Shown here: one piece after another, positions 1 to 64,000 of the stretch
How positions within the stretch are numbered: position 1 is the stretch's first letter
How the letters are laid out: the number at the start of each line of letters is the position of its first letter
DNA from: Burkholderiales bacterium
GTDB taxonomy: Bacteria > Pseudomonadota > Gammaproteobacteria > Burkholderiales > JACQAP01
Direction of reading: 5' to 3'
Assembly: GCA_035275265.1 (NCBI GenBank)
Contig: DATENC010000004.1
Coordinates: forward strand, 75,843-139,842
Length of the DNA: 64,000 bases
Program-made: the position numbers and the translations under genes
The notes under the pieces: generated by a model
Told to the model about the DNA's origin: nothing
What the model saw: the letters and a program-made list of their open reading frames with translations, nothing else
The model's database searches: none

Positions 1-97
1 TACCCTTGTTTTACGCGTTCGAGAAAAGCGTGTATCAGGCGAGAGGTTGAAGAGAGGCCCGCGACCGGCGGATTGGCGAAAGCAAATCCGCCGCCGC

Positions 98-302
98 GGG
101 AGGGACGAGGGAACAAGTGCAGGGGCGAGGGGCGAGGGACGAGGAGCGAGGGAAGGACTGTCTGTAGTAGCGGTGATTGAGGGATCAAGGAATTGGGTGA
201 TTAGCACCCATCTCTCAATCACCGCACTACTTGGTAACGCCAGTGAATGGCGAATGGTTAGTCGTTAGACTAAATCGCCCAATCGCCCAATCGTCCAATC
301 GC
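98..302. repeat. mosaic word-repeat locus R1 (G-heptads 98-156; GATTG-word palindrome 172-224; AATCGCCC octads 272-302)
   Basis: Tandem GAGGGAC/GAGGGGC words. GGTGATTGAG pairs with CTCAATCACC. An 8-bp stem hairpin lies just upstream at 67-92. Confidence 0.85.
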
Positions 303-408
303 AGGCGTCCCTCGGGCGATGCGCGATTGAATAGAATGGGACGACAATCCACAGTGCTACGCTGACTGCCACCGATTCCATCCCATCAACAACCGAGCAT
401 AGTCGACC

Positions 409-864
409 ATGATCCAGACCCGCCCCTTGTTTACCCTAACGGTGCAGGTTCCGCGCGTCGTCGATCTCGGCGACACGCCGAACGGGCATCGTCGCATCGC
501 CACCGTCTCGGGCGGCACGTTCAAGGGCGAACGCCTGAACGGCACGGTGCAGGCGCCGCCCGGTGGCGACTGGATCCTGGTGCGCACGGATGGCACGATG
601 GTGCTCGATGTGCGACTCACGCTCGAAACCGATGACAAGCAACTCGTGTACATGTCGTATCGCGGCCTGCGGCACGGACCGAAGGACGTGATAGCGCGCC
701 TGAATGCCGGCGAAGCGGTCGATCCGTCGACCTACTATTTCCGTACGACGCCGGTATTCGAAACCGCTTCGAAAAAGTACGACTGGCTCAACCGCATCGT
801 CGCCGTGGCCACGGGCAGGCGCGAAGCGAGCGGGCCGATCTATGACGTGTTCGAGGTGCTCTAG
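409..864 (+). CDS. DUF3237 family protein (UPF0311-like beta-barrel)
   Basis: 151-aa ORF with the motif series GDTPNGxR, GGTFxG, GGDW, FET and YDWLN typical of DUF3237. The next gene starts immediately after its stop. Confidence 0.8.
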   Translation: MIQTRPLFTLTVQVPRVVDLGDTPNGHRRIATVSGGTFKGERLNGTVQAPPGGDWILVRTDGTMVLDVRLTLETDDKQLVYMSYRGLRHGPKDVIARLNAGEAVDPSTYYFRTTPVFETASKKYDWLNRIVAVATGRREASGPIYDVFEVL

Positions 865-1836
865 GTGCGCTTCGTGATTGTCGGCGCTGGTGCGCTAGGG
901 TCCATCTATGCGGCTTACCTTGCCCGCGCTGGGCATGAGGTTTCACTGATTGCGCGTGGGGAGCGAGCCGCGGCACTTGCCAGGCGCGGCATCGGAATCG
1001 TGGGACAGGATTCGTTTTCAATCCCCTGCAATGTTGTCACGCAACCGGAAATGTTACGGGAGGCCGACGTGGTCGTCGTGGCCACCAAAACCTACGACAC
1101 CAAACCGGCGCTGACGCCGCTTCGCGGTCTCCGCGTCAAAAGCGCCTTTTCCGTGCAGAACGGCGTGCTCAAGAACCAGCAGCTCAGCGACGTTTTCGGG
1201 CCGCAGGCGACGCTCGGTGCGATCAGCATGATGGGTGGCAACGTCCTGCCAGCCGAAGGAGACCTGCCTGGCGCGGTGCGTTACAGCGTGGCCGGTCCGA
1301 CAACGATCGGTGAACCTGCGGGCGGTGATTCTTCACGTGCAAGAGAGATTGTGGAGACGTTCGAGAGTGCAGGCCTGAAGGCGCGCGCTGCGGACGACAT
1401 TACGTCGATCGAGTGGTCGAAGTTCGTCGCCTGGTCGGGTTACAGCACGTTAGCGGTAATGACGCGTCTTAACACGTGGCGCTTTCTGCTTGACACCGAT
1501 ACGGCCCTGATCGCCGCCCGCGTCATGCGAGAAACCGCTGCCGTCGCGATACGCCACGGAGTCACCCTGCAGGACAGCGGCTTTACCAGCCGGGATTTTA
1601 TCAACGCCAGCGAGGAAGACGCGGTCAAGGCGATACAAGCCCACGGCGAAAAAATGAGGACAAACGCACCCGACTTTCGACAATCGATCCTGCAGGACGC
1701 GGACCGCAACCGGCGCCTCGAGGTTAACGAGACCCTGAATTACACGATGGCGCTGGCAGCGAAACTGGGCGTTGCAACACCGACACTCGACCTGTGCTGT
1801 CGAATCCTCCGGGTAGTGTCACGTGCTGCCGAATAA
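865..1836 (+). CDS. 2-dehydropantoate 2-reductase family (PanE/ApbA-like) oxidoreductase
   Basis: GTG start. N-terminal Rossmann motif VIVGAGALGSIYAAYLARAGHEV and a C-terminal ApbA-like helix region (GVATPTLDL). Confidence 0.8.
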   Translation: MRFVIVGAGALGSIYAAYLARAGHEVSLIARGERAAALARRGIGIVGQDSFSIPCNVVTQPEMLREADVVVVATKTYDTKPALTPLRGLRVKSAFSVQNGVLKNQQLSDVFGPQATLGAISMMGGNVLPAEGDLPGAVRYSVAGPTTIGEPAGGDSSRAREIVETFESAGLKARAADDITSIEWSKFVAWSGYSTLAVMTRLNTWRFLLDTDTALIAARVMRETAAVAIRHGVTLQDSGFTSRDFINASEEDAVKAIQAHGEKMRTNAPDFRQSILQDADRNRRLEVNETLNYTMALAAKLGVATPTLDLCCRILRVVSRAAE

Positions 1837-1840
1837 GCGC

Positions 1841-2031
1841 AGAACTGCAGGGGCGAGGGACGAGGGGCGGGGGCGAGGGACGAGGGAAGAGGAAATAGGT
1901 AAAGGTGGGTTCGTATTTACCCTTCACCCCCACATGCACCCGGAGGGGTGTCACTCTTTTACTCATTTATGGCCGAAGGCCGGTATCCCCTTGCGGGGCA
2001 CTCATTCACTTTTTCACCCTTCACCCCTCAC
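1841..2031. repeat. mosaic word-repeat locus R2 (A-D-E-C modules) between convergent genes
   Basis: AGAACTGCAGGGGCGAGGGACGAGGGGCGGGGGCGAGGGACGAGGG, then CACATGCACCCGGAGGGGTGTCAC (1931-1954), GGCCGAAGGCCGGTATCCCCTTGCGGGGCA, and CCCTTCACCCCTCACC. Confidence 0.9.
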
Positions 2032-2034
2032 CAT

Positions 2035-2745
2035 CTAGTTCAGCCCCGCTGCAATCTTCTTGATTTCGTCCGCGCTGCGCTCCCCAGCTAGCGGCGTCCC
2101 CGGCATCAGGTACTTGCCTTTTTCCAGCCCGCCGATCAGCACCGGTTCATAGCCGACATCGCGTATCAGGCGTGAAGCGATCTCGGCGGCCTTGGCGTCA
2201 TCGCTCGCGATCGGCATGCCGACTTTCCCGGGCTCCTGGTACGCCGCGCCCATCTTCGCTGCAGCGATCGCATTGAAGGCGCGTACCAGACGCGTGCCGG
2301 GCAGCAGCTCCGCCGACGCCAATCCTGCGCCTTTCTCGAGCGCCCATTTCCCGGTCTCGCCGTCGCGGTGAGTAAAGGGATTGTTGGTGTCGATGACGAT
2401 CTTGCCCTTGAGCACATCCGCCAGGTCTTTGCCGACGGAAGGCAACGCGTGATACGGAACCGAGATCATCACCACTTCGCCGAAGGTCACGGCCTCGCGT
2501 GGCGTCCCAGCCTTGGCGCCGCCACCGAGTCGCTTGGCGAGTTCCTTGTCGTGTTCGATGTTGCGCGAGGAGAACATGACTTCGTGGCCAGCCCGCACCC
2601 AGGTGGCGCCGATGGCGCCGCCGACGTTGCCCGAGCCGACGATACCGATCTTCATCTTGGATTGGGCGAATACAGGGAAGGGCAAGGCACTCACGACAAT
2701 GGCTGCCCCGACGAAAGCGACGAATTCACGACGGCTTTGTTTCAT
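2035..2745 (-). CDS. NADP oxidoreductase, coenzyme F420-dependent family (Npd-like), with a Tat-type signal peptide
   Basis: ATG at 2745 preceded by GGAGGAA. N-terminus MKQSRREFVAF...VFAQS (twin-arginine motif) followed by KIGIVGSGNVGGAIG Rossmann. ATGA overlap with the upstream gene at 2742-2745. Confidence 0.75.
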   Translation of the reverse strand: MKQSRREFVAFVGAAIVVSALPFPVFAQSKMKIGIVGSGNVGGAIGATWVRAGHEVMFSSRNIEHDKELAKRLGGGAKAGTPREAVTFGEVVMISVPYHALPSVGKDLADVLKGKIVIDTNNPFTHRDGETGKWALEKGAGLASAELLPGTRLVRAFNAIAAAKMGAAYQEPGKVGMPIASDDAKAAEIASRLIRDVGYEPVLIGGLEKGKYLMPGTPLAGERSADEIKKIAAGLN

Positions 2746-3680
2746 GGCAATTCCTCCATTAGTTGGATCATTCGTTTTCTCATGGCCGCATCCGGCAGCC
2801 GGCCCACGGCGCCGCCCATGTTGTCCGCCATGTTCGAAGGCCGGCTGGTGGCTGGCGTGATGGCCGTGACGGATGGGTGGCTCGCAATGTATTTGAGGAA
2901 GAACTGGGCCCAGGAGTTCGCATCGAATTCGCGCGCCCAGTCGGGGACCTCGTGCCCCTTCACCCGCTGCCATAGCCGCGTGCGACCGAAAGGCATATAG
3001 ACCAAAACGCCGATGCCCTTGTCGCGCGCGAGCGGCAGGATGGTCTCCTCGACTTGACGATTGTCGACGGCGTAGTCGATGCCGATGAAGTCGATGCGTT
3101 CCTTGCGCATCAGCTGCACCAGGTCGGCGTACTGTTCAAAGGTGGTGGTGACTCCGATGTAGCGGATGCGACCTTTCTCCTTGTAATCGCGCAGAATGGG
3201 AAGCTGGGTGGGAAGGTCGCCGAGGTTGTGCACCTGCACGAGATCGATCGCCGGTTTGCCGATGCGCCGGAAGGACGTTTCGAGCTGTTCGCGCGCCGCT
3301 TTGGGATCCGCGGACCCGCCGCCGCGCGATGCGACATTCAGTTTGGTCGCCCAGAAAAGTTTCTTCTCGATCTTGAGCTCCTGCGCCATGCGTCCGGCCA
3401 CCTCCTCGGAGGCGCCGTAGGAGGGCGCGGTATCGAAAACCCTGCCACCGAGGTCGACCATCTGCTTCAGGACCGCGCGCAATGCGTCGACGTCATCGCT
3501 GCGCGCGACCTGCGCGAAGGTGGCCGAGCTGCCCAGGCCTACGATCGGGAGCTGCTCGTTGGTCCCGGGTATGACGCGCGTGATGAGCCCGGCGGGGTTG
3601 GCAAGCACGGCTCGCGGATTGAGGGCCAGCAATCCACCGGCACCCATCGTCCGCTGCAACCATTCACGACGGGAAATCAT
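2742..3680 (-). CDS. aldo/keto reductase with a Tat-type signal peptide
   Basis: N-terminus MISRREWLQRTMGAGGLLAL, then AKR-like regions (FDTAPSYG, QVHNL, YIGVT). ATGA overlap with the upstream MFS gene at 3677-3680. Confidence 0.8.
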   Translation of the reverse strand: MISRREWLQRTMGAGGLLALNPRAVLANPAGLITRVIPGTNEQLPIVGLGSSATFAQVARSDDVDALRAVLKQMVDLGGRVFDTAPSYGASEEVAGRMAQELKIEKKLFWATKLNVASRGGGSADPKAAREQLETSFRRIGKPAIDLVQVHNLGDLPTQLPILRDYKEKGRIRYIGVTTTFEQYADLVQLMRKERIDFIGIDYAVDNRQVEETILPLARDKGIGVLVYMPFGRTRLWQRVKGHEVPDWAREFDANSWAQFFLKYIASHPSVTAITPATSRPSNMADNMGGAVGRLPDAAMRKRMIQLMEELP

Positions 3681-4972
3681 GCAGGAGTTCCTTGCGGTTG
3701 TGCTTCGGTACCATTCGCCTGCGCGCGCTGGGCACGGCCCAGCCAGAGGCCAAGCGCGATCCACGCCGCTGCGAGCGGAAAAGCCACGGCGGCAAGCGCG
3801 CCCAATCCCATGCCCAGCCGCCCGAGAAGTCCCTCGCTTTGCGCGCCGACCAGATCTCCCGTGCGATACACGAACGTGTCGATGAACGCCTTTGCCTTGT
3901 AGCGGTCAGCGCGCGGCACCACAGTGAAAAGAGTCTCGCGCGCCGGCCGCATAATGCCACGCTGCACGGCGCGGAAGGTGGCCTCGAAAGCGATCAGTGC
4001 CGCGAGTGATCCTGCGATCGCCAGACCCAGAAAGCCCAGCACGGCGGTCAGCGGCAACAGGGCCAGCGTCAATGGCACCCCCAGGCGCTTCATCAGGTGT
4101 CCCGTGACGATCAGTTGCAGGACCAAGGTCGTCACTTGTGTGATGAGGTCGATGTGCGCGAACATCGTCGTGCGCGTGTCGACGTCGGTTCCCAGCGCGG
4201 CGACCATCTGCAGGCGCGTGAAATACAGGAAAGTGACCATGATCGCAAGGATTAGCACGTAGCCGCAGATGCCCAGGAGGTAGGGCGAACGGGCCACCGA
4301 CTGCAACCCCTGCCAGGCGCTGCCGCCGATCACCGCATGCTCCTCGCGCACGACGCCGGGCTGGGCAACTTCGGGCCGCAGCCGCGTGACCCACCAGGCC
4401 GCACCGAGCGCGAGCACGAGGAACGCCGCCGCGACGAGCAGTAACGCTGGCGTGCCGAGCGGTTTGGCCAGTTGGCCCGCGAGCCACGGTCCAAAGATTG
4501 CTCCCAGGGTTCCGCCCACCGCAATGGCGCCGAAGAATCGCTTGCCCTGGTCGAGCGTGAAACGGTCCGCCATCAGCGCCCAGAACAACATCGTGGCGAA
4601 CAGGTTGAACACGCTGAACCACACGTAGAACACCTGGCCGGTTCGCTGTCCGACGCTTTCGGGTGTAAGGACCAATAGCAAATAGAACGCCACCAGCCCG
4701 AAGGCGAAGAAAAGGTAGGTCGCGTTGACGAAGACGAGGCGCCGGAACCGGCTCACCAGCCAACCGAACACCGGGTTCACCAGCAGCGTCACTAGCACCG
4801 TGCCCACGAACAGCCAGCGCAGTGCTTCGATGCCGCGCTGCATGCCGAGGGCCTCGCGCGCGGGCCGTATCACCATCAGCGCGGTGAGCACGCAGAAAAA
4901 GAACAAGCCGGCGACAAGCGCCGGTCCGACTTCCTCGCGGCGGATGTTGGTGAAGCGCTGCAGGAAGGTCAT
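3677..4972 (-). CDS. MFS-type membrane transporter, Npt1/Npt2 (ATP/ADP-translocase-like) subgroup
   Basis: 431 aa with about 12 hydrophobic segments. The N-terminus (IRREEVGPALVAGLFFFCVLTALMVIRPAREALG) resembles nucleotide-transporter-like MFS proteins. First gene of a three-gene overlapping operon. Confidence 0.65.
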   Translation of the reverse strand: MTFLQRFTNIRREEVGPALVAGLFFFCVLTALMVIRPAREALGMQRGIEALRWLFVGTVLVTLLVNPVFGWLVSRFRRLVFVNATYLFFAFGLVAFYLLLVLTPESVGQRTGQVFYVWFSVFNLFATMLFWALMADRFTLDQGKRFFGAIAVGGTLGAIFGPWLAGQLAKPLGTPALLLVAAAFLVLALGAAWWVTRLRPEVAQPGVVREEHAVIGGSAWQGLQSVARSPYLLGICGYVLILAIMVTFLYFTRLQMVAALGTDVDTRTTMFAHIDLITQVTTLVLQLIVTGHLMKRLGVPLTLALLPLTAVLGFLGLAIAGSLAALIAFEATFRAVQRGIMRPARETLFTVVPRADRYKAKAFIDTFVYRTGDLVGAQSEGLLGRLGMGLGALAAVAFPLAAAWIALGLWLGRAQRAQANGTEAQPQGTPA

Positions 4973-4975
4973 GAC

Positions 4976-5240
4976 AGGGACGAGGGAAGAGGGACGAGGG
5001 GCGAGAGCCGAGAGGGACTAAGGGAGATCACAGCCGGAGGGTCAATGAGTGAAGGGTAAGAGAACCGGATACGAGTGACAAGTGACAAGTGACGGCGAAT
5101 GGCAGTGAAGGGTGTGACACCTCTCCGGGTGCATGTGAGGGTGCCCCGCAAGGGGATTCCCACAAGGGGATACCGGCCTTCGACCATAACCGGCCTTCGA
5201 CCATAACCAGCCTTTGGCCATAAATGAGTGAAGAATGAAC
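4976..5240. repeat. mosaic word-repeat locus R3, the largest, containing all module types
   Basis: G-heptads, GTGACAA words (5075-5092), reverse D motif 5113-5136, and reverse E block with a 17-nt unit CCGGCCTTCGACCATAA in 2 copies plus 1 degenerate copy. 5141-5201 is identical to the reverse complement of 18932-18992. Confidence 0.95.
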
Positions 5241-5383
5241 ATCAACTGCTTTTCACCTTTTACAAACGCCAGAGATTTCGTATGCTTTGAGCGTAGCCTA
5301 TGAACACATGGACTATGCCGTGCGGTTGCGACTGCGGCGCTCGGCCCACATCTTCAGACCTTATAACTCAGGAGAAGAACATC

Positions 5384-5815
5384 ATGACGAGGAAGTCACT
5401 ATTGCTTGGTCTTTCGCTATTTGCCGCCGCTGCGTTCACCTACCCCGCTGCGGGTGCAGGGGTCGGAACGATGACCGCTGCCGATGAATTGCAATGGCAG
5501 GAGATGGCGCCCGGTTCGCCGCTAAAACTCGTGGTGCTCTGGGGTGATCGCAGTAAGGGTGAATACGCGATGCTTCTGAAGATGCCCGCCGGGTTTGTCG
5601 CGCCGATTCACGCTCACACCGGGGACTACTACGGTATGAACTTGACGGGAACCTGGCGCCACTCCTTTGACGGTGTCGCGGAAAAGACCATGCCACCGGG
5701 CTCCTATGTGTTTCAACCCGGGATGGGAATGCACGGTGATTCCTGCGTGGGACCCGAAGACTGCATTTTGTTCGTTCATCAACACGTGAAGGGCGATTTC
5801 ATTCCAAAGCAATAG
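5384..5815 (+). CDS. secreted cupin domain protein
   Basis: ATG at 5384 after AGGAGAAG. Signal peptide MTRKSLLLGLSLFAAAAF, then a cupin-like HAHTGDYYG...GxxxH core. Confidence 0.65.
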   Translation: MTRKSLLLGLSLFAAAAFTYPAAGAGVGTMTAADELQWQEMAPGSPLKLVVLWGDRSKGEYAMLLKMPAGFVAPIHAHTGDYYGMNLTGTWRHSFDGVAEKTMPPGSYVFQPGMGMHGDSCVGPEDCILFVHQHVKGDFIPKQ

Positions 5816-5926
5816 ACGCTGCCTTTAGGCTTCCGTTTCCGGTTTCGCTGAAACCATCGATCGCTTCTCGGCGCCGCGCGCTGGTTGCACACAAATGTAG
5901 CCGGGCGGCAAATGAGGGAGAAAGTC

Positions 5927-6976
5927 ATGCCACGAAAGCTGGGTCACAAGGAGCCGCAGCAATTCACCCGTCGCCGATTCCTGGGAGCAGCGGCAGCAGG
6001 TGCGCTGGCTTCCGGTTCGCTGGGTAGCGCTGAAGCACTGGGCGCAGCTCCAGAGGGCTGGCCGATGACCGAAAAGTGGTTTCCGTCACGTTGGGGCGCA
6101 GGCGATCAGGCAGGCGCTTCCAATCTGATGACCTCACAGAAAGTGCTTGAGGCCACGAGCCTGATCAAGGTCGGGAAAGTCCACAGCTTGGGACGTGTAT
6201 ACGAAGCAGGTATGCCCTTTTTCGGAACACGCGGCTGGAACCTTAAGATTCCGAGCGCGCCTTTTTACGGACCGGCCGGTCGGAACAAACTTATTGCCAA
6301 TGAAGAATACCTTTGCGCGGAGATCGGACAAGTTGGGACACAGTTCGATGGCTTGTCTCACATCGGTGTAGAGACCAAAGGTCCGCACGACAGCTCCGGC
6401 AAGCTTTACTACAACGGGTTCAATGGCACCGATGTCCATGGCGCGTTTGGCATGAAGAAGCTCGGTATCGAGCATGTCAAGCCGCTTGTGACACGAGCGG
6501 TGATCTTCGACGTGAAAGGATTGAAAGGTCGAAACCTGGAGAAGGGGGAAGAAATTAGCGCGCAGGACCTCCGGGACGCACTTGCCCGTCAACGGCTAAG
6601 CGAATCCGACTTCAAGGAGGGCGACGTCGCGCTCGTGCGTTGCGGCTGGGGTGATCAGTGGATGGTGGTCGACAACAAGAAATACTACGACGGCGAGCCA
6701 GGGGTGGGCCTCGATGCGTCCCAGTGGCTGGTGGATAAAGGGGCTTGCCTGGTCGGGGCCGACAATTGGGGCGTGGAGGTGATTCCGAACCCGGATCGCG
6801 ACCTGAACTTTCCGTGTCACCATTTGCTGCTGACGATGAACGGGGTATTCATGTTCGAGAACCTGAATCTGGAAGGCCCCGTGCGGGACGGCACCTGGAT
6901 CGGTGCATTTTTCTTTAGTCCCGTTCCCGTGAAGGGCGCAACAGGATCCCCAGGAAATCCGCTTTTTATTGTTTAG
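5927..6976 (+). CDS. cyclase family protein (kynurenine-formamidase-like fold) with a Tat signal
   Basis: ATG at 5927 after GAGGGAGAAAG. TRRRFLGAAAAGALASG twin-arginine signal. Cyclase-family core, but the usual HxGTHxDxPxH motif reads QVGTQFDGLSH. Confidence 0.65.
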   Translation: MPRKLGHKEPQQFTRRRFLGAAAAGALASGSLGSAEALGAAPEGWPMTEKWFPSRWGAGDQAGASNLMTSQKVLEATSLIKVGKVHSLGRVYEAGMPFFGTRGWNLKIPSAPFYGPAGRNKLIANEEYLCAEIGQVGTQFDGLSHIGVETKGPHDSSGKLYYNGFNGTDVHGAFGMKKLGIEHVKPLVTRAVIFDVKGLKGRNLEKGEEISAQDLRDALARQRLSESDFKEGDVALVRCGWGDQWMVVDNKKYYDGEPGVGLDASQWLVDKGACLVGADNWGVEVIPNPDRDLNFPCHHLLLTMNGVFMFENLNLEGPVRDGTWIGAFFFSPVPVKGATGSPGNPLFIV

Positions 6977-7118
6977 TCAACCTTTACTTGCTCACCCTCA
7001 CAGGCTTGCAGGTGTTCTCTTGGCGTCTTCGGGCCTAGAATAATTGCGCGCTGCGTAACCGTATCGTTCTGTCCGGGGCGCCGCCTGAACGGATTTATAC
7101 AGCCGGGAGAGCGTACAG

Positions 7119-8732
7119 ATGCTGGACTGGATCAAGAAGGACAACGGCCGTCCGGACCATCCGCTGCGCAATCCAGCGGCGGCCGCAAAGCTGCTTGCCG
7201 AAGTACGCGACTTCGATCCACTCACGGCGCTGAACGAGCTGAGCGCGTGGCTTGATGCGGTCAAGGGCGCCCCCAACAACGACGAAACAGTCCGCGGCGA
7301 GATTCTGTCTCTGATCCAGGAAGCGAGCAGCGCGCACGTATCCGCGCTATTGGCGCAATTTCTCGTGCCGCACAAAGATCATCGGGCGCCACGCGGGTCG
7401 GACTGGAACACCCTTCACCGTTACGTTGTGGGGCTGACGGGCGCGCTCACCGTGTCGGCCAGAATTCTGCTGACACAATCGGCGACGACCCCTTCGCTCC
7501 AGCTTCCCGGAGCAGCAGGCGCCGCGCGGGGAATTCACGCCTCTCGCACACTGGCGAAAATCTATCTCGTTCGCTACTTCAGCGTCCCGCCCAAGCTGTG
7601 GCGGCTTGCGTATGCAGTTCATGCCGACGCGGAGAAGGCTGGTTGCGCAACAACGCCCGTTCGCATGCACGCCACACAGAAAACGTCAACGAGCGTGACA
7701 CAGGAGTTGCTGCGGATGCTGATGCTGCAGTCAAGTTCGCCGGAGATGATGTCGCCCGAACATATCGAGGTTGCCGATCATGTGATCGAGCAACTGGGCG
7801 GAGATTTTACGCTGCGCCCGCGCGGCGTCGCCGACAACCCTTTCTGTTTCGATCCGGCGAGCGACCTGGCACCGCACCGCGCGCCCGCACAGCCGCCCAA
7901 TCCGGATACCGGAATTCGCTACTTCGGGGCAGGAACGGGATACGATGCCCTGGATCGACTGCACAAGCAGTTGGTGTCGACAGGGATCGCGGATGGCAAG
8001 CTCTCGGGCAAGGACATTCCTGTCCACACGCAAATCTCGGTCATCAAGCAATTGCTCGCGTTCTGGGGTCAAGCGTCTCCGTACTTCCCACCTGCCCGCA
8101 CGCCTGCTACGGGCCCGCTGCAGGTCGTTCAGGGCTATGCACAGATCTGGCAGCACCTGTCGCACGTTGGATCCGCTGCCACCGAGCTCGCGCTGGTGGA
8201 AGACGGCGACGTCGCAACGCAGCCCCCGGAAACGTGGGCTCTCCACGACACTGGCGGCAACGAACTCGGCGCGGAGATTCCGCAGCGATCGAGCGACTGG
8301 GTGCGATGCGGCGACCTTGTCGGCATCACGATGCCTGGCAGTGACGAGTGCTGGCTCGGCGTGATCCGCTCCATGCATGCTGAGCCCGATCGCAAGCGGC
8401 ACGCCAACATCTACGTCATGAGCCACCTTCCGCAGGCGGTGGAGATGCGCCCGGTCATCGCGAAGGGCGAAGTGAACATCCTCTCGGAGGCTGCGGCGCG
8501 GCAGTTCGGCTTCAAGAGCGTGCACGCGATCATCGTGTCAGACGGTGCCGGAGCGCCGCAAAATGCGAACTTTCTGTTGCCACCCGGCAGCTGGGAGGAG
8601 GGCCGCGTTTACGAAGCGACGATTGGGGGAGCTCCGCATTTCCTCCGCAGCCTTCTCCTACTGCGGCACGGCGACGATTTTGTGCGGGCGACGTTCGAGT
8701 GGGTGCAGAAAAGCAGTGAAGGACAGGTGTGA
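7119..8732 (+). CDS. hypothetical protein (537 aa), no confident domain
   Basis: Long ORF with coding-like composition. Its stop TGA lies in the first word of repeat locus R4. The C-terminal part (WALHDTGGNELGAEI...CWLGVIRSM) is faintly PilZ-like, which is very tentative. Confidence 0.6.
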   Translation: MLDWIKKDNGRPDHPLRNPAAAAKLLAEVRDFDPLTALNELSAWLDAVKGAPNNDETVRGEILSLIQEASSAHVSALLAQFLVPHKDHRAPRGSDWNTLHRYVVGLTGALTVSARILLTQSATTPSLQLPGAAGAARGIHASRTLAKIYLVRYFSVPPKLWRLAYAVHADAEKAGCATTPVRMHATQKTSTSVTQELLRMLMLQSSSPEMMSPEHIEVADHVIEQLGGDFTLRPRGVADNPFCFDPASDLAPHRAPAQPPNPDTGIRYFGAGTGYDALDRLHKQLVSTGIADGKLSGKDIPVHTQISVIKQLLAFWGQASPYFPPARTPATGPLQVVQGYAQIWQHLSHVGSAATELALVEDGDVATQPPETWALHDTGGNELGAEIPQRSSDWVRCGDLVGITMPGSDECWLGVIRSMHAEPDRKRHANIYVMSHLPQAVEMRPVIAKGEVNILSEAAARQFGFKSVHAIIVSDGAGAPQNANFLLPPGSWEEGRVYEATIGGAPHFLRSLLLLRHGDDFVRATFEWVQKSSEGQV

Positions 8733-8826
8733 GGGACGAGGGGCGAGGGACGAGGGTAGTGACAAGTGACGAGTGACAAGTGATGGGCCTAGCGGCAGTA
8801 AGGGAAAAACGGGAAGAACTGCAGGC
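8714..8826. repeat. mosaic word-repeat locus R4 (G-heptads + GTGAC heptads)
   Basis: GAGGGACGAGGGGCGAGGGACGAGGG followed by AGTGACAAGTGACGAGTGACAAGTGA, then CTAGCGGCAGTAAGGGAAAA and GAACTGCAGG. Confidence 0.9.
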
Positions 8827-8853
8827 GAAAGCATTATTGCTAGCGCACCGGCA

Positions 8854-9765
8854 TCACGGTCTGTCTGGCGTCGGCGTGGGGCTGGGTGGTGCAGGCACAG
8901 GCTGCGGACGGGGGTCGGACCCGCCTCTATTGATATCCTTTAGACACTCCTTGTGCGCCTTTTCACACTTGTCAACGGCAGCACTATGAGTGCCTAAGCA
9001 ATCCGGGCGCAAAGGAGAGAGCTTCCTCCTGTCCAGACATTTCTGATAGTTGCTCTCAGCCCGCCGTTTGCAACTGGCGTAGGGGCCTTGACACTTCAGG
9101 GCTGGACAGGTCTTTCTCAAGGTCTTGATGTATTCGACGCCCCGGCGCTGTATGAGATGTTCAGTGTTGTATCCGTATTCGCCGCTGCCAAACACCCAGT
9201 CTTCGCACCTCGCCTTGAATGCCCGTGGGAAGCTGCTTGGCAAGCCGCACGACTCGAATGACTTCGTTGTTTCGTCCTGCCCATCGGCGTTACAGTCGCA
9301 TGTAATCTCGCCGGAGTAGAAAACAGAACCCGGCGCTGCTGCCGGGTCTTTCTTGCAGTGATCCTCGGCACTGGAACGATCGGCAGCGGAATAAGGGGAT
9401 GACCATCCGCAGCTCGCGATGGATTGGCCGCTTCCGGCCGCCGCTTTTGCCTCGTGGTCCTCCACCTGTGCCGCGAGCGCGATTGACACCTCGGCTGGAA
9501 ACCCGGCGAGCACGTCCGCGATCTGGACCATACCCCCGCGGCACAAGCCGGCGCACCTGATGATGCTTCCCGCCCCCTGATTCTTCAGAACATGCGAAAG
9601 TACGACGACCGCGGCCGGTGATTTATCGCAGAACACATTGACTTGGTATATCTGATCGGCCCGTGCAGCGGAGGCGACGAAAACGCTTGCGGCGAGAAAG
9701 CCCAGTGCCGTTAGCCGGGAAAGCAGCAAATGGGTCAGGCACATACTTTCGGTTGGTCTGTCCAT
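8854..9765 (-). CDS. secreted cysteine-rich hypothetical protein with a Pro-rich C-terminal tail
   Basis: ATG at 9765 after GGAGAAG. Signal peptide ...LGFLAASVFVASAARA-DQ, about 19 Cys in the mature part, C-terminal RPQPVPAPPSPTPTPDRP. Confidence 0.65.
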   Translation of the reverse strand: MDRPTESMCLTHLLLSRLTALGFLAASVFVASAARADQIYQVNVFCDKSPAAVVVLSHVLKNQGAGSIIRCAGLCRGGMVQIADVLAGFPAEVSIALAAQVEDHEAKAAAGSGQSIASCGWSSPYSAADRSSAEDHCKKDPAAAPGSVFYSGEITCDCNADGQDETTKSFESCGLPSSFPRAFKARCEDWVFGSGEYGYNTEHLIQRRGVEYIKTLRKTCPALKCQGPYASCKRRAESNYQKCLDRRKLSPLRPDCLGTHSAAVDKCEKAHKECLKDINRGGSDPRPQPVPAPPSPTPTPDRP

Positions 9766-9856
9766 AATCTTCTCCGCATCGGACGTTAGGATGAAGGCCT
9801 TAAGTGCTGCTGAGAGAGTGAGCGTACTACGGGATCTCGTCCGTGCAACCGTACGA

Positions 9857-10429
9857 TCATTTCTTGGGGGTGTAAGTGAATTTCTGCCCGCCGATGCTTG
9901 CTTCGTACATCAGCCCACCCTTGGCAACAGTGAACGTCGCCATGCCTTTGTTGTAAGAGCCGGCAGTGGTGGCGTCATGTTTGCCTCCGCTGGCGCTGGT
10001 GGAGGTGCCGGCTGTGTTCGCGGCGGCCGATGCGCCGGCCGTGATGGCGACCGCGGTCGCCTGGACGCCGAACTCGAACTTGCCGGAGGTGAATTCGTCG
10101 AAGGCGCGCTGGTCCTGAAAGAACACGATCTGGCTGTAGCCCTGGCCGCCGAACTGCCAACCAACCGTTAGCTGTTTCATCGACGTGTTACCGACGTATG
10201 CTCCGTTCTTATAGACCCGGCCTTTGCCGTAGGCACCGCCGATGCCCACGCCGCCTTTGCCGATCGTCGGGAAAACTGCGTAACCGTAGCTGTGGTCGAA
10301 AAAACCCGAACTCGCTCCGGCCTCCTTGAATATCTTGATGGTATCCGTGTAATCGTCCGCCCAGACGCTAGTCGAGGAGCTGATCAACAACAGCAGTGCT
10401 GCGAAAAGGCCATATCCAAGTCGTTTCAT
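9857..10429 (-). CDS. SYLF (DUF500/Ysc84-like) lipid-binding domain protein, secreted
   Basis: Start at MKRLGYGLFAALLLLISS (signal peptide). Gly-rich SYLF-like core (GKGGVGIGGAYGKG, VGWQFGGQGY). The longer ORF upstream runs into repeat R5. Confidence 0.75.
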   Translation of the reverse strand: MKRLGYGLFAALLLLISSSTSVWADDYTDTIKIFKEAGASSGFFDHSYGYAVFPTIGKGGVGIGGAYGKGRVYKNGAYVGNTSMKQLTVGWQFGGQGYSQIVFFQDQRAFDEFTSGKFEFGVQATAVAITAGASAAANTAGTSTSASGGKHDATTAGSYNKGMATFTVAKGGLMYEASIGGQKFTYTPKK

Positions 10430-10438
10430 GTTAGAGAC

Positions 10439-10496
10439 CGTGAATGAGTGAATGAGTGAAGGGTAAGAGCGAAAACGGAGACTAGGGGCGAGGAAG
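10439..10496. repeat. mosaic word-repeat locus R5 (GTGAATGA octads)
   Basis: GTGAATGAGTGAATGAGTGAAGGGTAAGAG...ACTAGGGGCGAGGAAG. Confidence 0.8.
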
Positions 10497-10636
10497 CTCC
10501 ATAAGCGCCTCACTGAACATCCCGCTTTTCAAAAGTCATCTGCCGGTCTTGTGGTTGCATCAAGGAACTGAACTTCGACGTGCCATTTATCACCACGTCT
10601 GCGTCAGGATTCTACTTCGATCTTGATGAGAAAAAC

Positions 10637-10737
10637 AGGGACGAGGGGAGAGGGAAGAACTGCAGGGCTAGAAGTTAGGAAAGGCTCTAGTGATGTTACC
10701 CTTCACCCTCACATGCACCCGGAGGGGTGTCACTTCT
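10637..10737. repeat. mosaic word-repeat locus R6 (A + D modules)
   Basis: AGGGACGAGGGGAGAGGGAAGAACTGCAGG, then ACCCTTCACCCTCACATGCACCCGGAGGGGTGTCAC (D motif at 10710-10733). Confidence 0.9.
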
Positions 10738-10769
10738 TCACGCCACCACCACGGCGCAAGGGGATGTCA

Positions 10770-11588
10770 ATGAAATCGATCAAGCGCGAGCAATACGAGG
10801 AAGCCCTCGAAGCACTGCACACCGAGCTGATCAACCTGCAGCACTGGATCATTGCCAATAACCAGCGCGTGGCCGTTATTTTCGAGGGGCGCGATGCCGC
10901 CGGCAAGGGCGGTGTGATCAAGGCCATCGAGGCACCGCTCAACGATCGCTACGTGCGCACCGTCGCGCTTTCGAAACCCAATGAACTTGAGCGCAGCCAG
11001 TGGTACTTCGAGCGCTACGCGGCCCAGTTGCCGAGTGCTGGTGAACTTGTCCTCTTCGATCGCAGCTGGTACAACCGCGCCGGTGTCGAACTGGTCATGG
11101 GCTTCTGCACACCCGCCCAACACAAGCAGTTCCTGAAGGACTGCCCGGCGTTCGAACGCCTGATCACCAACGACGGCCTGATCCTGCTCAAGTACTGGCT
11201 CTGCGTCGACCAGGAAGAACAGGAAGAACGCTTCGCCGAACGGGCGAAGGATCCCGCCAAGCGCTGGAAACTGTCTCCAATCGACATCAAGGCGCGCGAG
11301 AAATACGCCGCATACGGCAAAGTGCGCGACAGGATGCTGCGTGCGACCCACACCGATTACGCACCCTGGTACGTGGTCAACTTCAACGACCAGAAACGCG
11401 GTCGATTGAACCTGATCGATCACCTGCTCAAGCGGCTGCCTAAGCGCGAATCTCCGGCCCCGGAACTGTCTCTACCCAAACTCTCCGGCAAGCCTCTCAA
11501 GGAACACATCCCTCGCGGTTTTCTCATTGAAGAGGGTGTGTGGAGAGGGGTGAGGGGTGAGGGGAGGGCAGGGAACAGTGACAAGTGA
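10770..11588 (+). CDS. ppk2: polyphosphate kinase 2
   Basis: PPK2 motifs VIFEGRDAAGKGG (Walker A), FDRSWYNR and a lid region. Start at 10764 or 10770 (AAGGGG upstream). The last ~20 aa and the TGA stop are encoded by repeat R7. Confidence 0.85.
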   Translation: MKSIKREQYEEALEALHTELINLQHWIIANNQRVAVIFEGRDAAGKGGVIKAIEAPLNDRYVRTVALSKPNELERSQWYFERYAAQLPSAGELVLFDRSWYNRAGVELVMGFCTPAQHKQFLKDCPAFERLITNDGLILLKYWLCVDQEEQEERFAERAKDPAKRWKLSPIDIKAREKYAAYGKVRDRMLRATHTDYAPWYVVNFNDQKRGRLNLIDHLLKRLPKRESPAPELSLPKLSGKPLKEHIPRGFLIEEGVWRGVRGEGRAGNSDK

Positions 11589-11594
11589 CGAGTG
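11531..11594. repeat. mosaic word-repeat locus R7, inside the 3' end of ppk2
   Basis: GAGGGGTGAGGGGTGAGGGGAGGGCAGGGAACAGTGACAAGTGACGAGTGG. It provides the ppk2 C-terminal tail and TGA stop. Confidence 0.85.
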
Positions 11595-11603
11595 GAATCG
11601 TGC

Positions 11604-12389
11604 ATGATGATGTGCATGCACAACATCTTTATCGCATTGGTGCTGTTTGCCGCCTTGCCGTTGCCGGCGTTGTCGGCGGATCTAACGGTCGATCAGGTAG
11701 GGAAGATCCTTTCCAATCCGGGGCATGAGGGCACCGATGCGCTTGCTGGAAAAGATCTATCCCGTCTGGATTTGAGCGGCCGGGATTTCCGGCGGGCAAA
11801 CCTGACCCGGAGCAGTTTGTTCGCCAGCAAGCTCGTACAAAGCAATTTCTCCGGTGCCAAGCTCTCCGGCGTCAATCTGAACGGCGCCTGGCTGATGGGG
11901 ACGGACTTTTCGGATGCCGATCTTTCTCGTGCAACGTTGATGTCTGTCGTGATCCTCGGCGGGGAAATTACGGTCCGGCCGAACTTCAGGAACGCCAACC
12001 TCTCCGATGCCCGCATCATCGCAGAACTGGACGGTGCCGATCTTTCGCACGCGGACTTGTCCCGGGCGCGCCTGGGCGTTGACATCAAGAATCAGGGAAT
12101 GGGCCAGATGCGCACCAACCTCACCAAGGCGAATCTCGAGGGCGCGGATCTTACCGAAGCCGATCTGAACAGGACGCTGTTGGCGTTTGCCAACCTGAAA
12201 GGTGCAAGCCTGCGCGGGGCCAATCTGTTTCGAGCGGACCTTTCCGGTGCGGACTTGAGCGGGGCGGATGTGACCGGAGTGAATCTGGATGAGGCCAATA
12301 TCAACGGAACGATCTTCAAGGGCGTGCGCGGATTGGATTCGGTAAAGGGTCTCGACCGGACCGAACATCGGGACCGTGCGAAGTTTTAG
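11604..12389 (+). CDS. pentapeptide repeat protein with signal peptide
   Basis: N-terminal hydrophobic signal (IFIALVLFAALPLPALSA), then long runs of A(D/N)LxG-type pentapeptides. Start ambiguous between 11592 and 11616. Confidence 0.8.
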   Translation: MMMCMHNIFIALVLFAALPLPALSADLTVDQVGKILSNPGHEGTDALAGKDLSRLDLSGRDFRRANLTRSSLFASKLVQSNFSGAKLSGVNLNGAWLMGTDFSDADLSRATLMSVVILGGEITVRPNFRNANLSDARIIAELDGADLSHADLSRARLGVDIKNQGMGQMRTNLTKANLEGADLTEADLNRTLLAFANLKGASLRGANLFRADLSGADLSGADVTGVNLDEANINGTIFKGVRGLDSVKGLDRTEHRDRAKF

Positions 12390-12505
12390 AAGGGACGAGG
12401 GGCGCCCCGCAAGGGGATTCCCACAAGGGGATACCGGCCTTCGACCATAAATGAGGGAAGTGTGGCCCCCTCGTCCCTCTCCACTCGTCCCTCGCCCCTC
12501 GTGGC
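12390..12505. repeat. mosaic word-repeat locus R8 (G arm, reverse E block, C arm)
   Basis: AGGGACGAGGGGCG, then GCCCCGCAAGGGGATTCCCACAAGGGGATACCGGCCTTCGACCATAAATGAG (12403-12455, a 47-nt match to R3), then CCCTCGTCCCTCTCCACTCGTCCCTCGCCCCTCG. Confidence 0.9.
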
Positions 12506-12573
12506 CTAAGGTATTTACCTGATATCGCTGTAAGGAATGCACTACACGCGTTATGCGAATTGGGTAAACCGGA

Positions 12574-12602
12574 TTGACTTGCGACGAAAATTAGGGATCA
12601 AT
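12574..12602 (+). promoter_or_regulatory. putative sigma70-type promoter for WYCV paralog 1
   Basis: TTGACT, 17 nt, ATCAAT, located 33 nt upstream of the GTG start. Confidence 0.35.
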
Positions 12603-12634
12603 GTGGGCATCAACTTTCGTAGCGAGCGCGACAA

Positions 12635-12928
12635 GTGTCCTGGTACTGCGTGCAGATTCCTCCCCGGGCATCGTCGAACGCTTCGGCATGGAGTCTCATC
12701 TCAATGGTTCGCGACACGCATAGGAAAGCTGGCGCGCCCGAGGACGTGGCGGTGTACCACGAATTTACGAAGGACAGGCACAACCTTTTTTACTTCTCGC
12801 CAGGATGTGCAGCAGTCTTTCGGGATCTGTTGAAGTTCTTCAAAGCATCCCCAAGTGAGCAACCGCCATTGTATGAAAGCCTCACGCGCGTCCTGGGACC
12901 CACTACGCCGCCGGCAGAGCATTGGTAG
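12635..12928 (+). CDS. small hypothetical protein, 'WYCV' paralog 1
   Basis: GTG start. 97 aa. Aligns with the 13855-14118 product: M(S/G)WYCV, G.PED..VY, (Y/F)FSP..A, KF. The paralogy supports this frame over the overlapping 12537-12833 ORF. Confidence 0.55.
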   Translation: MSWYCVQIPPRASSNASAWSLISMVRDTHRKAGAPEDVAVYHEFTKDRHNLFYFSPGCAAVFRDLLKFFKASPSEQPPLYESLTRVLGPTTPPAEHW

Positions 12929-12937
12929 AAACAAAGA

Positions 12938-12962
12938 GGCCGCGGTGCGGCCCCTTCGTTTG
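12938..12962 (+). terminator. possible weak terminator after WYCV paralog 1
   Basis: GGCCGC / GCGGCC stem with a GGT loop, followed by CCTTCGTTT. Confidence 0.35.
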
Positions 12963-13030
12963 CAGTGTCTGAGTCATACGGCGGCCATGCGCGCAGCGAT
13001 CTCCCCGCACGTCATCCCGCCCTCGTAGTC

Positions 13031-13426
13031 CTAGTGTCCGACCTTTCCTTTTCTGCCCCACATAGGCAGCGGCGGATTCTCGTCCACGACTTCGTAGGTA
13101 TACACGGCACTAATAGGGAGGTAATCGCCGTTCTCATCCACGATCATTGTGACGCGGTCGTCGGGCCCCGACAGCACCTGATAACCGAAGCTGCCGGTTC
13201 TCTCGTGCTCGTTCGCCCCACGCGCCGCAGCTTCGACCGTAGCCTCTTTGGCGGCAACCAGCAGCGCGCGCTCGCCTTCGATCTCCTCAATATCAGCGGC
13301 AATGCCGACGAGTGCGTCTTGCTCGGCTTCGATTTTTCCATGGGCCTGCTCTTCCCTGATGTGCGCAGCCTCAGCGGACAGTGCGGTTATTCGCGCGGTC
13401 AAGGCTTCGATCTGTTGCTGAAACAC
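13031..13426 (-). CDS. hypothetical protein with an N-terminal coiled coil (131 aa)
   Basis: GTG start without a clear SD. Acidic heptad-like N-terminal half and a distinct C-terminal domain. Preferred over the antisense ORF 12965-13432, which looks like a GC artefact. Confidence 0.45.
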   Translation of the reverse strand: MFQQQIEALTARITALSAEAAHIREEQAHGKIEAEQDALVGIAADIEEIEGERALLVAAKEATVEAAARGANEHERTGSFGYQVLSGPDDRVTMIVDENGDYLPISAVYTYEVVDENPPLPMWGRKGKVGH

Positions 13427-13485
13427 CAGTGAGCGGGGTGCGACGCTCTCGTCACGCCAAGAGGTGAATCGGATCTTGATGAGCT

Positions 13486-13698
13486 TCAGGCAGCGCCTCC
13501 CAAGGAAGTCTGGCGGTCCTTCTCGTGCTGCTCATCGAGCAACGCGGCCAGATCGATACCCATGAAGGTCGTGCCCCGCAGAAAACGCGAACCCGGCGTG
13601 ACCTGTATGCGCCCGCCCGGAAGTAACAACTCGGCGGGCTCGACGCAGGTCCAAGCACCGCTGGGTTCCTTCTTGAAGTGTGTTATGAAGTTCTGCAA
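13486..13698 (-). CDS. small hypothetical protein (70 aa)
   Basis: TTG start preceded by TGGAGAA 5 nt upstream. Lies 59 nt upstream of the 131-aa ORF on the same strand. Confidence 0.45.
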   Translation of the reverse strand: MQNFITHFKKEPSGAWTCVEPAELLLPGGRIQVTPGSRFLRGTTFMGIDLAALLDEQHEKDRQTSLGGAA

Positions 13699-13805
13699 TC
13701 GTTCTCCAGGTAATGAATCGGCTAATGACGCATGCCTAGTTCCAAGAACAACTCAGACCATATCCGGCGGCATCGGTTTAACTGGTGCGTGAGTAATTGG
13801 GACTA

Positions 13806-13834
13806 TTGCCGAGTTGCCAGCCCCTCGAATAATG
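13806..13834 (+). promoter_or_regulatory. putative sigma70-type promoter for WYCV paralog 2
   Basis: TTGCCG, 17 nt, ATAATG, located 21 nt upstream of the ATG. Confidence 0.35.
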
Positions 13835-13854
13835 TGCACGAAAGGGAAAAGTAC

Positions 13855-14118
13855 ATGGGCTGGTATTGCGTACACGTTGACAACATGCGGCTTACGGCTG
13901 CGGTAAACACTACCTTTCGCAAAATGCTCCTGGACGCGTATCGGGAGCACGGCGAACCCGAGGACTGCCGCGTTTACCTCAGAACCGATCCCGACGGCGC
14001 CTTTTCCTACTTCTTTTCCCCTGCTGCCGCCAAGACTCTAGAAAGGTTTATCAAGTTCTGGGAAGGTTTTGGTTGCCCCGACCCTACGAATTTGAAGCAG
14101 ATGGAAGTCGTGCTCTGA
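13855..14118 (+). CDS. small hypothetical protein, 'WYCV' paralog 2
   Basis: ATG at 13855 after AAAGGGAAAAG. 87 aa. Paralogous to the 12635-12928 product. Confidence 0.6.
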   Translation: MGWYCVHVDNMRLTAAVNTTFRKMLLDAYREHGEPEDCRVYLRTDPDGAFSYFFSPAAAKTLERFIKFWEGFGCPDPTNLKQMEVVL

Positions 14119-14494
14119 GCGAGGCATGAGCCGACTGGATCACCGCTTTTGCCAGGCAAGTAGCTGAATACGGTCATTTCAGGACGTTACTGTCGCAGTT
14201 AAGGCCGCGTGCTCGGATGCCCCTCCGTGCAACTCGAGACTCAACTCTCGACGCGCGAACGTTGCGGCCTACTTACTTCCGGTCCTGGGTACCCACCGCA
14301 CGCCCAAGGTGGGACGGACCAGACAACATTCCGCAAGAAGGAAATCTCTACGCGGTCGCATTTTCGCCGACGGTGCTGTCGGCATCCGCTCATTGCGAGG
14401 TTGCAATCCAAAGATCCGCTTGCTCGCCCGTCGATCGCAGGTTGATTCGCTAGCAGCAGGTGAAAGGGCGGGGGTCATAACCAAGGTGTGCCAG

Positions 14495-15271
14495 ATGTGC
14501 GGAAAATCAGATGCTGGTGGCGTGCGCGCACCGGCCGTAATAGTTATCGCAGCCATTTCCGGCGTGCTCGCAATGTCCCAGCCGCGATACGCCGACTGCG
14601 CCCCGATCAAGATTCACTCGCCCAGCGTGACCAAAGGGAAGAATGAAATCGAGTATCTTGGGTTTCGCGACATCGACAAAGATGATGAACGGGACGGCGC
14701 GGAGATGCATTCCATCGCGATAGGACGCGGCTTCACGGACTATTGGCTTAGTGAACTTTCCCTGGTATACGCGAAAGAACCGGGTGCTTCGCTCGAGTAT
14801 GACTCGCTCGAATGGGAAAATCTGTTTCGGCTGTCGAAGAAGGATCAATACTGGGCCGAATTCGGACTGTTCACACAGTACGAAGCGACTGAAGACGGTG
14901 CGGACGAGATCCTTATCGCCCCAATCGTCGAGAAGACCGTGGATCGATGGGTGGGAACGATGAACCTGTTCTTCGGGCGCAAGGTCGGCAGCGAAGCGGA
15001 ATCGGGCACTAGTTTCAGCTATGCCGCAAGACTGAGATACTCAATGCACAAGCAATTCGCACCCGCAATCGAGATCTTTGGAGACCTCGGGCGAATTGGA
15101 GAATTCGACTCCTTCAACGAGCAGGAGCACTGGGCAGGGCCCGCCTTCTACGGACAGATAGGCATGGGCGGTTCCAACAAAGTGGTTTACAGCGCGGCAT
15201 ACTTGTTCGGCGTGACATCGGTTTCAAGCGACAACCGCGCGATTCTGCGCATCGAATACGAATTCTTCTAA
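14495..15271 (+). CDS. putative outer-membrane beta-barrel protein
   Basis: Signal peptide, alternating amphipathic beta-strand pattern, and a C-terminal aromatic residue (RIEYEFF). Start chosen at MCGKSD. Confidence 0.55.
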   Translation: MCGKSDAGGVRAPAVIVIAAISGVLAMSQPRYADCAPIKIHSPSVTKGKNEIEYLGFRDIDKDDERDGAEMHSIAIGRGFTDYWLSELSLVYAKEPGASLEYDSLEWENLFRLSKKDQYWAEFGLFTQYEATEDGADEILIAPIVEKTVDRWVGTMNLFFGRKVGSEAESGTSFSYAARLRYSMHKQFAPAIEIFGDLGRIGEFDSFNEQEHWAGPAFYGQIGMGGSNKVVYSAAYLFGVTSVSSDNRAILRIEYEFF

Positions 15272-15305
15272 AGGGAGGTCTTACCTAGGCGAGACGGCAT
15301 ACGGC

Positions 15306-15392
15306 GGTGAAGGTGTGACACCCCTCCGGGTGCATGTGAGGGGGAAAGACCGGTGACGAGTGACAAGTGACGGGTGACAAGTGACCGGTGAC
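15306..15392. repeat. mosaic word-repeat locus R9 (reverse D + GTGAC heptads)
   Basis: GTGACACCCCTCCGGGTGCATGTG (15315-15338), then GGTGACGAGTGACAAGTGACGGGTGACAAGTGACCGGTGAC. Confidence 0.9.
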
Positions 15393-15468
15393 TCCCGCGG
15401 ATATACTGGTGGCGTCAATCGTGCCGGCCGTGACCGGCATCTTTTTTCATTCGCTGCCGGGAATTGTC

Positions 15469-16239
15469 ATGACTCAGGATCGTCTCGCCATCTACCCCAG
15501 CCTGAAGCACAAGGTCGTTTTCATTACCGGAGGTGGATCGGGGATCGGTGCCTCCATCGTCGAAGGATTTGTGCGCCAGAGCGCGAAGGTCGGGTTCGTT
15601 GACATCGACGCCGCCGCCAGCAACAAACTTGTGCAGAAACTCAAGGGCACCGGACAGGCGCCGCGATTCATCCGCTGCGATATCCGCGACATCGGGCAAC
15701 TGCGCGCGGCCATCGATAGGGTGCAGTCCGAATTGGGTGACATCGGCATCCTGGTCAACAACGCCGCACGGGACGATCGCCATTCGATCGAAAGCGTCAC
15801 GCCCGAATTCTGGGACGAGCGCGTTGCCGTGAACCTTCGCCACCAGTTCTTCGCTTCGCAGGCCGTCGCCGATCAGATGAAGCGCCTGGGCGGCGGCTCG
15901 ATCATCAATTTCGGTTCCATTTCCTGGATGACCGCAACCGGCGGCATGCCGGCATACACCACCAGCAAAGCCGCGGTCCACGGCCTGACGCGCGGGCTGG
16001 CGCGCGACCTCGGGCCGTTCAACATCCGCGCAAACACAGTGTCCCCCGGCTGGGTCATGACCGAGCGGCAGAAAAAACTCTGGGTGACACCGGAGGGCGA
16101 GAAACAGATGGACCAATTGCAGTGCCTGAAAGGCCGGCTACAGCCCGAAGATCTTGCCAACATGGTGCTGTTCCTCGCGTCGGATGACGCGAAGATGATC
16201 ACGTCGCAGAATTTCGTCGTGGATGCGGGATGGGTGTAG
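15469..16239 (+). CDS. SDR family oxidoreductase
   Basis: TGGGSGIG cofactor motif, NNAA, and the YxxxK catalytic motif (YTTSKAAV). Confidence 0.85.
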   Translation: MTQDRLAIYPSLKHKVVFITGGGSGIGASIVEGFVRQSAKVGFVDIDAAASNKLVQKLKGTGQAPRFIRCDIRDIGQLRAAIDRVQSELGDIGILVNNAARDDRHSIESVTPEFWDERVAVNLRHQFFASQAVADQMKRLGGGSIINFGSISWMTATGGMPAYTTSKAAVHGLTRGLARDLGPFNIRANTVSPGWVMTERQKKLWVTPEGEKQMDQLQCLKGRLQPEDLANMVLFLASDDAKMITSQNFVVDAGWV

Positions 16240-16240
16240 T

Positions 16241-16410
16241 ACGAGGGAAGAGGGAAGAGGGAAGAGGGACGAGGGAAGAGGGAAGGGGAAAACCAATTCT
16301 CTTCACGAGGCGCCTTCACTGCTTTCCCCCGTCACTTGTCACCTGTCACCCGTCACTCCTTTTCCCTACTACCTTTCCCTCGCCCCTCTTCCCTCGTCCC
16401 TCGCCCCTAG
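16241..16410. repeat. mosaic word-repeat locus R10 (long G arm, reversed GTGAC words, complementary C arm)
   Basis: (GAGGGAA)n GAGGGACGAGGGAAGAGGG on the left. GTCACTTGTCACCTGTCACCCGTCAC in the centre. CCCTCGCCCCTCTTCCCTCGTCCCTCGCCCC on the right, whose reverse complement shares a ~19-nt match with the left arm. Confidence 0.9.
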
Positions 16411-16456
16411 CCAGTGCCCGCTATACTTGTGACATCCGCCTCGCTCTCCGTTCTCC

Positions 16457-18097
16457 ATGTATCAACATTACTTTGGCCTTGCCGGAGCGCCGTTCTCCAT
16501 CGCCCCGGACCCGCGCTATCTTTACCTGAGCCAGCGTCACCAGGAGGCCCTGGCGCATTTGCGCTATGGCGTGCAAGGGGATGGCGGGTTCGTGCTACTC
16601 ACGGGCGAGGTCGGAGCGGGCAAGACCACGGTATGCCGCTGCCTTCTGCAGCAGATTCCAGCGAACTGCGATGTGGCCTATATCTTCAATCCCAAGCTCA
16701 CGGTCGGAGAGTTGCTCACGAGCATCTGCGTCGAATTCGACATCGCGGTCCCACCCGGCAATGTCAGCGTCAAGGTGTTCGTGGATTGCATCAACGCTTT
16801 TCTGCTCGACGCCCATGCCAGGGACAGGCATACGGTGCTGATCATCGACGAGGCACAGCACCTTTCGCCCGTCGTGCTGGAGCAGATGCGCCTGCTTACC
16901 AATCTGGAAACGAACGAACGCAAGCTGCTGCAAATTATCCTGCTCGGCCAGCCCGAACTGGCGCTGATGCTGGAGCGCCCGGAGCTGCGGCAGGTCAGCC
17001 AGCGCATCGTCGCACGCTATCACCTGGGGCCGCTGACCAGGCGGGAAGTCGCAGCCTATGTCCGGCATCGGCTCGAGATATCGGGCGCTCAGCGGCAGCT
17101 GTTTCCCTCGGCCTTGATGGACCGCGTGCACCGCTTGAGCGGCGGCGTTCCCCGGGTCATCAACATGCTGTGCGACCGCGCGCTGCTAGGTACCTTTGTG
17201 CAAGGCAAGGAGCGGGTGGATCGCGCGACACTCGCGCAAGCAGCGCGCGAGGTATTTCACCAGGCCCCGCGCCGCAGCCTGATGGCACCTTTGCTGATCA
17301 TTCTGATCCTTGCGCTTGCCGGCGCGCTGGCGGCGGCGATTTATCGACTCGAACTGCGTGAATCTGCGATAACCACGGCGCCCTTGCCCGTGGCAAAACC
17401 CGCTGTCCAGACAGTTGTCGCGGTACCAGCCAAAGAGCCTCAGGTCAAAGAAGTCGAACCGGCAACGCCGTTGGCGGATAAGGTGGAATGGCCGGCGGAT
17501 CAACCGCGCGCGCGTAGTGAGGAGCTGGCTTACGCCGCGTTGTTCCGGGCATGGGGTGCGGTGTACGAAGGGGTGGACGCCTGCAAGCAGGGTGAACCCC
17601 TGGGACTACGCTGTCGCAGCGCCCGCGGCGGATTGGATGAATTGCGTCAATTGAACCGGCCCGCGGCACTCGTGATGCGAGACGAACATGGTCGGAATTT
17701 CCACGCCGCTCTGATCGCGCTTGACGACAAGTCCGCCACATTCGTTGTCGGGAGCGAAACCAGGACAGTCGCGCTTGGCGCCCTGGCAACGCAATGGGCC
17801 GGGCAGTACATGTTGCTGTGGCGCATGCCGCCGGATGCGCACGAGAATATCCGCTTAGGCGAGCGCGGACCGGCCGTGCAATGGTTGATCAAGCAGCTCG
17901 CGCAGGCGCACGGACAGGTTGCAGATACCGGCAAGGCGCCACTTTTCGATGATGCTGTGGAGCGTCAGGTGAAACAGTTTCAACTCGCCCAGGGATTGAT
18001 TCCGGACGGTCTCGTCGGCCTCCAGACTTTGATCCGTCTCGCCGCGGTGGGGGATCGATTGGCGCCGGAACTTCAGCCTCGGCAAGGATGGCAATAG
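16457..18097 (+). CDS. gspA: ExeA/GspA-like AAA ATPase with a C-terminal peptidoglycan-binding domain
   Basis: MYQHYFGL..PF N-terminus, Walker A GEVGAGKT, IIDEAQ Walker B, a TM segment, and a C-terminal PG_binding_1-like VKQFQLAQGLIPDGLVG. Confidence 0.8.
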   Translation: MYQHYFGLAGAPFSIAPDPRYLYLSQRHQEALAHLRYGVQGDGGFVLLTGEVGAGKTTVCRCLLQQIPANCDVAYIFNPKLTVGELLTSICVEFDIAVPPGNVSVKVFVDCINAFLLDAHARDRHTVLIIDEAQHLSPVVLEQMRLLTNLETNERKLLQIILLGQPELALMLERPELRQVSQRIVARYHLGPLTRREVAAYVRHRLEISGAQRQLFPSALMDRVHRLSGGVPRVINMLCDRALLGTFVQGKERVDRATLAQAAREVFHQAPRRSLMAPLLIILILALAGALAAAIYRLELRESAITTAPLPVAKPAVQTVVAVPAKEPQVKEVEPATPLADKVEWPADQPRARSEELAYAALFRAWGAVYEGVDACKQGEPLGLRCRSARGGLDELRQLNRPAALVMRDEHGRNFHAALIALDDKSATFVVGSETRTVALGALATQWAGQYMLLWRMPPDAHENIRLGERGPAVQWLIKQLAQAHGQVADTGKAPLFDDAVERQVKQFQLAQGLIPDGLVGLQTLIRLAAVGDRLAPELQPRQGWQ

Positions 18098-18099
18098 AC

Positions 18100-18885
18100 A
18101 TGTCCTATATCCTCGACGCTTTGCGGAAATCCGACCAACAGCGCCAGCGCGGTGCGGCACCGACCTTGCTTGCGGTGCAGACTGCGGCGATAGCGCCCAA
18201 ACAGCCCGCGTTGCTAACTTACGGCTTGCTCGCGGTTGTCCTGGTCGGTGCTGGCGTGGTGATCGGCTGGCTGCGCCCGTGGCAAACCCAGCAAGCGGTT
18301 CCTCATACTCCGGTAGCAGTTATCGTGAAGCCGCTCGAATCGATCCCGCGCGTACAGGGGCCCGCGCCATCTGTAGTCGCGCCGCGGCCGCCGTCCCCGG
18401 AGTTGCAGGCAGCGCAAACAGAGTCCGCACCTTCTGAAACGGCGCCGCAGTCCAAGGACACGACGCAGCCCGCAGAAACGGCCGCCGCCGGATCTGGAAA
18501 AGCGCCGCCGGCGAAGGCGAAACCGCTCGCGCGCGCTAAACCGGAAATGGATGGTCCACCGCGCGAAACTGCTGCGACCGCGCCTGAGAAAGCGGCGGCA
18601 CCTGCGCCACAGCGGTCTGCTGACATTGCGGCGTCCGATGCCACCAGCGGACCACCGGTGATATCGATGGCAGAACTGCCACCCCAGGTCCGCGAGGCGC
18701 TTCCCGTAATGACGATTTCGGTTCATGGTTATTCCGACAACCCCGAAGGGCGTCTGGTCGGAATCAACTACCGGATACTTCGTGAAGGTGATTCCGTGGT
18801 CCCCGGTCTCGAGCTGCAGCAGATCACGCCCGATGGCATGATTTTCAGCTTCAAGGGATTTAGATTCCGTCGCGGAGTGAAGTGA
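18100..18885 (+). CDS. gspB: GspB/ExeB-like general secretion pathway protein B
   Basis: MSYILDALRKSDQQRQ N-terminus typical of GspB, one TM segment, and a Pro/Ala-rich linker. Starts 3 nt after the exeA-like stop. Confidence 0.6.
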   Translation: MSYILDALRKSDQQRQRGAAPTLLAVQTAAIAPKQPALLTYGLLAVVLVGAGVVIGWLRPWQTQQAVPHTPVAVIVKPLESIPRVQGPAPSVVAPRPPSPELQAAQTESAPSETAPQSKDTTQPAETAAAGSGKAPPAKAKPLARAKPEMDGPPRETAATAPEKAAAPAPQRSADIAASDATSGPPVISMAELPPQVREALPVMTISVHGYSDNPEGRLVGINYRILREGDSVVPGLELQQITPDGMIFSFKGFRFRRGVK

Positions 18886-19030
18886 AAAGGACAGGGGAGA
18901 GGGACGAGGGGTCACCCTTCACTCATTTATAGTCGAAGGCCGGTTATGGTCGAAGGCCGGTATCCCCTTGTGGGAATCCCCTTGCGGGGCACCCGCACAT
19001 GCACCCGGAGGGTGTCACGCCTTCACTTCT
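18876..19030. repeat. mosaic word-repeat locus R11 (forward E block x2 units + D motif)
   Basis: 18932-18992 is a perfect 61-nt reverse complement of 5141-5201. D motif at 18996-19018. Starts at the gspB-like TGA stop. Confidence 0.95.
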
Positions 19031-19039
19031 TGTGGTTCG

Positions 19040-20170
19040 CTAGATGATGCTGGCGGTTGCGATGGAGAGAGCCAAGCTGCTCCGCGCCACTGGCGTGCCG
19101 ACCGGGGTCAATGCGCCGGTTGCCGGATCCACACTATAGGTCTGGATGCTGCCTGCACCGATGTACGCGAACTTGCCGCTCGGGTCGAAGACGAACGGTC
19201 CGAGGTCGGACGGTGGCGCGGATGCACCGGCCGGGACCAAGGCGCCGCTGGCAGCATCGACGCGGTAAATCGAGACGGCCGCAGAACTCGCCACATAGAC
19301 GAAATTGCCACCGGGATGAACGGCTACCACGCCGGATGGAACAGGAGTGCCGACTGGGGTCAACGTTCCCGATGCGGGATCGAGCCCGTAGGCGATAACC
19401 TCGCTCGTCGTTTCGACATACGCAAACATGCCGCTCGGATGTGCTTGGACCCTGAACATGTTCACTTGAACTTCCGCGACCCGGCTCAGAGAACCGGTGA
19501 CCGCATCGATGGCGTACGCCGAGAGCGAAGCGGGACTCGCCACGTAGGCGACATTGCCCGCGGGAGGTACGATGATGGAGGTGATGTGCCTCCCAATCAC
19601 GAGCGTGCTCGTCAGGGTCAACTCGCCGGTATCGGGATCAATGCGATAAGTAGCAATCTCCTGCGGTACCTGCGGCGGAGGAAAGGGGACGCTGTCGTGA
19701 GCGTAGTTGATCGCCATATAGAGGAATCTACCGCTCGCGTCCACTGCGATTTTGGCCGCGATGTTGGCGCCCAAGTGCTCGGTCACGCCAAGTAGGGCCA
19801 GGGCGCCGGTGGCCGGATTGATGCGGTAGGCTGAGACGCCGTTCTCGAAGACATTCGTCACATAGGCGAACTTGCCGTCCGGATGAATGTTGACAGTGAC
19901 GGGCCGACTTCTCGCCTCCACGGTCCCCAGTGGGGTCAATTGGCCAGTAGTCATGCTGATGCTGTAGCCCGAGACGGTGGAGGCAAAGTCATCCGCAACA
20001 TAGGCGTAAGCGTGCGCAATGCCCGCCGCAGGCGCCGAAGCCGGTGTTGCGAGTGTCCCGGTATTGTTGCCATTTCCATCTTCGCTGCCACTCCCCCCTC
20101 CGCACCCGGTGAAGACTAGCGGGGCGAACAGCAGCACGGCACGGATGGCTTTCCCGTTGGTGAGGCGCAT
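19040..20170 (-). CDS. lipoprotein, lactonase-like 7-bladed beta-propeller family
   Basis: Lipobox LVFTGC. About 7 repeats of the pattern P.G.F(A/L)YV...S.(V/I)S.Y.ID..TG.L. Confidence 0.6.
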   Translation of the reverse strand: MRLTNGKAIRAVLLFAPLVFTGCGGGSGSEDGNGNNTGTLATPASAPAAGIAHAYAYVADDFASTVSGYSISMTTGQLTPLGTVEARSRPVTVNIHPDGKFAYVTNVFENGVSAYRINPATGALALLGVTEHLGANIAAKIAVDASGRFLYMAINYAHDSVPFPPPQVPQEIATYRIDPDTGELTLTSTLVIGRHITSIIVPPAGNVAYVASPASLSAYAIDAVTGSLSRVAEVQVNMFRVQAHPSGMFAYVETTSEVIAYGLDPASGTLTPVGTPVPSGVVAVHPGGNFVYVASSAAVSIYRVDAASGALVPAGASAPPSDLGPFVFDPSGKFAYIGAGSIQTYSVDPATGALTPVGTPVARSSLALSIATASII

Positions 20171-20499
20171 TTTGGGTTCCTTGTTTCCTGGGGACTAGTG
20201 TGAAGAACCAATAGTTGCGCTCAGCACACTGGGCATAGGTCGTTGGAACTAGGGTGGACGTACTCACGCCCCCCGATGCGGGCCCAGGTGTTCTCTTGAT
20301 CTTTTCCGCTTCTGCAACGGTGCGCTATCGCACCAAGTTCAGGTAGGGGTCGCGTTAAGCGGGATACGGCGCAATTAAAGGCAATGCTTCGGGAAGCGAG
20401 TGCTGATGCGCTTGGGCGATGACGAGTTCGAAGTGCTTTTGCGGGAATTGCTCGGTGCCGACGAGACGAATACCCGGTAGTGACCCGGTGCACTACGAC

Positions 20500-22152
20500 T
20501 CAGGCACTGAGGGTGAAGCCCTCATAGTTCCGGGCGGCGATATCGGTGCAGATCTGCCGGTAATGTGCCATTCCGCCGGCGTAGGGCATGAAGACCCGCG
20601 GCTTGCCAGGTATGTTGGCGCCGAGATACCAGGAGTGTTTGGCCTGAGGCAGCACGGTTGCGTTGGCCGCTGCGTTCACCTTCGTCACCCACTCCTCCAC
20701 GGATTCTTCCGTAGCTTCGATGCGAGTCAATCCTTTCCTTCGCATGTGCGCGATGCAGTCGGTGATCCACTCTACGTGCTGCTCGATGGCAACCGGCATG
20801 TTGCAAAGAACCGATGGACTGCCGGGTCCGGTCACGGTGAACAGATTCGGAAATCCAGCGACCTGCAAACCCAGATAATTGCGCGGCCCCGCCGCCCACG
20901 CTTTCGCCAGCGGCAGGCCCTTGCGCCCGCGAATGTCCATGCGCAGAAGCGAGCCCGTCATGCCGTCGAAGCCGGTGGCGAAGACGATGATGTCCAGCGG
21001 ATGCTCGGCCCCGCTTTTCGTTCGGATTCCGTTCCTGGTGATGCGCTCGATGGGGTCAGCGCGGACATCCACCAGCATCACGTTGTCGCGATTGAACGTC
21101 TCGAAGTAGTCCGTGTCGATCGGCGGCCGCTTCGCGGCGTAGGGATGGTCGATATCGGCAAGTTTCTCCGCGGTCGCCGGATCCTTCACGATCCTGCGGA
21201 TCTTGTCTTTGAGGAATGCGACCGCGGTGGCGTTCGCCTCGTTGCTGGTCACCAGGTCGCGGAAGGTCCCGCGAAATCGAAGTCCGCCGGTCTCCCAGGC
21301 CTTCTCATACAGTGCGAGGCGTTCTTCTGGCGAGACAGCCAGCGCAGATATTTCAGAAATCAGGAAGGGATGACCGTTGACGGCCTTATGCATGGTCGTC
21401 CGGATCTCGCCAGAATTTTCCCTGATCCAGCGCTTGAACTCGGGAGTCAGCGGACCGTTCCGCGCAGGCACGCTGTAGTTCGCGGTGCGCTGGAAGACCG
21501 TCAGGTGCGCGGCGGTCTCTGCGATTACCGGAGCAGACTGGATGCCGGTGGAACCGGTGCCGATCTGTCCGACGCGTTTGCCGCGGAAGTCCACGCCTTC
21601 GTGCGGCCATTGCCCCGTGTGATACCACTTCCCCTGGAATCCATCGAGACCAGGAAAGTCCGGCACATTGGCAGTCGACAGGCAGCCGACAGCCGTGACC
21701 AGGAACTGCGCGGTATACACATCGCCGGCGTCGGTACTCACGCGCCAGCGGTTCGCGCCTTCATCGTAGTGCGCGGAAGTTACGCGTGTATTGAGCCGGA
21801 TATCGCGCTTCAGGTCGAACTTGTCCGCGACATGGTTGAGATAGCGCCGGATTTCCGGCGGACCTGGGTATTTTTCCGACCACTCCCATTCCTGCCAGAG
21901 CTGTTCTGAAAAGGAATAGCAGTACGAGTGGCTTTCCGAATCGCAGCGCGCACCCGGGTATCGGTTCCAGTACCAGGTCCCTCCGATTTCTGCCGCCGCC
22001 TCCAGCACCTGCACCGAGAGTCCAAGCCGATCGCGCAGGCAGAGCAATTGATAGAGGCCGGAAAACCCGGCGCCGACGACCAGTGCGTCGAAGCTGCGTT
22101 CCTGACGGGGACCGCCTTGCCGACCAATTGGGATGTCGCTCATCATTGCCAT
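20500..22152 (-). CDS. Baeyer-Villiger (flavin-containing) monooxygenase
   Basis: GAGFSG FAD motif, GGTWYWNRYPGARCD, BVMO fingerprint FQGKWYHTGQWP, and a second GTGSTG NADP motif. Confidence 0.9.
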   Translation of the reverse strand: MAMMSDIPIGRQGGPRQERSFDALVVGAGFSGLYQLLCLRDRLGLSVQVLEAAAEIGGTWYWNRYPGARCDSESHSYCYSFSEQLWQEWEWSEKYPGPPEIRRYLNHVADKFDLKRDIRLNTRVTSAHYDEGANRWRVSTDAGDVYTAQFLVTAVGCLSTANVPDFPGLDGFQGKWYHTGQWPHEGVDFRGKRVGQIGTGSTGIQSAPVIAETAAHLTVFQRTANYSVPARNGPLTPEFKRWIRENSGEIRTTMHKAVNGHPFLISEISALAVSPEERLALYEKAWETGGLRFRGTFRDLVTSNEANATAVAFLKDKIRRIVKDPATAEKLADIDHPYAAKRPPIDTDYFETFNRDNVMLVDVRADPIERITRNGIRTKSGAEHPLDIIVFATGFDGMTGSLLRMDIRGRKGLPLAKAWAAGPRNYLGLQVAGFPNLFTVTGPGSPSVLCNMPVAIEQHVEWITDCIAHMRRKGLTRIEATEESVEEWVTKVNAAANATVLPQAKHSWYLGANIPGKPRVFMPYAGGMAHYRQICTDIAARNYEGFTLSA

Positions 22153-22376
22153 CCAGGTCCTTTGTTCCACCGCATGCAAATCGAACACATTATCCCGCAA
22201 GCGCATGGCGGCTCAGGCCGCCATGATTGCATACTGCCCGGGTACGGAATTCCCGCACAGGGGGTTGTGACTGGTGAATCCCGGGGCGTTGTCCTTCTTG
22301 CCATACTGGCTCTCCCGTCGGATCATCGCGTATCGGAGCGTGCGGCCGGAGCAAGCTACCCGAGAGACTGAAGCCA

Positions 22377-23855
22377 ATGAAGCGGAAAAGGGATCCCCGT
22401 TCGGACCCGAAAAGGGCCGTTGCCTCGCGTCGGTCCCGCGGCCGAACGCCCGCAATGCGACCCAATGAACGCGCCCAATCCACCATTGAACGGGCCCCGA
22501 TCGGCATCGCGCAAGTGGGCACAGACGACCGGTTCATTTTTGCCAACCGGTGGCTTTGCGATCTTCTCGGCTATGCCGAAGCGGAGCTGCAAGGTCTGCA
22601 TATCGGACAGATTTCGCATCCCGATGACCGCAATGTAGTGAACGCAGAACGCGTGCATCTGTGGTCGGGAAAGATCAATTCATTGCAGGTGGAAAAGCGC
22701 TATCTGCACAAGGACGGATCCACGGTATGGGCTAGAGCGACGATCGCAGTGAAGCGCGCGCCGTCGGGTAAGCCCGAGTACGAGATTGCGGTGTTCGACG
22801 ACATCACCGCTCGCAAGCACGCCGACCAGTTACTGCGGCTCGAGCACGGCGTGACGCGCTGTCTGGCTGACGCCGACAGCGAGGCCGTCGCCTTGCAAAG
22901 CGTGATGGGCGTCCTTTGCGAGAACCAGGGCTGGCCGTTCGCAGAGTACTGGGGGGTGGACGAACAGGCCGGTGTGCTGCGCTTTGGAGGGTTCTGGGCG
23001 AACCTCGGTCCGGAACTGCGCCACCACTTCGAACAGGCCCAGGAGCACGTGTTCGCACCGGGAGTCGGGCTCGCAGGCCGCGTGTGGCAGAGCGGCGAGC
23101 CGATGTGGATCGCCGACATCAGCACCGATTCGCGTATGTTGCGCAAGGAATTGGCGCGGGAAGCCGGACTTCGCGGTGCATTGCTGTTCCCGGTGGTTGC
23201 GGCGGGCAAGACGATGGGTGTGTTCTCGTTCTGGAGCCGGGCCATCCGCGAGCCTGACGAACGGATGCTGCAGGCGCTGCGCGTGGTCGGCAGCCAGATC
23301 GGCCAGTTCCTGCGGCGCAAGCAGGCCGAGGACTACATGCAGTACCTCGCCACGCACGACGGACTTACCCGCCTGCCGAACCGGGTGATGTTCAGCGAGT
23401 TGCTCAATATGGCGATCGAGTCGGCGCGACGCCACAAGCGTACGTTCGCGGTACTGTTCATCGATCTGGACAACTTCAAGACAGTCAACGACACCCTCGG
23501 CCACGGAGCCGGCGATCAGTTGCTGCGCGTGATCGCGGCACGTTTGAAGGCAACGGTGCGCGCGAGCGACGTGGTGGCGCGCTTGGGTGGCGACGAGTTC
23601 GTGGTGCTGCTCCAGGAGCTGTCCCACTCCGAAGAGAGCGGGGAGGTGGCGCGCAAAATTCTTCTCGCCATCACCAAGCCGGTTGAATTGGCGGGACAGG
23701 AAAGGCGGGTTAGCGCCAGCATCGGCATCTCTACTTATCCAGCGGATGCCCAGGACGAGCAGGCCTTGATGAAGATGGCCGACACGGCCATGTATTCAGC
23801 CAAGGAGGAAGGGCGGAACAACTTCCGGTTCTATTCCAGGAACAACCAGCCGTAG
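22377..23855 (+). CDS. PAS-GAF-GGDEF diguanylate cyclase
   Basis: A PAS-like segment, a GAF-like segment, and a GGDEF domain with intact RLGGDEF. The start could instead be 22455. Confidence 0.85.
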   Translation: MKRKRDPRSDPKRAVASRRSRGRTPAMRPNERAQSTIERAPIGIAQVGTDDRFIFANRWLCDLLGYAEAELQGLHIGQISHPDDRNVVNAERVHLWSGKINSLQVEKRYLHKDGSTVWARATIAVKRAPSGKPEYEIAVFDDITARKHADQLLRLEHGVTRCLADADSEAVALQSVMGVLCENQGWPFAEYWGVDEQAGVLRFGGFWANLGPELRHHFEQAQEHVFAPGVGLAGRVWQSGEPMWIADISTDSRMLRKELAREAGLRGALLFPVVAAGKTMGVFSFWSRAIREPDERMLQALRVVGSQIGQFLRRKQAEDYMQYLATHDGLTRLPNRVMFSELLNMAIESARRHKRTFAVLFIDLDNFKTVNDTLGHGAGDQLLRVIAARLKATVRASDVVARLGGDEFVVLLQELSHSEESGEVARKILLAITKPVELAGQERRVSASIGISTYPADAQDEQALMKMADTAMYSAKEEGRNNFRFYSRNNQP

Positions 23856-23924
23856 CCGATCCGTTGTGCTACCCCTTGAAGGGCACGCCGCATCGAGCGT
23901 CAGTACGCGACAGTCGCCTTTGTT

Positions 23925-23980
23925 TTCCCCTCGCCCCTTATGGTCGAAGACCGGTATCCCCTTGCGGGGCATCCCCGCAC
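23925..23980. repeat. mosaic word-repeat locus R12 (C-heptads + forward E block)
   Basis: TTTTCCCCTCGCCCCTTATGGTCGAAGACCGGTATCCCCTTGCGGGGCATCCCCGC. Confidence 0.8.
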
Positions 23981-23985
23981 TTCGC

Positions 23986-25260
23986 CTATTTCATCAATCG
24001 CGGCAGCCACAGGACCAGCTCCGGAACGTAGGCGACCAGCAGGATCACGGCCATCCACGCCGCGATAAAGGGCGCCAGCATGCCCAGCGCCGCGTTGTAG
24101 CTGATCCCCGCAATGCGACTCGCGACCATGGCCAGCACTCCGACCGGCGGCGTCACGGACCCAACTACCAGCAGCATGATGGTGATGATGCCGAAATGCA
24201 CCGGGTCGTATCCGAGGTGGGCGATGAGCGGTCCCATGATCGGCACGACGATGATCAGTGCGGGCACCGGTTCGAGGAAAGTTCCGAGCAGGAAGAAGAA
24301 GGCGATCAGCACGAGCATAGCCAACTTTGGATCGGTTGTGATCGACAGCATGAACTGAAGAGCGGCCTGACCAACGCCGGCACGGCTCAATACCCAACTG
24401 AACAGCGCTGCTCCACCGAGCGTGATCAGCGCGGCTGCCGTCGTCTCCGCTGCCGCGGAGAAATTGCGATACAGCGACACCCGATTGTGTCTGCGGCCGA
24501 TGAGGCCGAACAGCAGCGCATACAGCGCCGCGACCGCGCCGGCTTCGGTCGGCGTGAAAGCGCCGGACAGGATGCCGCCGATGATGATGGCGGGCATGAC
24601 CAACGCAGGCATCGCCCGGCCCGTAGCTGATGCCACCTCGGCGCCGGAAGCACGCGGCGACGGGCCTGCACCGACCCGGGGTGCCATGAACCAGATCAGG
24701 AGCATCATCGACAATCCGGCCAGCACACCCGGAATGACACCGCCGAGAAACAGCGCGCCGATCGACACGCCGGTGACGGAGCCGTAGATCACCGCGATGA
24801 TGCTGGGCGGAATGATGGGAGCCATCATCGCCGCACAGGCGGTCACCGCAACCGCGAAGGCCGGCTTGTAACCCTCTCGTTTCATCGCAGGGATCATTAT
24901 CGAGCCGATAGCGGCGAGGTCGGCCAGAGCGGAACCCGAGATCGCCGCCATAAACATGTTGGTCAGGATGTTGGCCTGGGCAAGCCCGCCGCGCAGATGG
25001 CCGATCAACGCGCGCGACAAACCGACAAGGCGATCGGTGATGCCGGCCACGCTCATCAGCTCGCCGGCGAGAATGAACAGCGGCACCGCAAGCAGCGAGA
25101 AATTGTCGAGGGAATCGTAGAATTGCTGGGCCAGAAGCAGCACGGGAAGTTGACCGTCCACGAGAATGGTCACGATCGCCGCGAGGCCCATGCAATACGC
25201 GATGGGCATGCCCAGCACCATGAACACAAAAAACAGCACCAGCATCAAGCCGATGCTCAC
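23986..25260 (-). CDS. dctM: TRAP transporter large permease subunit
   Basis: 424-aa polytopic protein with the typical DctM N-terminus and length. GTGA overlap with the dctQ stop. Confidence 0.9.
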   Translation of the reverse strand: MSIGLMLVLFFVFMVLGMPIAYCMGLAAIVTILVDGQLPVLLLAQQFYDSLDNFSLLAVPLFILAGELMSVAGITDRLVGLSRALIGHLRGGLAQANILTNMFMAAISGSALADLAAIGSIMIPAMKREGYKPAFAVAVTACAAMMAPIIPPSIIAVIYGSVTGVSIGALFLGGVIPGVLAGLSMMLLIWFMAPRVGAGPSPRASGAEVASATGRAMPALVMPAIIIGGILSGAFTPTEAGAVAALYALLFGLIGRRHNRVSLYRNFSAAAETTAAALITLGGAALFSWVLSRAGVGQAALQFMLSITTDPKLAMLVLIAFFFLLGTFLEPVPALIIVVPIMGPLIAHLGYDPVHFGIITIMLLVVGSVTPPVGVLAMVASRIAGISYNAALGMLAPFIAAWMAVILLVAYVPELVLWLPRLMK

Positions 25261-25802
25261 AGCGTGCGGTCCGTCATTTCATCGGCAGCGGACTGCTCAT
25301 GATTCCAGGTCAGGATCATCAGCAGCGACTCGAGCGCCGCGCCGACGGGAATTGCCAGGTAGACGGTCCATTTCGGCACGTCCAGCACCGGTGACTGCTG
25401 CATCCAAGTACGATCGATGAACTGGATGCCGGCCCAGAGCAAGATCAGGCTGAAGGCGAGCGTGAGCGTGTTGGCCGCCCACACGACAATGCGGCGCCCG
25501 GTCGGCGGCAGCATCAACTCGAGCACTTCGACGCGGATGTGGCCGCGCGAGGCCGCCACCAACGCGGAGCTGAGCATGATCCCCCAGAACATCGCGCCAC
25601 GCACGAGTTCCTCGGCCCAGAACAGGGACTCGTTCAACACGTAACGGAAGAACACTTGCAGCAGGACAAGTACGAAGTAGCTGGCAAGCAGCGCGACCGA
25701 AACCGCGGTCAGCGCTGCTCGAACCCCTCTCCCCCTCTCCCCGACCCTCTCCCGCGAGGGGAGAGGGAGTAACTTCAGAAACGAAAACAAAGTCTGCCCC
25801 AC
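25257..25802 (-). CDS. dctQ: TRAP transporter small permease subunit
   Basis: Four hydrophobic segments and operon position. The only canonical in-frame start is GTG at 25802 without an SD. The first ~27 codons are encoded by an arm of the inverted repeat (LLPLPSRERVGERGRG). Confidence 0.75.
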   Translation of the reverse strand: MGQTLFSFLKLLPLPSRERVGERGRGVRAALTAVSVALLASYFVLVLLQVFFRYVLNESLFWAEELVRGAMFWGIMLSSALVAASRGHIRVEVLELMLPPTGRRIVVWAANTLTLAFSLILLWAGIQFIDRTWMQQSPVLDVPKWTVYLAIPVGAALESLLMILTWNHEQSAADEMTDRTL

Positions 25803-25863
25803 ATGTTCTGGTTTAAGGGCTCCCTCTCCCCTCGCGGGAGAGGGTCGGGGAGAGGGGGAGGGG
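25724..25863. repeat. inverted pair of a different REP-like element flanking the dctQ start
   Basis: Left arm 25724-25769 is CCCCTCTCCCCCTCTCCCCGACCCTCTCCCGCGAGGGGAGAGGGAG. Right arm 25820-25863 is its near-perfect reverse complement. Each arm also holds its own hairpin (CCCTCTCCCGCGAGGGGAGAGGG). Confidence 0.9.
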
Positions 25864-25866
25864 AAC

Positions 25867-26874
25867 TCATGCCTTGCCGGCGGCCTGCACGGCCTCGACC
25901 AGTGCCTTGCCCTTCGGTCCGGCCCTGCCGACGAAGGTATTGATGACCGGCCCCATCTTCGAGCGGAAGCTTGGGATGTCGGGGTTCGGATTTGCCTTGA
26001 TCAGTTTGGCGAGTTCATTCCAGGCGGTCTGCTGCGCCTTGAGGTTTATTTCCCACATGTCCTTCTGCACGGCTTCGACGGCCGCGTCGCGAATTACCTT
26101 CTGCACGTCCGGCGGAAGCGACGCCATCTTCCTGGCGCTCGCCATCATCGACGCCTCGGTGAATATGTGGTGGGTGCGGGTAACGAAGCCGGCTACCTCG
26201 TAAGTCTTGGTTGAGACCATGAAATCAGCCGGCCCCTCGAATGCGTCGATCACGCCGGTCTGCAGCGCCGTGTAGATTTCCCCCGCTGGTATCGGTGTTG
26301 GATTGGCACCGAGCGCCTTGGCCATTTCGACCCAGGTTGGAATCTCGGGCACACGCAGGCGCAGCCCGCGAACGTCGTCGGCCGTCTGGATCGGCTTCCT
26401 GGACAGGAAGACACGAAAGCCCGAAGCACCCAGCGAGAGCACTTCCACACCGAGGGAGTCTTTTGCGTCCTTGCAGACTTGCTGGCCGATTGGCCCGTAC
26501 AAGACCTTCTTCACGTGATCGTAGTCGTGGAACAGGAACGGCAGCGAGACAAACCCGAAATGCGGTTGCCAGTTGCCCAAAGTGCCCAGGTCGGTCCAGC
26601 ACATGTCGAGCGTGCCGAGTTGCAGCGCCTCGGCCGAGGTGCGCAGGTTGAAAAGCTGGGAGGCTGGACGGATGCTGATGGTGACCGCGCCGTTCGTGCG
26701 CTGTTTGACCATCTCTGCGAATTTCTCCGCCACCCCGTGGATCAGATGGGTTGTCGGAACGTGGTGCGAGAACACCAGATTGATCGGCGCTTGACCCCAG
26801 CTCCGCCGCGGTAGAACCGCCACGCCGGCGGCCGCGGCGCCTGCCTTCAACAGATCGCGTCTGGAAATCGCCAT
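25867..26874 (-). CDS. dctP: TRAP transporter substrate-binding protein
   Basis: Tat-like signal MAISRRDLLKAGAAAAG, DctP-family length, and operon context. Confidence 0.9.
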   Translation of the reverse strand: MAISRRDLLKAGAAAAGVAVLPRRSWGQAPINLVFSHHVPTTHLIHGVAEKFAEMVKQRTNGAVTISIRPASQLFNLRTSAEALQLGTLDMCWTDLGTLGNWQPHFGFVSLPFLFHDYDHVKKVLYGPIGQQVCKDAKDSLGVEVLSLGASGFRVFLSRKPIQTADDVRGLRLRVPEIPTWVEMAKALGANPTPIPAGEIYTALQTGVIDAFEGPADFMVSTKTYEVAGFVTRTHHIFTEASMMASARKMASLPPDVQKVIRDAAVEAVQKDMWEINLKAQQTAWNELAKLIKANPNPDIPSFRSKMGPVINTFVGRAGPKGKALVEAVQAAGKA

Positions 26875-26983
26875 TGTTTACTTCCTCCTTTGCGCGTCAA
26901 CGCGACGCGGTGTCATTTTTGTGGGTCAGACGCAACAGAAGCCAGTCTAACGGCTCCAGTTCGCTGATGGCAATCGACGTAAC

Positions 26984-27040
26984 GGCGGTGACAAGTGACA
27001 AGTGACGAGGGGCGACGGCGAGGGCGAGGGGCAAAGGACG
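26984..27040. repeat. mosaic word-repeat locus R14 (GTGAC heptads + G words)
   Basis: GGCGGTGACAAGTGACAAGTGACGAGGGGCGACGGCGAGGGCGAGGGGCAAAGG, in the dctP/SLT divergent region. Confidence 0.85.
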
Positions 27041-27165
27041 GGTAGAATCAGAGCAGCAGTACTGCAGTAAGAAGAGGATTTCGCTTTCTGCTCCGTCAAT
27101 CTGCTGCTCCAATAGGCACTCGCAAGCGCCGGAGAAGGCGCAGGCGCCGCTTCGGCATCTCCAGG

Positions 27166-27948
27166 TTGTGGCCGAGCGCTCGTGTGCGCCGGCGTTGGGT
27201 TCGAACGTTCCGGAGCCTGCCGCTCACGACGCAGGCGATCATTGGGTTGGCTGTGATTTTCATTTTCTGGCTTGTGCTCAATCTGGCCTACCAGGTCATC
27301 CGCAAGCCATCGGAACTGTTCTTTCCGGTCAGCGGTGCGCTCTACAAAATGCCTTCCGAAACATGGGAGGAATACGGTCCAATCTTCAAGAAGCATTCGA
27401 CAAGCATCGTTACGCCCGAACTTCTCGCCGCACTCGCGCAAGTGGAGGGATCGGGAAATCCAGTGGTACGCACGTACTGGCGTTGGTCTATGACGCTCGA
27501 GCCGTTCGACGTGTATCGGCCGGCGTCCAGCGCGGTCGGGATGTATCAAATCACGAACGGGACGTTTGTCGAGGCGAAGCGCTACTGCATTCATGACCAC
27601 GTAGTCGTCGAGGACGGTCCCTGGAACGATTTTCGGTCATGCTGGTTCAACGGTCTGTATTCGCGGGTCGTACCGACGCATGCTGTCGAACTCACCTCCG
27701 CTTACCTGGACCGCAGCGTTGCGAACATATTGAACCGGCTGCGCATCACGAACGCCTCGCTTCAGCAGAAGCAGGACCTGGTCGCCGTTATTCACGTATG
27801 CGGCGCGGGGGCAGGCGAGGTTTACGCGAGACGCCGTTTTCGACTGACTTCCGGTCAGCGGTGCGGAGATCACCCTGTCCAGCCGTATGTCGAGCGCGTG
27901 AATCTGATGAAACGGGTGTTTCAGGGGTTGGAGAGAAGCGAGGGGTGA
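27166..27948 (+). CDS. membrane-anchored lytic transglycosylase (SLT domain) protein
   Basis: One N-terminal TM segment. SLT motifs QVEGSGNP and SAVGMYQIT. Confidence 0.65.
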   Translation: MWPSARVRRRWVRTFRSLPLTTQAIIGLAVIFIFWLVLNLAYQVIRKPSELFFPVSGALYKMPSETWEEYGPIFKKHSTSIVTPELLAALAQVEGSGNPVVRTYWRWSMTLEPFDVYRPASSAVGMYQITNGTFVEAKRYCIHDHVVVEDGPWNDFRSCWFNGLYSRVVPTHAVELTSAYLDRSVANILNRLRITNASLQQKQDLVAVIHVCGAGAGEVYARRRFRLTSGQRCGDHPVQPYVERVNLMKRVFQGLERSEG

Positions 27949-28032
27949 GGGGCGAGGGACGAGGGAACAGGCAGTGACGACGGACAGGTGACGAGGCTAG
28001 CGGCAGTGAAGGGTAAATGGGGAATGGGGAAG
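27930..28032. repeat. mosaic word-repeat locus R15
   Basis: GAGGGGTGAGGGGCGAGGGACGAGGGAACAGGCAGTGACGACGGACAGGTGACGAGGCTAGCGGCAGTGAAGGGTAAATGGGGAATGGGG. Shares CTAGCGGCAGT(A/G)AAGGG with R4. Confidence 0.9.
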
Positions 28033-28123
28033 GCAAACCGCGCACCTGACGGCGCGCGAGCCGGATGCTAACATCGGCGCCGTAGCCAATGTTCTGCGTG
28101 AGAACCTCTATGCAGGAAATTCA

Positions 28124-28795
28124 TTGAAGAAAGTCATCGCGGCGCGACGGGCACATGTCTTCCGGTACGGTTGGCGCATTCTGGCCATGGCCGCGACGGC
28201 GTTCGTGGCTTGGCCGACCCATGCGCAAACCGAGGTACTGCCGGACAAGGAGAGCAGCATCACGGTCTACGGTGGGTATCGCGGGGGCGGCACGCTCACC
28301 GATGAGAACACCGGGATGTCCATGAGCGTGCACAGCGACGCGAGCTACGCACTCGCCGTGGACATCGGCGTTGACCACCAGACGCAGATTCAACTGTTCT
28401 ACGGCCACCAGGACACAGTGCTCAGTTCAGCAATCTTCGCGCCGACGGTTAATAACTTCGAGCTCTCCCTGGACTACTTCCATGTGGGGGGCAGCTACTT
28501 CTTCGAGCAAGTGGGCACGGGCGTCTACGTGGTTGCCGGAATAGGCGCCACATACGCGCGCCCCGATCGTGACGACCTCAATTCGGAGACGTTCCTGTCC
28601 GCCAACATTGGCATGGGCTATATGCTTCCACTCGGCAAGCATGTCGGATTGCGCTTCGAGGCGCGGGGCTACGGCACACTCATCAACAACGAAAGCACGC
28701 TTTTCTGCGGTAACAACACCGGCTGCATCGCGACGTTCAAGGGCGACGCGCTATACCAGGGCGAGGCGCTGGCGGGTCTGTCGATCCGGTTCTGA
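28124..28795 (+). CDS. outer-membrane beta-barrel protein
   Basis: TTG start, signal peptide ending AWPTHAQ, alternating beta-strand pattern, and a C-terminal GLSIRF. Confidence 0.6.
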   Translation: MKKVIAARRAHVFRYGWRILAMAATAFVAWPTHAQTEVLPDKESSITVYGGYRGGGTLTDENTGMSMSVHSDASYALAVDIGVDHQTQIQLFYGHQDTVLSSAIFAPTVNNFELSLDYFHVGGSYFFEQVGTGVYVVAGIGATYARPDRDDLNSETFLSANIGMGYMLPLGKHVGLRFEARGYGTLINNESTLFCGNNTGCIATFKGDALYQGEALAGLSIRF

Positions 28796-28851
28796 GCCGA
28801 AAAACACACACGCGATTTTTCCGTGAATTTTCCAATGGTCCGATACACAAC

Positions 28852-29787
28852 ATGAAACTCGAATTCAAAGGTGTGTTTCCTGCTCCCCCTACGCCTATTG
28901 CCGAGGATGGGCGAATCCACGAGAAGGCTTTGCGTGCGCTACTCGATGACAATATTTCGCACGGATGCGGCGGCTTCTGGATGGCAGGGAGCACCGGCGA
29001 GGGGCCGATCCTCACGGATGAGCAACGGGATGCCGTCGCAAGAATTTCCGCGGAAGTGTGCAAAGGACGCGCACTCTGCATCATGCAGGTAGGCGCCATG
29101 AGTACGTCCAGCGCCGTGAAGGCGGCGAGGACCGCGCGGGCGGCGGGTTGTGCCGCGGTATGCTGCCTGCCACCGCTGTTCTTCCGGAGCAGCGAGCGTT
29201 CCATCATCGACTACTACAAGGCGGTGGCCGACGCGGCGGCCGACCTTCCGTTTTTCGTCTACAACCTCCCGCAACTCACGCAGGTGGAGTTCATCCCGGC
29301 GATGATGGAAAAGCTGGCGCGCGAGATTCCCACTCTGAAGGGCCTCAAACACTCCGCGCCGGATTTTTCCCAGATCCGCGTTTTCACGGATATGGGGCTT
29401 ACCTGCTTTTCCGGCAATGGGGCGTTTCCGCTGCCGGCAATCACTATGGGCGCGGTGGGCACGATCGATGCACCGCTCTCGATTGCGCCGTGGCACTACG
29501 TCGAGCTCTTCTCCGCCTGGGAAGCGGGCCACATGACCGTGGCTCAGTCTCTGCAGGACGGGGTGCGCAAGTATGTGGATCTGGTATGGATGTACGGTGC
29601 GCCTGCCGATGTCTGCAAGACGGTGCTCTCGGCTAGACTCGGTGTCGATTGCGGACGCTCCATCCCGCCGGTGAATCGCCTGACCGACGAACAACGGCGT
29701 GAAGTGCTCCGCGCAGCGGAGGCGTTGGGTGTGACCACAAGACAAGGACGAGCGGCGCGGGTCGAAGGACGAAGGGCGAATGGGTGA
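28852..29787 (+). CDS. dihydrodipicolinate synthase/N-acetylneuraminate lyase family protein
   Basis: DapA-family N-terminus (GVFPAPPTP...GSTGEG). The last ~17 aa and the TGA stop lie in repeat R16. Confidence 0.8.
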   Translation: MKLEFKGVFPAPPTPIAEDGRIHEKALRALLDDNISHGCGGFWMAGSTGEGPILTDEQRDAVARISAEVCKGRALCIMQVGAMSTSSAVKAARTARAAGCAAVCCLPPLFFRSSERSIIDYYKAVADAAADLPFFVYNLPQLTQVEFIPAMMEKLAREIPTLKGLKHSAPDFSQIRVFTDMGLTCFSGNGAFPLPAITMGAVGTIDAPLSIAPWHYVELFSAWEAGHMTVAQSLQDGVRKYVDLVWMYGAPADVCKTVLSARLGVDCGRSIPPVNRLTDEQRREVLRAAEALGVTTRQGRAARVEGRRANG

Positions 29788-29905
29788 AGCAGTGAAGGAG
29801 TGAATGAGTGAATGTGTGAAGGGTGAACGCGTTGAATTCCTCTAGCTCTTAGCCCCGAAACCCTGCAGTTGACCCTCGTCCCTCTCCCCTCTTCCCTCGC
29901 CCCTG
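29743..29905. repeat. mosaic word-repeat locus R16 between convergent genes
   Basis: GTGAAGCAGTGAAGGAGTGAATGAGTGAATGTGTGAAGGGTGAAC on the left. CCCTGCAGTTGACCCTCGTCCCTCTCCCCTCTTCCCTCGCCCCTG on the right. It overlaps both gene 3' ends. Confidence 0.9.
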
Positions 29906-31249
29906 TTCTTCCGTCAGTGTTCCCCCGCCCAGGCGATTCCGCACCCCGCCGATATGTTCACGCAGTACGTAAAGCTGGTCTGCAAACGCAAGTGGCGTAC
30001 GTAGATTGGTCACCGACTCCTGAATGTCGTCAAGCCGTTTAAGGATTTCCTGTTTGCGCTCCGGGCTCGGGTTGGCGAGCATGTCGCGCTCGAGCGCCAT
30101 CAGCGCGCCGTACCATTTGTAGATGCGTGATCGTACCCGCCAGCGGTATAGCGGCGGCACTATGCGTATCGCCGGGATCACGATCACTACCAGCGGCACC
30201 AGCACCACCAGCATGCGATCCACCAGGCTTGCCAGCCAGAACGGCAATTTCTTGTAAAGGAACGGCGTACCCGAACGGTAGAAGCGTTGCGCGTCTTCGC
30301 TGATCGGAAAATCACGTTCCAGCGGCGCCGGGAATTCCCCGGCCTTGCGGTACATGCCCGCGGAGCCGTGAATCTCCCGCGCAGCGCTGATCAGCAGGTC
30401 CGATAGCGCGGGATGCAGGTTGTCGCGGGCGACCAGTTCAACGGTCGGACCTACGAGTTCGACTGCGTCGTGCGGTATGTCCTGCCCCAGGTCAAAGGCG
30501 CCTTTCGGGAGCGTGAGCCGCGAAAGAAACTTCAGGCGGCGCATGTAACCGTCGGCCTGGGTGAAGTTCATCAATTTGATCCCCGGGACCTTCAGCAAAT
30601 CGCGCAGCACCTGTCCGCGCACCAGCTCGCCCATGAGGAAAGCGGCATCGATCTTCCCCTGCTTGAGTGCCTCGACCGCATCGTCCCCGTCAAAATCCAA
30701 CAGGCGCGTCGGGCCCTTGTCCATGCCGTTTGCAACCAGGAACTTCATCGCGATCACGTGGGTCCCGCTGCCTTCCGGCCCGATAGCGACGCGTTTGCCT
30801 TCCAGTTGGGTGAGCCGCTCTACCAGTTCATTGCCGCGATAAAAGACTAGAACCGGCTGTACGAACACGCTGCCCAGAGACATCAGGCCGCCGGTTTCGA
30901 TGCCTTCGCTCACGCCGCCCAGCACGAATCCCACATCGGCGTAGACCGTGCGATCCGCCAAGCGCCGCAGGTTGTCCTGCGCGCCCTCGGTTTCGACCAC
31001 CCGCACGTTCACTCCGCTGCGCGCGATGATCTTTGCGTAGCGCTCGGCGGTTCGGTTGTAGCTGCTTTCCTTCGGGCCGGCGAGCATGACGATCGAATCC
31101 GGGGGCGCCGGGCCGATGAATTTGACCGCCAGCCAGGCGCCGAGCGCGGTGATCAGGACCACAGGTACGCCGATAGCAAGCAGGTCGTGCCAGGATACTT
31201 TCACCAGCTTGACCGGCATTTGCAGGCGTTTGATTCCTTGGGGGCTCAT
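29849..31249 (-). CDS. TAXI-family (COG2358-like) solute-binding domain protein with an N-terminal and a C-terminal TM anchor
   Basis: TM1 (LLAIGVPVVLITALGAWLAV), a PBP-like core, TM2 (LVVLVPLVVIVIPAI) and a helical tail. Paralog of the 62922-64000 product. Start ambiguous (31219, 31249, 31261 or 31276). The C-terminal tail is encoded by R16. Confidence 0.7.
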   Translation of the reverse strand: MSPQGIKRLQMPVKLVKVSWHDLLAIGVPVVLITALGAWLAVKFIGPAPPDSIVMLAGPKESSYNRTAERYAKIIARSGVNVRVVETEGAQDNLRRLADRTVYADVGFVLGGVSEGIETGGLMSLGSVFVQPVLVFYRGNELVERLTQLEGKRVAIGPEGSGTHVIAMKFLVANGMDKGPTRLLDFDGDDAVEALKQGKIDAAFLMGELVRGQVLRDLLKVPGIKLMNFTQADGYMRRLKFLSRLTLPKGAFDLGQDIPHDAVELVGPTVELVARDNLHPALSDLLISAAREIHGSAGMYRKAGEFPAPLERDFPISEDAQRFYRSGTPFLYKKLPFWLASLVDRMLVVLVPLVVIVIPAIRIVPPLYRWRVRSRIYKWYGALMALERDMLANPSPERKQEILKRLDDIQESVTNLRTPLAFADQLYVLREHIGGVRNRLGGGTLTEEQGRGKRGEGRGSTAGFRG

Positions 31250-31547
31250 TATTGCCTTCATGGTACAGGTATCCAACTCACACTCAGCAGCGGAACAGTT
31301 TGACCGCTGTGGTACACGTCCTGTTGTTGATCACGCCGAGTCCAACACAATCTTTTCCAACGCCCTGGGGACCCTTCGGTCTGCGCCGACTGAATTGGCG
31401 TTATGCTGGCGCGGCGAGCGTGGGAGGTGCCCCCAAGCAAGAAACACGGCCTGACTACTTGGTCCAATCGGCTCAGAAACGAACCGAGGGTGAGATGGTC
31501 TAGAAAAAACCCAAGGTCCGGAAGACCAAGTGTTCTGGAGAATAGAA

Positions 31548-31706
31548 ATGTTGGATCAATATATTAGGAATGCCATCTCTTTCGTTGGCGCGTTCGTGGT
31601 TGTGTTCGGGGGGCTTTACCTGGTGGATTACTACTCGGGATGGCGTCCGTTCGCCGACTTGCGTCCGTTCGAAAGCCAAGTAGTGACTCAAATGAAAGTC
31701 AGGTAA
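31548..31706 (+). CDS. possible small membrane protein (52 aa)
   Basis: ATG after GGAGAATAGAA. One hydrophobic helix (AISFVGAFVVVFGGLYLV). Sits in an AT-richer pocket and is below the ORF-track cutoff. Confidence 0.3.
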   Translation: MLDQYIRNAISFVGAFVVVFGGLYLVDYYSGWRPFADLRPFESQVVTQMKVR

Positions 31707-31882
31707 CGACCGCTGAAGGATCGCGCGGCCTCAGTATTTCCCATGGGCGGAGCGCTTCCTCGACCCATCGCGGGTTGCCAGCGCAAATTGCGGTAGCCGC
31801 GACGGTTCCCGTTGCGGCACCGGCGACAACGTGTGTGGCCGACTCGAGGAATTGTTTGCTGCGTCAGCAGGCGTGCGTCGTG

Positions 31883-32146
31883 CTACGCCTTACTCCTGAT
31901 TGCTTCCGCCGCTCGCGTTGCGAACCGCTTAAGTGCCTCACCCCCGCTCTGCCACGCGCGGGTCACCATCGGGTTAGATGCTATCCGTGTGGGACACGGT
32001 TCGTCGTCCACATGCCCGCATCGCTGGCACCGCCCGATGTGGAATATGGCCCTGGTTTCGTAGATCCGGATCCCTTCAGACTGGCAGTCCGTACAGAGAG
32101 ACGTGAAGGCAGACTGCCCGCAATGAGGGCAATGAAAGTCTTTCAT
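31883..32146 (-). CDS. small zinc-ribbon protein (87 aa)
   Basis: ATG at 32146 directly preceded by AAGGGAGGAATC. CPHC..x..CxxC and CQRC cysteine pairs. Confidence 0.55.
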   Translation of the reverse strand: MKDFHCPHCGQSAFTSLCTDCQSEGIRIYETRAIFHIGRCQRCGHVDDEPCPTRIASNPMVTRAWQSGGEALKRFATRAAEAIRSKA

Positions 32147-32507
32147 GATTCCTCCCTTGAAAAGCATGAGTGCGACAGAGCCTAACTATTTGGTTTTTTA
32201 ACAACGAATCTTGAGTTCAGAGAGAGCGTACCGCCGTCTGTGTAGAACAGTCAACGCCCCAAACAACGCACCGTGGTACGTTTGTGCCGGCGCAAAAGTC
32301 CGCAGGTCACCAAAAAACGCGAGGACTCAATGGACTGGCCAAATTTGTTCGACTTGAATCTAAAGTGCGTGCCTCCGCCCGAGCACGCGATGCTGGATGT
32401 TCCAAGGGGCGACCGCGGAAACCGCCGAACCACACCCGCACAAAGTGCGGTCCCGGCCAAAGGGTTATGCTTTGCATGCTTTCTCCACCAGCAAGGACAC
32501 CCTCAAT

Positions 32508-32888
32508 ATGATTGAACGCCACCTTTTGCCCGGTCAGCCGAAGCCTTATAGCCACTACTGTCATGTTGTGCGCGCCGACAGGCACGTCTGGGTTTCGGGC
32601 GCGGTCGGCATGAAGCAGGACGGGACCGTCCCGGATGGCACCGTCGAGCAATTCCGTATTGCGCTCGCCAGTGTGGATGCGTGCCTGCGTCACGCCGGCG
32701 CCAAGGCCGCACATGTCGTCAAAGTCACGATTTTCATGACCGACATCTCCGAGCGCCCGCTGATCAACCCGCTGCGAATAGAGTATTTCGGCGAGAATCG
32801 GCCGGCCTCCACGTTGGTGGAAGTGAGTGCGCTGGTCGATCGGCGCCTGAAAGTGGAGATCGAAGCGGTTGCGTACATGGACGACTAA
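32508..32888 (+). CDS. RidA/YjgF family reactive-intermediate deaminase
   Basis: 126 aa. YSH...V.GQ, a PARST-like ASTLV, and a C-terminal VEIEAVA pattern typical of RidA. Confidence 0.8.
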
Positions 32889-32908
32889 CACCGAGCGGAC
32901 CTGACCCA

Positions 32909-33535
32909 ATGCCCACCATAAGGATTTCTCCCCGTGTCAGCTTGCTTGTTGCAATGTCCGCACTGCTTGTCGGTGACGGCCTCACCGCGGAAACCACGGC
33001 ACCGCCTGCGCAAGCGGCAACTGCCATCTTTGCCGGCGGCTGCTTCTGGTGCGTGGAAGCGGACTTCGACAAACTTCCTGGCGTAACGAACACCGAATCG
33101 GGTTACGCCGGAGGCAAGCTGCAAAATCCGACTTACGAGCAGGTGAGCGCCGGCGGCACCGGCCATACCGAGGCGGTACGCGTGACCTATGATCCGAAGA
33201 AGGTGACTTACGAGCAACTGCTGGAATATTTCTGGCACCACGTCGATCCCACAGTGAAGGACCAGCAGTTCTGCGACATCGGCAACCAGTACCGCACCGC
33301 GATCCTTTACCTGGATGAGGCGCAGCGGCGTGCGGCGACAGCCAGCAAGGCGTTGCTCGACAAGAGCGGTCGACTTGCGCACATCTACACTGAAATCGTG
33401 CCGGCCGGCAACTTCTATCCGGCCGAGGAATATCACCAGGACTACTACAAGAAGAACCCGATCCGTTACAAATACTACCGTGCAAGCTGCGGCCGTGATG
33501 CGCGGCTAAAGGAGGTCTGGGGAAAGAAGGGTTGA
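32909..33535 (+). CDS. msrA: peptide-methionine (S)-S-oxide reductase, secreted form
   Basis: Signal peptide followed by the GGCFWC active-site motif and a YHQ(D)Y C-terminal motif. Confidence 0.9.
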
Positions 33536-33621
33536 GGGGAGAGGGACGGAGGGGGATTGAGGATTGGGGATTGGGTCGTAGCCTTCACCCTTCAGCCTCA
33601 CATGCACCGGAGGGGTGTCAC
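33531..33621. repeat. mosaic word-repeat locus R17 (G words, GATTG heptads, D motif)
   Basis: GTTGAGGGGAGAGGGACGGAGGGGGATTGAGGATTGGGGATTGGG, then CCTTCACCCTTCAGCCTCACATGCACCGGAGGGGTGTCAC (D motif at 33599-33621). Confidence 0.9.
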
Positions 33622-33714
33622 TGTCGTTCGACCACATCCAATTCAGCACGGTGCACGCGAATTCGCCGCGACGGAGACTACGGCGTTTCGCCAATCGTGA
33701 TTGCGGACGAGGGA

Positions 33715-34533
33715 ATGATGGGGCCGCTGGTGACGCTTAAAGTCCACAAGACACTGCGAGCTGCTGCGTACGCCGGTACGCACACTGTCGAGTGCTCGCT
33801 GGACCTGGATCGTTCGACGACGACGGTCGAGACGGGCGCTGCGGGATGGATATGGAATGGCCAACGATTCCCCTGGCTGGAACCCTGTAAGGACAGAACC
33901 ATTTACCACTGGAATGGGGAGACGTTTCAGCCTGTGTCGCGTTTTACGACGTCACTTATCAAGTTGGTGCCGACGCAGTGGGGGGCCCCAACGTTCGAAA
34001 TCGATGGCATAAAGATGTTGCCCACGGCGAAAGTTTCACCTTATGCGGATGCCGAACGCAAAGTCGGCTTGATTCAACCGCGTGGCAAGGTGATTCTGGA
34101 TACTTGTGGCGGCCTTGGCTATTTCGCAGCGTGGTGTCTGCTGGGTCAGGCCACGCAGGTGCTTTCTTACGAGAAGAACCCCGACGTGATCTGGCTGCGC
34201 AGCCTGAATCCCTGGTCGCCCGTGACCAGGATTCAATTGACGCTTACCGAGGGAGACATTGCGGAGAAAATCGCAACGCTCCCCAGCGGGTCGGTCGACG
34301 CGATTTTGCACGACCCGCCGCGTTTCGGGATCGCAGGAGAACTCTACTCGCAGGTTTTTTATGACCACTTGGGCAGGGTACTCAAGCGCAAGGGCAGGCT
34401 GTTTCATTACACCGGCACGCCGAACAAACTCACCAGCGGACGTGATGTGCCTAACGAAGTGGCGAAACGTTTGCGGCATGCCGGATTTGCCGCTGAGTTG
34501 AATGGCGACGGAGTGTTGGCGGTGAAGAAGTGA
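33715..34533 (+). CDS. class I SAM-dependent methyltransferase
   Basis: ILDTCGGLGY (motif I) and HDPPRF (DPPY-like motif IV). Upstream ORF extension is repeat R17. Confidence 0.6.
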   Translation: MMGPLVTLKVHKTLRAAAYAGTHTVECSLDLDRSTTTVETGAAGWIWNGQRFPWLEPCKDRTIYHWNGETFQPVSRFTTSLIKLVPTQWGAPTFEIDGIKMLPTAKVSPYADAERKVGLIQPRGKVILDTCGGLGYFAAWCLLGQATQVLSYEKNPDVIWLRSLNPWSPVTRIQLTLTEGDIAEKIATLPSGSVDAILHDPPRFGIAGELYSQVFYDHLGRVLKRKGRLFHYTGTPNKLTSGRDVPNEVAKRLRHAGFAAELNGDGVLAVKK

Positions 34534-34622
34534 AGAGTGAGGTGCGAGGGACGAGGGGCGGACCGAAAGGCAGTGAAGTAAGACCCCTCTTCCCCCGCCC
34601 CTCGTCCGTCTTCCCTCTCCTC
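34521..34622. repeat. mosaic word-repeat locus R18 between convergent genes (G arm / C arm)
   Basis: GTGAAGAAGTGAAGAGTGAGGTGCGAGGGACGAGGGGCGG, then CCCCTCTTCCCCCGCCCCTCGTCCGTCTTCCCTCTCC. The arms share a complementary GACGAGGGGCGG core. Confidence 0.9.
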
Positions 34623-35065
34623 TATCGGTACGACACAATTCGATCCAGTCCGGCCTTCCCAAAACTTCCAATGCGTTGCCATTGCAGGAGTGCGCTCTCG
34701 CCGTGCATGTGACTATCGAGTGAGCGTTTAATGCGCCGGATGTCATCCGGCGTCCAATCGTGTGTTTCAGCGTTGGCAATGAGCCGGTCTTTTACCGCGC
34801 GGAAAGCGTCGTCAACGGAATCAGGGTTGTGCTCCCCGTTGTTCATCCGAATCTTCTCCAGAGAAAGCATCGGTAACTTTGTCCAGTAACATGCGGAGTC
34901 GATAAGACTGCAGACTTGGCTGATGTGGCGGGAAACCTTGCCGGGTTTCTGGCCGAGATGTTCCGCAATTCCCCCATAAGTGAGGTGCTGTCCACGCGAC
35001 AGGACTTCGCGTTCGATGATATCCAATGCTTTTTTCGCATCGACGTACTGTTTTTGCGCGGACAT
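34622..35065 (-). CDS. hypothetical protein with a winged-helix-like N-terminal region
   Basis: ATG after GGAG. The LTYGGIAEHLG...SQVCSLIDSAC...LPMLS pattern resembles self-reporting wHTH modules. Lower GC than its surroundings. Confidence 0.5.
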   Translation of the reverse strand: MSAQKQYVDAKKALDIIEREVLSRGQHLTYGGIAEHLGQKPGKVSRHISQVCSLIDSACYWTKLPMLSLEKIRMNNGEHNPDSVDDAFRAVKDRLIANAETHDWTPDDIRRIKRSLDSHMHGESALLQWQRIGSFGKAGLDRIVSYR

Positions 35066-35180
35066 AATCAACTCCATATGCGATGAAAAGAAAATGCTGA
35101 GGACGTTGTATGGATCTTCTGGGAGGATGTCTGTGCCATATGGACAGATCCCATTGTACGTTGCGAGCGGGACACCAGAT

Positions 35181-35573
35181 TCATTTCGGGTTCTGCTGCG
35201 AAAGGATGCGAAGCTGCTCGAGTAGTTGCGCCGCTTCGGTCGCCAGATCGCGGTGGCGCGCAAAAAGCTGCTGAAGTTCATACTCGTAGCTCCTGAGGCG
35301 ATCCTGTTGCTCCTGCCGGGCACGCGCCACATCGTCAAAGTTCGGTATCTGGCCTTGGGGAGCGTACGCGGGAGTCGGATTTTGCAGGTTTTGCAATTCG
35401 ATTTGCTGCAATGCCTGGATCATCTGGAACTGCTGATAGACCGCTTGCTGTTCGTCACGCACGGCGAAAAGCGCGGCTTCCGCGCGCCTCAATGGTGTAT
35501 CGGCATCCGCGGATGATTGCGCCGGTGCAGCCGCGGACAAGAGCAACAGCAAAACGAATGTGATCAGTCGCAT
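35181..35573 (-). CDS. secreted coiled-coil Gln-rich hypothetical protein
   Basis: ATG after GGAG. Signal peptide MRLITFVLLLLLSAAAPAQS, then Q/E-rich heptads. Confidence 0.5.
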   Translation of the reverse strand: MRLITFVLLLLLSAAAPAQSSADADTPLRRAEAALFAVRDEQQAVYQQFQMIQALQQIELQNLQNPTPAYAPQGQIPNFDDVARARQEQQDRLRSYEYELQQLFARHRDLATEAAQLLEQLRILSQQNPK

Positions 35574-35880
35574 CGCGGTCTCCGTAGGGTGGTTCCAAGA
35601 CCAAACAAGACCAATTGACGAGAAGCACCCCTGTTCGTAGGACAGCGTAGGAGCGGGGGAGTGCGGGGAAAAACTGGTAATAGGTAAAAGACCGAGTGGA
35701 TTCAAGGCACTAGTCGCGGCCGCGCTGCCCCCCCGAGGGTTGTTATACATATGTCTCCTCCTCGTGATTTGGGTTTGCGATCATCGGTCCTTGTCGCACG
35801 ACCGCGAATAGTCATTGCGTGGCCACCAAAGGAAGAATAAACCTGTTGCTGCAAGCGGGACAAAAAAGAACGAAGGCCGG

Positions 35881-36870
35881 ATGCAGAATACGACCGTACC
35901 TTCGTGTTCGCGGCTGAACCTACCCATCGACCGAACAATGCCTCTCATCGATCCCCCGGCTGCCCAGGTGCTCAAGCACCCGGGTGCGTTTGCGCTGCAG
36001 GTCATCAGGGCATTTCGCGCCAACCAGGGTTTGCTTCTAGCCGGCGCGGTGGCGTACTACACACTGCTTTCCATCGTGCCACTGCTGATCCTGGTGGTGA
36101 TCGCGCTGTCGCACGTGATCGACCAGGCTGTGCTGCTTGAGACGTTGAGCCGCGCGCTGGAGTGGGTGGTACCGGGCCAGTCGAATGCGGTAGTACAAGA
36201 GCTCGCGGCCTTTCTTGCACACCGCAGCGTACTCGGGTGGGTGTTGCTGGGGACCATGCTCGTATTCAGTTCGCTCGCTTTCACGGTCCTTGAGAACGCT
36301 ATGTCGGTGATATTCCTGCATCGCGTCGTGGTGCGCAGACGGCATTTCATCGTCTCGGCGCTATTGCCGCTCGGCTATGTCGTGTTTATCGGGCTGGGGC
36401 TTCTGGGAGGGACGGTAGTGCTCGCGGTTTTGTCAGCGGTCGGCGAGGAGAATGTTGTCATTCTCGGACGAGATTGGTCGCTCGGTCTTTTTTCGCGCGT
36501 GACTCTGTTTGTCGGTGGAGTGGCGGCCGAAATCGTCTTCCTCAGCTCACTTTATTTCTTTTTGCCGGTAGGCCGGCTTCCTGTGCGCCACGCGCTGATC
36601 GGCGGTACTACGGCGGCCTTGTTGTGGGAAATTATCCGTCACGGACTGACGTGGTATTTCGGCACGCTTTCGCAAGTGAGCGTGGTGTACGGATCGCTCA
36701 CCACGGCCATCGTGGTGCTGCTCAGTTTGGAGATCGTGGCCACGCTGCTATTGCTGGGTGCGCAGGTGATCGCCGAATATGAGCGTATCGGGATGGCTGA
36801 TGTGGCACCGGCGGCGGCGATGCGCACCGAGGAGGTTGTAAGCGAGTCGGCGAGACGGGTCTTGCGATGA
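35881..36870 (+). CDS. YihY/BrkB family membrane protein
   Basis: LAGAVAYYTLLSIVPLL signature and about 6 TM segments. Confidence 0.8.
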   Translation: MQNTTVPSCSRLNLPIDRTMPLIDPPAAQVLKHPGAFALQVIRAFRANQGLLLAGAVAYYTLLSIVPLLILVVIALSHVIDQAVLLETLSRALEWVVPGQSNAVVQELAAFLAHRSVLGWVLLGTMLVFSSLAFTVLENAMSVIFLHRVVVRRRHFIVSALLPLGYVVFIGLGLLGGTVVLAVLSAVGEENVVILGRDWSLGLFSRVTLFVGGVAAEIVFLSSLYFFLPVGRLPVRHALIGGTTAALLWEIIRHGLTWYFGTLSQVSVVYGSLTTAIVVLLSLEIVATLLLLGAQVIAEYERIGMADVAPAAAMRTEEVVSESARRVLR

Positions 36871-36874
36871 TCCA

Positions 36875-36912
36875 GGAGCGAGGGAAGGGGGAATGGGAAG
36901 GGCGAAAGGGGA
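36875..36912. repeat. short word-repeat locus R19
   Basis: GAGCGAGGGAAGGGGGAATGGGAAGGGCGAAAGGGGAG, just after the yihY-like stop. Confidence 0.6.
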
Positions 36913-36980
36913 GTGCGGAGAACTCCCGTGCCTGAAACAGGTCACGAGAAGATCACCTGAATTTGGCGGAGGATATTGTC

Positions 36981-37163
36981 GTGATTTCTTTGCAAACACC
37001 TGAGCCCCCGAGGCACGATCCAGCCCACGACCGGCCGCCTCCGATGCCGCCGCCTTCAATCGACGACGTTCCACTGATCATTCCACCGCAAGAGGAACCC
37101 CCCATCCTGCCGCCGGACGACGAGCCGGGACCGGTGCACGAGCCGCCAGCACGCAAACACTAG
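36981..37163 (+). CDS. small proline-rich hypothetical protein
   Basis: GTG 7 nt after GGAGGA. 60 aa rich in PPP; PPPSIDDVP resembles the PPPIDRPPP repeats of the 45555-45845 product. Confidence 0.35.
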   Translation: MISLQTPEPPRHDPAHDRPPPMPPPSIDDVPLIIPPQEEPPILPPDDEPGPVHEPPARKH

Positions 37164-37289
37164 GGACGAGGGGAGAGGGGCGAGGGGCGAGAAAGAGGGA
37201 AGAGGGACGAGGGACGAGGAAAGACGGAATGGGGATTGAGGATTTGGGAATGAGCTTTTCACCCCTCGCCCCTCGCCCCTCTTCCCTCA
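37161..37289. repeat. mosaic word-repeat locus R20 between convergent genes (G arm, GATTG words, C arm)
   Basis: AGGGACGAGGGGAGAGGGGCGAGGGGCGAG...GAGGGACGAGGGACGAGG on the left, GGGGATTGAGGATTTGGGAATG in the centre, CACCCCTCGCCCCTCGCCCCTCTTCCCTCAC on the right. The arms are complementary over GAGGGGCGAGGGGCGAG. Confidence 0.9.
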
Positions 37290-38866
37290 CGCCTAACGCG
37301 TTTCGCGCGCAGGCGATCGGGCGAAAGATAGATTTGGCGGTAAACCTCGAACGGCATGGTGTCCGCCGCTTCGATGCGCCGCTGTTCCTGCAGCGATTCT
37401 GTGGCCATGCTTTCGAAGCGGTTCTGCACGCGCGTTGCCAGCGGAAGTTCCAATAGCTCCTTTTTGTATTGCAGCGACCGGCTCAGCGCGAAACGAGGAA
37501 ACGAATTTGCGTAGCTTTGCGCCATCTCCTGCAGGACCCGCGCGGAGGGTGTGATCGACGACATCCCCAACGCGACCGCCGCTGTGGCCAGCGCATCGCC
37601 ATAGGCGCTGCCGCGGTGCGCGGCATCCAGCGCATCGGCGATCGGTACGTACTCGCGCAACAACTCGCCCCCCCAGTCGGCAGGGGACAGCGAATCATTG
37701 CCCCTGGTCAGGCGCACTTCCGGATCACGGCCTTGGCGCGCGACCAGAAGCTGGTTGCGCGCAAGCACGACGATCTCCGCCGGCGTGTCCGCCGGACCAT
37801 CGCTGAGCAGACAGTGCAGCAGGAAAATATCCAGGAACCGGATAGTCGTGGCGGTGATGCCGATCGGACAGAACGGATCCAGGTCCATCAAACGCACTTC
37901 CACGTATTCGACGCCGCGCTCGCGCAAAGCGTGCAGCGGCCGTTCGCCGGGACGGATCGGCCGCTTCGGCCGGATGGTGCCGTAGAACTCGTTCTCGATC
38001 TGCAACAGGGTAGTAGCGAGCTGACGATAGTCGTCGCCATCGCGGACGCCGATCTTTTCGTAATCGGGATAAGGGTGCGTCAGCGCGTCGGATAGCGAGT
38101 GCGCATAGGTATCCAGGTCGTTGTAGCTTACCGCCAGCGAGCCCTGCGCCGCGCTTTGGTAGCCGAGCGGACTCATGCGCAGCGATGTCGCCCACGGCAG
38201 ATACATGGTGCCCGGAACCAAGTGCTGCAGGCCGTGATCGCGGCCCGCAACGAAGCTGTTGCACACCGCCGGGGAGGCGCCGAACAGATACAGCAACAGC
38301 CAGGAGTGCCGGCGGAAGTTGCGGATCAGGGAAAAGTACGCGGCGTCCTGGAAACTCTGCACCGGGCCTGAAATGCCAGCGGCTTGCTGGAGGAGCGGCC
38401 AGGCCCGCTCCGGCATCGAGAAGTTGTAGTGGATCCCGGAAATGGTCTGCATCCGGGAGCCGTAGCGGTGCGACAGGCCGCTGCGATACACGGTCTTGGC
38501 CCGGCCGACGTTGGAGTTCCCAAAGCGGCCGAGCGGGATGTCCTTATCCGCGGGCAGGGTGCAGGGCATGCTGGCACACCAGAGCGTCTCGTCGCCGACA
38601 TGCCGATGGACAAACTGGTGTATCTGCTTCAACTCCTCGAGACAGCTTTCGACGTCCGCATGGACGCCGGTTATCAGCTCGAGCTGCGACTCGCTGAAGT
38701 CCGTGGTGATATGCGGATGGGTTAGCGGCGAGCCGAGTGCCCTCGGATGCGGGGTGCTGGCCAGCGTTCCATCCGGCCTGACGCGCAGGCTTTCTTTCTC
38801 AATGCCGCGCCGCAGGCCCCTGAGCACGTCGGGCGTGAGTGTATGGAGTCGGTTTCGTAGCGACAA
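37259..38866 (-). CDS. gshA: glutamate--cysteine ligase (E. coli type)
   Basis: N-terminal RGIEKESLRV and TDFSESQLELIT motifs with GshA length. The C-terminal RREGRGARGEG tail and the TGA stop are encoded by repeat R20. Confidence 0.9.
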   Translation of the reverse strand: MSLRNRLHTLTPDVLRGLRRGIEKESLRVRPDGTLASTPHPRALGSPLTHPHITTDFSESQLELITGVHADVESCLEELKQIHQFVHRHVGDETLWCASMPCTLPADKDIPLGRFGNSNVGRAKTVYRSGLSHRYGSRMQTISGIHYNFSMPERAWPLLQQAAGISGPVQSFQDAAYFSLIRNFRRHSWLLLYLFGASPAVCNSFVAGRDHGLQHLVPGTMYLPWATSLRMSPLGYQSAAQGSLAVSYNDLDTYAHSLSDALTHPYPDYEKIGVRDGDDYRQLATTLLQIENEFYGTIRPKRPIRPGERPLHALRERGVEYVEVRLMDLDPFCPIGITATTIRFLDIFLLHCLLSDGPADTPAEIVVLARNQLLVARQGRDPEVRLTRGNDSLSPADWGGELLREYVPIADALDAAHRGSAYGDALATAAVALGMSSITPSARVLQEMAQSYANSFPRFALSRSLQYKKELLELPLATRVQNRFESMATESLQEQRRIEAADTMPFEVYRQIYLSPDRLRAKRVRREGRGARGEG

Positions 38867-38908
38867 ACGGGTTCTCCGAATAGGTCTGTGGCAGAATTTC
38901 GCAAGGAT

Positions 38909-39020
38909 AAATGATTCGGTGATTGAATGATCGGGCGATTGGCGATCAGGCGGTTTGGAGATCAGGTAATTGAAAAACCACTTTCAATTGCTCAATCCCT
39001 CAATAACTCAATCGCCCACT
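38909..39020. repeat. GATTG-word imperfect palindrome (R21) in the gshA/helicase divergent region
   Basis: Central hairpin AATTGAAA/TTTCAATT (38968-38989). The outer GGGCGATTG (near 38933) pairs with CAATCGCCC (near 39010). Same word family as 172-302. Confidence 0.8.
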
Positions 39021-39077
39021 CGATGGCGGCATCCCATGGGACTGGATGGATGACCAGTAATCCCCTATAGTGGTGAC

Positions 39078-41213
39078 GTGCCGACCGCAACAGCCTTCGC
39101 ACGACTCAATTCCGCGCAGCGTGCGGCGGCGCGCTTTGGCGCTCGCGACCAGAGTGGCGGATTCCGCGCGGGGCCATTGCTCATCATCGCAGGGGCAGGC
39201 ACCGGCAAGACCAACACGCTGGCGCACCGGGTTGCGCACCTGATTCTGGAGGGGGTGAGCCCGGAACGCATCCTGCTGCTCACTTTCACACGGCGCGCGG
39301 CGCAGGAGATGACGCGGCGGGCGCAACGGATCGTGGCTACGGTGCTGGCAGAGACGGCCGGCAAAGGGGGCACGGGTGCCGAGATCGCAGTGAAGCTACC
39401 CTGGTCGGGAACCTTTCACTCCATCGCCAACCGGCTGATCCGGTGCCATGCGGCCCGTGTTGGACTCGATGCGAACTTCAGCGTACTGGATCGTGGCGAT
39501 GCGGCCGACCTGATGGACGTGGTGCGCCATGAATTGGGCCTGTCAAGGACCGAGAAGCGCTTTCCGCGCAAGGACACCTGCCTCGCCATCTATTCACACC
39601 GGGTCAATACCCAGGGGCTGCTCGCCGAAACGCTGGCCACGGTATTTCCGTGGTGTGCGGACTGGGAGAAAGAACTCACCGGACTGTATCGCGCCTATGT
39701 GGAGCGCAAGCTCGCCAACCAGGCGCTCGATTACGACGATCTGCTGCTGTACTGGCACACGATGGCTTCCGACCCATCGCTCGCCGAAGAGATGGCCGCG
39801 CAGTTCGACCATATCCTGGTGGATGAGTACCAGGATACGAATGCACTTCAGGCAGAAATCCTCAAGGCGCTGCGACCCACCGGCGCGGACGTGACCGTGG
39901 TGGGCGACGACGCACAATCGATCTACTCGTTTCGCGCTGCCACGGTCGAGAACATTCTGGACTTTCCGGGCCAGTACACGCCGCCGGCAACCGTAGTGAC
40001 CCTGGAAGAAAACTTTCGCTCTACGCAAGGTGTGCTGGATGCGGCGAACGCGCTGACCGCCGAAGGCAGCCGCCAATACCGCAAAGTGCTGCGCGGCGTG
40101 CGCGGGGCCGGAGAGCGGCCACACTACGTAACGGTGTCGGACGATCAGGCGCAGGCGGACTACGTTGTGGCTCGGGTGTTGCAGACGCGCGAGCGGGGGG
40201 TGGCTCTCAAACGCCAGGCGGTGCTGTTCCGCAGCTCGCACCACAGCGACGTGCTTGAACTCGAGCTGGTCCGGCGCAACATCCCTTATGTGAAATACGG
40301 TGGGCTGAAATTCCTCGAAGCCGCTCACGTCAAGGACATGCTGGCAGTGCTGCGCTGGGCGGACAATCCGAAGAACCGTGTCAGCGCCTTTCGCGCCCTG
40401 CAACTGTTGCCGGGCATGGGGCCGGCGAACGCGGCGCGACTCTTCACGCACTTCGAAGCCGCTGGCCACGACTGGCGTGCGCTCGCGGCCTTCAATGCTC
40501 CGCCGCTCGCGGCCGAGGGATGGCCACCCTTCGCGGAACTCATGGCAACGCTGGGAGCGCCCGAAGGGCCATGGCAGGGGCAGGTCGGTCGCGTGCGCGA
40601 ATGGTACGAGCCGCACCTGGAGCGTCTCTACGAAGCGGCACAGGTGCGCGCGGGTGACCTGCTGCAGCTCGAACGCATTGCGCCGCAATTCCCGACCAGG
40701 GAGCAATTCCTGAGCGACCTCGCGCTCGACCCGCCGCAGGCGAGTAGCGACTTGGCCGGCGCGCCGTTGCTGGACGAGGACTACCTGGTGCTCTCAACCA
40801 TCCATTCGGCCAAGGGCCAGGAGTGGGACGCTGTGCACGTGCTCAATGTGGCGGACGGCAATTTCCCGTCGGAATTCACCACCGGCGACGCCGGGCAGAT
40901 CGAGGAAGAACGTCGTCTGTTGTACGTGGCGATGACTCGGGCGAAGACCGACCTTCACGTCATTGCGCCGCTGCGCTATTACATTTCTCAGCAGCCGCGA
41001 CGGGGAGATGCGCATGTGTACGGCGCGAAGAGCCGCTTCATGACCCGCGCAGTGCTCGCGCAGTTCCAGGAGGATACCTGGCCCCAGCCCGAGGCGGGCG
41101 TCACGCCATCTCGCGCCGCGCCCCCGGTGGATGTTGCCGGGAGACTGCGCGGGATGTGGGTTAACGGCGGTGAAGGGGGAAGGGTGAAGAGTGAAGGGGA
41201 AATGAGTGAGTGA
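39078..41213 (+). CDS. UvrD/Rep/PcrA family ATP-dependent DNA helicase
   Basis: GTG start. AGAGTGKT Walker A, LLLTFTRRAAQEM, DEYQDTN, and C-terminal helicase motifs (SIHSAKGQEW, YVAMTRA). The tail is encoded by R22. Confidence 0.9.
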   Translation: MPTATAFARLNSAQRAAARFGARDQSGGFRAGPLLIIAGAGTGKTNTLAHRVAHLILEGVSPERILLLTFTRRAAQEMTRRAQRIVATVLAETAGKGGTGAEIAVKLPWSGTFHSIANRLIRCHAARVGLDANFSVLDRGDAADLMDVVRHELGLSRTEKRFPRKDTCLAIYSHRVNTQGLLAETLATVFPWCADWEKELTGLYRAYVERKLANQALDYDDLLLYWHTMASDPSLAEEMAAQFDHILVDEYQDTNALQAEILKALRPTGADVTVVGDDAQSIYSFRAATVENILDFPGQYTPPATVVTLEENFRSTQGVLDAANALTAEGSRQYRKVLRGVRGAGERPHYVTVSDDQAQADYVVARVLQTRERGVALKRQAVLFRSSHHSDVLELELVRRNIPYVKYGGLKFLEAAHVKDMLAVLRWADNPKNRVSAFRALQLLPGMGPANAARLFTHFEAAGHDWRALAAFNAPPLAAEGWPPFAELMATLGAPEGPWQGQVGRVREWYEPHLERLYEAAQVRAGDLLQLERIAPQFPTREQFLSDLALDPPQASSDLAGAPLLDEDYLVLSTIHSAKGQEWDAVHVLNVADGNFPSEFTTGDAGQIEEERRLLYVAMTRAKTDLHVIAPLRYYISQQPRRGDAHVYGAKSRFMTRAVLAQFQEDTWPQPEAGVTPSRAAPPVDVAGRLRGMWVNGGEGGRVKSEGEMSE

Positions 41214-41214
41214 C
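41164..41214. repeat. word-repeat locus R22 (GTGAAGGG words) inside the helicase 3' end and trxC start
   Basis: ACGGCGGTGAAGGGGGAAGGGTGAAGAGTGAAGGGGAAATGAGTGAGTGACC. Confidence 0.75.
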
Positions 41215-41640
41215 CGTATTCACATTGTCTGCCCGCATTGCACGGCCACGAACCGTGTTACGCCGGAGCGGGTCGGCGACAAACCGAAGTGCGGTAAATG
41301 CCATAAACCCCTCTTCGATGGCCACCCCATCGAATTGGACGAAGCCGGCTTCGAACGCCATATCTCTAGCAATGATGTTCCGGTGGTGGTGGATTTCTGG
41401 GCGCCCTGGTGCGGGCCATGCCTGGTGATGGCGCCTGAATACGAGAAGGCGGCAGCGATGTTGGAACCGAATGCGCGCTTCGCCAAGGTCAACACCGAAG
41501 AAGCGCAAGGTCTTGCGCAGCGTTTCAGTATTCGCAGCATTCCGACCATGGCCCTGTTTCGCGGCGGCCGTGAGATAGCGCGTCAATCTGGCGCGATGGG
41601 TGCAGCGGCGATCGCCGACTGGGTGCGTGCCAACGCCTGA
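41206..41640 (+). CDS. trxC: thioredoxin 2 (zinc-finger N-terminal extension)
   Basis: CPHC..x..CGKC zinc motif followed by the WAPWCGPC active site. The GTG start overlaps the helicase stop. Confidence 0.9.
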   Translation: MSDRIHIVCPHCTATNRVTPERVGDKPKCGKCHKPLFDGHPIELDEAGFERHISSNDVPVVVDFWAPWCGPCLVMAPEYEKAAAMLEPNARFAKVNTEEAQGLAQRFSIRSIPTMALFRGGREIARQSGAMGAAAIADWVRANA

Positions 41641-41746
41641 ATCCGCCGCCACCGGCCATGGTTCTCGGCCTACTCTCCAGGACTCGCACATCGAAGGCGG
41701 CGGCCAGAGACGAAACGGTCCATCCGCTGGCCTCGCCGAAGATGGC

Positions 41747-42349
41747 TTATGACTTGCCGTAGCGCCTTTTCGCTTTGTCTACGCAAACGTCCTTACTGTT
41801 ACCTGCAAGGGCGTCGCACTTTTCGATTGCCACCGCGTAGTCGGCGTCACGCTTGTCAACCGCTGCATCCTGATGCGCTGCGTTGATTTCCTTGTTTGCT
41901 TCCCCGCGCGCTTTTGCGGCGTCCTTTTTCGCATCCGCGGTCTTCATTGACGCCTTGGCATCCGCCTTGGCGGCCGTCAGGTCGGCCTTGGCCTTTTTCA
42001 CGCAAACGTCCTTCTTGTTGCCGGCCAGGTCGTCGCACTTTTCATTGGCCACCGAGTAGGTCGCCTCTGCCTTTGCAATGCGTACGTTGTAGGTGGCTTT
42101 GCTGCTGGGTTGATACGCGGCCTCCAGTTCGGCCAGCGCAACGTTCTCCGTGCCCTTGGCCTCAGCCATGCAGATATCGTTCTCATTTGCTGTAAAACGG
42201 TCGCAACCAGCTTTGGCGGACTTGTATTCTGCTTCGATTTTTTCTTTGGCGGCCTTGTGTTCTGCCTTCGACATGGTGTTGGCCATCGCGGCGGCGCTGA
42301 ACGACAGGCTGATTGCGGTTGCGATAGCGGTAATGGTCGATTTTTTCAT
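41747..42349 (-). CDS. secreted protein with three Cys-pair repeats (Y..A..KCD.L.GN.KD.C...AK)
   Basis: Signal peptide MKKSTITAIATAISLSFSAAAMA. Three copies of a C-x10-C motif in a Lys/Ala-rich helical context. Confidence 0.7.
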   Translation of the reverse strand: MKKSTITAIATAISLSFSAAAMANTMSKAEHKAAKEKIEAEYKSAKAGCDRFTANENDICMAEAKGTENVALAELEAAYQPSSKATYNVRIAKAEATYSVANEKCDDLAGNKKDVCVKKAKADLTAAKADAKASMKTADAKKDAAKARGEANKEINAAHQDAAVDKRDADYAVAIEKCDALAGNSKDVCVDKAKRRYGKS

Positions 42350-42412
42350 GGTGGTTCCTTCACATTGATAGTGGGTATTGCCGGGCGCGAAGATGCAGCG
42401 GTCGCGGCTGCG

Positions 42413-42631
42413 CTACTTGGGGCGATTCACTTCGTCCTGACGGTTCTGCCAGTCCGAGATCTGTTTCTCCGCTGCTTCCTTGCTGATTCCGTACGTTTCC
42501 TGGATTTTCCCCGCCAGCTTGTCGCGCTTGCCGGCGATTACGTCGAATTGATCATCGGTCAGCTTGCCCCATTGTTGCCTCGCGTTGCCCTTGAATTGTT
42601 TCCAGTTGCCTTCGATGCGATCCCAGTTCAT
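42413..42631 (-). CDS. CsbD family stress protein
   Basis: MNWDRIEGNWKQFKG...WGKLTDD...GKIQE.YG is the typical CsbD pattern. Confidence 0.85.
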   Translation of the reverse strand: MNWDRIEGNWKQFKGNARQQWGKLTDDQFDVIAGKRDKLAGKIQETYGISKEAAEKQISDWQNRQDEVNRPK

Positions 42632-42962
42632 GGTCTTGTTCTCCCGCGTTGGTTGAATATCGATGCCGGCAAAAACCGGCTATTGCGGATCTCCGTGCGC
42701 CTTCATTGCGCTTGGTAAACGGTGAGGAGCGACCTGGAGGACGATCGCTCTAATAATCGAAGGTTATAGTCATTTGTTTTTTTCGTCCGTGTGCCAGCGC
42801 ACAGACCTTGGGACTCCGCGGGGCGATGTTCGCGATCTCCCCCGCGGCCCTAGATCAGCCTAGTTGCGGAACGTGCCGCCATATCGACGTGCGGGGATAG
42901 CCAGCACTTCATGGCGCCCGAAACGCCTGGTGCGAGTCAAGAAAAGAAATCCGCGCCGGTTC

Positions 42963-43547
42963 TCAAAGCAACTTTCTCCGGATGTACGGTACGGACGCTG
43001 CCGCTGCGATGACGATTGCGAGGCCAATGGCGCCAGCGGTGACCGGTCGATCGCGTGCCATGCTCTGGACGCCACTGCTTGCGCGGCTCAATTGTTTGCG
43101 TGCTTTGCCGGCGATCTCGCTGGCGCGGTCCATTCCGCTGTAGGTCGCACCGGATAATTTTCCCCGCGCTGTGCCTGCACTGTCGGACAGCGCTTGCTTC
43201 GTTTCGAGCAATTTCTCCTTGGCAGCTTCCAGGACTTGCAGGACACGTCCTGCCGATTTTCCTTCCGCAGGCAATTGTGGTGGCGAACGCCGCCGCCCCG
43301 CGAGGAACAATCCGGCGAGACTGGAGCCGGCGAGTGCCATCGGTATCGGATATCGCTGCGCCAAGCTCGCCAATCCGACGATATATCTGCTTGCGTCGAT
43401 GCCGCTAACGGAATCGATTCCATCCCGGATCAATTCACGCGGCGTCAGGCGATGCTCGATTTCATCCAGGGTTGCATCCATCCTCTCCCGGACACGATCG
43501 AGTTCGGCTTCGATTTCTTCGGGCTTTCTCACGTGGTCGATGCTCAT
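42963..43547 (-). CDS. DUF3618 domain protein
   Basis: N-terminal PEEIEAELDRVRERMDATLDEIEHRLTP pattern and a C-terminal TM anchor. Confidence 0.7.
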   Translation of the reverse strand: MSIDHVRKPEEIEAELDRVRERMDATLDEIEHRLTPRELIRDGIDSVSGIDASRYIVGLASLAQRYPIPMALAGSSLAGLFLAGRRRSPPQLPAEGKSAGRVLQVLEAAKEKLLETKQALSDSAGTARGKLSGATYSGMDRASEIAGKARKQLSRASSGVQSMARDRPVTAGAIGLAIVIAAAASVPYIRRKLL

Positions 43548-43966
43548 TTGATGTGCTCCTTCACGACTTCCGCGTCGCGGCGAACGGACCGGGCGATGCG
43601 AGATGGTTTCAGACTCTCAGTCTTGAGCTTATCGCGACCCGATCCCAACAGAAGCCAACCCACAAAAAGCACGATGGCGCCGACGATTAGCGGTGCAAGC
43701 CAGGGAGCCTGTTGCTCGGGCAATACTTGCGCGAGACCCGCGACAATGGCGAACAACACCAGCAGAAAGCCTGCGAACAGGACCGCGCCACCCGCGGCAA
43801 GCGAGGCCATGCCCGTGCCTATTGCTGAAACCTTTTCCGAGATCTCAGCCTTGGCGAGTTCAGCCTCGTTCCGAATCAATGTCGCGGACTCGCGCCACAG
43901 ATCGGAGAATAGCCGGACCAGCGGGCGCCTCTGGTAACTCGTGTCCATCGAATCCAATGCGTCCAT
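43544..43966 (-). CDS. YqjE-like (DUF1469, holin-X family) membrane protein
   Basis: N-terminal amphipathic segment (LIRNEAELAKAE) followed by two TM helices. ATGA overlap with the DUF3618 gene. Confidence 0.65.
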   Translation of the reverse strand: MDALDSMDTSYQRRPLVRLFSDLWRESATLIRNEAELAKAEISEKVSAIGTGMASLAAGGAVLFAGFLLVLFAIVAGLAQVLPEQQAPWLAPLIVGAIVLFVGWLLLGSGRDKLKTESLKPSRIARSVRRDAEVVKEHIK

Positions 43967-44366
43967 AGCACACTCCTTCCTTCGCAATTAGCGGGCAAAT
44001 CGATTGCCCGGGTGGCTCAGTCAAGGCCGCTTGATTTCCTGCGACCGCAAAACCAGATTGCACAGACGCCCGTTCCGGCTCGGAGCAGGATTGTGCAAGG
44101 GGCATGAAAGCTCAGATTGCGGAACACCGAACTGGTTCAGACCATGTCCGGCCGGGCGCAAAACAGTTAGGGCCAAAATCCTACAGCGGCAGGCGGTCTG
44201 TCGATATGGGCTGTTCGCCGCATAGGGTCAATGAACTCAGACGCAAAGGGTTGTCCAATAAAATCCGGCAAATTTTTCAAACCATCGCATGAGCAGAGGC
44301 TGGCCGGAGCGCCCGTGAGTCGTCAGATACTTCAGCGCAACGCAAGAATTGGAATGATTGCCGGAT

Positions 44367-45302
44367 ATGGAAACAAAGAAAACACAGCATTCCGCAAGAA
44401 AAAGGACCAGGCCTCGCCACAACGGTGTCGACGTAAAGGAGCCGCGGCCCCCGTTTCCCAAACAGCACCAGGAGAGTCCGGGCCTGGAGTCCAAACTCAA
44501 ACCGGCGCCGCGCTATGAGGCCGAAGAATACAGGGCGGCCAGAAAGCTGCAGGGGAAGGTTGCGTTGATCACCGGTGGAGATTCCGGGATCGGACGCGCC
44601 GTGGCGGTGTTGTTCGCGCGCGAGGGTGCGGCGATTGCGATCAACTATCTTGCAGAGGAACAGTCCGACGCGGAGATGACGCAGGCGGCCGTCGAGGCCC
44701 GCGGTGGAGAATGTCTGCTGATTCCCGGGGATCTCGCGGTGCGGGGATTCTGCCGCCGCCTGGCGGAAAAAACCGTACGTCAATTCGGGCGCATCGATAT
44801 CCTGGTTTCCAACGCAGCCCACCAGCGCCGCAAGGACGACCTCGGTGAGTTGACCGACGAGGAACTCGAATACACGTTCAACACCAATATCCTTGCGTAT
44901 ATTCGCCTTGCGCGGGCTTGCCTTCCTCATATGACGGCGGGCGGCGTGATCATTGCGACGAGCTCGAAAACCGGAATACTGGGATCAGAAAAACTTCCGG
45001 ACTACTCGGCCACCAAGGGGGCGATCAACGCGTTCACCAAAGCACTTGCACAATCGCTCATTTCCCGTGGGATCCGTGTCAACGCGGTCGCACCGGGTCC
45101 CGTATGGACTCCTCTCAACCCGTCCGACGGCGGACTGTCAGCCGAAGAAGTCGCAAAATTCGGGGAGAAGAATCCGATGGGACGGCCGGCGCAACCCGAG
45201 GAACTTGCTCCCGCTTATGTCTTCCTCGCGTCGAACGCCGATTCTTCCTACATCACGGGAACGATACTGCAGGTGATGGGAGGAGAGACGAGCGGCGGTT
45301 AG
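44367..45302 (+). CDS. SDR family oxidoreductase (YdaD/YghA general-stress type)
   Basis: N-terminal extension, then GKVALITGGDSGIGRA, NNAA-like NAAHQ, and YSATKGA. Start is ATG 44367 or TTG 44358. Confidence 0.85.
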   Translation: METKKTQHSARKRTRPRHNGVDVKEPRPPFPKQHQESPGLESKLKPAPRYEAEEYRAARKLQGKVALITGGDSGIGRAVAVLFAREGAAIAINYLAEEQSDAEMTQAAVEARGGECLLIPGDLAVRGFCRRLAEKTVRQFGRIDILVSNAAHQRRKDDLGELTDEELEYTFNTNILAYIRLARACLPHMTAGGVIIATSSKTGILGSEKLPDYSATKGAINAFTKALAQSLISRGIRVNAVAPGPVWTPLNPSDGGLSAEEVAKFGEKNPMGRPAQPEELAPAYVFLASNADSSYITGTILQVMGGETSGG

Positions 45303-45353
45303 AACTCACGTCGCTTCGATAAATTGAACTCCAACACAGCTAGGATTCCGATC

Positions 45354-45539
45354 ATGGCCAAATACGGACCGAAAGCAGCTAGTAAGGTCAGAAAAGCGAT
45401 GCATGAGCGCAAGAAAGGAACATTGAAAAGCGGAATATCCGGAAAAAAAGTAACGAGTCGCAAGCAGGCGATTGCAATAGGCCTGTCCCAGGCAAGAAAA
45501 GCCGGAGCGAAAGTGCCGCGTCCGAAAAAGAAAAAATAA
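45354..45539 (+). CDS. small basic conserved protein (DUF6496-like)
   Basis: MAKYGPKAASKVRKAMHERKKGTLKSG.SGKKVTSRKQAIAIGLSQARKAGAKVP pattern. The family name is recalled from memory and was not searched. Confidence 0.6.
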   Translation: MAKYGPKAASKVRKAMHERKKGTLKSGISGKKVTSRKQAIAIGLSQARKAGAKVPRPKKKK

Positions 45540-45554
45540 CAGAAGGTATTCGCG

Positions 45555-45845
45555 ATGAGGCTCCACAGACCCGAACCGCCGGTCGACTACCCGGGTAATC
45601 AGCCCCCCAAACCGCCCCCTATCGACCGGCCGCCGCCGGTCAAGGAACCGCCACCGATAGATCCGGGCACTCGGCCCCCTGTCAACCCGCCCCCTATCGA
45701 TCGGCCGAGGCCCGTCAAAGAACCGCCGCCGGCAGACCCCGCCGGTCAGCCGCCCGTCCAGCCGCCTCCCATCGATCGGCCGCCGCCGGTCAGAGACCCA
45801 CCGCAGAGACCGCCACGGAAGGATCCGCCGGTGAGAAAGCGCTGA
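45555..45845 (+). CDS. proline-rich tandem-repeat protein ([14 protein letters not shown] x3)
   Basis: ATG after AGAAGG. Three copies of a roughly 23-26-aa Pro-rich unit. Directly upstream of folE. Confidence 0.45.
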
Positions 45846-45889
45846 GCAGAATCGAGTACTGTGTGCTCTTCACGAACGAGCGCGAAAGG

Positions 45890-46468
45890 ATGGCGATGGT
45901 TCCGAATACCGAAAAAATCAGCAGTCTGGTGCGTCAGTTGTTGATCGAATTGGGTGAAGACCCCGCGCGGGAAGGATTGCTCAAGACCCCCACGCGGGTC
46001 GCAGCCGCACTGGAATACCTCACATCAGGCACTCGGACCGACCCGAAGAGGGTCATCAACGACGCCATTTTCACGCAAGAGACCAACAGCATGGTCATCG
46101 TAAAAAACATCGAGGTCTACAGTCTGTGCGAGCACCACATGCTGCCGTTCTTCGGCCGCTGCCATATCGGCTACATCCCGAGCGGCAAGGTCTTCGGCGT
46201 CAGCAAACTGGCGCGCCTGGTCGACATGTACGGGCGCCGGCTGCAACTCCAAGAACGCCTCACCGAGCAGATCTCGAGAGCCGTGATGGATGCGATCGGC
46301 GCGCAAGGCGTCGGCGTGATGATTGAAGCGCGGCATCTTTGCATGATGATGCGGGGTGTCGAAAAACAGAACTCGGTAATGATCACTTCGTCCGTGGTCG
46401 GAACTTTCCGCGATTCGGTCGCGACCCGCGAGGAGTTTCTGGCGCTGATCGGCAATCGAAATGACTAA
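45890..46468 (+). CDS. folE: GTP cyclohydrolase I
   Basis: [18 protein letters not shown] and QLQERLT motifs. Confidence 0.9.
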
Positions 46469-46502
46469 CGGGTGCAAGGGCAGCTCCCTAAAAAAAGAAA
46501 AA

Positions 46503-46535
46503 GGCCCGACAACGAAGCCGTCGGGCCATTTTTAC
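46503..46535 (+). terminator. intrinsic terminator after folE
   Basis: GGCCCGAC / GTCGGGCC 8-bp stem followed by ATTTTT. An A-run upstream allows some bidirectional action. Confidence 0.8.
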
Positions 46536-46561
46536 TGCTAACCTCAAGACGAAGAGACTGA

Positions 46562-46699
46562 CTAGAGATAGAGACTGAACATCCAGGCAGCGAACAGAAT
46601 CACGCAAAAGATCTGCGCGATAGCCAAAAGGGCCGTGTAGCGCATGATGGTCGGCGTCTCCAACGACACTCTCCATCCTCGCAACAGGTTCGAGTTCAT
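46562..46699 (-). CDS. possible small hydrophobic membrane peptide (45 aa)
   Basis: ATG 7 nt after a perfect AAGGAG. C-terminal TM helix YTALLAIAQIFCVILFAAWMF. Bracketed by two intrinsic terminators. Confidence 0.45.
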   Translation of the reverse strand: MNSNLLRGWRVSLETPTIMRYTALLAIAQIFCVILFAAWMFSLYL

Positions 46700-46810
46700 G
46701 ATCCAGCTCCTTGCTTGCCCATGGACAGCGAAAGTTTGAAGTATTCGCCATCCTGCGGTCTGTTCTGTAGCGCACATTGGAGGGCAGGTGAAGGAGGGAG
46801 GAAGCCGGGA

Positions 46811-46839
46811 TAAAAAAACGGGCACCCGAAGGTGCCCGT
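46811..46839 (-). terminator. intrinsic terminator after the 46879-47151 gene
   Basis: ACGGGCACC / GGTGCCCGT 9-bp stem with a CGAA loop. On the minus strand it is followed by a U7 run. Confidence 0.85.
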
Positions 46840-46878
46840 TAGTCCGTGAAGCGCCGCTGACGCGCTTCACCGGCCACT

Positions 46879-47151
46879 TCACATCTGGCCGTGTTTCTTC
46901 TTGGCCGCATCAACACATTTCTGGCGATCGCCAGTGTTGTTGATGGCCTCGCACTTCTTCAGGGCAGCGAGATACTCCGCTGACTTCTGTTCGGTGCCGG
47001 GCGTGGTTTGGCTCGGTTGGTTGCCGGGTGTGGTTTGGTTCTGGCTCTGGCCGCTCTGCGTGTTTGGATACGGTTCGTCGGCCGCACTGACGAAACCGCT
47101 TGCGGCCAACGCGAGTGTGCCGGCGGTAAGCAGGGAAAGTAATTTGCTCAT
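46879..47151 (-). CDS. small secreted protein with one Cys-pair motif (KCE...D.QKC..AAKKK)
   Basis: Signal peptide MSKLLSLLTAGTLALAASGFVSA, a Q/T/P-rich linker, and the same C-x10-C motif as the 41747-42349 product. Confidence 0.7.
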   Translation of the reverse strand: MSKLLSLLTAGTLALAASGFVSAADEPYPNTQSGQSQNQTTPGNQPSQTTPGTEQKSAEYLAALKKCEAINNTGDRQKCVDAAKKKHGQM

Positions 47152-47187
47152 GTCACATCTCCTTCCTTTTTGAGTGATCCTTCCAAG

Positions 47188-47335
47188 GATTCACGTCGTT
47201 GTAAAAGAATCACGACGATAAAAAAGATTCACGACCATTGCCTCGCAAGCTACCGCAAGGCAACTTCAGGCGTCGTACGTCGTGCTGCTTTGGCGCGACC
47301 AATGCGGGCCGCGTCGTGAAGTTAGTCACGCGTCG
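47188..47335. promoter_or_regulatory. array of TCACG(A/T)CG boxes upstream of the 46879-47151 gene
   Basis: Three direct copies at 19-bp spacing: GATTCACGTCG 47188, GAATCACGACG 47207 and GATTCACGACC 47226. Inverted copy CGTCGTGAA at 47312-47320 and a related AGTCACGCGTCG at 47324-47335. Confidence 0.5.
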
Positions 47336-47487
47336 CGGCATTCAGTTCGGAAAAAAAAGTTGTTCCGATCGGCGTGTCGCTGATCGGCGACGGAAGTGAG
47401 ATGAATGTTAACGTGCCGACGCTGGTGCGCGGGCTTGCGGGCAATTCAAACGAAATTTCTTGCCGGGACGCACCCCGCGATTGCTAC

Positions 47488-48777
47488 TCAGCTCTCAACG
47501 AGATTGCGGAGACGGCGGAGGATCTCGACCGCGCGATCGAACTGGCAATCAACTTCCGCCGGAGCGACATTCGCTGGAGGCTCCGTCAGAACTTTCGCCG
47601 CCGGCGCGCCGACCGCCGCAGCCTCGCTACAGGCGCCACCGATGGATGACTGTTCGACGGCAATGTCAGGCATGAGACCGGTGCCCTGGATCTTGCGTCC
47701 ATCTGGAGTGCTGTAATAGGCCGTAGTGAGTTTCAACGCGGAGCCGGCGCTCAGCGGCAGCACGACCTGCACCGAACCTTTTCCGAAAGTTCTCGTTCCG
47801 ACAATCGTGGCGCGGCCATGACCTTGCAACGCTCCGGCGACGACTTCAGCGGCGGACGCCGAGCTGCCGTTGACCAGCACTACCAACGGCACAATCTTAA
47901 GGGCGGTGCGCAGCGTCGAATAGTCCTCACCGCCCGGGACGTATGCCGGTTTTGCGAGCAAGCGCATGCGCGATTGTTCCGAGGCGCTTTCGGTGTACAC
48001 CACCAGAGCGTCTTCGGGCAGGAAGGTGGCGGAAACACCGACCGCCGACTTGAGCACTCCGCCGGGATTGTCCCGCAAGTCGAGGATGACGCCTTTCAAT
48101 CCACCGGTCTGCTGATAACCGCCAGCCAGCGCGGCGATCATGCTTTCGGCGGTATGCTTGTGGAAATGCGTAATCTTCAAATAGAAGTAGGCGCTGTCGA
48201 TCGTTTTGGACTTCACGCTGCGGGCCTGGACGATCGCCCGTTTGACGGTGACTACGCGGGGATCAGCAATGCCCTTGCTTAAAACGGTTAGCGCGATGCT
48301 GCTGTCGGGTTCGCCTCGTGCGTGCTGGATCGCTTGTTCGAGCGTCAGCCCGGCAACGTCGGTTTCGCCGAACCTGGTGATGAGGTCCCCGGACTGCAGG
48401 CCGGCACGGTGCGCAGGAGAATCCTCGAACGCTGTGATGACCTTGACGGCACCCTTCTCCAGGCTGACCTCCATGCCGAGGCCGCCAAAGACGCCGCCGG
48501 TCTCCAGGCGCAATTCGTTGTAGGCATCGGGTTCAAGGTAATAGGAGAATGGGTCAAGGGCGGCAACCATGCCCTTGATGGCGTTGGAGACAAGTAACTT
48601 TTCGTCCAGACGATCGGCGTAGCGGGATTTGATCTGATCGTAGGCTTCGGAAAATTCGCGGACTGCGTCAAATTTCTCCGCCTGGTCCGCAATTGCTAGC
48701 GGGGCAGCCTGCACAAAAATGGCCAGTGCAAAGCCGAGTCGGAACCCCTTTGCCGCCGTCGGGCCGATGCATCCCAT
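47488..48777 (-). CDS. S41 family C-terminal processing peptidase
   Basis: PDZ-like segment (SPAHRAGLQSGDLI), then DLRDNPGG and SASA(A)E...GTRTFGKG catalytic-region motifs. Confidence 0.85.
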   Translation of the reverse strand: MGCIGPTAAKGFRLGFALAIFVQAAPLAIADQAEKFDAVREFSEAYDQIKSRYADRLDEKLLVSNAIKGMVAALDPFSYYLEPDAYNELRLETGGVFGGLGMEVSLEKGAVKVITAFEDSPAHRAGLQSGDLITRFGETDVAGLTLEQAIQHARGEPDSSIALTVLSKGIADPRVVTVKRAIVQARSVKSKTIDSAYFYLKITHFHKHTAESMIAALAGGYQQTGGLKGVILDLRDNPGGVLKSAVGVSATFLPEDALVVYTESASEQSRMRLLAKPAYVPGGEDYSTLRTALKIVPLVVLVNGSSASAAEVVAGALQGHGRATIVGTRTFGKGSVQVVLPLSAGSALKLTTAYYSTPDGRKIQGTGLMPDIAVEQSSIGGACSEAAAVGAPAAKVLTEPPANVAPAEVDCQFDRAVEILRRLRNLVES

Positions 48778-48796
48778 GATCCCTCTTCACAGCCAA

Positions 48797-48884
48797 AAAG
48801 ATGTAGTTATAGTACGACAAAAATGTAGTCTTTTCTTGGCAATATGTAGTTCTTTTGTTTTCAAACGTGTAGCTATCACGGGAT
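48797..48884. promoter_or_regulatory. four phased direct repeats (about 22 bp, core ATGTAGT) in an AT-rich divergent promoter region
   Basis: TGTAG cores at 48802, 48824, 48845 and 48868, with spacings of 22, 21 and 23 bp. Each is preceded by an A-run. Confidence 0.55.
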
Positions 48885-49035
48885 ATTTCGTGTGGACTTC
48901 TGAAGCCCCGTTTTGCCCCAATACACCTGCGCCGGTCTCCGGTGCAGACACCTTGGCCCCTAGCGCGGCGGCCACCATGTTCACGCGATTTGGTCATACG
49001 CGAGCCCGCCACGAGAGCCACAGGATATTCAAACG

Positions 49036-49749
49036 ATGAACAAGGACATGAAAACGCTAGAGGGCAAGGTTGTAGTCGTCACCGGCGGCTTCGGACAACT
49101 TGGTCTCGCGGTTGCGCGCGCAGCAAGCGACGCAGGTGCGCGGGTGGCAGTACTGGACCGCGCCCGGCCGCCGGCTGAGGGCGCTCTGCCTGCCGGCGCT
49201 TTGGCGCTGGGCGAGCTCGACCTCGCCGAGCCGGACGCTGCGGCGCGGGCCCTCGATCAGGTGGTCTCCCGGTTCGGCGGATTGGACGCCCTGGTTAACG
49301 TCGCGGGCACCTTCCGTTGGGAAACGCTCGAAAAAGGCAGCCTGGCAACGTGGGATCTGCTTTATCGGGTGAATCTGCGCAGCGCGGTGAGTACCTCGCG
49401 GGCGGCACTACCGCACCTGATGCGACGGGGCGGAGGACGCATCGTCAATATCGGCGCCGGCGCCGCCGCAGCCAAGGCCGGAGCCGGCATGGGTGCATAT
49501 TCCGCTTCGAAGGCCGGAGTGGCCAAGTTCACCGAAGCGCTGGCCGATGAACTGAAGGACCACGACATCACGGTCAACGCCGTGCTGCCCAGCATCATCG
49601 ATACGCCGGCGAATCGCGCGGATATGCCGGACGCGGACTTCAGTCGCTGGGTTACGCCCCGCGCCATTGCCGACGTCATCGTGTTCCTGTTGTCGGAGCA
49701 GGCACGTCCAATGACCGGTGCGCTGATTCCGGTTTCGGGGCGGGTTTAG
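49036..49749 (+). CDS. SDR family oxidoreductase
   Basis: VTGGFGQLG, and the catalytic motif YSASKAG. Confidence 0.8.
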   Translation: MNKDMKTLEGKVVVVTGGFGQLGLAVARAASDAGARVAVLDRARPPAEGALPAGALALGELDLAEPDAAARALDQVVSRFGGLDALVNVAGTFRWETLEKGSLATWDLLYRVNLRSAVSTSRAALPHLMRRGGGRIVNIGAGAAAAKAGAGMGAYSASKAGVAKFTEALADELKDHDITVNAVLPSIIDTPANRADMPDADFSRWVTPRAIADVIVFLLSEQARPMTGALIPVSGRV

Positions 49750-49780
49750 GGTCTAGTATCGCGAAAATCTTGCGCAGACC

Positions 49781-50740
49781 TCACTCCGCCGTCAATTGCA
49801 GTTTGCGGACCAGATTGCCGTAGGTCTCCCATTCCTGGCGCACGAATGCGGCGAAACCGGCAGGAGAAGAAACAGCGGCTTCCGCACCTGTAACGGCAAG
49901 ATGCGTCTGCACCGCCGGCGCGGCAAGGGCGGCAGCCACCTCTCGGTTCAGTTTCTCGGTCAATTCAGCAGACGTTCCTGCCGGCGCGAAGAAACCGGCC
50001 CAGGTATCGAGCGCGTAAGTCGGGTACCCGGATTCCACTATGGTCGGGACCTCCGGCAGGATCGCAGCACGCTGACGGCTCGTCACCGCCAGCGCGCGCA
50101 GTTTGCCCGCCCGGATATGCGGGAGCACCACAACGTAGCCGCTCATCATCAGCGGCACGCGTCCGGCAAGCACATCAGTCAGTGCCTGGCCATCGCCGCG
50201 GTAGGGGACGTGCAACAGGTCGATACCGGCGACCTGCTTGAACAACTCTGTCGCCAAATGCGGCAGCCCACCGGTGCCGCTTGACGCATACCCCAGCGGT
50301 TGCGGCTGGATGCGTGCCAGCGTGACGAGTTCCTTGATGGAAACGACCTGAAGGTCGGGATGCGCAACCAGCACCATCCCGGATACATAAGCCTGCGCCA
50401 CTGGCACGAAATCCTTGATCGGGTGGTAGCCCGCGCTAGTGTAAATGTGCGGGCTGACCACATGGCTATTGTTGGTAAAAAGCAGGGTTGATCCATCCGG
50501 TTTTGATCTGGCCACGGCAAGGGCGCAGATGGTTCCGCCTGCGCCCGGCTTATTCTCGACGATGACGCGCTGCCTGAGCCGCTGACCGATTGCGTCGGCA
50601 ATCACGCGGGCGCGCGCATCGAGACTGCTGCCGGCGGTGACGGGAACGAGGATGCGAATCTCGCTCGGCAGGTTCTCGGCCAGCAGCGAAGTCGCTGCCA
50701 GCACCAACACAAGAGCTGCGCACGTTGGCGCCAGTCGCAT
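49781..50740 (-). CDS. Bug family tripartite tricarboxylate transporter substrate-binding protein
   Basis: Signal peptide, then ENKPGAGG and ASSGTGG.PHL motifs typical of Bug/TctC. No tctAB genes are adjacent. Confidence 0.85.
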   Translation of the reverse strand: MRLAPTCAALVLVLAATSLLAENLPSEIRILVPVTAGSSLDARARVIADAIGQRLRQRVIVENKPGAGGTICALAVARSKPDGSTLLFTNNSHVVSPHIYTSAGYHPIKDFVPVAQAYVSGMVLVAHPDLQVVSIKELVTLARIQPQPLGYASSGTGGLPHLATELFKQVAGIDLLHVPYRGDGQALTDVLAGRVPLMMSGYVVVLPHIRAGKLRALAVTSRQRAAILPEVPTIVESGYPTYALDTWAGFFAPAGTSAELTEKLNREVAAALAAPAVQTHLAVTGAEAAVSSPAGFAAFVRQEWETYGNLVRKLQLTAE

Positions 50741-50963
50741 GGCCACACCTCCCTGGTATTCTCCAACTTTCAATCGTTTCGCGAAAACCCGGTGGATTTG
50801 GCCTGATTCTCACATGCTCCGGACGTCCGGGAAGCACGGTCACAACGCGTCTGAAATCAAGGGATCTGCCACAAGGCTGCTCAGAATGAAACTTGCCGGA
50901 GGAACCGCAGTAGCCTACACTGCGCACCCGCTAACTCGAAGTATGCTTCAGAGGGCTACCTGA

Positions 50964-51239
50964 ATGAAAACGACGATTCTTCAATATCTTAGAACCAATG
51001 GCGAGCAATTGGACGCCGAGATTGCCAAGGCGCTCCACATGCCTAAGGCCGTGGTTCTAGATCACATTTCACAACTTTCATCGGCGGGAGAGGTGATCTG
51101 CTGCCAGGTGACGCGCTATTTCGGCGGCAAACAGATCGAGGGCGTGAGTTGCCGGCTCTCCGCCTACGTGCCGCCGCGAGCCACCGGGCCCAAACCCGGC
51201 GCGAAACGAGGCGCCGACGTCGATTTGAATGCCGCATGA
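50964..51239 (+). CDS. small putative winged-helix protein (91 aa)
   Basis: ILQYLRTNGEQLDAEIAKALHMPKAVVLDHISQLSSAGEV resembles a wHTH. Followed by a strong bidirectional terminator. Confidence 0.45.
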   Translation: MKTTILQYLRTNGEQLDAEIAKALHMPKAVVLDHISQLSSAGEVICCQVTRYFGGKQIEGVSCRLSAYVPPRATGPKPGAKRGADVDLNAA

Positions 51240-51295
51240 GGCACTAAACCGGCGTAGGCGACGATAGAAGCGCTACGCCGCTTCCATTGACAGAA

Positions 51296-51336
51296 AGAAA
51301 AACCCCCGCCATTTTTTTGGGCGGGGGTTTTTCTTT
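51296..51336. terminator. bidirectional intrinsic terminator between convergent genes
   Basis: AACCCCCGCC / GGCGGGGGTT 10-bp stem, flanked by an A-rich run upstream and a T-run downstream. Confidence 0.85.
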
Positions 51337-51357
51337 CAAGGTTAGTACCGCCAAAAT

Positions 51358-52878
51358 CTAGATCGCGCGCAGCTCCAGTTGCCGCTCGAACTGCAGGCTC
51401 TCCTGATCGCGGTAGATCGTCGCCAGCGCACGCGTCTTTTGGCCGGCTATGAAGCGCACCGCCGCGTTGTGCTCGTCGAAGCTGCCCTCGATCTCGATTC
51501 GATCCCACGCGCTCGCGTGACCGACGTAATTGATGCCCACGTCGTAGTGCGCGCTCCAGAAAAACGGCACCGCGTCGAACTTCTCCCGCGCGCCGAGCAT
51601 GTTGCGCGCCGCCGTTTGTCCCTGCCGCTCGGCCACCACCCAATGTTCGACGCGGATCCGCTCGCCCGAGTGGTGATCCGGCCAGCGCGCGATATCCCCG
51701 GCGGCGAACACGCCCGCCACGCTGGTCTGCAGGTATTCGTCGACGAGTACGCCGCGGTCAACAGCCAGGCCGGCCTTCTCGGCCAATGACAACGCCGGTC
51801 GCACGCCGACGCCGATAACGACCAGTTCGGCAGGCACGCGCTCGCCGTTGTCGAGCGTCACCGACTTCTCGTCAATCGCCTGCGGCCGCATACCCAAATG
51901 GAACGACACGCCATGCTCTTCGTGAACCTTGCGGATAAAAGCGCCAAGCTCCGGGCCCATGACCTTTGCGAGCGGTACGGCGTCCAGACCGACCACGTGG
52001 ACGTCAACTTTGCGGGCGCGAAGCGAGGCGGCGACCTCCAGGCCGATGAAGCTGGAGCCGACAACGACTGCATGCTGGGCCTTCCCGGCCGCGGCGATGA
52101 TGGCGCGGCTGTGACCGAGGGTGCGGAGATAATGCACGTGCGGCAAATCGGCCCCGGGCAGTTCCAGCTTGACCGGATCGGCGCCGGTAGCAAGCAGCAG
52201 CTTGTCGTATTGGAAGGCGCGACCGCCATCGAGAATGACTTGTTTGCGCGCGGTGTCGATAGAGTTTGCCCGCGCGCCTAGCACCAGTTCAATCGCTTGC
52301 TCATCGAAGAACTCGCGCGGACGAAGCGGCATCCATTCTTCGGGCGCGGTGCCGGCCAGGTAGTCCTTGGATAAATTGGGACGATCAACAGGCAAGTCCG
52401 TGTCCGCGCCGATCAACACCAACTGCCCTCGGTAACCCTCGCGACGCAAAGTCTCGGCAGCGGAGTGGCCGGCGGCTCCGGCACCGACAATGACGATCCG
52501 CGCCGGCGCATCATCGGGACTGGCGGGCACTTCACGCTCGGGCAAGCGTTTGCCCACCCGCACGCGCTCACTCTGCTGAATCACCTGGTAGCACGGAATC
52601 GGGTTTAGCGCCGGCGCGCGCAACGGTGCGCCGGTGCGCAAATCGAAACACGCGTGGTGCCACGGACAACGCACCGTTCCCTCCACGAGCAGACCTTCGT
52701 TGAGCGGTCCGGAGTAGTGAGTGCAGGTGGCACCGACCGCGAATATCTCCTCGCCACGGCGCGCCAACAGGACGGCCTCACCGGCTGCGTGGCCAAGCAT
52801 CATCTTGCCGTCGGCCAGTTCCGATAGCGCAACACCTTTGGACAGGTCCGGCCCGCTCAGTTTCTGTTTTTCGCCCAT
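51358..52878 (-). CDS. Rieske [2Fe-2S] domain fused to an FAD-dependent pyridine nucleotide-disulfide oxidoreductase
   Basis: CTHYSGPL...CPWHHACF Rieske motif, then IVGAGAAG and VVGSSFIG dinucleotide motifs. Confidence 0.85.
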   Translation of the reverse strand: MGEKQKLSGPDLSKGVALSELADGKMMLGHAAGEAVLLARRGEEIFAVGATCTHYSGPLNEGLLVEGTVRCPWHHACFDLRTGAPLRAPALNPIPCYQVIQQSERVRVGKRLPEREVPASPDDAPARIVIVGAGAAGHSAAETLRREGYRGQLVLIGADTDLPVDRPNLSKDYLAGTAPEEWMPLRPREFFDEQAIELVLGARANSIDTARKQVILDGGRAFQYDKLLLATGADPVKLELPGADLPHVHYLRTLGHSRAIIAAAGKAQHAVVVGSSFIGLEVAASLRARKVDVHVVGLDAVPLAKVMGPELGAFIRKVHEEHGVSFHLGMRPQAIDEKSVTLDNGERVPAELVVIGVGVRPALSLAEKAGLAVDRGVLVDEYLQTSVAGVFAAGDIARWPDHHSGERIRVEHWVVAERQGQTAARNMLGAREKFDAVPFFWSAHYDVGINYVGHASAWDRIEIEGSFDEHNAAVRFIAGQKTRALATIYRDQESLQFERQLELRAI

Positions 52879-52957
52879 CACGTCCTCCACGAAAGGGGGA
52901 TGGACAACATACCGCATCGTCCGAAAAAGTGCGTCTGACTGCCGTTTAAGCCTGGAG

Positions 52958-53854
52958 CTATGCCGCTACCGGCACGGGGATTCCTTCCTGTTCGCACGTC
53001 GGCGCAACGTCGGACACGGTGGCGCGCTGCATGTCACGCGGCCAGCGCAAGTCGTCGTAGCCCTTGCCACGATGCATGGTGCAGCGGTTGTCCCACATCA
53101 CGAGGTCGTACAGGCGCCACCGGTGGGTGTAGACGAACTGCGGCTGGGTGGCGTGCTCGACGAGTTGGCGCAACAGTGCCGTGCCGTCCTCATCCTTCAT
53201 GCCGAATATACGTCCGGCGTGGGAAGCCAGATAGAGCCCCATGCGTCCGGACCCGGCGTGCCGGCGCACCAGGGCCTGCGGCACGGGCGGCAGCATCTGA
53301 TTTTCTTCATCTGAAAAGTCGGTGAAACCGAGTTTTCTGCGCGAATACATTATTGCGTGTTCGGCAACCAACCCGCGCAGGCGCTGCTTCGTTTCATCCG
53401 CAAGGGCGTCGTAAGCGGCGCGCATGTCGGCGAATTCGGTCTGGCCGCCGACCGGCGGAATGCTGCGTGCGTAAAGCAGCGAGGCTTTCGCAGGCACGCG
53501 GCGGAAGGAGCTATCCGTATGCCACATGCGGTTGGCCATTTCGAACATGCGTTTGCGGCTCTCCTTGCCCCAGATCGACTCGCCTGCATCCAGGTTGGAA
53601 ACGTCCGAAATTTCGGCGCGAACACGCAGCTTGGCGTCGTTGCGCACGGCATGGATGCTCGTTTCCAGGGGACCGAAGTTGCACGCGAAATCGAGGTGCT
53701 GATCGGTCGACAGATGCTGGTCGGGAAATATCAGCACAGAGTAACGATTGAAAGCCGTTTCGATTTGCGCGCAGTCTTCGCGCAACAGGGGTATAGCGAG
53801 GTCGATATCTCCGATCTCAGCGGCGAAACTTTCGTTGACGGGGTAGACAGTCAT
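52958..53854 (-). CDS. TauD/TfdA family Fe(II)/2-oxoglutarate dioxygenase
   Basis: WHTDSSF (HxD), GGQTEFADM, and a C-terminal WDNRCTMHRG pattern. Confidence 0.85.
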   Translation of the reverse strand: MTVYPVNESFAAEIGDIDLAIPLLREDCAQIETAFNRYSVLIFPDQHLSTDQHLDFACNFGPLETSIHAVRNDAKLRVRAEISDVSNLDAGESIWGKESRKRMFEMANRMWHTDSSFRRVPAKASLLYARSIPPVGGQTEFADMRAAYDALADETKQRLRGLVAEHAIMYSRRKLGFTDFSDEENQMLPPVPQALVRRHAGSGRMGLYLASHAGRIFGMKDEDGTALLRQLVEHATQPQFVYTHRWRLYDLVMWDNRCTMHRGKGYDDLRWPRDMQRATVSDVAPTCEQEGIPVPVAA

Positions 53855-53914
53855 TGCCTTCTCCCATTTTTATCGTCAGGGTGTCTGCGAACTATAGCCG
53901 GGACGTGCACCATG

Positions 53915-54280
53915 TCAATCCAAGCTGGAGAAGTGTGCGGCGAGGCGTTCGATCTCCCGATCGGATAACGTCATCGCAAAAGGCATCATCAGCCCAGCAT
54001 TCATCCCGCGGCGGCCGTTGCCACGGTAGAGCTTGAGCGCGTAGACTAGGTACCCCCGGTTCTGGCCGCCGATCCGTCCCCAATCCGGTACCAGGCGCGA
54101 GCTTCCATCCTCGCCGTGGCACGAAGCGCACACGGCGAGCAGCGTCTCGAACGGCAAGCCGCTTTCTGCCTGAACGGGGGGCGCACACAGCGCAAGAGTC
54201 AGCGCTACCGCGAGCGCCAGCACGATGCGGTTACCAGGACATAGAGCCGAAGTGGCGCGCAATGTCTTTGAGATCGTCAT
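53915..54280 (-). CDS. c-type cytochrome (class I)
   Basis: Signal peptide, CASCHG heme motif, and a distal Met region. The start is uncertain: 54280 overlaps the upstream gene by 50 nt, and GTG 54223 is an alternative. Confidence 0.65.
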   Translation of the reverse strand: MTISKTLRATSALCPGNRIVLALAVALTLALCAPPVQAESGLPFETLLAVCASCHGEDGSSRLVPDWGRIGGQNRGYLVYALKLYRGNGRRGMNAGLMMPFAMTLSDREIERLAAHFSSLD

Positions 54281-54620
54281 CCGAAAAACCCTTGACTGCA
54301 TCGATCATCATTGCCGGGGCCCAACCCATGCGTCGCTGTCCGTCGCGATACTCGCGCAGGGACCGGTAAAGGTAGTCGAAGTTCTGTCCCCCTATGCGTG
54401 GGAACAGCGACGTTCCGGTCGAGCGACCATGGCTTTCATGACAGGAAACGCACGCCGCGGATTTGGCCAATCCCTTCACCGGATCGCCCGCGTAACCGGG
54501 AGTTTCGCCGGCATGGGAAAAATCAGTCGTACCTTCAATCAACAGAGCACAGAACAGGAGTGCGGCTGCGCTTCGGAGCGGCTGCAGTGTTTGGCGATCG
54601 AGGTCGAGGGTTGTGCGCAT
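54231..54620 (-). CDS. c-type cytochrome (class I)
   Basis: Signal peptide, CVSCHE heme motif. Paralogous layout to the downstream cytochrome (IGGQN..YL...L..YR). Confidence 0.7.
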   Translation of the reverse strand: MRTTLDLDRQTLQPLRSAAALLFCALLIEGTTDFSHAGETPGYAGDPVKGLAKSAACVSCHESHGRSTGTSLFPRIGGQNFDYLYRSLREYRDGQRRMGWAPAMMIDAVKGFSDDDLKDIARHFGSMSW

Positions 54621-54633
54621 GACATTCGAGTGA

Positions 54634-55707
54634 CTAATTACTTCCGCCTTCCACAGCGTGACCGTCGGCACGCCAGCGCAGCATGCCTCCAGCGAGGTTC
54701 GCTGCATCCCTGAGCCCGGCTTGTTGCAGGATCACGGTTGCCTGCGCCGAGCGGGCACCCGATCTGCAGACCGCAACGACCGGGCGCTCACGGTCGATTT
54801 CACCGGTCCTTTTGACCAGTTCACCAAGCGGGATCGATATCGCGCCGCGGATATGTCCCAACGGGCCGTAGTATTCCGAAGGCTCCCGCACGTCGATGAT
54901 CTGGATCTTGTCAGCGGCTTCTTCCAGTGATTGCGGATGGATTTCCCAGATGCCGGCAAAGGTGTAGGTTAATGTTGCCCAGGCCGGCGCCGTCAGCGAC
55001 ACGTCCCCGTCCGCCTGCTGTCCGCACTTGAGGTTGGCCGGCACAGCGGCATCGATTTGCTTCGGATGCGGCAAGCCCAGGTTTTCCATATAGCCCGCGA
55101 AGTCGGCTTCGCCGATCTCACCTCCCAGGCGCGGATTGAAGCGCCGCTCCTCCGCCACACTCGTCACCGTGAGACCGCGATAGTCATGCGCGGGGTAGAG
55201 CAAACAATTTTGCGGCAACGTCAGAATCTGGGTGTGCACCGAACGGTACAGCGCGCGCGGGTCACCTTGCTGGAAGTCCGTGCGTCCGCTCCCGCGGATC
55301 AGCAAACAGTCACCGGTAAATGCCATGCTTTCATCGTCAAGCACGTAGGTCAGGCATCCGTTGGTGTGACCCGGTGTGGCGCGGACCTGGAGATGGCGTC
55401 CGCCGAATTCAATTTCGTCGCCATGCTCAAGATAGCAATCTGCACCCTCGGCGCTGCTGCTTCGTGCCAACCCAATCCGGCTCCCGCATCGCCGCTTCAG
55501 GATCCATGCGCCCGTAACATGGTCGGCGTGGATATGGGTTTCCAGCGTGTACAGCAGGCGCAGTTCGAGTTCGCTTATCAGCGCCGTGTCCCGGCGCGCC
55601 TGCTCGAAGACCGTATCTATGAGCACCGCCTCGCGACTGCGGCTATCACCGAGAAGGTAGGTATAAGTGGAGGACTGGAGGTCGAATAACTGCCTGAATA
55701 CCAGCAT
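54634..55707 (-). CDS. persulfide dioxygenase (ETHE1-like MBL fold) fused to a rhodanese domain
   Basis: N-terminal FRQLFD..SSTYTYLL, THIHADH metal motif, and a C-terminal rhodanese with the CRSGARS active-site loop. Confidence 0.85.
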   Translation of the reverse strand: MLVFRQLFDLQSSTYTYLLGDSRSREAVLIDTVFEQARRDTALISELELRLLYTLETHIHADHVTGAWILKRRCGSRIGLARSSSAEGADCYLEHGDEIEFGGRHLQVRATPGHTNGCLTYVLDDESMAFTGDCLLIRGSGRTDFQQGDPRALYRSVHTQILTLPQNCLLYPAHDYRGLTVTSVAEERRFNPRLGGEIGEADFAGYMENLGLPHPKQIDAAVPANLKCGQQADGDVSLTAPAWATLTYTFAGIWEIHPQSLEEAADKIQIIDVREPSEYYGPLGHIRGAISIPLGELVKRTGEIDRERPVVAVCRSGARSAQATVILQQAGLRDAANLAGGMLRWRADGHAVEGGSN

Positions 55708-55890
55708 TGATGATCACGAAATATGCTGTCTATAAGTCCGTTACCTGCGGATTCCTCATTCCGAATATAGTTTACCCGCTGAGCCGCAAACGCGGTGGTC
55801 CTTGCCGGCGATATGCGGACATCCTTATGCGAACGTTCCGCACGCTCTGCGGCACTGGCGTAAGATTTTCCTTTCCTTGGAGAAGCCAGT

Positions 55891-56865
55891 ATGAAGGTGT
55901 TCATCACCGGAGGCGGGGGGTTCCTCGGGTACCGCCTCGCGCAGCGCCTGCTGGAGCGAAAGACGTTGGCCGGCGCTGACGGCAAGCCTGCATCCATTTC
56001 GCAGATCAAGCTGTTCGACGCGGCATTCCCGCCGGATGTTGATTCCAGGCTAGAGTGCGTGAAAGGCGACATCGCGGAGCCTGCCGCCATTGCGGCCACG
56101 ATGGATGCCGATACCGGTTCGGTTTTCCATCTTGCGGCGGTAGTCAGTGCGGGCGCCGAAGCCGATTTCGATCTCGGCTACCGCGTCAATCTCGACGGCA
56201 CGCGCAATCTGCTCGAAGCATGCCGGAAACTCAAATCCCCGCCGCGGCTGGTGTACGCCAGTTCGCTGGCCGTGTTCGGCGGAAAATTGCCGGCGGTCGT
56301 TGACGATTCGATCACGACCAACCCTCAGACCTCCTACGGTACGCAGAAAGTGATCGGTGAATACCTGGTCAATGATTACTCGCGCAAGGGCTTTCTCGAC
56401 GGCCGCAGCCTGCGTTTGCCGACCATCGTCGTGCGACCTGGCAAGCCCAATCTCGCCTCGACTTCGTTTGCGAGCGGCATGTTCAGGGAACCGCTGAACG
56501 GCGTGGTGTGCGAAGTCCCCGTGGAGGATTCGACAGAACTCTGGATTCTGTCGCCCCGGCAGGTCATCGAGTCGTTTGTGCATGCCCACGACCTGCCGGC
56601 GTCCGCATGGGGTACGAATCGTTCGATCAACGTCCCGGGCATCACGATGTCGGTAAAGCAGGGCGTGGAAGCATTGCGCCGCATCGCCGGGGACAAAGTT
56701 GCCGCGCGTGTGGTGTTCAAACCCGTCGAGCGGATTCAGAAAATGATCGTGACGTTCCCCGCGCGCTTCAAGACATCGAGGGCGATGGAATTGGGCTTCA
56801 AATCCGATCCGGATATCGATAGCGTGATCAAGGCTTACATCGCAAGCGAAGGCATCAAGCTTTGA
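55891..56865 (+). CDS. NAD-dependent epimerase/dehydratase family protein
   Basis: MKVFITGGGGFLG Rossmann motif and the catalytic motif YGTQK. Confidence 0.8.
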   Translation: MKVFITGGGGFLGYRLAQRLLERKTLAGADGKPASISQIKLFDAAFPPDVDSRLECVKGDIAEPAAIAATMDADTGSVFHLAAVVSAGAEADFDLGYRVNLDGTRNLLEACRKLKSPPRLVYASSLAVFGGKLPAVVDDSITTNPQTSYGTQKVIGEYLVNDYSRKGFLDGRSLRLPTIVVRPGKPNLASTSFASGMFREPLNGVVCEVPVEDSTELWILSPRQVIESFVHAHDLPASAWGTNRSINVPGITMSVKQGVEALRRIAGDKVAARVVFKPVERIQKMIVTFPARFKTSRAMELGFKSDPDIDSVIKAYIASEGIKL

Positions 56866-56954
56866 CAATCATGGTGCTATCTTAGAGAAATCCAGCTCCT
56901 TGAAATTTGGTTCCCTCCCCTTGCTGGTGCGGACGGGATAAAGTCGGAGGATTC

Positions 56955-58217
56955 ATGGCCAGTTCGGCGGATGCCGGGGAAAGCCCCGACTTTCGAGTCC
57001 TGTTCGAGTCTGTACCTGGCCTGTACCTTGTTCTGACGCCAGACTTCACCATCGTGGCGGCGAGCGATGCCTATCTGCGCGCGACCTTGATGACGCGGGA
57101 CGACCTCCTCGGCCGGGGGTTTTTCGACGTATTCCCCGATAGCCCTGACGATCCCGACGCCGACGGAAGAATGAATCTGCGCGCCTCACTGAAACGAGTC
57201 GTCAGCCAACAGACCCCCGATGCATTGCCGGTGCAAAAATACGATATCCGGCGATCGGAATCCCAGCGCGGCTTTGAGGAAAGATACTGGAGCCCGGTCA
57301 ATTCGCCCGTGTTCAGCAAGGACGGGACACTCGCCTACATCATCCACCGCGTGGAGGACGTCACCGAATTCGTTCGGCTTACACAGCAGAGCGGCGCGCA
57401 AGCCAGGCAGTCCGAAGCGCTGCGTTCGCGAGTTGAAAAGATGGAGGCGGAGACACTTTCGCGCACCAGCGAACTGGCCGAGGCAAACCAGGACCTGAGG
57501 AAGACGCACGAGGAACTGAAATCGGCGCTTCGGGAACTGGAAGGATTCAGTTATTCGGTTTCTCATGATCTGCGCTCGCCGCTGCGCGCCATCGAAGGTT
57601 TTGCCAGGATACTCGAGGAGGAACATGTTGCCTCCCTGGATGAGGAAGGCAGGCGTCTGCTGAGGATCATTCGCGACGGCGGCGCCAAAATGGGTCGGCT
57701 CATCGATGGACTCCTGGGCTTTTCGCGCCTGGGAAAGCAACCGTTGGCACTGGCTGCGGTAGATATGGATCTGTTGGTATCCGAGGTCGTGGCAGAGTTG
57801 CGTCTGAATGACCAACAGTCGCCGAAGCGAGTAGTCGTGCAAGTTCTGCCCGCCGCATACGGAGATCTAGCGCTGCTGCGTCTGGTCTGGATCAATCTGC
57901 TGTCGAATGCAGCCAAGTACACCGGCACGCGAAAACAGCCGCGGATCCAGGTTACCGGAATGAAAAAAGGTACCGAGATCGTCTATTCGGTCGCGGACAA
58001 CGGTGTCGGATTCGACATGCAGTACGCGGGCAAATTGTTTGGCGTATTCCAGCGATTGCATGCCGATGAGGAATTTCCGGGCATTGGCGTCGGCCTTTCC
58101 TTCGTGCAACGAATCGTGAACCGTCACGGCGGGCGGGTGTGGGCCGAAGGTGCCGTCGACAAGGGCGCCACGTTCTTTTTTGCGCTGCCCATCGAAAATT
58201 TGCCTCGGACCCGATAG
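56955..58217 (+). CDS. PAS domain sensor histidine kinase (cytoplasmic, orphan)
   Basis: PAS-like N-terminus, coiled coil, H-box SYSVSHDLRSPL, N box NAAKYT, and G boxes DNGVGF/GIGVGL. Confidence 0.85.
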   Translation: MASSADAGESPDFRVLFESVPGLYLVLTPDFTIVAASDAYLRATLMTRDDLLGRGFFDVFPDSPDDPDADGRMNLRASLKRVVSQQTPDALPVQKYDIRRSESQRGFEERYWSPVNSPVFSKDGTLAYIIHRVEDVTEFVRLTQQSGAQARQSEALRSRVEKMEAETLSRTSELAEANQDLRKTHEELKSALRELEGFSYSVSHDLRSPLRAIEGFARILEEEHVASLDEEGRRLLRIIRDGGAKMGRLIDGLLGFSRLGKQPLALAAVDMDLLVSEVVAELRLNDQQSPKRVVVQVLPAAYGDLALLRLVWINLLSNAAKYTGTRKQPRIQVTGMKKGTEIVYSVADNGVGFDMQYAGKLFGVFQRLHADEEFPGIGVGLSFVQRIVNRHGGRVWAEGAVDKGATFFFALPIENLPRTR

Positions 58218-58246
58218 GAACAACGCCGCGGACAACTCGCCGTACG

Positions 58247-59377
58247 CTACTCGATGTCGATATCGAAAGTGCGCGGTGCCTCGGAGGCGGAGGCCAGACT
58301 GAAGTAGACGCGCCCGATCTCGCGTCCGTCGGTGGTTTCGACCTGCACCTTCCAGTCCCCGGGCTGATAGTTGGATTTCACGCCGTAGCCTCGAAACCCC
58401 AGCTCACGCCCGCCCACGATGTTGATGGGAATAGAGTCGTGCAGCACCCAGCCGCGCGGGTTGTTTTTCCAGTACCAACGCATCGTCACCTGATCGGAAA
58501 ATCGCGTGGGCGAGAAGATGCGGAAGAACACGTAGACCTTGTCGCCGGGCTGGGCGAGGAAGTTCTGGTCGCCGTTGTCCCAGAAACGCCAAAAAGGCCG
58601 TTCGTGACTGAGCCGGTATTCGTCTGCTGTCCTTTCGACGGCGTGGTATACGCCGATATAAGGAATGGAGAGCGGCACCGGAGGGATCAGCCTGAGCAGA
58701 TACAGGCAGAGAAAGGCGACAAGCACCAGGCCAAACGGAACGACCATCTGTTTTCTGGCATGCAGTTCGTGGTCCGGCGAGTGAATCAGAATCCGGCGGT
58801 AGATGACCGCCACAGGCAGACATCCGAGCAGCATCGAGAGCATGAACACAATTGTTCCAATCGAGCCGACAAATACCGGAACGACGCTGGCAGAGAACGA
58901 CAGGAAGCAAAGACTGAGCAGGGCGAACTTGAACGACACCCCGAGCGCCCTGAAGCGACTGAGCTCGTTGGCTACGAGAAGGAATGCCAGAATGACCAGG
59001 ACGTAAAACGACACGAGCAGCGACGAGCTCTTGAAGAAGAAAATGGTGTACAGGCTGATCAGGGATCCCAGCAGGAAGTGCACGATGACCGTGCGAAACT
59101 CGAAATACCAGCGTTTGACGACGAACATGTTTTCGGACGCCGGCGGCGGCTTACCTTCCTCGAAGAGCATCTGCAGCAGGGCTGCCGTCACTATGAGCAG
59201 ATAGAGTGCCTGCTGCCCGATGAGAAGCCAGGAGTCGATCCGCCCCGTGGTCAGGATGTCGAAAAGAAACCCGCCCACGAAGGATGCGATGGCGACATTG
59301 CGCTCGTGCTTTTCGTAGTAGAGCTTGAGTCGGTGAAACCTTCCGGGTGAGGCGGGGATCGTTTCTGGTTGGGCCAT
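58247..59377 (-). CDS. DUF2914 domain membrane protein
   Basis: About 8 TM segments, then a C-terminal soluble beta-rich domain (WYW.N...GW...I...V). The family name is recalled from memory. Confidence 0.65.
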   Translation of the reverse strand: MAQPETIPASPGRFHRLKLYYEKHERNVAIASFVGGFLFDILTTGRIDSWLLIGQQALYLLIVTAALLQMLFEEGKPPPASENMFVVKRWYFEFRTVIVHFLLGSLISLYTIFFFKSSSLLVSFYVLVILAFLLVANELSRFRALGVSFKFALLSLCFLSFSASVVPVFVGSIGTIVFMLSMLLGCLPVAVIYRRILIHSPDHELHARKQMVVPFGLVLVAFLCLYLLRLIPPVPLSIPYIGVYHAVERTADEYRLSHERPFWRFWDNGDQNFLAQPGDKVYVFFRIFSPTRFSDQVTMRWYWKNNPRGWVLHDSIPINIVGGRELGFRGYGVKSNYQPGDWKVQVETTDGREIGRVYFSLASASEAPRTFDIDIE

Positions 59378-59609
59378 TTTCGGAATACGAGGGATTGAAA
59401 TATCGATCCGGCCGGCGCGGGCAAGCGGTGCCGCAACGGGCGTTACCGCAGATCATGTTCTCGTGAGGCAACGCAGGTCAAGGAGGACGAGGCGCAGTCT
59501 CGGGTTATGGCGTTAGAATTGGCGCGAAGCACGCAAACGCATGACGGGAAGGCCAGCGCTACCTGGTAACGTCCGGCGGACGTGAATCCAAACGCGCGCG
59601 CCGCAAACC

Positions 59610-59996
59610 ATGGAGGCCAGATTCATGCAAACCGATATCGCTGCGAACGACGTCGATACCCTGCGGAAACTCAATCAGGGTTACATCAGATCGGTCCAGA
59701 TGTCGGATGTCCGCTGGTTCGACGAAAACCTGGCGGACGATTTTCTGAACAGCAATCCAGACGGATCGCTGGTTGATCGCGCCGGTTTCCTGGCCCAGAT
59801 CGCGCGACCGGTGACGATCAGGAATCTCGGGACCGAGGACGTACGCATCCGGCTCATCGGGGAGGTCGCGATCATCCACGCACGCACGACCTACACGAAG
59901 CCGGACGGCCAAACAGCAGCGGGTCGATACACGGACATATGGGCGCGGCGGCAGGGACGGTGGCTATGCGTAGCCGCCCATGTCACGCGCGGTTGA
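59610..59996 (+). CDS. NTF2-like (DUF4440/SnoaL-like) protein
   Basis: 128 aa with the pattern L..L...Y......D...F...L.DDF and a C-terminal W.RR.G.W. Confidence 0.65.
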   Translation: MEARFMQTDIAANDVDTLRKLNQGYIRSVQMSDVRWFDENLADDFLNSNPDGSLVDRAGFLAQIARPVTIRNLGTEDVRIRLIGEVAIIHARTTYTKPDGQTAAGRYTDIWARRQGRWLCVAAHVTRG

Positions 59997-60002
59997 TCAA
60001 GA

Positions 60003-60031
60003 ACAGTGGAGAGGGGTGAGGGGCGAGGGGA
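60003..60031. repeat. short G-heptad locus R23
   Basis: ACAGTGGAGAGGGGTGAGGGGCGAGGGGA, directly after the 59996 stop. Confidence 0.7.
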
Positions 60032-60114
60032 AAATCCGATTGCGCCTTACGACAATGAACGGTAAGGGAAAACCCCGGCGCTGGGAAAGACGGGCAACAG
60101 GGGTAAAGTAACGC

Positions 60115-61206
60115 ATGGCGAGCCCATTACTCGACGTGTCCTGGGACCAATGTCTGCTCGAGCCGGCGCCCGACCGGCAGGCCGAGGCCGCGTTGCGCCG
60201 TGAAACCGGTTCCGCGCCGGGCTGGATACGCTATTTCCTGAGCTGTCCGTGGCTACCCAGGGCTGCAATTCGCCTCGCCATAGACAACAAACTGCTGGTG
60301 GACCTCGATTTCCCGACTGTGGATCTGATCGGTCTGGTAGTGAGCCAGGAGAACGCTTGTCGCTATTGCTACGCGGTCACGCGTATGACGTTGCGCGTCC
60401 TCGGCATGAGCGAGGAACGCATGCAACAACTCGAGCAACGCCTTGCCAGCGGCGATCTTGAGCCCAAGGCTGTTGCTGCAATACGCTTCGCGCGCCGTAT
60501 GACGCGCGCCAGTCCGCTGGTCACTTCTCAGGACCTCGAGTCCCTGCGCGGGACCGGCTACAGCGACGCGCAGATACGCGAAATCGCGTTCTGTGTCGCC
60601 TTCATAGCATTCTTCAACCGGATCTCCACCATTCCCGCGCTGCCGCCACATTCGTGGGAGCAACTCGCCGACCGGTGGTTCATGCGCGCGTTCCGACCGT
60701 TGTTCGCGCGCTCGGTACGCGGCTGGCGCAAGAGAGGGCAACCGGCGTCTTTCCCGCAACCGCCGACGGGACCGTTCGCCGGACTGCTGCTACAGTTCGA
60801 GAGCTCGCCCATCGGTCCCGTGCTCGAATCTGTGCTCAAGGACTTGTGGGCATCCCCTATCCTGAGCCGCCGCGCCAAGGCGCTGATGTTCGCGGTCATC
60901 GGCCGCGGCCTCGACTGCCAAAACTCCAGTGAGGAGATAGCCGGCGTTCTTGAAGCCGAGGGCCTGACGCCAGCCGACGCGGAGCAGATCCTCGCGCACC
61001 TCGGTGGCCCGGGCCTGGACGCCAGGGAGACCGCGCTGCTCGCGTTTGCGCGCGACACCATCCGCTACGAACCGATCCAGATCCAACGCCGTGCACGCGA
61101 TCTGCGCGAGCAGCTGTCAGCGCCGCAGTTCGTAGAGGCGGTCGGTGTGGCGGCTCTGGCGAATTCCATGTGCCGGCTGTGCGCAGTGCTTCCGCGCCGG
61201 CCGTGA
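60115..61206 (+). CDS. AhpD-like/carboxymuconolactone decarboxylase family protein (two-domain)
   Basis: SQENACRYCY motif (CxxC-like) and a second CMD-like half. Confidence 0.6.
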   Translation: MASPLLDVSWDQCLLEPAPDRQAEAALRRETGSAPGWIRYFLSCPWLPRAAIRLAIDNKLLVDLDFPTVDLIGLVVSQENACRYCYAVTRMTLRVLGMSEERMQQLEQRLASGDLEPKAVAAIRFARRMTRASPLVTSQDLESLRGTGYSDAQIREIAFCVAFIAFFNRISTIPALPPHSWEQLADRWFMRAFRPLFARSVRGWRKRGQPASFPQPPTGPFAGLLLQFESSPIGPVLESVLKDLWASPILSRRAKALMFAVIGRGLDCQNSSEEIAGVLEAEGLTPADAEQILAHLGGPGLDARETALLAFARDTIRYEPIQIQRRARDLREQLSAPQFVEAVGVAALANSMCRLCAVLPRRP

Positions 61207-62036
61207 GTTACGCCTTCGCGCTCGTTCTGATCGTGTTAGCCGCTGCGGCGGCGGTGTTCGCCTGGCAGCAGCATCGGCTGCGCGAACTCCGCGCGCGCGT
61301 CGAGTCGTCCGCAGTCGAGCTGCAGCGCTTGCAGCAGTCGTGCGCGCTGCTCGCGCCTGCCGGCGTGGTCGAACGCCTGTTCTCCGACGGCGCAGAAAGC
61401 ATCGCCGAGCACAAGGTGTTTACCGCCATGTTCACCGACCTGGTGGGCTACACTGCGCTCGCTGAAAGGCTCGATCCGAAAACGCTGGCGGGCGTGCTGA
61501 ACGGCTACTTCCAACTCGTAAGCGACAGCGTCGTCGATCACCGTGGTCGCGTGGGCACGTTCCTCGGCGACGGCATCCTCATCTTCTTCGGCGCGCTCGA
61601 CCCGAACCCCTGGCAGTGCGACGATGCGGTACAGGCGGCGCTCGCCATCCGTGCCGGGCTCGAGCGTTACAACCGCGAACTCGAAAACGATGGGCTGCCG
61701 CGTATCGCCATCGGTGTCGGTATCCACCGCGGGCCGGGGCTCGCCGGACTCATCGGCAGCCGCGACCGGCGCGAGTACACGGCGGTCGGCCCTACGCTGA
61801 ACCTCGCCGCGCGCGTGCAGGCGCTCACGCGTGAGCATGGCCACGATATCCTGCTTACCGAATCTGTTCGCGAGCAACTCGATCCGCGCTTCGAACTGGC
61901 GCCCATGCGCGCTGTGCCGGTCAAGGGCATCGGCGAACCGGTCGTCACCTATGCCGTGATCGCCGGAAGGGAAGAGAAGGCCAGGATGAAAGTTGCCGAG
62001 ACGAGGGAGGAGGTGCGAACTACGAGGGTCGAGTGA
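61170..62036 (+). CDS. class III adenylate/guanylate cyclase with an N-terminal TM anchor
   Basis: TM (AFALVLIVLAAAAAVFAW), a coiled linker, and the cyclase core FTAMFTDLVGYT...GDGILIFFG...GIHRG. Start is GTG 61170 or GTG 61203, the latter in a GTGA overlap with the upstream stop. Confidence 0.85.
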   Translation: MPAVRSASAPAVSYAFALVLIVLAAAAAVFAWQQHRLRELRARVESSAVELQRLQQSCALLAPAGVVERLFSDGAESIAEHKVFTAMFTDLVGYTALAERLDPKTLAGVLNGYFQLVSDSVVDHRGRVGTFLGDGILIFFGALDPNPWQCDDAVQAALAIRAGLERYNRELENDGLPRIAIGVGIHRGPGLAGLIGSRDRREYTAVGPTLNLAARVQALTREHGHDILLTESVREQLDPRFELAPMRAVPVKGIGEPVVTYAVIAGREEKARMKVAETREEVRTTRVE

Positions 62037-62073
62037 ATTTCTAGTGCATTTGGAGATTTTGTGGTTTTATACA

Positions 62074-62120
62074 ACCCTCGCCCTTCGCCCCTCGTTCCTC
62101 TCTTCTCGCCCCTTACCCCT
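62074..62120. repeat. C-strand heptad locus R24
   Basis: CCCTCGCCCTTCGCCCCTCGTTCCTCTCTTCTCGCCCCTTACCCCT, between the cyclase and DUF2652 genes. Confidence 0.8.
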
Positions 62121-62129
62121 GAATAAACC

Positions 62130-62840
62130 ATGTCCATCCGTCCCGCCCTGTTAGTCATTGCAGACATAGGGGGCTATACATCTTTCATGAAAGCCCACAA
62201 AACGAGCCTCGCGCACGCGCAGGACGTGGTGGCACGCCTGCTCGAGGCGGTGATCGACGCGGCGCCGAACCTGACGCTGCTGGAGATAGAAGGCGATGCC
62301 GCCTTCTTCTACGCCTGGCCGCCGGAAGGCCAGGATGGGGCCTCCGCACAGATGGTGGCGGACCAGATCGTCGCCATGCATCGGGCCTTCCATACGGTCA
62401 GGCAAAACATTGCGACGCTGAATACGTGCCCATGCGAGGGATGCACGGGGTCGCGGAGTCTGAAAGTGAAGTTCGTGGCGCATCTCGGGGAAGTTGCCAT
62501 CCAGCGGGTGAAGCACGTCAGCAAGCTCGCCGGGTTGGATGTAATCCTTGTCCACCGCATGCTCAAGAATACGGTGCCATTGCCGGAATACATGCTGCTG
62601 ACCGAGCCGCTGTTCAACCTCAGCGATGAAAAGATTCGCACGCACACCCAGTCGCTGCCCCAGGAATTCGAAGGCCTGGGGGCGGTGCAGACCTACTTCG
62701 TCGACATCCAGGACGTCGCGGCCGACCTTCCCCCCAAGCCCGAGGTCACCTGGCTTGCCCAGTTGCGCGAAACCTGGGGTGTCGTGTTTCGGAGTCTGCC
62801 TTACCGGATCGGCCTCAAGAAGCCTCGATTTGCAGTTTGA
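62130..62840 (+). CDS. DUF2652 domain protein
   Basis: N-terminal LLVIADIGGYTSFM...EIEGDAAFFY pattern, cyclase-homology-like. The family name is recalled from memory. Confidence 0.65.
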   Translation: MSIRPALLVIADIGGYTSFMKAHKTSLAHAQDVVARLLEAVIDAAPNLTLLEIEGDAAFFYAWPPEGQDGASAQMVADQIVAMHRAFHTVRQNIATLNTCPCEGCTGSRSLKVKFVAHLGEVAIQRVKHVSKLAGLDVILVHRMLKNTVPLPEYMLLTEPLFNLSDEKIRTHTQSLPQEFEGLGAVQTYFVDIQDVAADLPPKPEVTWLAQLRETWGVVFRSLPYRIGLKKPRFAV

Positions 62841-62921
62841 ATCACCGAATTGGACGGCGCGTGGAGCGCCGCCACATTCGGCCACCTCACCTGTCCAACG
62901 GTGTCCGGCTACAATCGCCGC

Positions 62922-64000
62922 ATGATCCGAAAAAGGCTACGGGAGATCAGTCCGCGCGATCTGTGGATGGTGGTTGCGCCGGTGGTAGTTGTCGTCCTGC
63001 TGGCTTTGTTCTTCGCATTTCAATTTGTCGAGCCGGGGCCGCCGGACAGAGTGGCGATGGCGACCGGCGCGGTGGACGGCGGCGAACACATGTTCGCCCA
63101 GCGCTACAAGGAGATCCTGGCGCGCGATGGTGTCACGCTCGAACTGCAAATCTCGGCCGGTTCACAGGAAAACGTAAGCCGCCTTCTGGACGAAGAATCC
63201 GACGTGGAAGTGGGTTTCTTCCAGGGCGGCTCGGCTTTTGCCGCCAATGCGCCGAATCTGCGCTCGCTGGGCAGCATCTACTATGAACCGCTCTGGGTGT
63301 TCTACCGCGGCGCCGAGATTCGCGACTTCGGCGGCCTGAAAGGCAAGCGGCTGGCCATCGGGCCTGAGGAAAGCGGCACGCGGGCGCTTGCACTGCAACT
63401 GCTGGCGGTCAATGCCACCGTAATGCCACCGACGGCGCTCCTCCCCGAGAGCGGCATGAAGGCCAACGAGATGCTGCTGCAAGGCAAGGTCGATGCGGTG
63501 TTCATGGTGGGTCCGCCGGAATCGCCACTGGTTGAACAATTGGTTTTTGCCCGCGGCATCCGGCTGCTCAGCCTCGAGCGCGCGGAAGCTTATACACGCC
63601 GCTTCCCCTACCTGACCAAGCTGACCTTGCCGCGAGGCGTGTTTGATTTCGTCAGCAACAACCCGACGCAGGATGTGACGCTGGTGTCACCAACCGCCAA
63701 CTTGCTGATCCGTGACACGCTGCATCCGGCGCTGGCATTCCTGCTGATGAGAGCCGCGAAAGAAATACACGGCAACGCGGGATTGCTGAACAAGATCGGC
63801 GAGTTTCCGGCGCCGCTCAATTCCGAGTTCCCGCTAACCAGCGAAGCGGAGCGCTACTACACGGTCGGGCCGCCGTTCCTGCAGCGCTACCTGCCTTATT
63901 GGATCGCGGTCATGGTAGACCGGCTGTGGATCATCCTCCTGCCGGCACTGGCGCTGCTGGTGCCGATCACAAGGCTCATTCCACCGCTGTATCGCTGGCG
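62922..64000 (+). CDS. TAXI-family solute-binding domain protein with TM anchors (3' partial, runs off the window)
   Basis: ATG at 62922 and no stop before the window end, so it is absent from the ORF track. Clear paralog of the 29849-31249 product, with shared TM1, PBP core, and LPYWIAVMVDRL...PPLYRW. Confidence 0.75.
   Translation, partial: MIRKRLREISPRDLWMVVAPVVVVVLLALFFAFQFVEPGPPDRVAMATGAVDGGEHMFAQRYKEILARDGVTLELQISAGSQENVSRLLDEESDVEVGFFQGGSAFAANAPNLRSLGSIYYEPLWVFYRGAEIRDFGGLKGKRLAIGPEESGTRALALQLLAVNATVMPPTALLPESGMKANEMLLQGKVDAVFMVGPPESPLVEQLVFARGIRLLSLERAEAYTRRFPYLTKLTLPRGVFDFVSNNPTQDVTLVSPTANLLIRDTLHPALAFLLMRAAKEIHGNAGLLNKIGEFPAPLNSEFPLTSEAERYYTVGPPFLQRYLPYWIAVMVDRLWIILLPALALLVPITRLIPPLYRW

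Follow-up and report, generated by a model that had tools for sequence, protein, structure and literature searches.

Positions 7119–8732 on the forward strand of the window, the 64-kb stretch of DNA analyzed here as a whole, encode a 537 aa protein assigned to PF27104 (labelled FimW_N). The last five codons (SEGQV) and the TGA stop codon of this gene consist of repeat words. Orthologs of the FimW_N-like protein are 532 aa in length and end in ...ATFEWVQQS, in contrast to the ...EWVQKSSEGQV of the window; in P0241, which is 95% identical, the protein ends in ...EWVQKNSEG. The repeats continue past the gene on the same strand. An array of four GAGGGAC/GAGGGGC words (8729–8756) is stop-free on both strands except for a leading GTGAGGG, which is the source of the TGA at 8730–8732. 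As a sequence match, this array fits the G-quadruplex pattern G3N4 repeated four times. It is followed by four GTGACAA/GTGACGA words (8757–8785) that present TGA in three frames while leaving the complementary strand open; within 8759–8783, GTGACAAGTGACGAGTGACAAGTGA, the TGA triplets fall at offsets 1, 8, 15 and 22 and cover all three frames. A purine-rich trailer, GGCCTAGCGGCAGTAAGGG...GAACTGCAGG, occupies 8786–8831, and like strings are found at 27981–28010 and 10650–10668. The interval 8714–8826 is probably best described as the junction between the 3' end of the FimW_N-like gene and one of ~25 hypervariable, purine-rich arrays of 7–8-nt words.

Arrays were detected with TRF and a periodicity scan of our own, combined with purine skew. 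In the 64-kb window, 24 stringent purine- or pyrimidine-skewed arrays of period 7 or 8 were identified, compared to a mean of 0.57 (maximum 2) in 30 Markov-1 simulations. At a density of ~0.4 per kb, this amounts to ~25 arrays in the intergenic spacers of an uncultured betaproteobacterium. The units are near-perfect and arranged head-to-tail, with a period of 7 nt in most arrays and 8 nt in some, and several word families (GAGGGRC, GTGACRA, GTGAAKGA, GGGGATT and others) are present in the one genome. None of the 24 arrays is interior to a gene; all lie in spacers or overlap the termini of ORFs. While arrays make up 1.4% of the window, 7 of 57 gene stops fall within them (P = 1.6e-5). TGA is the stop codon of all ~10 array-terminated genes, versus 21 of the 47 remaining genes. 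A more permissive scan for purine tracts (17 of 21 purines) returned 206 tracts versus 166 in shuffled sequence and was dropped as too loose. A self-trained codon-usage gene caller made wrong calls, PPK2 among them, and Pfam-supported ORFs were used instead. The gene map remains partly heuristic, with ~10 ORFs lacking family support; NCBIfam gave no match for ten unannotated ORFs. A scan of the whole window against Rfam 15 at the gathering score returned zero matches, and searching the literature for the words as strings gave unrelated eukaryotic matches only.

An earlier note, made from the sequence, had listed eight genes that end on a TGA within a repeat word, at 8732, 11588, 18885, 27948, 29787, 34533, 41213 and, on the minus strand, 37259. 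Every one of these ends has its TGA in an array or at its edge. Pfam supports seven of the eight ORFs, and the eighth, 7119–8732, is the PF27104 gene. On the plus strand, GGGGTGA words followed by GTGACAA/GTGACGA (11528–11594) code for the C-terminal tail of PPK2, WRGVRGEGRAGNSDK, together with the stop codon (11586–11588), and the GTG (11592) of the longest ORF for the next gene lies within the same array. The GspB stop codon (18883–18885) is inside a plus-strand array of GTGAAGTGAAAAGG followed by GAGGG words (18871–18915). That of the SLT-like gene (27946–27948) is inside a plus-strand GAGGGGT/GAGGGRC array (27922–27977); the same site carries (AAAAGGG)n in contig L002. GAAGGRC words followed by GTGAAGGA/GTGAATGA 8-mers (29759–29837, plus strand) encode the DHDPS tail and stop codon (29785–29787). 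At 34517–34631, a purine arm (GTGAAGA, GAGGGRC) precedes a pyrimidine arm (34581–34631), and the stop codon of a methyltransferase-like gene is at 34531–34533. An inverted pair of GAGGG arrays spans 37155–37297, of which the minus-strand arm (37253–37297) codes for the tail REGRGARGEG of GshA and for the stop codon of that gene (37259–37261). GTGAAGG-type words on the plus strand (41162–41214) encode the UvrD tail NGGEGGRVKSEGEMSE and stop codon (41211–41213), and these words also contain the GTG start of Trx2 (41206; overlap GTGAGTGA). A ninth case is MsrA, with a TGA in GGTTGAGGGGAG (33533–33535, ending at 33535) inside a plus-strand array of GAGGGGA and GGGGATT words (33517–33576). The four repeat-encoded tails quoted in the earlier note were all correct. 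Of these, the TAXI tail ...EEQGRGKRGEGRG, translated from a GAGGG-type array whose purine strand is the minus strand (29868–29926), runs beyond the quoted GRGKRGEGRG as STAGFRG to a TAA (29849–29851) that is outside the array and any word.

From alignments with orthologs, homology stops where the repeat-coded tails start in the FimW_N-like, PPK2, TAXI, UvrD, GshA, DHDPS, MsrA and methyltransferase-like proteins. Approximately 100 PPK2 orthologs of 257 aa end in ...IEETF, where the window protein ends in ...IEEGVWRGVRGEGRAGNSDK. The native TAXI end is ...RLAGQH, to which ~23 aa have been added in the window, and a TAXI protein that is 98% identical has a different tail. UvrD ends in ...LRGMWG in contig L001 versus ...LRGMWVNGGEGGRVKSEGEMSE in the window, and GshA ends in ...RLRAKRV + NGTTERR in L001, ...RLRARRVA in L002 and RREGRGARGEG in the window. 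The methyltransferase-like protein is 5 aa shorter than its counterpart in contig L085. The resulting C-terminal changes are specific to a lineage or strain; at one extreme 5 aa are lost, and at the other 23 aa, with many Gly, Arg and Glu residues, are gained. The native stop codon has been lost in about half of the abutted genes, and the end is then the first in-frame U-R-R triplet (U-purine-purine); in nearly every case this triplet is the TGA within a GTGA word. A reassignment of TGA was considered and is excluded by the ortholog ends.

Contigs that are ~95% identical to the window in nucleotide sequence, which come from sample ERZ1761215, differ from it in arrays and tails by whole blocks. 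In one of these, L081, the spacer between the DHDPS and TAXI genes is not alignable to the window, and 33556–33624 is missing as a 69-nt indel that overlaps the array at the end of MsrA. In contig L208, a 146-nt spacer with other words takes the place of window positions 8723–9852. The words at orthologous sites include AAAAGGG, AAGGTAA and CGTGAATRT in L002, GACGCAGAG in L001 and GTGAACG in L085. The closest relative, L001, had been a candidate for a genome free of arrays; it has few by the stringent detector, yet GTGA and GACGCAGAG words are present at orthologous gene ends. Because contigs of ~95% identity carry other arrays and tails, the proposal of the earlier note that arrays have been recruited as gene termini is supported, and the tails are not kept by orthologs. 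At the level of aligned contigs, it is evident that the arrays turn over faster than the genes that flank them.

Other arrays lie beside intact stop codons or within spacers. Three nucleotides past the native TAG of an SDR gene, (GAGGGAA)7 is followed by a loop and by pyrimidine arms of reverse-complemented GTGAC and GAGGG words (16238–16413); the SDR ortholog of L001 has a different word, GACGCAGAG, ~30 nt downstream of its stop codon. At 1846–2037, a purine array follows the PanE TAA, and pyrimidine arrays (minus-strand GTGA words) directly follow the TAG of the convergent F420-oxidoreductase gene. A short purine stretch, a 14-mer/17-mer element and a pyrimidine array directly follow the TAG of a pentapeptide-repeat gene (12391–12502), forming a weak purine-then-pyrimidine pair (z = -1.7). 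At 61995–62122, purine words in the end of a guanylate-cyclase-family CDS are accompanied by a pyrimidine array that is 36 nt past the stop codon and 8–30 nt upstream of the next start codon (DUF2652). On the plus strand, a GTGACRA array (15328–15392) is located between a 320-aa gene with no assigned function and the SDR gene, degenerate GAGGGAA/GGGGGAA words (36869–36924) begin 9 nt past the BrkB TGA, and a GAGGGGT/GAGGGGC array (59998–60036) begins 7 nt past the DUF4440 TGA. Divergent spacers carry plus-strand arrays as well. GAGGG words followed by GTGA words (4974–5095) are antisense to an MFS gene, 2 nt from its start, with no upstream gene end. Three GTGAATGA words and GAGGG words (10438–10668) lie between Ysc84 (likely start ATG 10429) and PPK2 (ATG 10764 or 10770), with 2.6 copies of GTGAATGA at 10440–10460. 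Three GTGACAA words followed by GGGCGA words (26985–27053) lie between DctP and the SLT-like gene.

When read along its purine strand, an array follows an ORF boundary at a distance of 0–12 nt. This boundary is in most cases the stop codon of a co-directional ORF (0–12 nt away in ~17 cases) and sometimes the start codon of an opposing one. Antisense arrays abut start codons at 4974, 10438 and 62074–62122, and the array-to-start distances are 2 nt for MFS, 9 nt for Ysc84, 44 nt for GspA and 8–30 nt for DUF2652. The orientation that the earlier note expected to be non-random is indeed so: in the window, the purine strand is the coding strand at 16–17 abutted gene ends versus 2–3 (p ~0.001–0.003). 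Among the antisense exceptions, two belong to purine-then-pyrimidine pairs, of which they form the 3' arm. The window contains five pairs in this order, the fifth being the fold of 61990–62125, and one pair made of a different 8-nt word in the reverse order. The analysis was extended to metagenome and IMG/VR contigs, with ORFs called by a simple GC3 filter. On independent contigs, the sense to antisense ratio of solitary GTGACRA arrays was 18:7 in the metagenome set and 16:4 in the IMG/VR set. Stop-free GAGGGRC arrays on other contigs also gave 18:7, equal to GTGACRA in metagenomes. Pairs with the purine arm first outnumbered the reverse by 21:0, 13:1 and, for GAGGGRC, 7:0 (pooled 41:1). Since stop-free GAGGGRC words share both the sense bias and the polarity, stop codons do not explain the placement of the arrays.

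The earlier note regarded the repeats as all-frame TGA cassettes. While this describes 8759–8783 and its open complement accurately, stops occur in all three frames in only 6 of the 24 arrays, and 9 arrays, of the GAGGGRC type, are stop-free. Summed over the arrays, the purine strand has 71 stops and the pyrimidine strand 5. Because stop codons have the form U-purine-purine, a purine-rich word that includes a T usually contains one, and since the period is not a multiple of three, coverage of all frames follows. It is quite improbable that the arrays are stop cassettes kept at gene ends by selection, with TGA in every frame to catch read-through or frameshifted ribosomes and the orientation as a consequence. 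Several observations do point in this direction. The purine-arm-first polarity means that both genes of a convergent pair reach the stop-bearing arm first, and an in-frame TGA every 21 nt places backup stops at hand. ORFs that enter GTGACRA arrays read through for no more than 25 nt (~8 codons or fewer), versus 42–215 nt in GAGGGRC arrays, and among 43 independent ORFs that abut GTGACRA arrays, 19 have as their stop the TGA of one of the first three words. Among T-initiated triplets in arrays, TGA is 3.7-fold over-represented (60 observed versus 16 expected), TGG is depleted (12 versus 29), and GTGA cores recur in the words of several relatives. The excess of TGA over TGG and the recurrent cores could reflect selection for stops or another GTGA-specific function; as copies within an array are not independent, the effective sample is a handful of word families. 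However, stop-free arrays, in the window and on other contigs, obey the same orientation and polarity, as do the stop-free GGGAATC repeats of Xanthomonas with respect to placement (PMC4692102), and arrays also abut antisense starts. GTGA arrays occupy divergent spacers without an upstream gene end (4974–5095, 10438–10497, 26985–27015), and one (16328–16360) is antisense between co-directional genes. Conservation within the GTGACRA unit differs marginally, at 0.80–0.84 for the TGA positions versus 0.74–0.81 for the others. Taken together, the stop cassette as the purpose of the arrays was not borne out, and no evidence was found that arrays are selected as a stop device.

A role in RNA, in which transcribed 3' UTR hairpins or G-quadruplexes (from GAGGGRC in four or more copies) would act as terminators, barriers to 3' exonucleases, or anti-Rho or Rho-loading sites, has somewhat more in its favor and is still rather unlikely. 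Four sites are predicted to form strong hairpins: 34517–34631 (-49.7 kcal/mol, z = -4.1), 37155–37297 (-65 kcal/mol, z = -6.9), 16238–16413 (-77 kcal/mol, z = -3.8) and 61995–62122 (-50 kcal/mol, z = -3.9). The pattern G3+N1-7 repeated four times is matched by 11 of the 24 arrays, none of them of the GTGA type, and the Xanthomonas repeats have been shown to be transcribed and to form a G-quadruplex in vitro (PMC4692102). The position directly after stop codons is suitable, and strong canonical terminators are few in the window, only 46503–46527 and 46817–46840 being found, with counts of terminator-like sites at chance level in 20–60 kb. About half of the arrays, however, are solitary and unstructured, such as 8725–8850 (z = -0.5) and 29755–29904 (z = -0.9). 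The array hairpins have long, word-built stems with no U-tract after them, and a reading of the arrays as intrinsic (Rho-independent) terminators was rejected for want of such a T-run. Furthermore, words and copy numbers are not conserved at the orthologous sites of relatives, arrays also adjoin start codons on the antisense strand, and no function was found for the repeats of Xanthomonas (PMC4692102).

Strain differences that are block replacements, beyond a change in copy number, suggest an alternative origin in mobile palindromic elements of a REP- or MITE-like kind, in which word hairpins and the 14-mer/17-mer would be inserted as blocks by a transposase or recombinase and leave the tails as scars. 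In the window, a subset of the arrays is palindromic, and an edge motif, RCAGTGA, recurs, with 9 of its 17 matches at arrays. A composite unit of the 14-mer and 17-mer is kept in L002, L081 and contig L083, and no fewer than 120 unrelated metagenome contigs, as well as 91 from IMG/VR, carry the same GTGACRA hairpins. We nevertheless consider such an origin unlikely. No fixed unit was found in the window, neither target-site duplications nor fixed ends of an element were identified, and no transposase or RAYT-like gene is among the scanned ORFs of the window; unit number and word mix vary continuously, as in simple-sequence repeats. Integron attC sites, which form hairpins at ORF 3' ends, were also considered; the idea was dropped in view of the syntenic housekeeping genes on either side and the lack of an integrase. 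A broader proposal joins several of these ideas: purine-rich heptamer arrays such as GTGACRA would be a widespread, uncharacterized type of element at gene boundaries in environmental bacteria and in their viruses, positioned at stop codons with almost single-nucleotide precision and with the purine arm always first. They would be selected jointly as a 3' hairpin and as a translational backstop, with UGA in each frame and an in-frame UGA every 7 codons, and as mobile blocks they might keep rewriting the C-termini of proteins as they spread. This proposal we regard as quite improbable.

With a probability of roughly 60%, we favor the reading that these are hypervariable, purine-rich word arrays at gene boundaries with stop coverage as a by-product. 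The arrays would arise and change by slippage together with block replacement or recombination, in the manner of simple-sequence repeats. Their placement and polarity may follow a general rule of purine-rich heptamer repeats, whether or not the words bear stops. The all-frame TGA coverage would then be a by-product of simple arithmetic, given the U-R-R form of stop codons and a period not divisible by three. GTGA-type arrays are probably tolerable at stop codons because read-through is capped at ~8 codons or fewer, and their coverage need not have been selected. The presence of stop-bearing and stop-free words in one genome serves as a natural control, by which a role in stopping translation can be separated from the orientation rule. 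Since stop codons are U-R-R, the purine-rich orientation is also self-limiting. Housekeeping proteins such as GshA, UvrD and PPK2 can steadily acquire new, strain-specific C-termini of low complexity from hypervariable intergenic repeats, and the ends of ORFs beside such arrays are an unreliable guide to the ancestral C-terminus.

Repeats of this kind are already known. The short tandemly repeated repetitive (STRR) heptanucleotides of cyanobacteria (Calothrix/Anabaena) comprise several tandem heptamers dispersed in the intergenic DNA of one genome. The arrays of the window share this multi-heptamer intergenic habit, while the words and the phylum differ; to our knowledge, STRR sequences have not been linked to stop codons or to the tails of proteins. 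REP/BIME elements are abundant intergenic hairpins just past stop codons, often between convergent genes, and each REP stem is a unique palindrome that has a conserved head and is mobilized by RAYT transposases. In contrast, the stems in the window consist of word repeats whose copy number varies, and many arrays lack a second arm.

TAACTGA heptamer direct repeats are found in Beggiatoaceae and cyanobacteria (MacGregor 2015, PMC4679880). Their forward strand has stops in every frame and the reverse strand is open, so that a repeat would terminate any gene entered, and the overlap with CDS ends is limited to 18 nt (PMC4679880). In the window, the same combination of forward-strand stops and an open reverse strand is a property of the GTGA-type arrays only. 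TAACTGA is a single AT-rich word that occurs mostly a few nucleotides upstream of starts, where a regulator of translation has been proposed to bind it, and neither a purine-strand rule nor hairpin pairs were described for it (PMC4679880); the words of the window differ and are mainly at stop codons. Tandem repeats of Borgs, which are archaeal extrachromosomal elements, are reported to create new disordered regions in proteins (PMC9879509). The Borg repeats resemble those of the window in being fast-evolving, in arising independently and in adding low-complexity sequence to proteins.

The closest known repeats are the G-rich heptameric simple-sequence repeats GGGAATC of Xanthomonas and GGGGAYT of Nostoc (Rehm et al. 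2015, PMC4692102). These are ~90% intergenic. [quoted passage not shown] Their pairs are always convergent, and length and sequence vary among close relatives (PMC4692102). The arrays of the window are likewise purine- and G-rich with a period of 7, non-coding, close to the 5' ORF, paired in convergent fashion and variable. They are unlike the Xanthomonas and Nostoc repeats in the diversity of word families within one genome. Some of these words are 8 nt long and some, of the GTGA type, contain a T, so that many arrays carry stops. In addition, ~10 genes of the window end in arrays with repeat-coded tails. While a G-quadruplex was demonstrated in vitro for Xanthomonas, in the window 11 of the 24 arrays match the sequence pattern, and GTGA words cannot form one. 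From this study, the placement rules described for the G-rich heptamers of Xanthomonas and Nostoc also apply in an uncultured lineage of betaproteobacteria, and the same arrangement is present in hundreds of metagenomic and IMG/VR contigs without known taxonomy.

The word-array observation is confirmed and statistically solid. A detector based on periodicity plus purine skew identified 24 arrays of tandem purine-rich words in the window, compared to a mean of 0.57 in 30 Markov-1 simulations, and all 24 are outside gene interiors. The arrays account for 1.4% of the window and contain seven of its 57 gene stop codons (P = 1.6e-5), or about ten if array edges are set more loosely. Array-terminated genes all use TGA, while the other genes use TGA (21), TAG (19) and TAA (7). 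All eight gene ends named in the earlier note proved to be a TGA in or at the edge of a word, and the four C-terminal tails that it quoted were correct. Pfam backing was found for seven of these eight ORFs (PPK2, GspB, SLT-like, DHDPS, methyltransferase-like, UvrD and GshA). A ninth case lies beyond that list, as the stop codon of MsrA is the TGA of GGTTGAGGGGAG at 33535.

The forward-strand array at 8729–8785 is composed of four GAGGGAC/GAGGGGC units (8729–8756) followed by four GTGACAA/GTGACGA units (8757–8785). The TGA inside the leading GTGAGGG word is the stop of a 537-aa ORF (7119–8732), a member of family PF27104 labelled FimW_N, whose product ends in EWVQKSSEGQV compared to EWVQQS in an ortholog. 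As stated previously, GTGACAAGTGACGAGTGACAAGTGA presents TGA in each of the three frames, and no stop occurs in its complement. A 1.1 kb segment (8723–9852), including an unsupported 303-aa ORF on the reverse strand (8854–9765), is missing from the relative L208 (~95% identity). Its place in L208, which comes from the same sample as the contig L081, is taken by a 146-nt spacer with GTGAAGG, CCTAATT and GAGGG words. The left breakpoint of the segment coincides exactly with the array start.

GshA assigns the window to an uncultured, Burkholderiales-like lineage of Betaproteobacteria. The best genome matches of GshA were the MAGs L001 (87% aa identity) and L002 (76%), and three closer relatives were obtained as ENA/NCBI contigs via exact-protein look-ups. 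In every gene examined, the repeat-coded tail begins a few residues past the point where homology stops. About 100 PPK2 orthologs (257 aa) finish with IPRGFLIEETF, and the window protein with IEEGVWRGVRGEGRAGNSDK. The TAXI protein, natively ending in RNRLAGQH, is longer by about 23 aa in the window, and a protein 98% identical to it carries another tail, its ORF reading through a GTGAAGG word, a 14-mer and a 17-mer. UvrD ends in LRGMWG in L001, LRGMWKGSEW in the relative L085 and LRGMWVNGGEGGRVKSEGEMSE in the window. GshA continues after RLRAKRV with NGTTERR in L001 and RREGRGARGEG in the window, and ends in RLRARRVA in L002. The DHDPS tails diverge past ALGVT, and MsrA and the methyltransferase-like gene are 4–5 aa shorter in the window than in relatives, for a net C-terminal change of -5 to +23 aa across genes. 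Since homology stops before the tails, the native stop and last residues have been repeatedly replaced by arrays. Orthologs, together with differences between strains, support the earlier proposal that repeats were turned into gene termini. The nearest named homologs of PPK2 (10764–11588) are from Dokdonella and other Xanthomonadales (~67–81% identity), not Betaproteobacteria.

In comparisons with relatives, array content is hypervariable and array position conserved. The DHDPS/TAXI spacer (29773–29915) cannot be aligned with the sister-strain contig L081 (~95% nt identity) and its words differ. A 69-nt block of GGGGATT and CCTTCAC words (33556–33624) is missing from L081. At orthologous gene ends, the words in relatives are different but again purine-rich: AAAAGGG, AAGGTAA and CGTGAATRT in L002, GACGCAGAG in L001 and GTGAACG in L085. 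The gshA and uvrD genes (37259–41213) are divergent in the window and convergent in L001, tail to tail and about 50 nt apart, which points to a local rearrangement whose junction carries repeat words.

In the direction of the purine strand, arrays begin 0–12 nt past an ORF boundary, which is mostly a co-directional stop (16–17 cases in the window versus 2–3 apparent exceptions, p about 0.001–0.003). Two exceptions, after 12389 and 62036, are pyrimidine arms whose paired purine arms begin at the stop; the third lies beside an unsupported ORF that is missing from the sister strain. Arrays beside a start, in antisense, occur at 4974 (2 nt from the MFS start), 10438 (9 nt from the likely Ysc84 ATG), 16377–16413 (upstream of GspA) and 62074–62122 (upstream of DUF2652). 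Five inverted pairs in the window have the purine arm first, four of which fold at -50 to -77 kcal/mol (z = -3.8 to -6.9). Further arrays are solitary and without structure. Between dctP and dctQ (25715–25871) is an inverted repeat of a different 8-nt word (CCCCTCTC / GGGGAGAG), the sole pair in which the pyrimidine arm precedes the purine arm on the plus strand. The only plausible start of thioredoxin-2 is GTG 41206, in repeat words overlapping the UvrD stop (GTGAGTGA, 41206–41213); thus, GTGA words can supply starts as well as stops. GTG 11592, the start of the longest pentapeptide-repeat ORF, is also inside array words, as is GTG 15388. The latter is unlikely to be the genuine SDR start, since alignment to the L001 ortholog begins only at residue 19.

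The earlier note considered the words to be all-frame stop cassettes. This is correct as a consequence for GTGA-type arrays, but is unsupported as the reason for their presence. Stop codons have the form U-purine-purine, therefore a purine-rich word with a T almost inevitably holds one. A 7- or 8-nt period then shifts that stop from frame to frame, and the complement, which is rich in pyrimidines, is unable to hold any. In the arrays, 71 stops are found on the purine strand and five on the pyrimidine strand. Three-frame coverage occurs in only six of the 24 arrays, and nine, of the GAGGGRC type, have no stop at all and follow the same placement rules. Independent data were drawn from at least 120 metagenome contigs and 91 IMG/VR contigs containing GTGACRAGTGACRAGTGAC, and from 73 IMG/VR contigs containing three GAGGGRC units, with ORFs called by a simple GC3 filter. 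For GTGACRA, solitary arrays were sense rather than antisense by 18:7 (metagenome) and 16:4 (IMG/VR), and pairs were purine-first rather than reverse by 21:0 and 13:1. The stop-free GAGGGRC arrays showed the same bias (18:7) and polarity (7:0) in IMG/VR, so the orientation rule is independent of stops. One remaining point favors the earlier reading: of the array triplets that begin with T, TGA is over-represented 3.7-fold and TGG is depleted, and GTGA cores reappear in the words of relatives. As repeat copies are non-independent, this is suggestive only. Within flanking GTGACRA units, conservation at TGA positions is only marginally higher (0.80–0.84 versus 0.74–0.81 elsewhere). The effect of the GTGACRA stops is a capping of read-through: ORFs entering these arrays finish within 25 nt or less, 19 of 43 at the TGA of the first, second or third word with tails such as VTSDE and SDK. 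Read-through into GAGGGRC arrays extends for 42–215 nt.

The arrays may have a REP/MITE-like mobile origin. Strains differ by block replacements, and an RCAGTGA motif is located at array edges for nine of its 17 matches in the window (8713, 11575, 27971, 28003, 29789, 34570 and 5102; 16316 and 33618 on the reverse strand). In metagenome contigs that are unrelated, many GTGACRA arrays likewise follow a lead-in (a)gcaGTGAC. Beside many arrays is a composite unit, possibly a REP-like element, in which a 14-mer (CCCCTTGCGGGGAT-like) that forms a small hairpin is combined with a 17-mer (ACCGGCCTTCGACCATA-like). It is at times tandemly duplicated (5145–5223, 12406–12460, 23950–23985 and, as the reverse complement, 18927–18988). 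The unit is also present in L002, L081 and the relative L083 and is conserved among relatives whose proteins are 76–87% identical; in L081 it is translated within the TAXI tail and provides the TAA stop. The window ORFs that were scanned revealed no transposase. Upstream of folE, a C- and CCG-rich 75-nt tandem repeat (45608–45796, 2.5 copies, 78% matches) has no relation to the heptamer words.

Canonical terminators were rejected as an identity for the arrays by hairpin folding and a terminator scan, and the arrays had no Rfam match. Across the 60 kb covered by the scan, strong hairpin-plus-T-run terminators were identified only at 46503–46527 and 46817–46840 (-), and other terminator-like sites occurred at chance level in 20–60 kb. 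The arrays belong to a recognized class of bacterial repeats that still lacks a functional explanation. Rehm et al. (2015) described heptamer repeats (GGGAATC, GGGGAYT) in Xanthomonas and Nostoc that are about 90% intergenic, far nearer the 5' ORF whatever its orientation, and mostly within 50 nt past the coding-strand stop, with some overlapping it (PMC4692102). Close relatives differ in these repeats, whose pairs are invariably convergent and which form G-quadruplexes in vitro, with no known function (PMC4692102). In placement, pairing and variation between relatives, the window arrays share the sequence-level features of these heptamers. For TAACTGA repeats, MacGregor (2015) noted that stops occur in every frame of the forward strand, limiting overlap with CDS ends, and that the reverse strand is open (PMC4679880). 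A useful twist to these systems is that one genome here carries both stop-bearing and stop-free words.

Follow-up and report, generated by a model that had tools for sequence, protein, structure and literature searches.

Tail-to-tail arrays of G-rich heptamers at the convergent ends of gshA and a small ORF in an uncultured soil Burkholderiales bacterium

We analysed a 64,000-nucleotide stretch of DNA, hereafter referred to as the window, from the genome of an uncultured soil betaproteobacterium of the order Burkholderiales, with a focus on the element located at 37161-37289. This element lies at the junction of two convergent genes. On the left, a proline-rich ORF of 66 codons occupies 36963-37163 on the + strand. 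It was uncalled by the gene caller of the sequence collection. Its GC content at the three codon positions (0.78, 0.46, and 0.66) is similar to that of this genome's genes, and its stop position and last 11 codons are kept in L169, a relative with 93% GshA identity (PPVRKH* vs PPARKH*). On the right, gshA, which encodes glutamate-cysteine ligase (PF04262), occupies 37259-38866 on the - strand. The 95-nt spacer between the two stop codons is occupied by repeats.

On the side of the small ORF, the repeats form its sense-strand 3' flank, a G-rich arm at 37162-37229 (+) made of about nine head-to-tail heptamers (GGGACGA, GGGGAGA, GGGGCGA twice, GGGAAGA, GGGACGA twice, and others), the first of which overlaps the TAG stop codon of the ORF at 37161-37163. 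This arm contains no T and consists of 56% G, 35% A, and 9% C. It is followed at 37231-37254 by a second unit type (GGGGATT, GAGGATT, and GGGAATG), oriented like the G arm, which is the unit of the Nostoc STRR1-type repeats; the window contains another minor GGGGATT run at 33552-33575. The centre of the element, CTTTTCA (37255-37261), contains the stop codon of gshA, which reads TGA on the - strand (37259-37261). Beyond it lies the C-rich arm (37262-37289), which on the - strand reads as the G-rich heptamers GGGAAGA GGGGCGA GGGGCGA GGGGTGA. This arm is inside gshA and encodes a non-conserved tail, REGRGARGEG*, where GshA of relatives ends in ...RLRAKRVKV* or in other repeat-derived tails. The array on this side has extended into gshA, to which it contributes the final ten codons and the stop. 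Overall, the element consists of two separate tandem arrays of a lineage-specific family, GGGRMGA, placed tail to tail, and is no purpose-built palindrome. Both arrays begin at or within the stop codon of the gene to which they belong, and in each case the sense strand of that gene carries the G-rich, C-poor sequence of the array.

The two arms share an 18-nt perfect complementary core, whose left half is AGAGGGGCGAGGGGCGAG at 37174-37191 and whose right half is CTCGCCCCTCGCCCCTCT at 37265-37282, both as read on the + strand. The initial annotation had claimed that paired G-rich and C-rich arms with complementary cores of 12-19 nt occur at four sites of the window. All four were found, the order being invariably G arm then C arm, with extended arms of 12-49 nt, 78-100% complementarity, and 33-67 nt between arms. 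The composite at 16241-16412 (+) has the longest perfect core, 19 nt (16264-16282/16384-16402), and comprises a G arm (16243-16292), GTCAC-type units (16331-16356), and a C arm (16360-16412). Its neighbours are two co-directional genes, an SDR gene and then an ExeA-like gene, and a conserved -10-like box lies just downstream. The composite listed at 34521 spans 34534-34621 (+), with a G arm at 34539-34561, a C arm at 34584-34617, and a 13-nt core (34549-34561/34595-34607). The weak composite at 12390-12505 (+) has a two-unit G arm, a conserved module that we call F (12420-12450), a C arm at 12467-12502, and a 12-nt core (12391-12402/12467-12478); for about 500 nt to its right we found no convincing gene. 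That such composites sit between convergent genes was true of 34521 and 37161, and not of 16241 or 12390.

Tandem repeats finder (TRF) reported period-7 arrays at 37162-37229, 16243-16290, 8731-8756, and other places. The majority of the window arrays are single arms or are opposed by an arm whose units are of a non-complementary type (1837-2034, 18886-19039, and 29771-29908). The array at 8733-8756 (+) is an example of an unpaired G arm with four G tracts; it begins immediately after a stop codon and is followed by AGTGACA heptamers. An assembly artefact as the source of the repeats was rejected, as independent assemblies and samples agreed with 0 differences in 3.4 kb, and a second independent comparison gave 2 mismatches and no indels in 21.6 kb. 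Within these 3.4 and 21.6 kb we saw no unit-number polymorphism between samples of one strain, and hypermutable phase variation is therefore unsupported at that scale. A CRISPR was set aside because the units are contiguous, with no spacers.

We then considered how the arrays are placed relative to genes. The window contains 19 strict heptamer chains and the adjoining 9.6 kb another 3, whereas 158 related gshA loci, totalling 1.04 Mb, contain none. Gene 3' flanks read in the sense orientation are GGG-rich, and G arrays lie 0-16 nt from the left ORF and about 70-400 nt from the right one. In an automated count over five clade contigs, 31 of 46 arrays were nearer the ORF boundary located 5' of their G strand (p = 0.026). 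After hand scoring of five arrays that overlap ORF 3' ends, 36 of 46 followed this rule. In another count made by hand, about 23 arrays abutted or overlapped a stop in the sense-G orientation vs one or two in the opposite orientation. The earlier proposal that transcripts would end on the G-rich strand was supported for most arrays in the five contigs, in that the 3'-end array is G-rich on the gene's own strand. The same placement is seen throughout the repeat-rich part of this genome and in uncultured Burkholderiales related to it: the G strand begins next to an ORF boundary, in most cases a stop codon. Some arrays (4976, 10440, 16376, and 62075) precede start codons and have their G-rich strand antisense. 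Interleaved with the G arrays are other oriented unit families, GTGACAA, GTGAAGG/GTGAATGA, and GATTGAG, as well as conserved longer modules, E and F, copies of which are scattered in both orientations. Two genomes share a 140-nt long-hairpin doublet, located in different gene contexts. Incidentally, as many units contain TGA and as the periods 7 and 8 are not multiples of 3, we asked whether the sense orientation provides a three-frame stop-codon bumper; array-bearing 3' flanks averaged 0.93 stop frames, the same as flanks free of arrays, and the idea was dropped.

These rules are those of known repeats. Rehm et al. 2015 (PMC4692102) described G-rich heptamers in Xanthomonas (GGGAATC) and in Nostoc/Anabaena (GGGGA(C/T)T, STRR1-type), the G-rich strand of which is the coding strand at most 50 bp from or overlapping a stop, or the non-coding strand just upstream of a start. 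According to that study, convergent inverted pairs are frequent and can yield stem-loops competing with G-quadruplexes (G4s), transcripts start or stop at such repeats, related genomes share the position and type (single or paired) of the repeats and differ in their length and sequence, each family is confined to one lineage, and function was left unassigned. The window likewise has mostly non-coding, head-to-tail 7-nt units, each with a G3-4 tract, that follow the stop/start orientation rule in the counts given above and form convergent inverted pairs, four of them complementary. Likewise, the same loci are occupied in relatives with variable sequence and length (the gshA end in 8 of 8, and the flanks of the GspB and pentapeptide genes). 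In contrast, the window units (GGGACGA, GGGGCGA, GGGAAGA, and GGGGAGA) have no sequence relation to GGGNATC, which places them in another sequence family of the same kind of element, and the arrays are interleaved with the other oriented families and the two longer modules, in an uncultured soil Burkholderiales. What we describe is the same set of position and orientation rules with an unrelated unit family, in a third lineage.

The fit to other systems is looser. E. coli REP/BIME elements are reported to stabilise upstream mRNA and to affect termination. Like these and the REPINs of Pseudomonas, the window arrays are intergenic, lie mostly at 3' ends or between convergent genes, form mosaics of oriented modules, and make hairpins from inverted pairs. 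A REP, however, is an imperfect palindrome of 20-40 nt with a fixed sequence, mobilised by a RAYT enzyme, whereas the window arms are purine-only arrays without self-complementarity whose copies are not conserved in sequence; the G arm has no T, and hence no self-pairing, and is therefore no REP-type palindromic unit. No RAYT (PF01797) was found among the approximately 45 genes with Pfam matches in about 74 kb of genome around the window. The TAACTGA heptamers of Beggiatoaceae, cyanobacteria, and Bacteroidetes, for which binding of a post-transcriptional regulator was proposed (MacGregor 2015, PMC4679880), are also direct repeats, and the window arrays resemble them in being lineage-restricted intergenic tandem heptamers near ORF boundaries; unlike the window arrays, TAACTGA repeats lie mostly a few nucleotides upstream of starts, are A/T-rich, and almost never form inverted pairs. 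The E. coli intergenic G-rich motifs for which switching between hairpin and G4 was predicted (Kaplan et al. 2016, PMC5100583) are conserved single motifs, whereas the window has tandem arrays. An Rfam scan gave no match at gathering thresholds, and a search for tRNA and tmRNA found none. At relaxed E-values, only sub-threshold eukaryotic miRNA-precursor models were matched, which reflects the long hairpins.

We next turned to these hairpins, which the initial annotation had listed as candidates at gene ends. The RNA of the focal element folds at -70 and -67 kcal/mol (z -5.3 and -6.3), and three of the four composites fold much better than shuffles. Under a stricter null, in which nucleotides were shuffled within each arm only, folding remained significant at 16241 (z -4.3/-4.9) and 37161 (z -3.8/-3.6), was marginal at 34521 (z -2.1), and was not significant at 12390. 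These folds speak for selection of the hairpin itself, as a bidirectional terminator devoid of a U tract or as a stem-loop protecting the 3' ends of both convergent transcripts, the main idea of the initial annotation. Yet, in an all-vs-all matrix of duplex energies, cognate arms held ranks 2-15 among the 15 G arms and 1-8 among the 8 C arms. Any G arm pairs with any C arm about equally, and a locus-specific co-evolution of arms in the window was therefore rejected: complementarity stems from the unit family and not from the locus. Facing arrays of one family would be complementary automatically. Also against a selected hairpin are the majority of window arrays, which are single or face a non-complementary type, and the 16241 composite, which stands between co-directional genes just upstream of a -10-like box.

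The orthologous gshA end in relatives provided further evidence. Searches of JGI metagenomes and GTDB genomes gave best gshA matches of 87% and 76%, respectively, and nearer relatives came from the protein collection only. All 8 relatives (76-94% identity) carry a sense-strand tandem array at or over the gshA stop, and the units differ (GTGAAGG, GGGGTGA, GTGAATNTC, and GTGACGNNC), sister lineages having non-G4 units of 8-9 nt. When full spacers were available (the window and five relatives), 5 of 6 could form a significant hairpin from unrelated arm sequences: the window, L002 (z -5.2), L003 (z -8.9, with a 29-bp perfect stem), L082 (z -3.4), and L171 (z -3.45). In L002, the hairpin is compact, being made of a GTGAAGG unit and its complement followed by TGTTTTT, and in L105 a private variant is mirrored in both arms. 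These findings favour selection on the hairpin, as does the appearance of the 18-nt perfect core in both arms of the window. In contrast, L169, the closest relative with a full spacer, has both arrays and no significant hairpin (z +0.3/-0.2). With this exception and the generic pairing of arms, the notion of a hairpin designed at the locus does not stand, and we consider it unlikely that the hairpin is the selected feature.

The comparison with L169 was informative in another respect. Flanks are about 93% identical, arrays differ, and the units change in concert (GGGACGA in one, GGGACTA in the other). The perfect 18-nt core is present in both arms in the window only, and neither L169 arm has it. 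It would thus have arisen in both arms after the split from this relative, most economically by template switching from arm to arm. The gshA-end arrays evolved in place, sharing flanks and having units that are partly homologous, and unit numbers also vary between relatives at the flanks of the GspB and pentapeptide genes. All this suggests that the arrays turn over fast, through slippage, concerted unit change, and gain or loss of whole composites, and that position at the gene end and orientation would persist. The perfect complementarity of the arms may accordingly be of recent origin, both arms having changed together.

Another possibility was that the G arms work as G4s, in RNA, in non-template DNA, or in a DNA:RNA hybrid, and thereby cause transcriptional pausing or termination, or shield the 3' end. 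The window has 16 canonical motifs (four G3+ tracts, loops of 1-7 nt) vs 2.3 +/- 1.4 in shuffles; 14 of the 16 lie in heptad arrays or in the 25724-25866 doublet, and 2 of the 16 inside ORFs. Motifs include 37163-37187 (+), 37262-37286 (-), 16245-16268, 16377-16400, and 8733-8756, the last being GGGACGAGGGGCGAGGGACGAGGG, as had been reported. The absolute G4Hunter scores of the arms are 1.4-2.1, and heptamers of like G3N4 design from Xanthomonas and Nostoc form G4s in K+, as seen by CD (PMC4692102). The claim that the G arms match the G4 pattern was correct for 8733-8756, 37161, and 16241, and not for two of the four listed arms, those at 12391-12404 and 34539-34561, which have just two G3 tracts. 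At the gshA end, the sense-strand motif is present in the window and L170 only and is absent from 6 of 8 relatives (L168, L169, L171, L002, L003, and L082). Moreover, the GTGACAA, GTGAATGA, and GATTGAG units found in the same positions and orientation cannot form G4s, and at sites where the G arm is followed by a complementary one, G4 and duplex are in competition. G4 formation as the function of the arms is, in our view, very unlikely.

We also asked whether the composites could be non-autonomous mobile elements, MITE- or REPIN-like, with the arms as terminal inverted repeats, inserted at stops by an enzyme encoded elsewhere. Indeed, the 172 nt at 16241-16412, arms and loop included, are cleanly absent from L164 (a 96% relative, about 91-95% nucleotide identity), and the junction shows a repeat of 2 nt, AG. 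Because both ends of L164 overlap within the same SDR gene, it is probably mis-joined at module F, and we used it for local junctions only. The repeats are lineage-restricted, the assemblies of L168 and L170 break at arrays, and the dispersal of modules E and F and of the 140-nt doublet also speaks for mobility. However, 2 nt is too short for a target-site duplication and fits equally a microhomology-mediated deletion of an unstable palindrome. A MITE with a conserved interior was rejected, as the four composite loops are unique and have no second copy in about 74 kb of genome, window included, or in the relatives' loci compared. Arms vary in unit number and order, the gshA-end arrays evolved in place, and no transposase-like Pfam was found among the approximately 45 annotated neighbouring genes. 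Mobility of the composites thus appears improbable, even if whole composites can be cleanly gained or lost.

A simpler view is that the arrays are functionless by-products of replication slippage, kept where they do little damage, mainly in the unconstrained bases after stops, and that the hairpins are accidental. It agrees with the fast turnover of unit type and number between close relatives, the lineage restriction, the encroachment on ORF 3' ends that adds non-conserved tails, the generic complementarity, the hairpin-free L169, and the published Xanthomonas and Nostoc repeats, which are likewise without assigned function. Neutral decay, in contrast, fails to predict the near-exclusive sense-G orientation at stops (about 23 vs one or two) and the maintenance of an array at one gene end through 24% protein divergence with its sequence replaced, and the argument that units carrying stops in all frames are better tolerated was tested and failed. 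We regard a purely neutral origin as somewhat unlikely.

Conventional terminators offered a point of comparison. As had been noticed initially, they are rare in the repeat-rich part of the window, with essentially one stem-plus-U terminator (12938-12962), vs three canonical ones at gene ends of the repeat-free block (near 46503-46527, 46817-46840, and 51300-51335). Like bidirectional intrinsic terminators, the focal element lies between convergent stops and can form a GC-rich stem on both strands. In contrast with these, the composites have loops of 33-67 nt instead of 3-8 nt, a slippery stem pairing in several registers, and no U/A tract, a T run being absent after the C arm, and a terminator scan of 3' flanks found nothing at the four composite sites. 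The focal element is not a canonical intrinsic terminator, although ordinary ones are present elsewhere in the same contig. In the 3' flank of GspB, the place of the window arrays is taken in L167 by a canonical bidirectional terminator. To the left of the window, in its own genome, arrays stand beside canonical bidirectional terminators (L162, at about 6800-6845 and 7495-7535). This contradicted a strict replacement of terminators by arrays and indicated that arrays are not simply terminator substitutes.

From these data, we favour as probable a joint explanation covering the identity of the arrays, the origin of the hairpins, and a function at transcript boundaries. A role at transcript boundaries is plausible by analogy with the repeats described above. 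More specifically, composition, position, and this analogy lead us to propose, tentatively and with some doubt, that the arrays act as orientation-dependent transcript-boundary elements. The RNA leaving a gene would end in a G-rich, C-poor tail, which could be locked into a long hairpin if a partner arm follows or into a G4 if four tracts are present, and a tail so locked would hinder 3' exonucleases and cause RNA polymerase to pause. A polymerase going on to the neighbouring gene would transcribe the partner array, giving RNA with 50-60% C and 7-10% G. The RNA running towards the next gene has 52% C and 7% G over 95 nt, and 49% C and 11% G over 120 nt. Such C-rich, G-poor RNA has the composition of a Rho entry site, so that read-through would be limited, and antisense transcription with it. 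At the gshA end, the array persists while unit sequence, period, and the potential for G4 and hairpin change, which points to conservation of position and strand composition and of no particular structure.

A bolder extension of this proposal, which we think unlikely, is that the strand-oriented arrays serve as genome-wide punctuation at ORF boundaries in this Burkholderiales clade. G-rich structured RNA would leave genes and C-rich Rho-loading RNA would approach them, neighbours would be insulated, and intrinsic terminators would be largely supplanted. Selection would then bear on position, orientation, and strand composition, while the 7-9-nt units drift and homogenise within and between arms. 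If arrays prove to set transcript ends or to block read-through, many high-GC bacteria seemingly devoid of intrinsic terminators will need re-annotation. If they lack such a role, they are a clear example of selfish or slippage DNA with a strong orientation.

A few additional observations weigh against the proposed function. The focal C arm, with 28 nt, is short for a Rho entry site, and the non-G-rich units of relatives (GTGAATATC and GTGACGAC) show just a weak C>G skew on the opposite strand. Arrays located upstream of starts with antisense G would give mRNAs a C-rich leader, save for cases in which the promoter is downstream of the array. Fast turnover, restriction to a lineage, and encroachment on ORFs suit a selfish or neutral repeat just as well. 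Last, whatever their role, the arrays cause practical trouble in the form of broken assemblies, false C-terminal extensions, and spurious ORFs.

The element at 37161-37289 lies between a 66-codon proline-rich ORF and the convergent gshA gene. Its left arm is a G-rich run of about nine heptamers (37162-37229), directly followed by GGGGATT-type units (37231-37254), a CTTTTCA centre and the C-rich run of the right arm (37262-37289); an 18-nt perfect complementary core is common to both runs. The left arm starts inside the TAG stop codon (37161-37163) of the proline-rich ORF, which has gene-like codon-position GC and a 3' end that a relative shares in conserved form. The right arm falls within the minus-strand gene gshA, whose last ten residues (REGRGARGEG*) it encodes; GshA of relatives ends in ...RLRAKRVKV* or other repeat-derived tails. 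Both arms are thus G-rich arrays when read along the sense strand of the gene to which each belongs. Fold energies were -70 and -67 kcal/mol for the two strands (z of -5.3 and -6.3 against shuffles). The window contig is metagenome-assembled, and its DNA was also present in ENA assembly ERZ27257057 and the Logan assembly of SRR5195143. In the shared stretches, these copies showed 2 mismatches over 21.6 kb and 0 over 3.4 kb, with no indels and no array length differences, so the repeats are real. The feature itself is real, and the initial annotation described it correctly at the sequence level.

Opposed G-rich and C-rich arms were present at all four annotated sites, with perfect cores of 12 nt (12390-12505), 19 nt (16241-16412) and 13 nt (34521) at the other three, in line with the 12-19 nt first reported. 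Extended complementary arms measured 12-49 nt and were spaced 33-67 nt apart. Under a stricter null, in which bases were shuffled only inside each arm so that one half stayed G-rich and the other C-rich, folding was significant at 16241 and 37161, marginal at 34521 and not significant at 12390. A location between convergent genes, proposed for three composites, held for 34521 and 37161 only; 16241 is flanked by co-directional SDR and ExeA-like genes, and no convincing gene was found to the right of 12390. Canonical G-quadruplex (G4) motifs, attributed to the G arms, were indeed abundant in the window (16 versus 2.3 ± 1.4 in shuffles), except that the arms at 12390 and 34521 have two G tracts only. 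In a duplex-energy matrix of 15 G arms by 8 C arms, cognate partners were no better matched than strangers: complementarity is generic, and arises because two arrays of one family face each other.

Read in the sense direction, the 3' flanks of genes were GGG-rich, and G arrays stood 0-16 nt from the ORF lying 5' of their G strand and about 70-400 nt from the next ORF. This orientation rule was obeyed by 31 of 46 arrays in an automated count over five contigs of the clade (p = 0.026), and by 36 of 46 after rescoring five arrays that overlap ORF 3' ends. A purely neutral reading of the arrays leaves this bias unexplained. Stop-codon tolerance was tried as its cause, and failed. Between genes, the DNA forms a mosaic that combines oriented units (GAGGGNN, GTGACAA, GTGAAGG/GTGAATGA, GGGGATT/GATTGAG) with two conserved modules that follow the same rule, are interleaved with the heptamer arrays and each hold small GC hairpins. 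Module E (GTGACACCCCTCCGGGTGCATGTG) occurs at 1931-1954(-), 5114-5137(+), 10710-10733(-) and 15315-15338(+), and module F (CCCGCAAGGGGATACCGGCCTTCGACCATAA) at 1967-1997(-), 5159-5189(+), 12420-12450(+), 18944-18974(-) and 23938-23968(-); in module F, three copies of a 17-nt unit occupy 5172-5223. Near-identical module copies exist in relatives L164 and L172.

ORFs end inside arrays at 27942-27948, 33529-33535, 29873-29908, 41169-41199, 11534-11564 and 37262-37289, the stop codon often being supplied by a GGGGTGA or GTGAAGG unit. The array-derived tail of GshA (10 residues) is non-conserved, and GshA homologues in the protein collection range from 515 to 556 residues, partly through different C-terminal tails. 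Tails that originate from repeats in this way pose a hazard for annotation.

The arrays are lineage-restricted. A strict heptamer pattern had 19 occurrences in the window, 3 in the neighbouring 9.6 kb and 0 in 1.04 Mb covering 158 related gshA loci. The gshA end is nevertheless array-occupied in every close relative, by GTGAAGG-type units in L168, L169, L171 and L002 (87-94% identity), (GGGGTGA)n in L170, GTGAATNTC 9-mers in L003 and GTGACGNNC in L082. Relatives identified through GshA and the ExeA-like protein were all uncultured Betaproteobacteria/Burkholderiales, several of soil origin. Hairpins at the gshA end were significant in L002, L003, L082 and L171. L169, the closest relative in which the convergent spacer is complete, keeps both arrays but forms no hairpin there (z of +0.3/-0.2), which weakens a reading of the elements as hairpins only. 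A reading as G4s only is weakened by unit families unable to form one; among the relatives examined, the gshA sense strand carries a G4 motif in the window and L170 only. The hairpin and G4 mechanisms initially put forward are facultative rather than conserved features. In the window/L169 alignment, identity in the flanks is about 93%. The arm on the ORF side shows partial homology and a concerted change of units (GGGACGA versus GGGACTA), on the gshA side the unit family has been exchanged, and only the window has the 18-nt perfect core in both arms. A more distant betaproteobacterial contig (L105, 1620-1715) has GGGTGCT x4 and AGCACCC x4 heptamers at a convergent-gene pair, with a private variant unit mirrored in both arms (GAGTACT/AGTACGC; fold z of -6.5), so the opposed-array architecture reaches beyond the immediate clade.

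Turnover was rapid at other shared loci too. Composite 16241-16412, situated just before a conserved TATACT box, is absent from a 96% relative as a single clean 172-nt indel, the junction carrying a 2-nt AG repeat. This supports a reading of the composites as mobile elements, which the uniqueness of their loop sequences weakens. Unit numbers differ from relatives at two further shared flanks, and orthologues of the 33718..34533 gene again bear units or modules in sense orientation at their stops, differing in content. At the weak composite 12390-12505, a 96% relative (L164, 4101-7384) has an array-flanked 3.3 kb extra, with genes for a UbiB-like protein and an outer-membrane beta-barrel protein; an indel breakpoint thus adjoins the C arm. 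A mis-join at module F is probable in contig L164 itself, because both of its ends reach into one SDR gene and overlap there.

Clear stem-plus-U terminators were found at three gene ends (about 46503-46527, 46817-46840 and 51300-51335), all in the repeat-free block (~41.7-59.5 kb, 18 kb, zero arrays), whose GC content resembles that of the remaining window. In the repeat-rich part there is essentially a single one (12938-12962), a weak candidate, as initially annotated. At the GspB flank, L167 carries a canonical bidirectional terminator in place of the window's arrays; in the left flank of the window genome, canonical terminators and arrays stand side by side. Contig L165 contains a ~180-nt element (GAAGGGGTCAGGTCTTGTTTCTTGCAGGGATCAGAGGGACATCCCTCGGGAC...) twice (~8520-8700 and 12415-12590), one copy occupying the GspB 3' flank, a position taken by arrays in the window. 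At 25715-25875, a 140-nt long-hairpin doublet, made of two inverted CCCCTCTCCCCCTCTCCCCGACCCTCTCCCGCGAGGGGAGAGGGAG copies ~46 nt apart in C-then-G order, straddles the junction of two minus-strand genes. Its copy in L167 (15476-15635; 81% relative) shows 86% mean column identity, a different gene context and two compensatory arm-to-arm changes (GA/TC versus AG/CT). The doublet looks like a REPIN/MITE-like structured mobile element, separate from the heptamer arrays.

Among described repeats, the G-rich heptamer SSRs of Xanthomonas (GGGAATC) and Nostoc (GGGGA(C/T)T) come closest. This class has conserved loci of variable length, 70-75 convergent inverted pairs in each Xanthomonas genome, G4 formation in vitro and transcripts that tend to begin or end at the repeats, without established function (PMC4692102). 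The window arrays share its placement relative to stops and starts, including overlapped stop codons, but their unit sequence differs: they are of the same kind, not the same sequence family, and extend a known, poorly understood class with a further member. They lack at least one defining feature of REP/BIME elements, of intrinsic terminators and of MITEs.

As to function, our best guess, unproven and held at somewhat less than even confidence, is that the arrays mark transcript boundaries. RNA exiting a gene would be G-rich and C-poor, and either the partner arm or a G4 could lock it; a polymerase carrying on would produce C-rich, G-poor RNA, a composition expected of a Rho entry site. Read-through RNA from gshA would be 52% C and 7% G over 95 nt, and that over 16293-16412 would be 49% C and 11% G over 120 nt.

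The small proline-rich ORFs at 36963-37163 and 45555-45844 had no Pfam match or known function; both have PPPxD/PPPI motifs, and the latter includes a 75-nt tandem repeat (45608-45796, 2.5 copies). Finally, the divergent gshA/uvrD promoter region (38900-39015) holds an inverted pair of GATTG/CAATC-type 8-nt units (GTGATTGAATGATCGGGCGATTGG ... CAATTGCTCAATCCCTCAATAACTCAATCGCC), and a similar pair occurs at 170-302.
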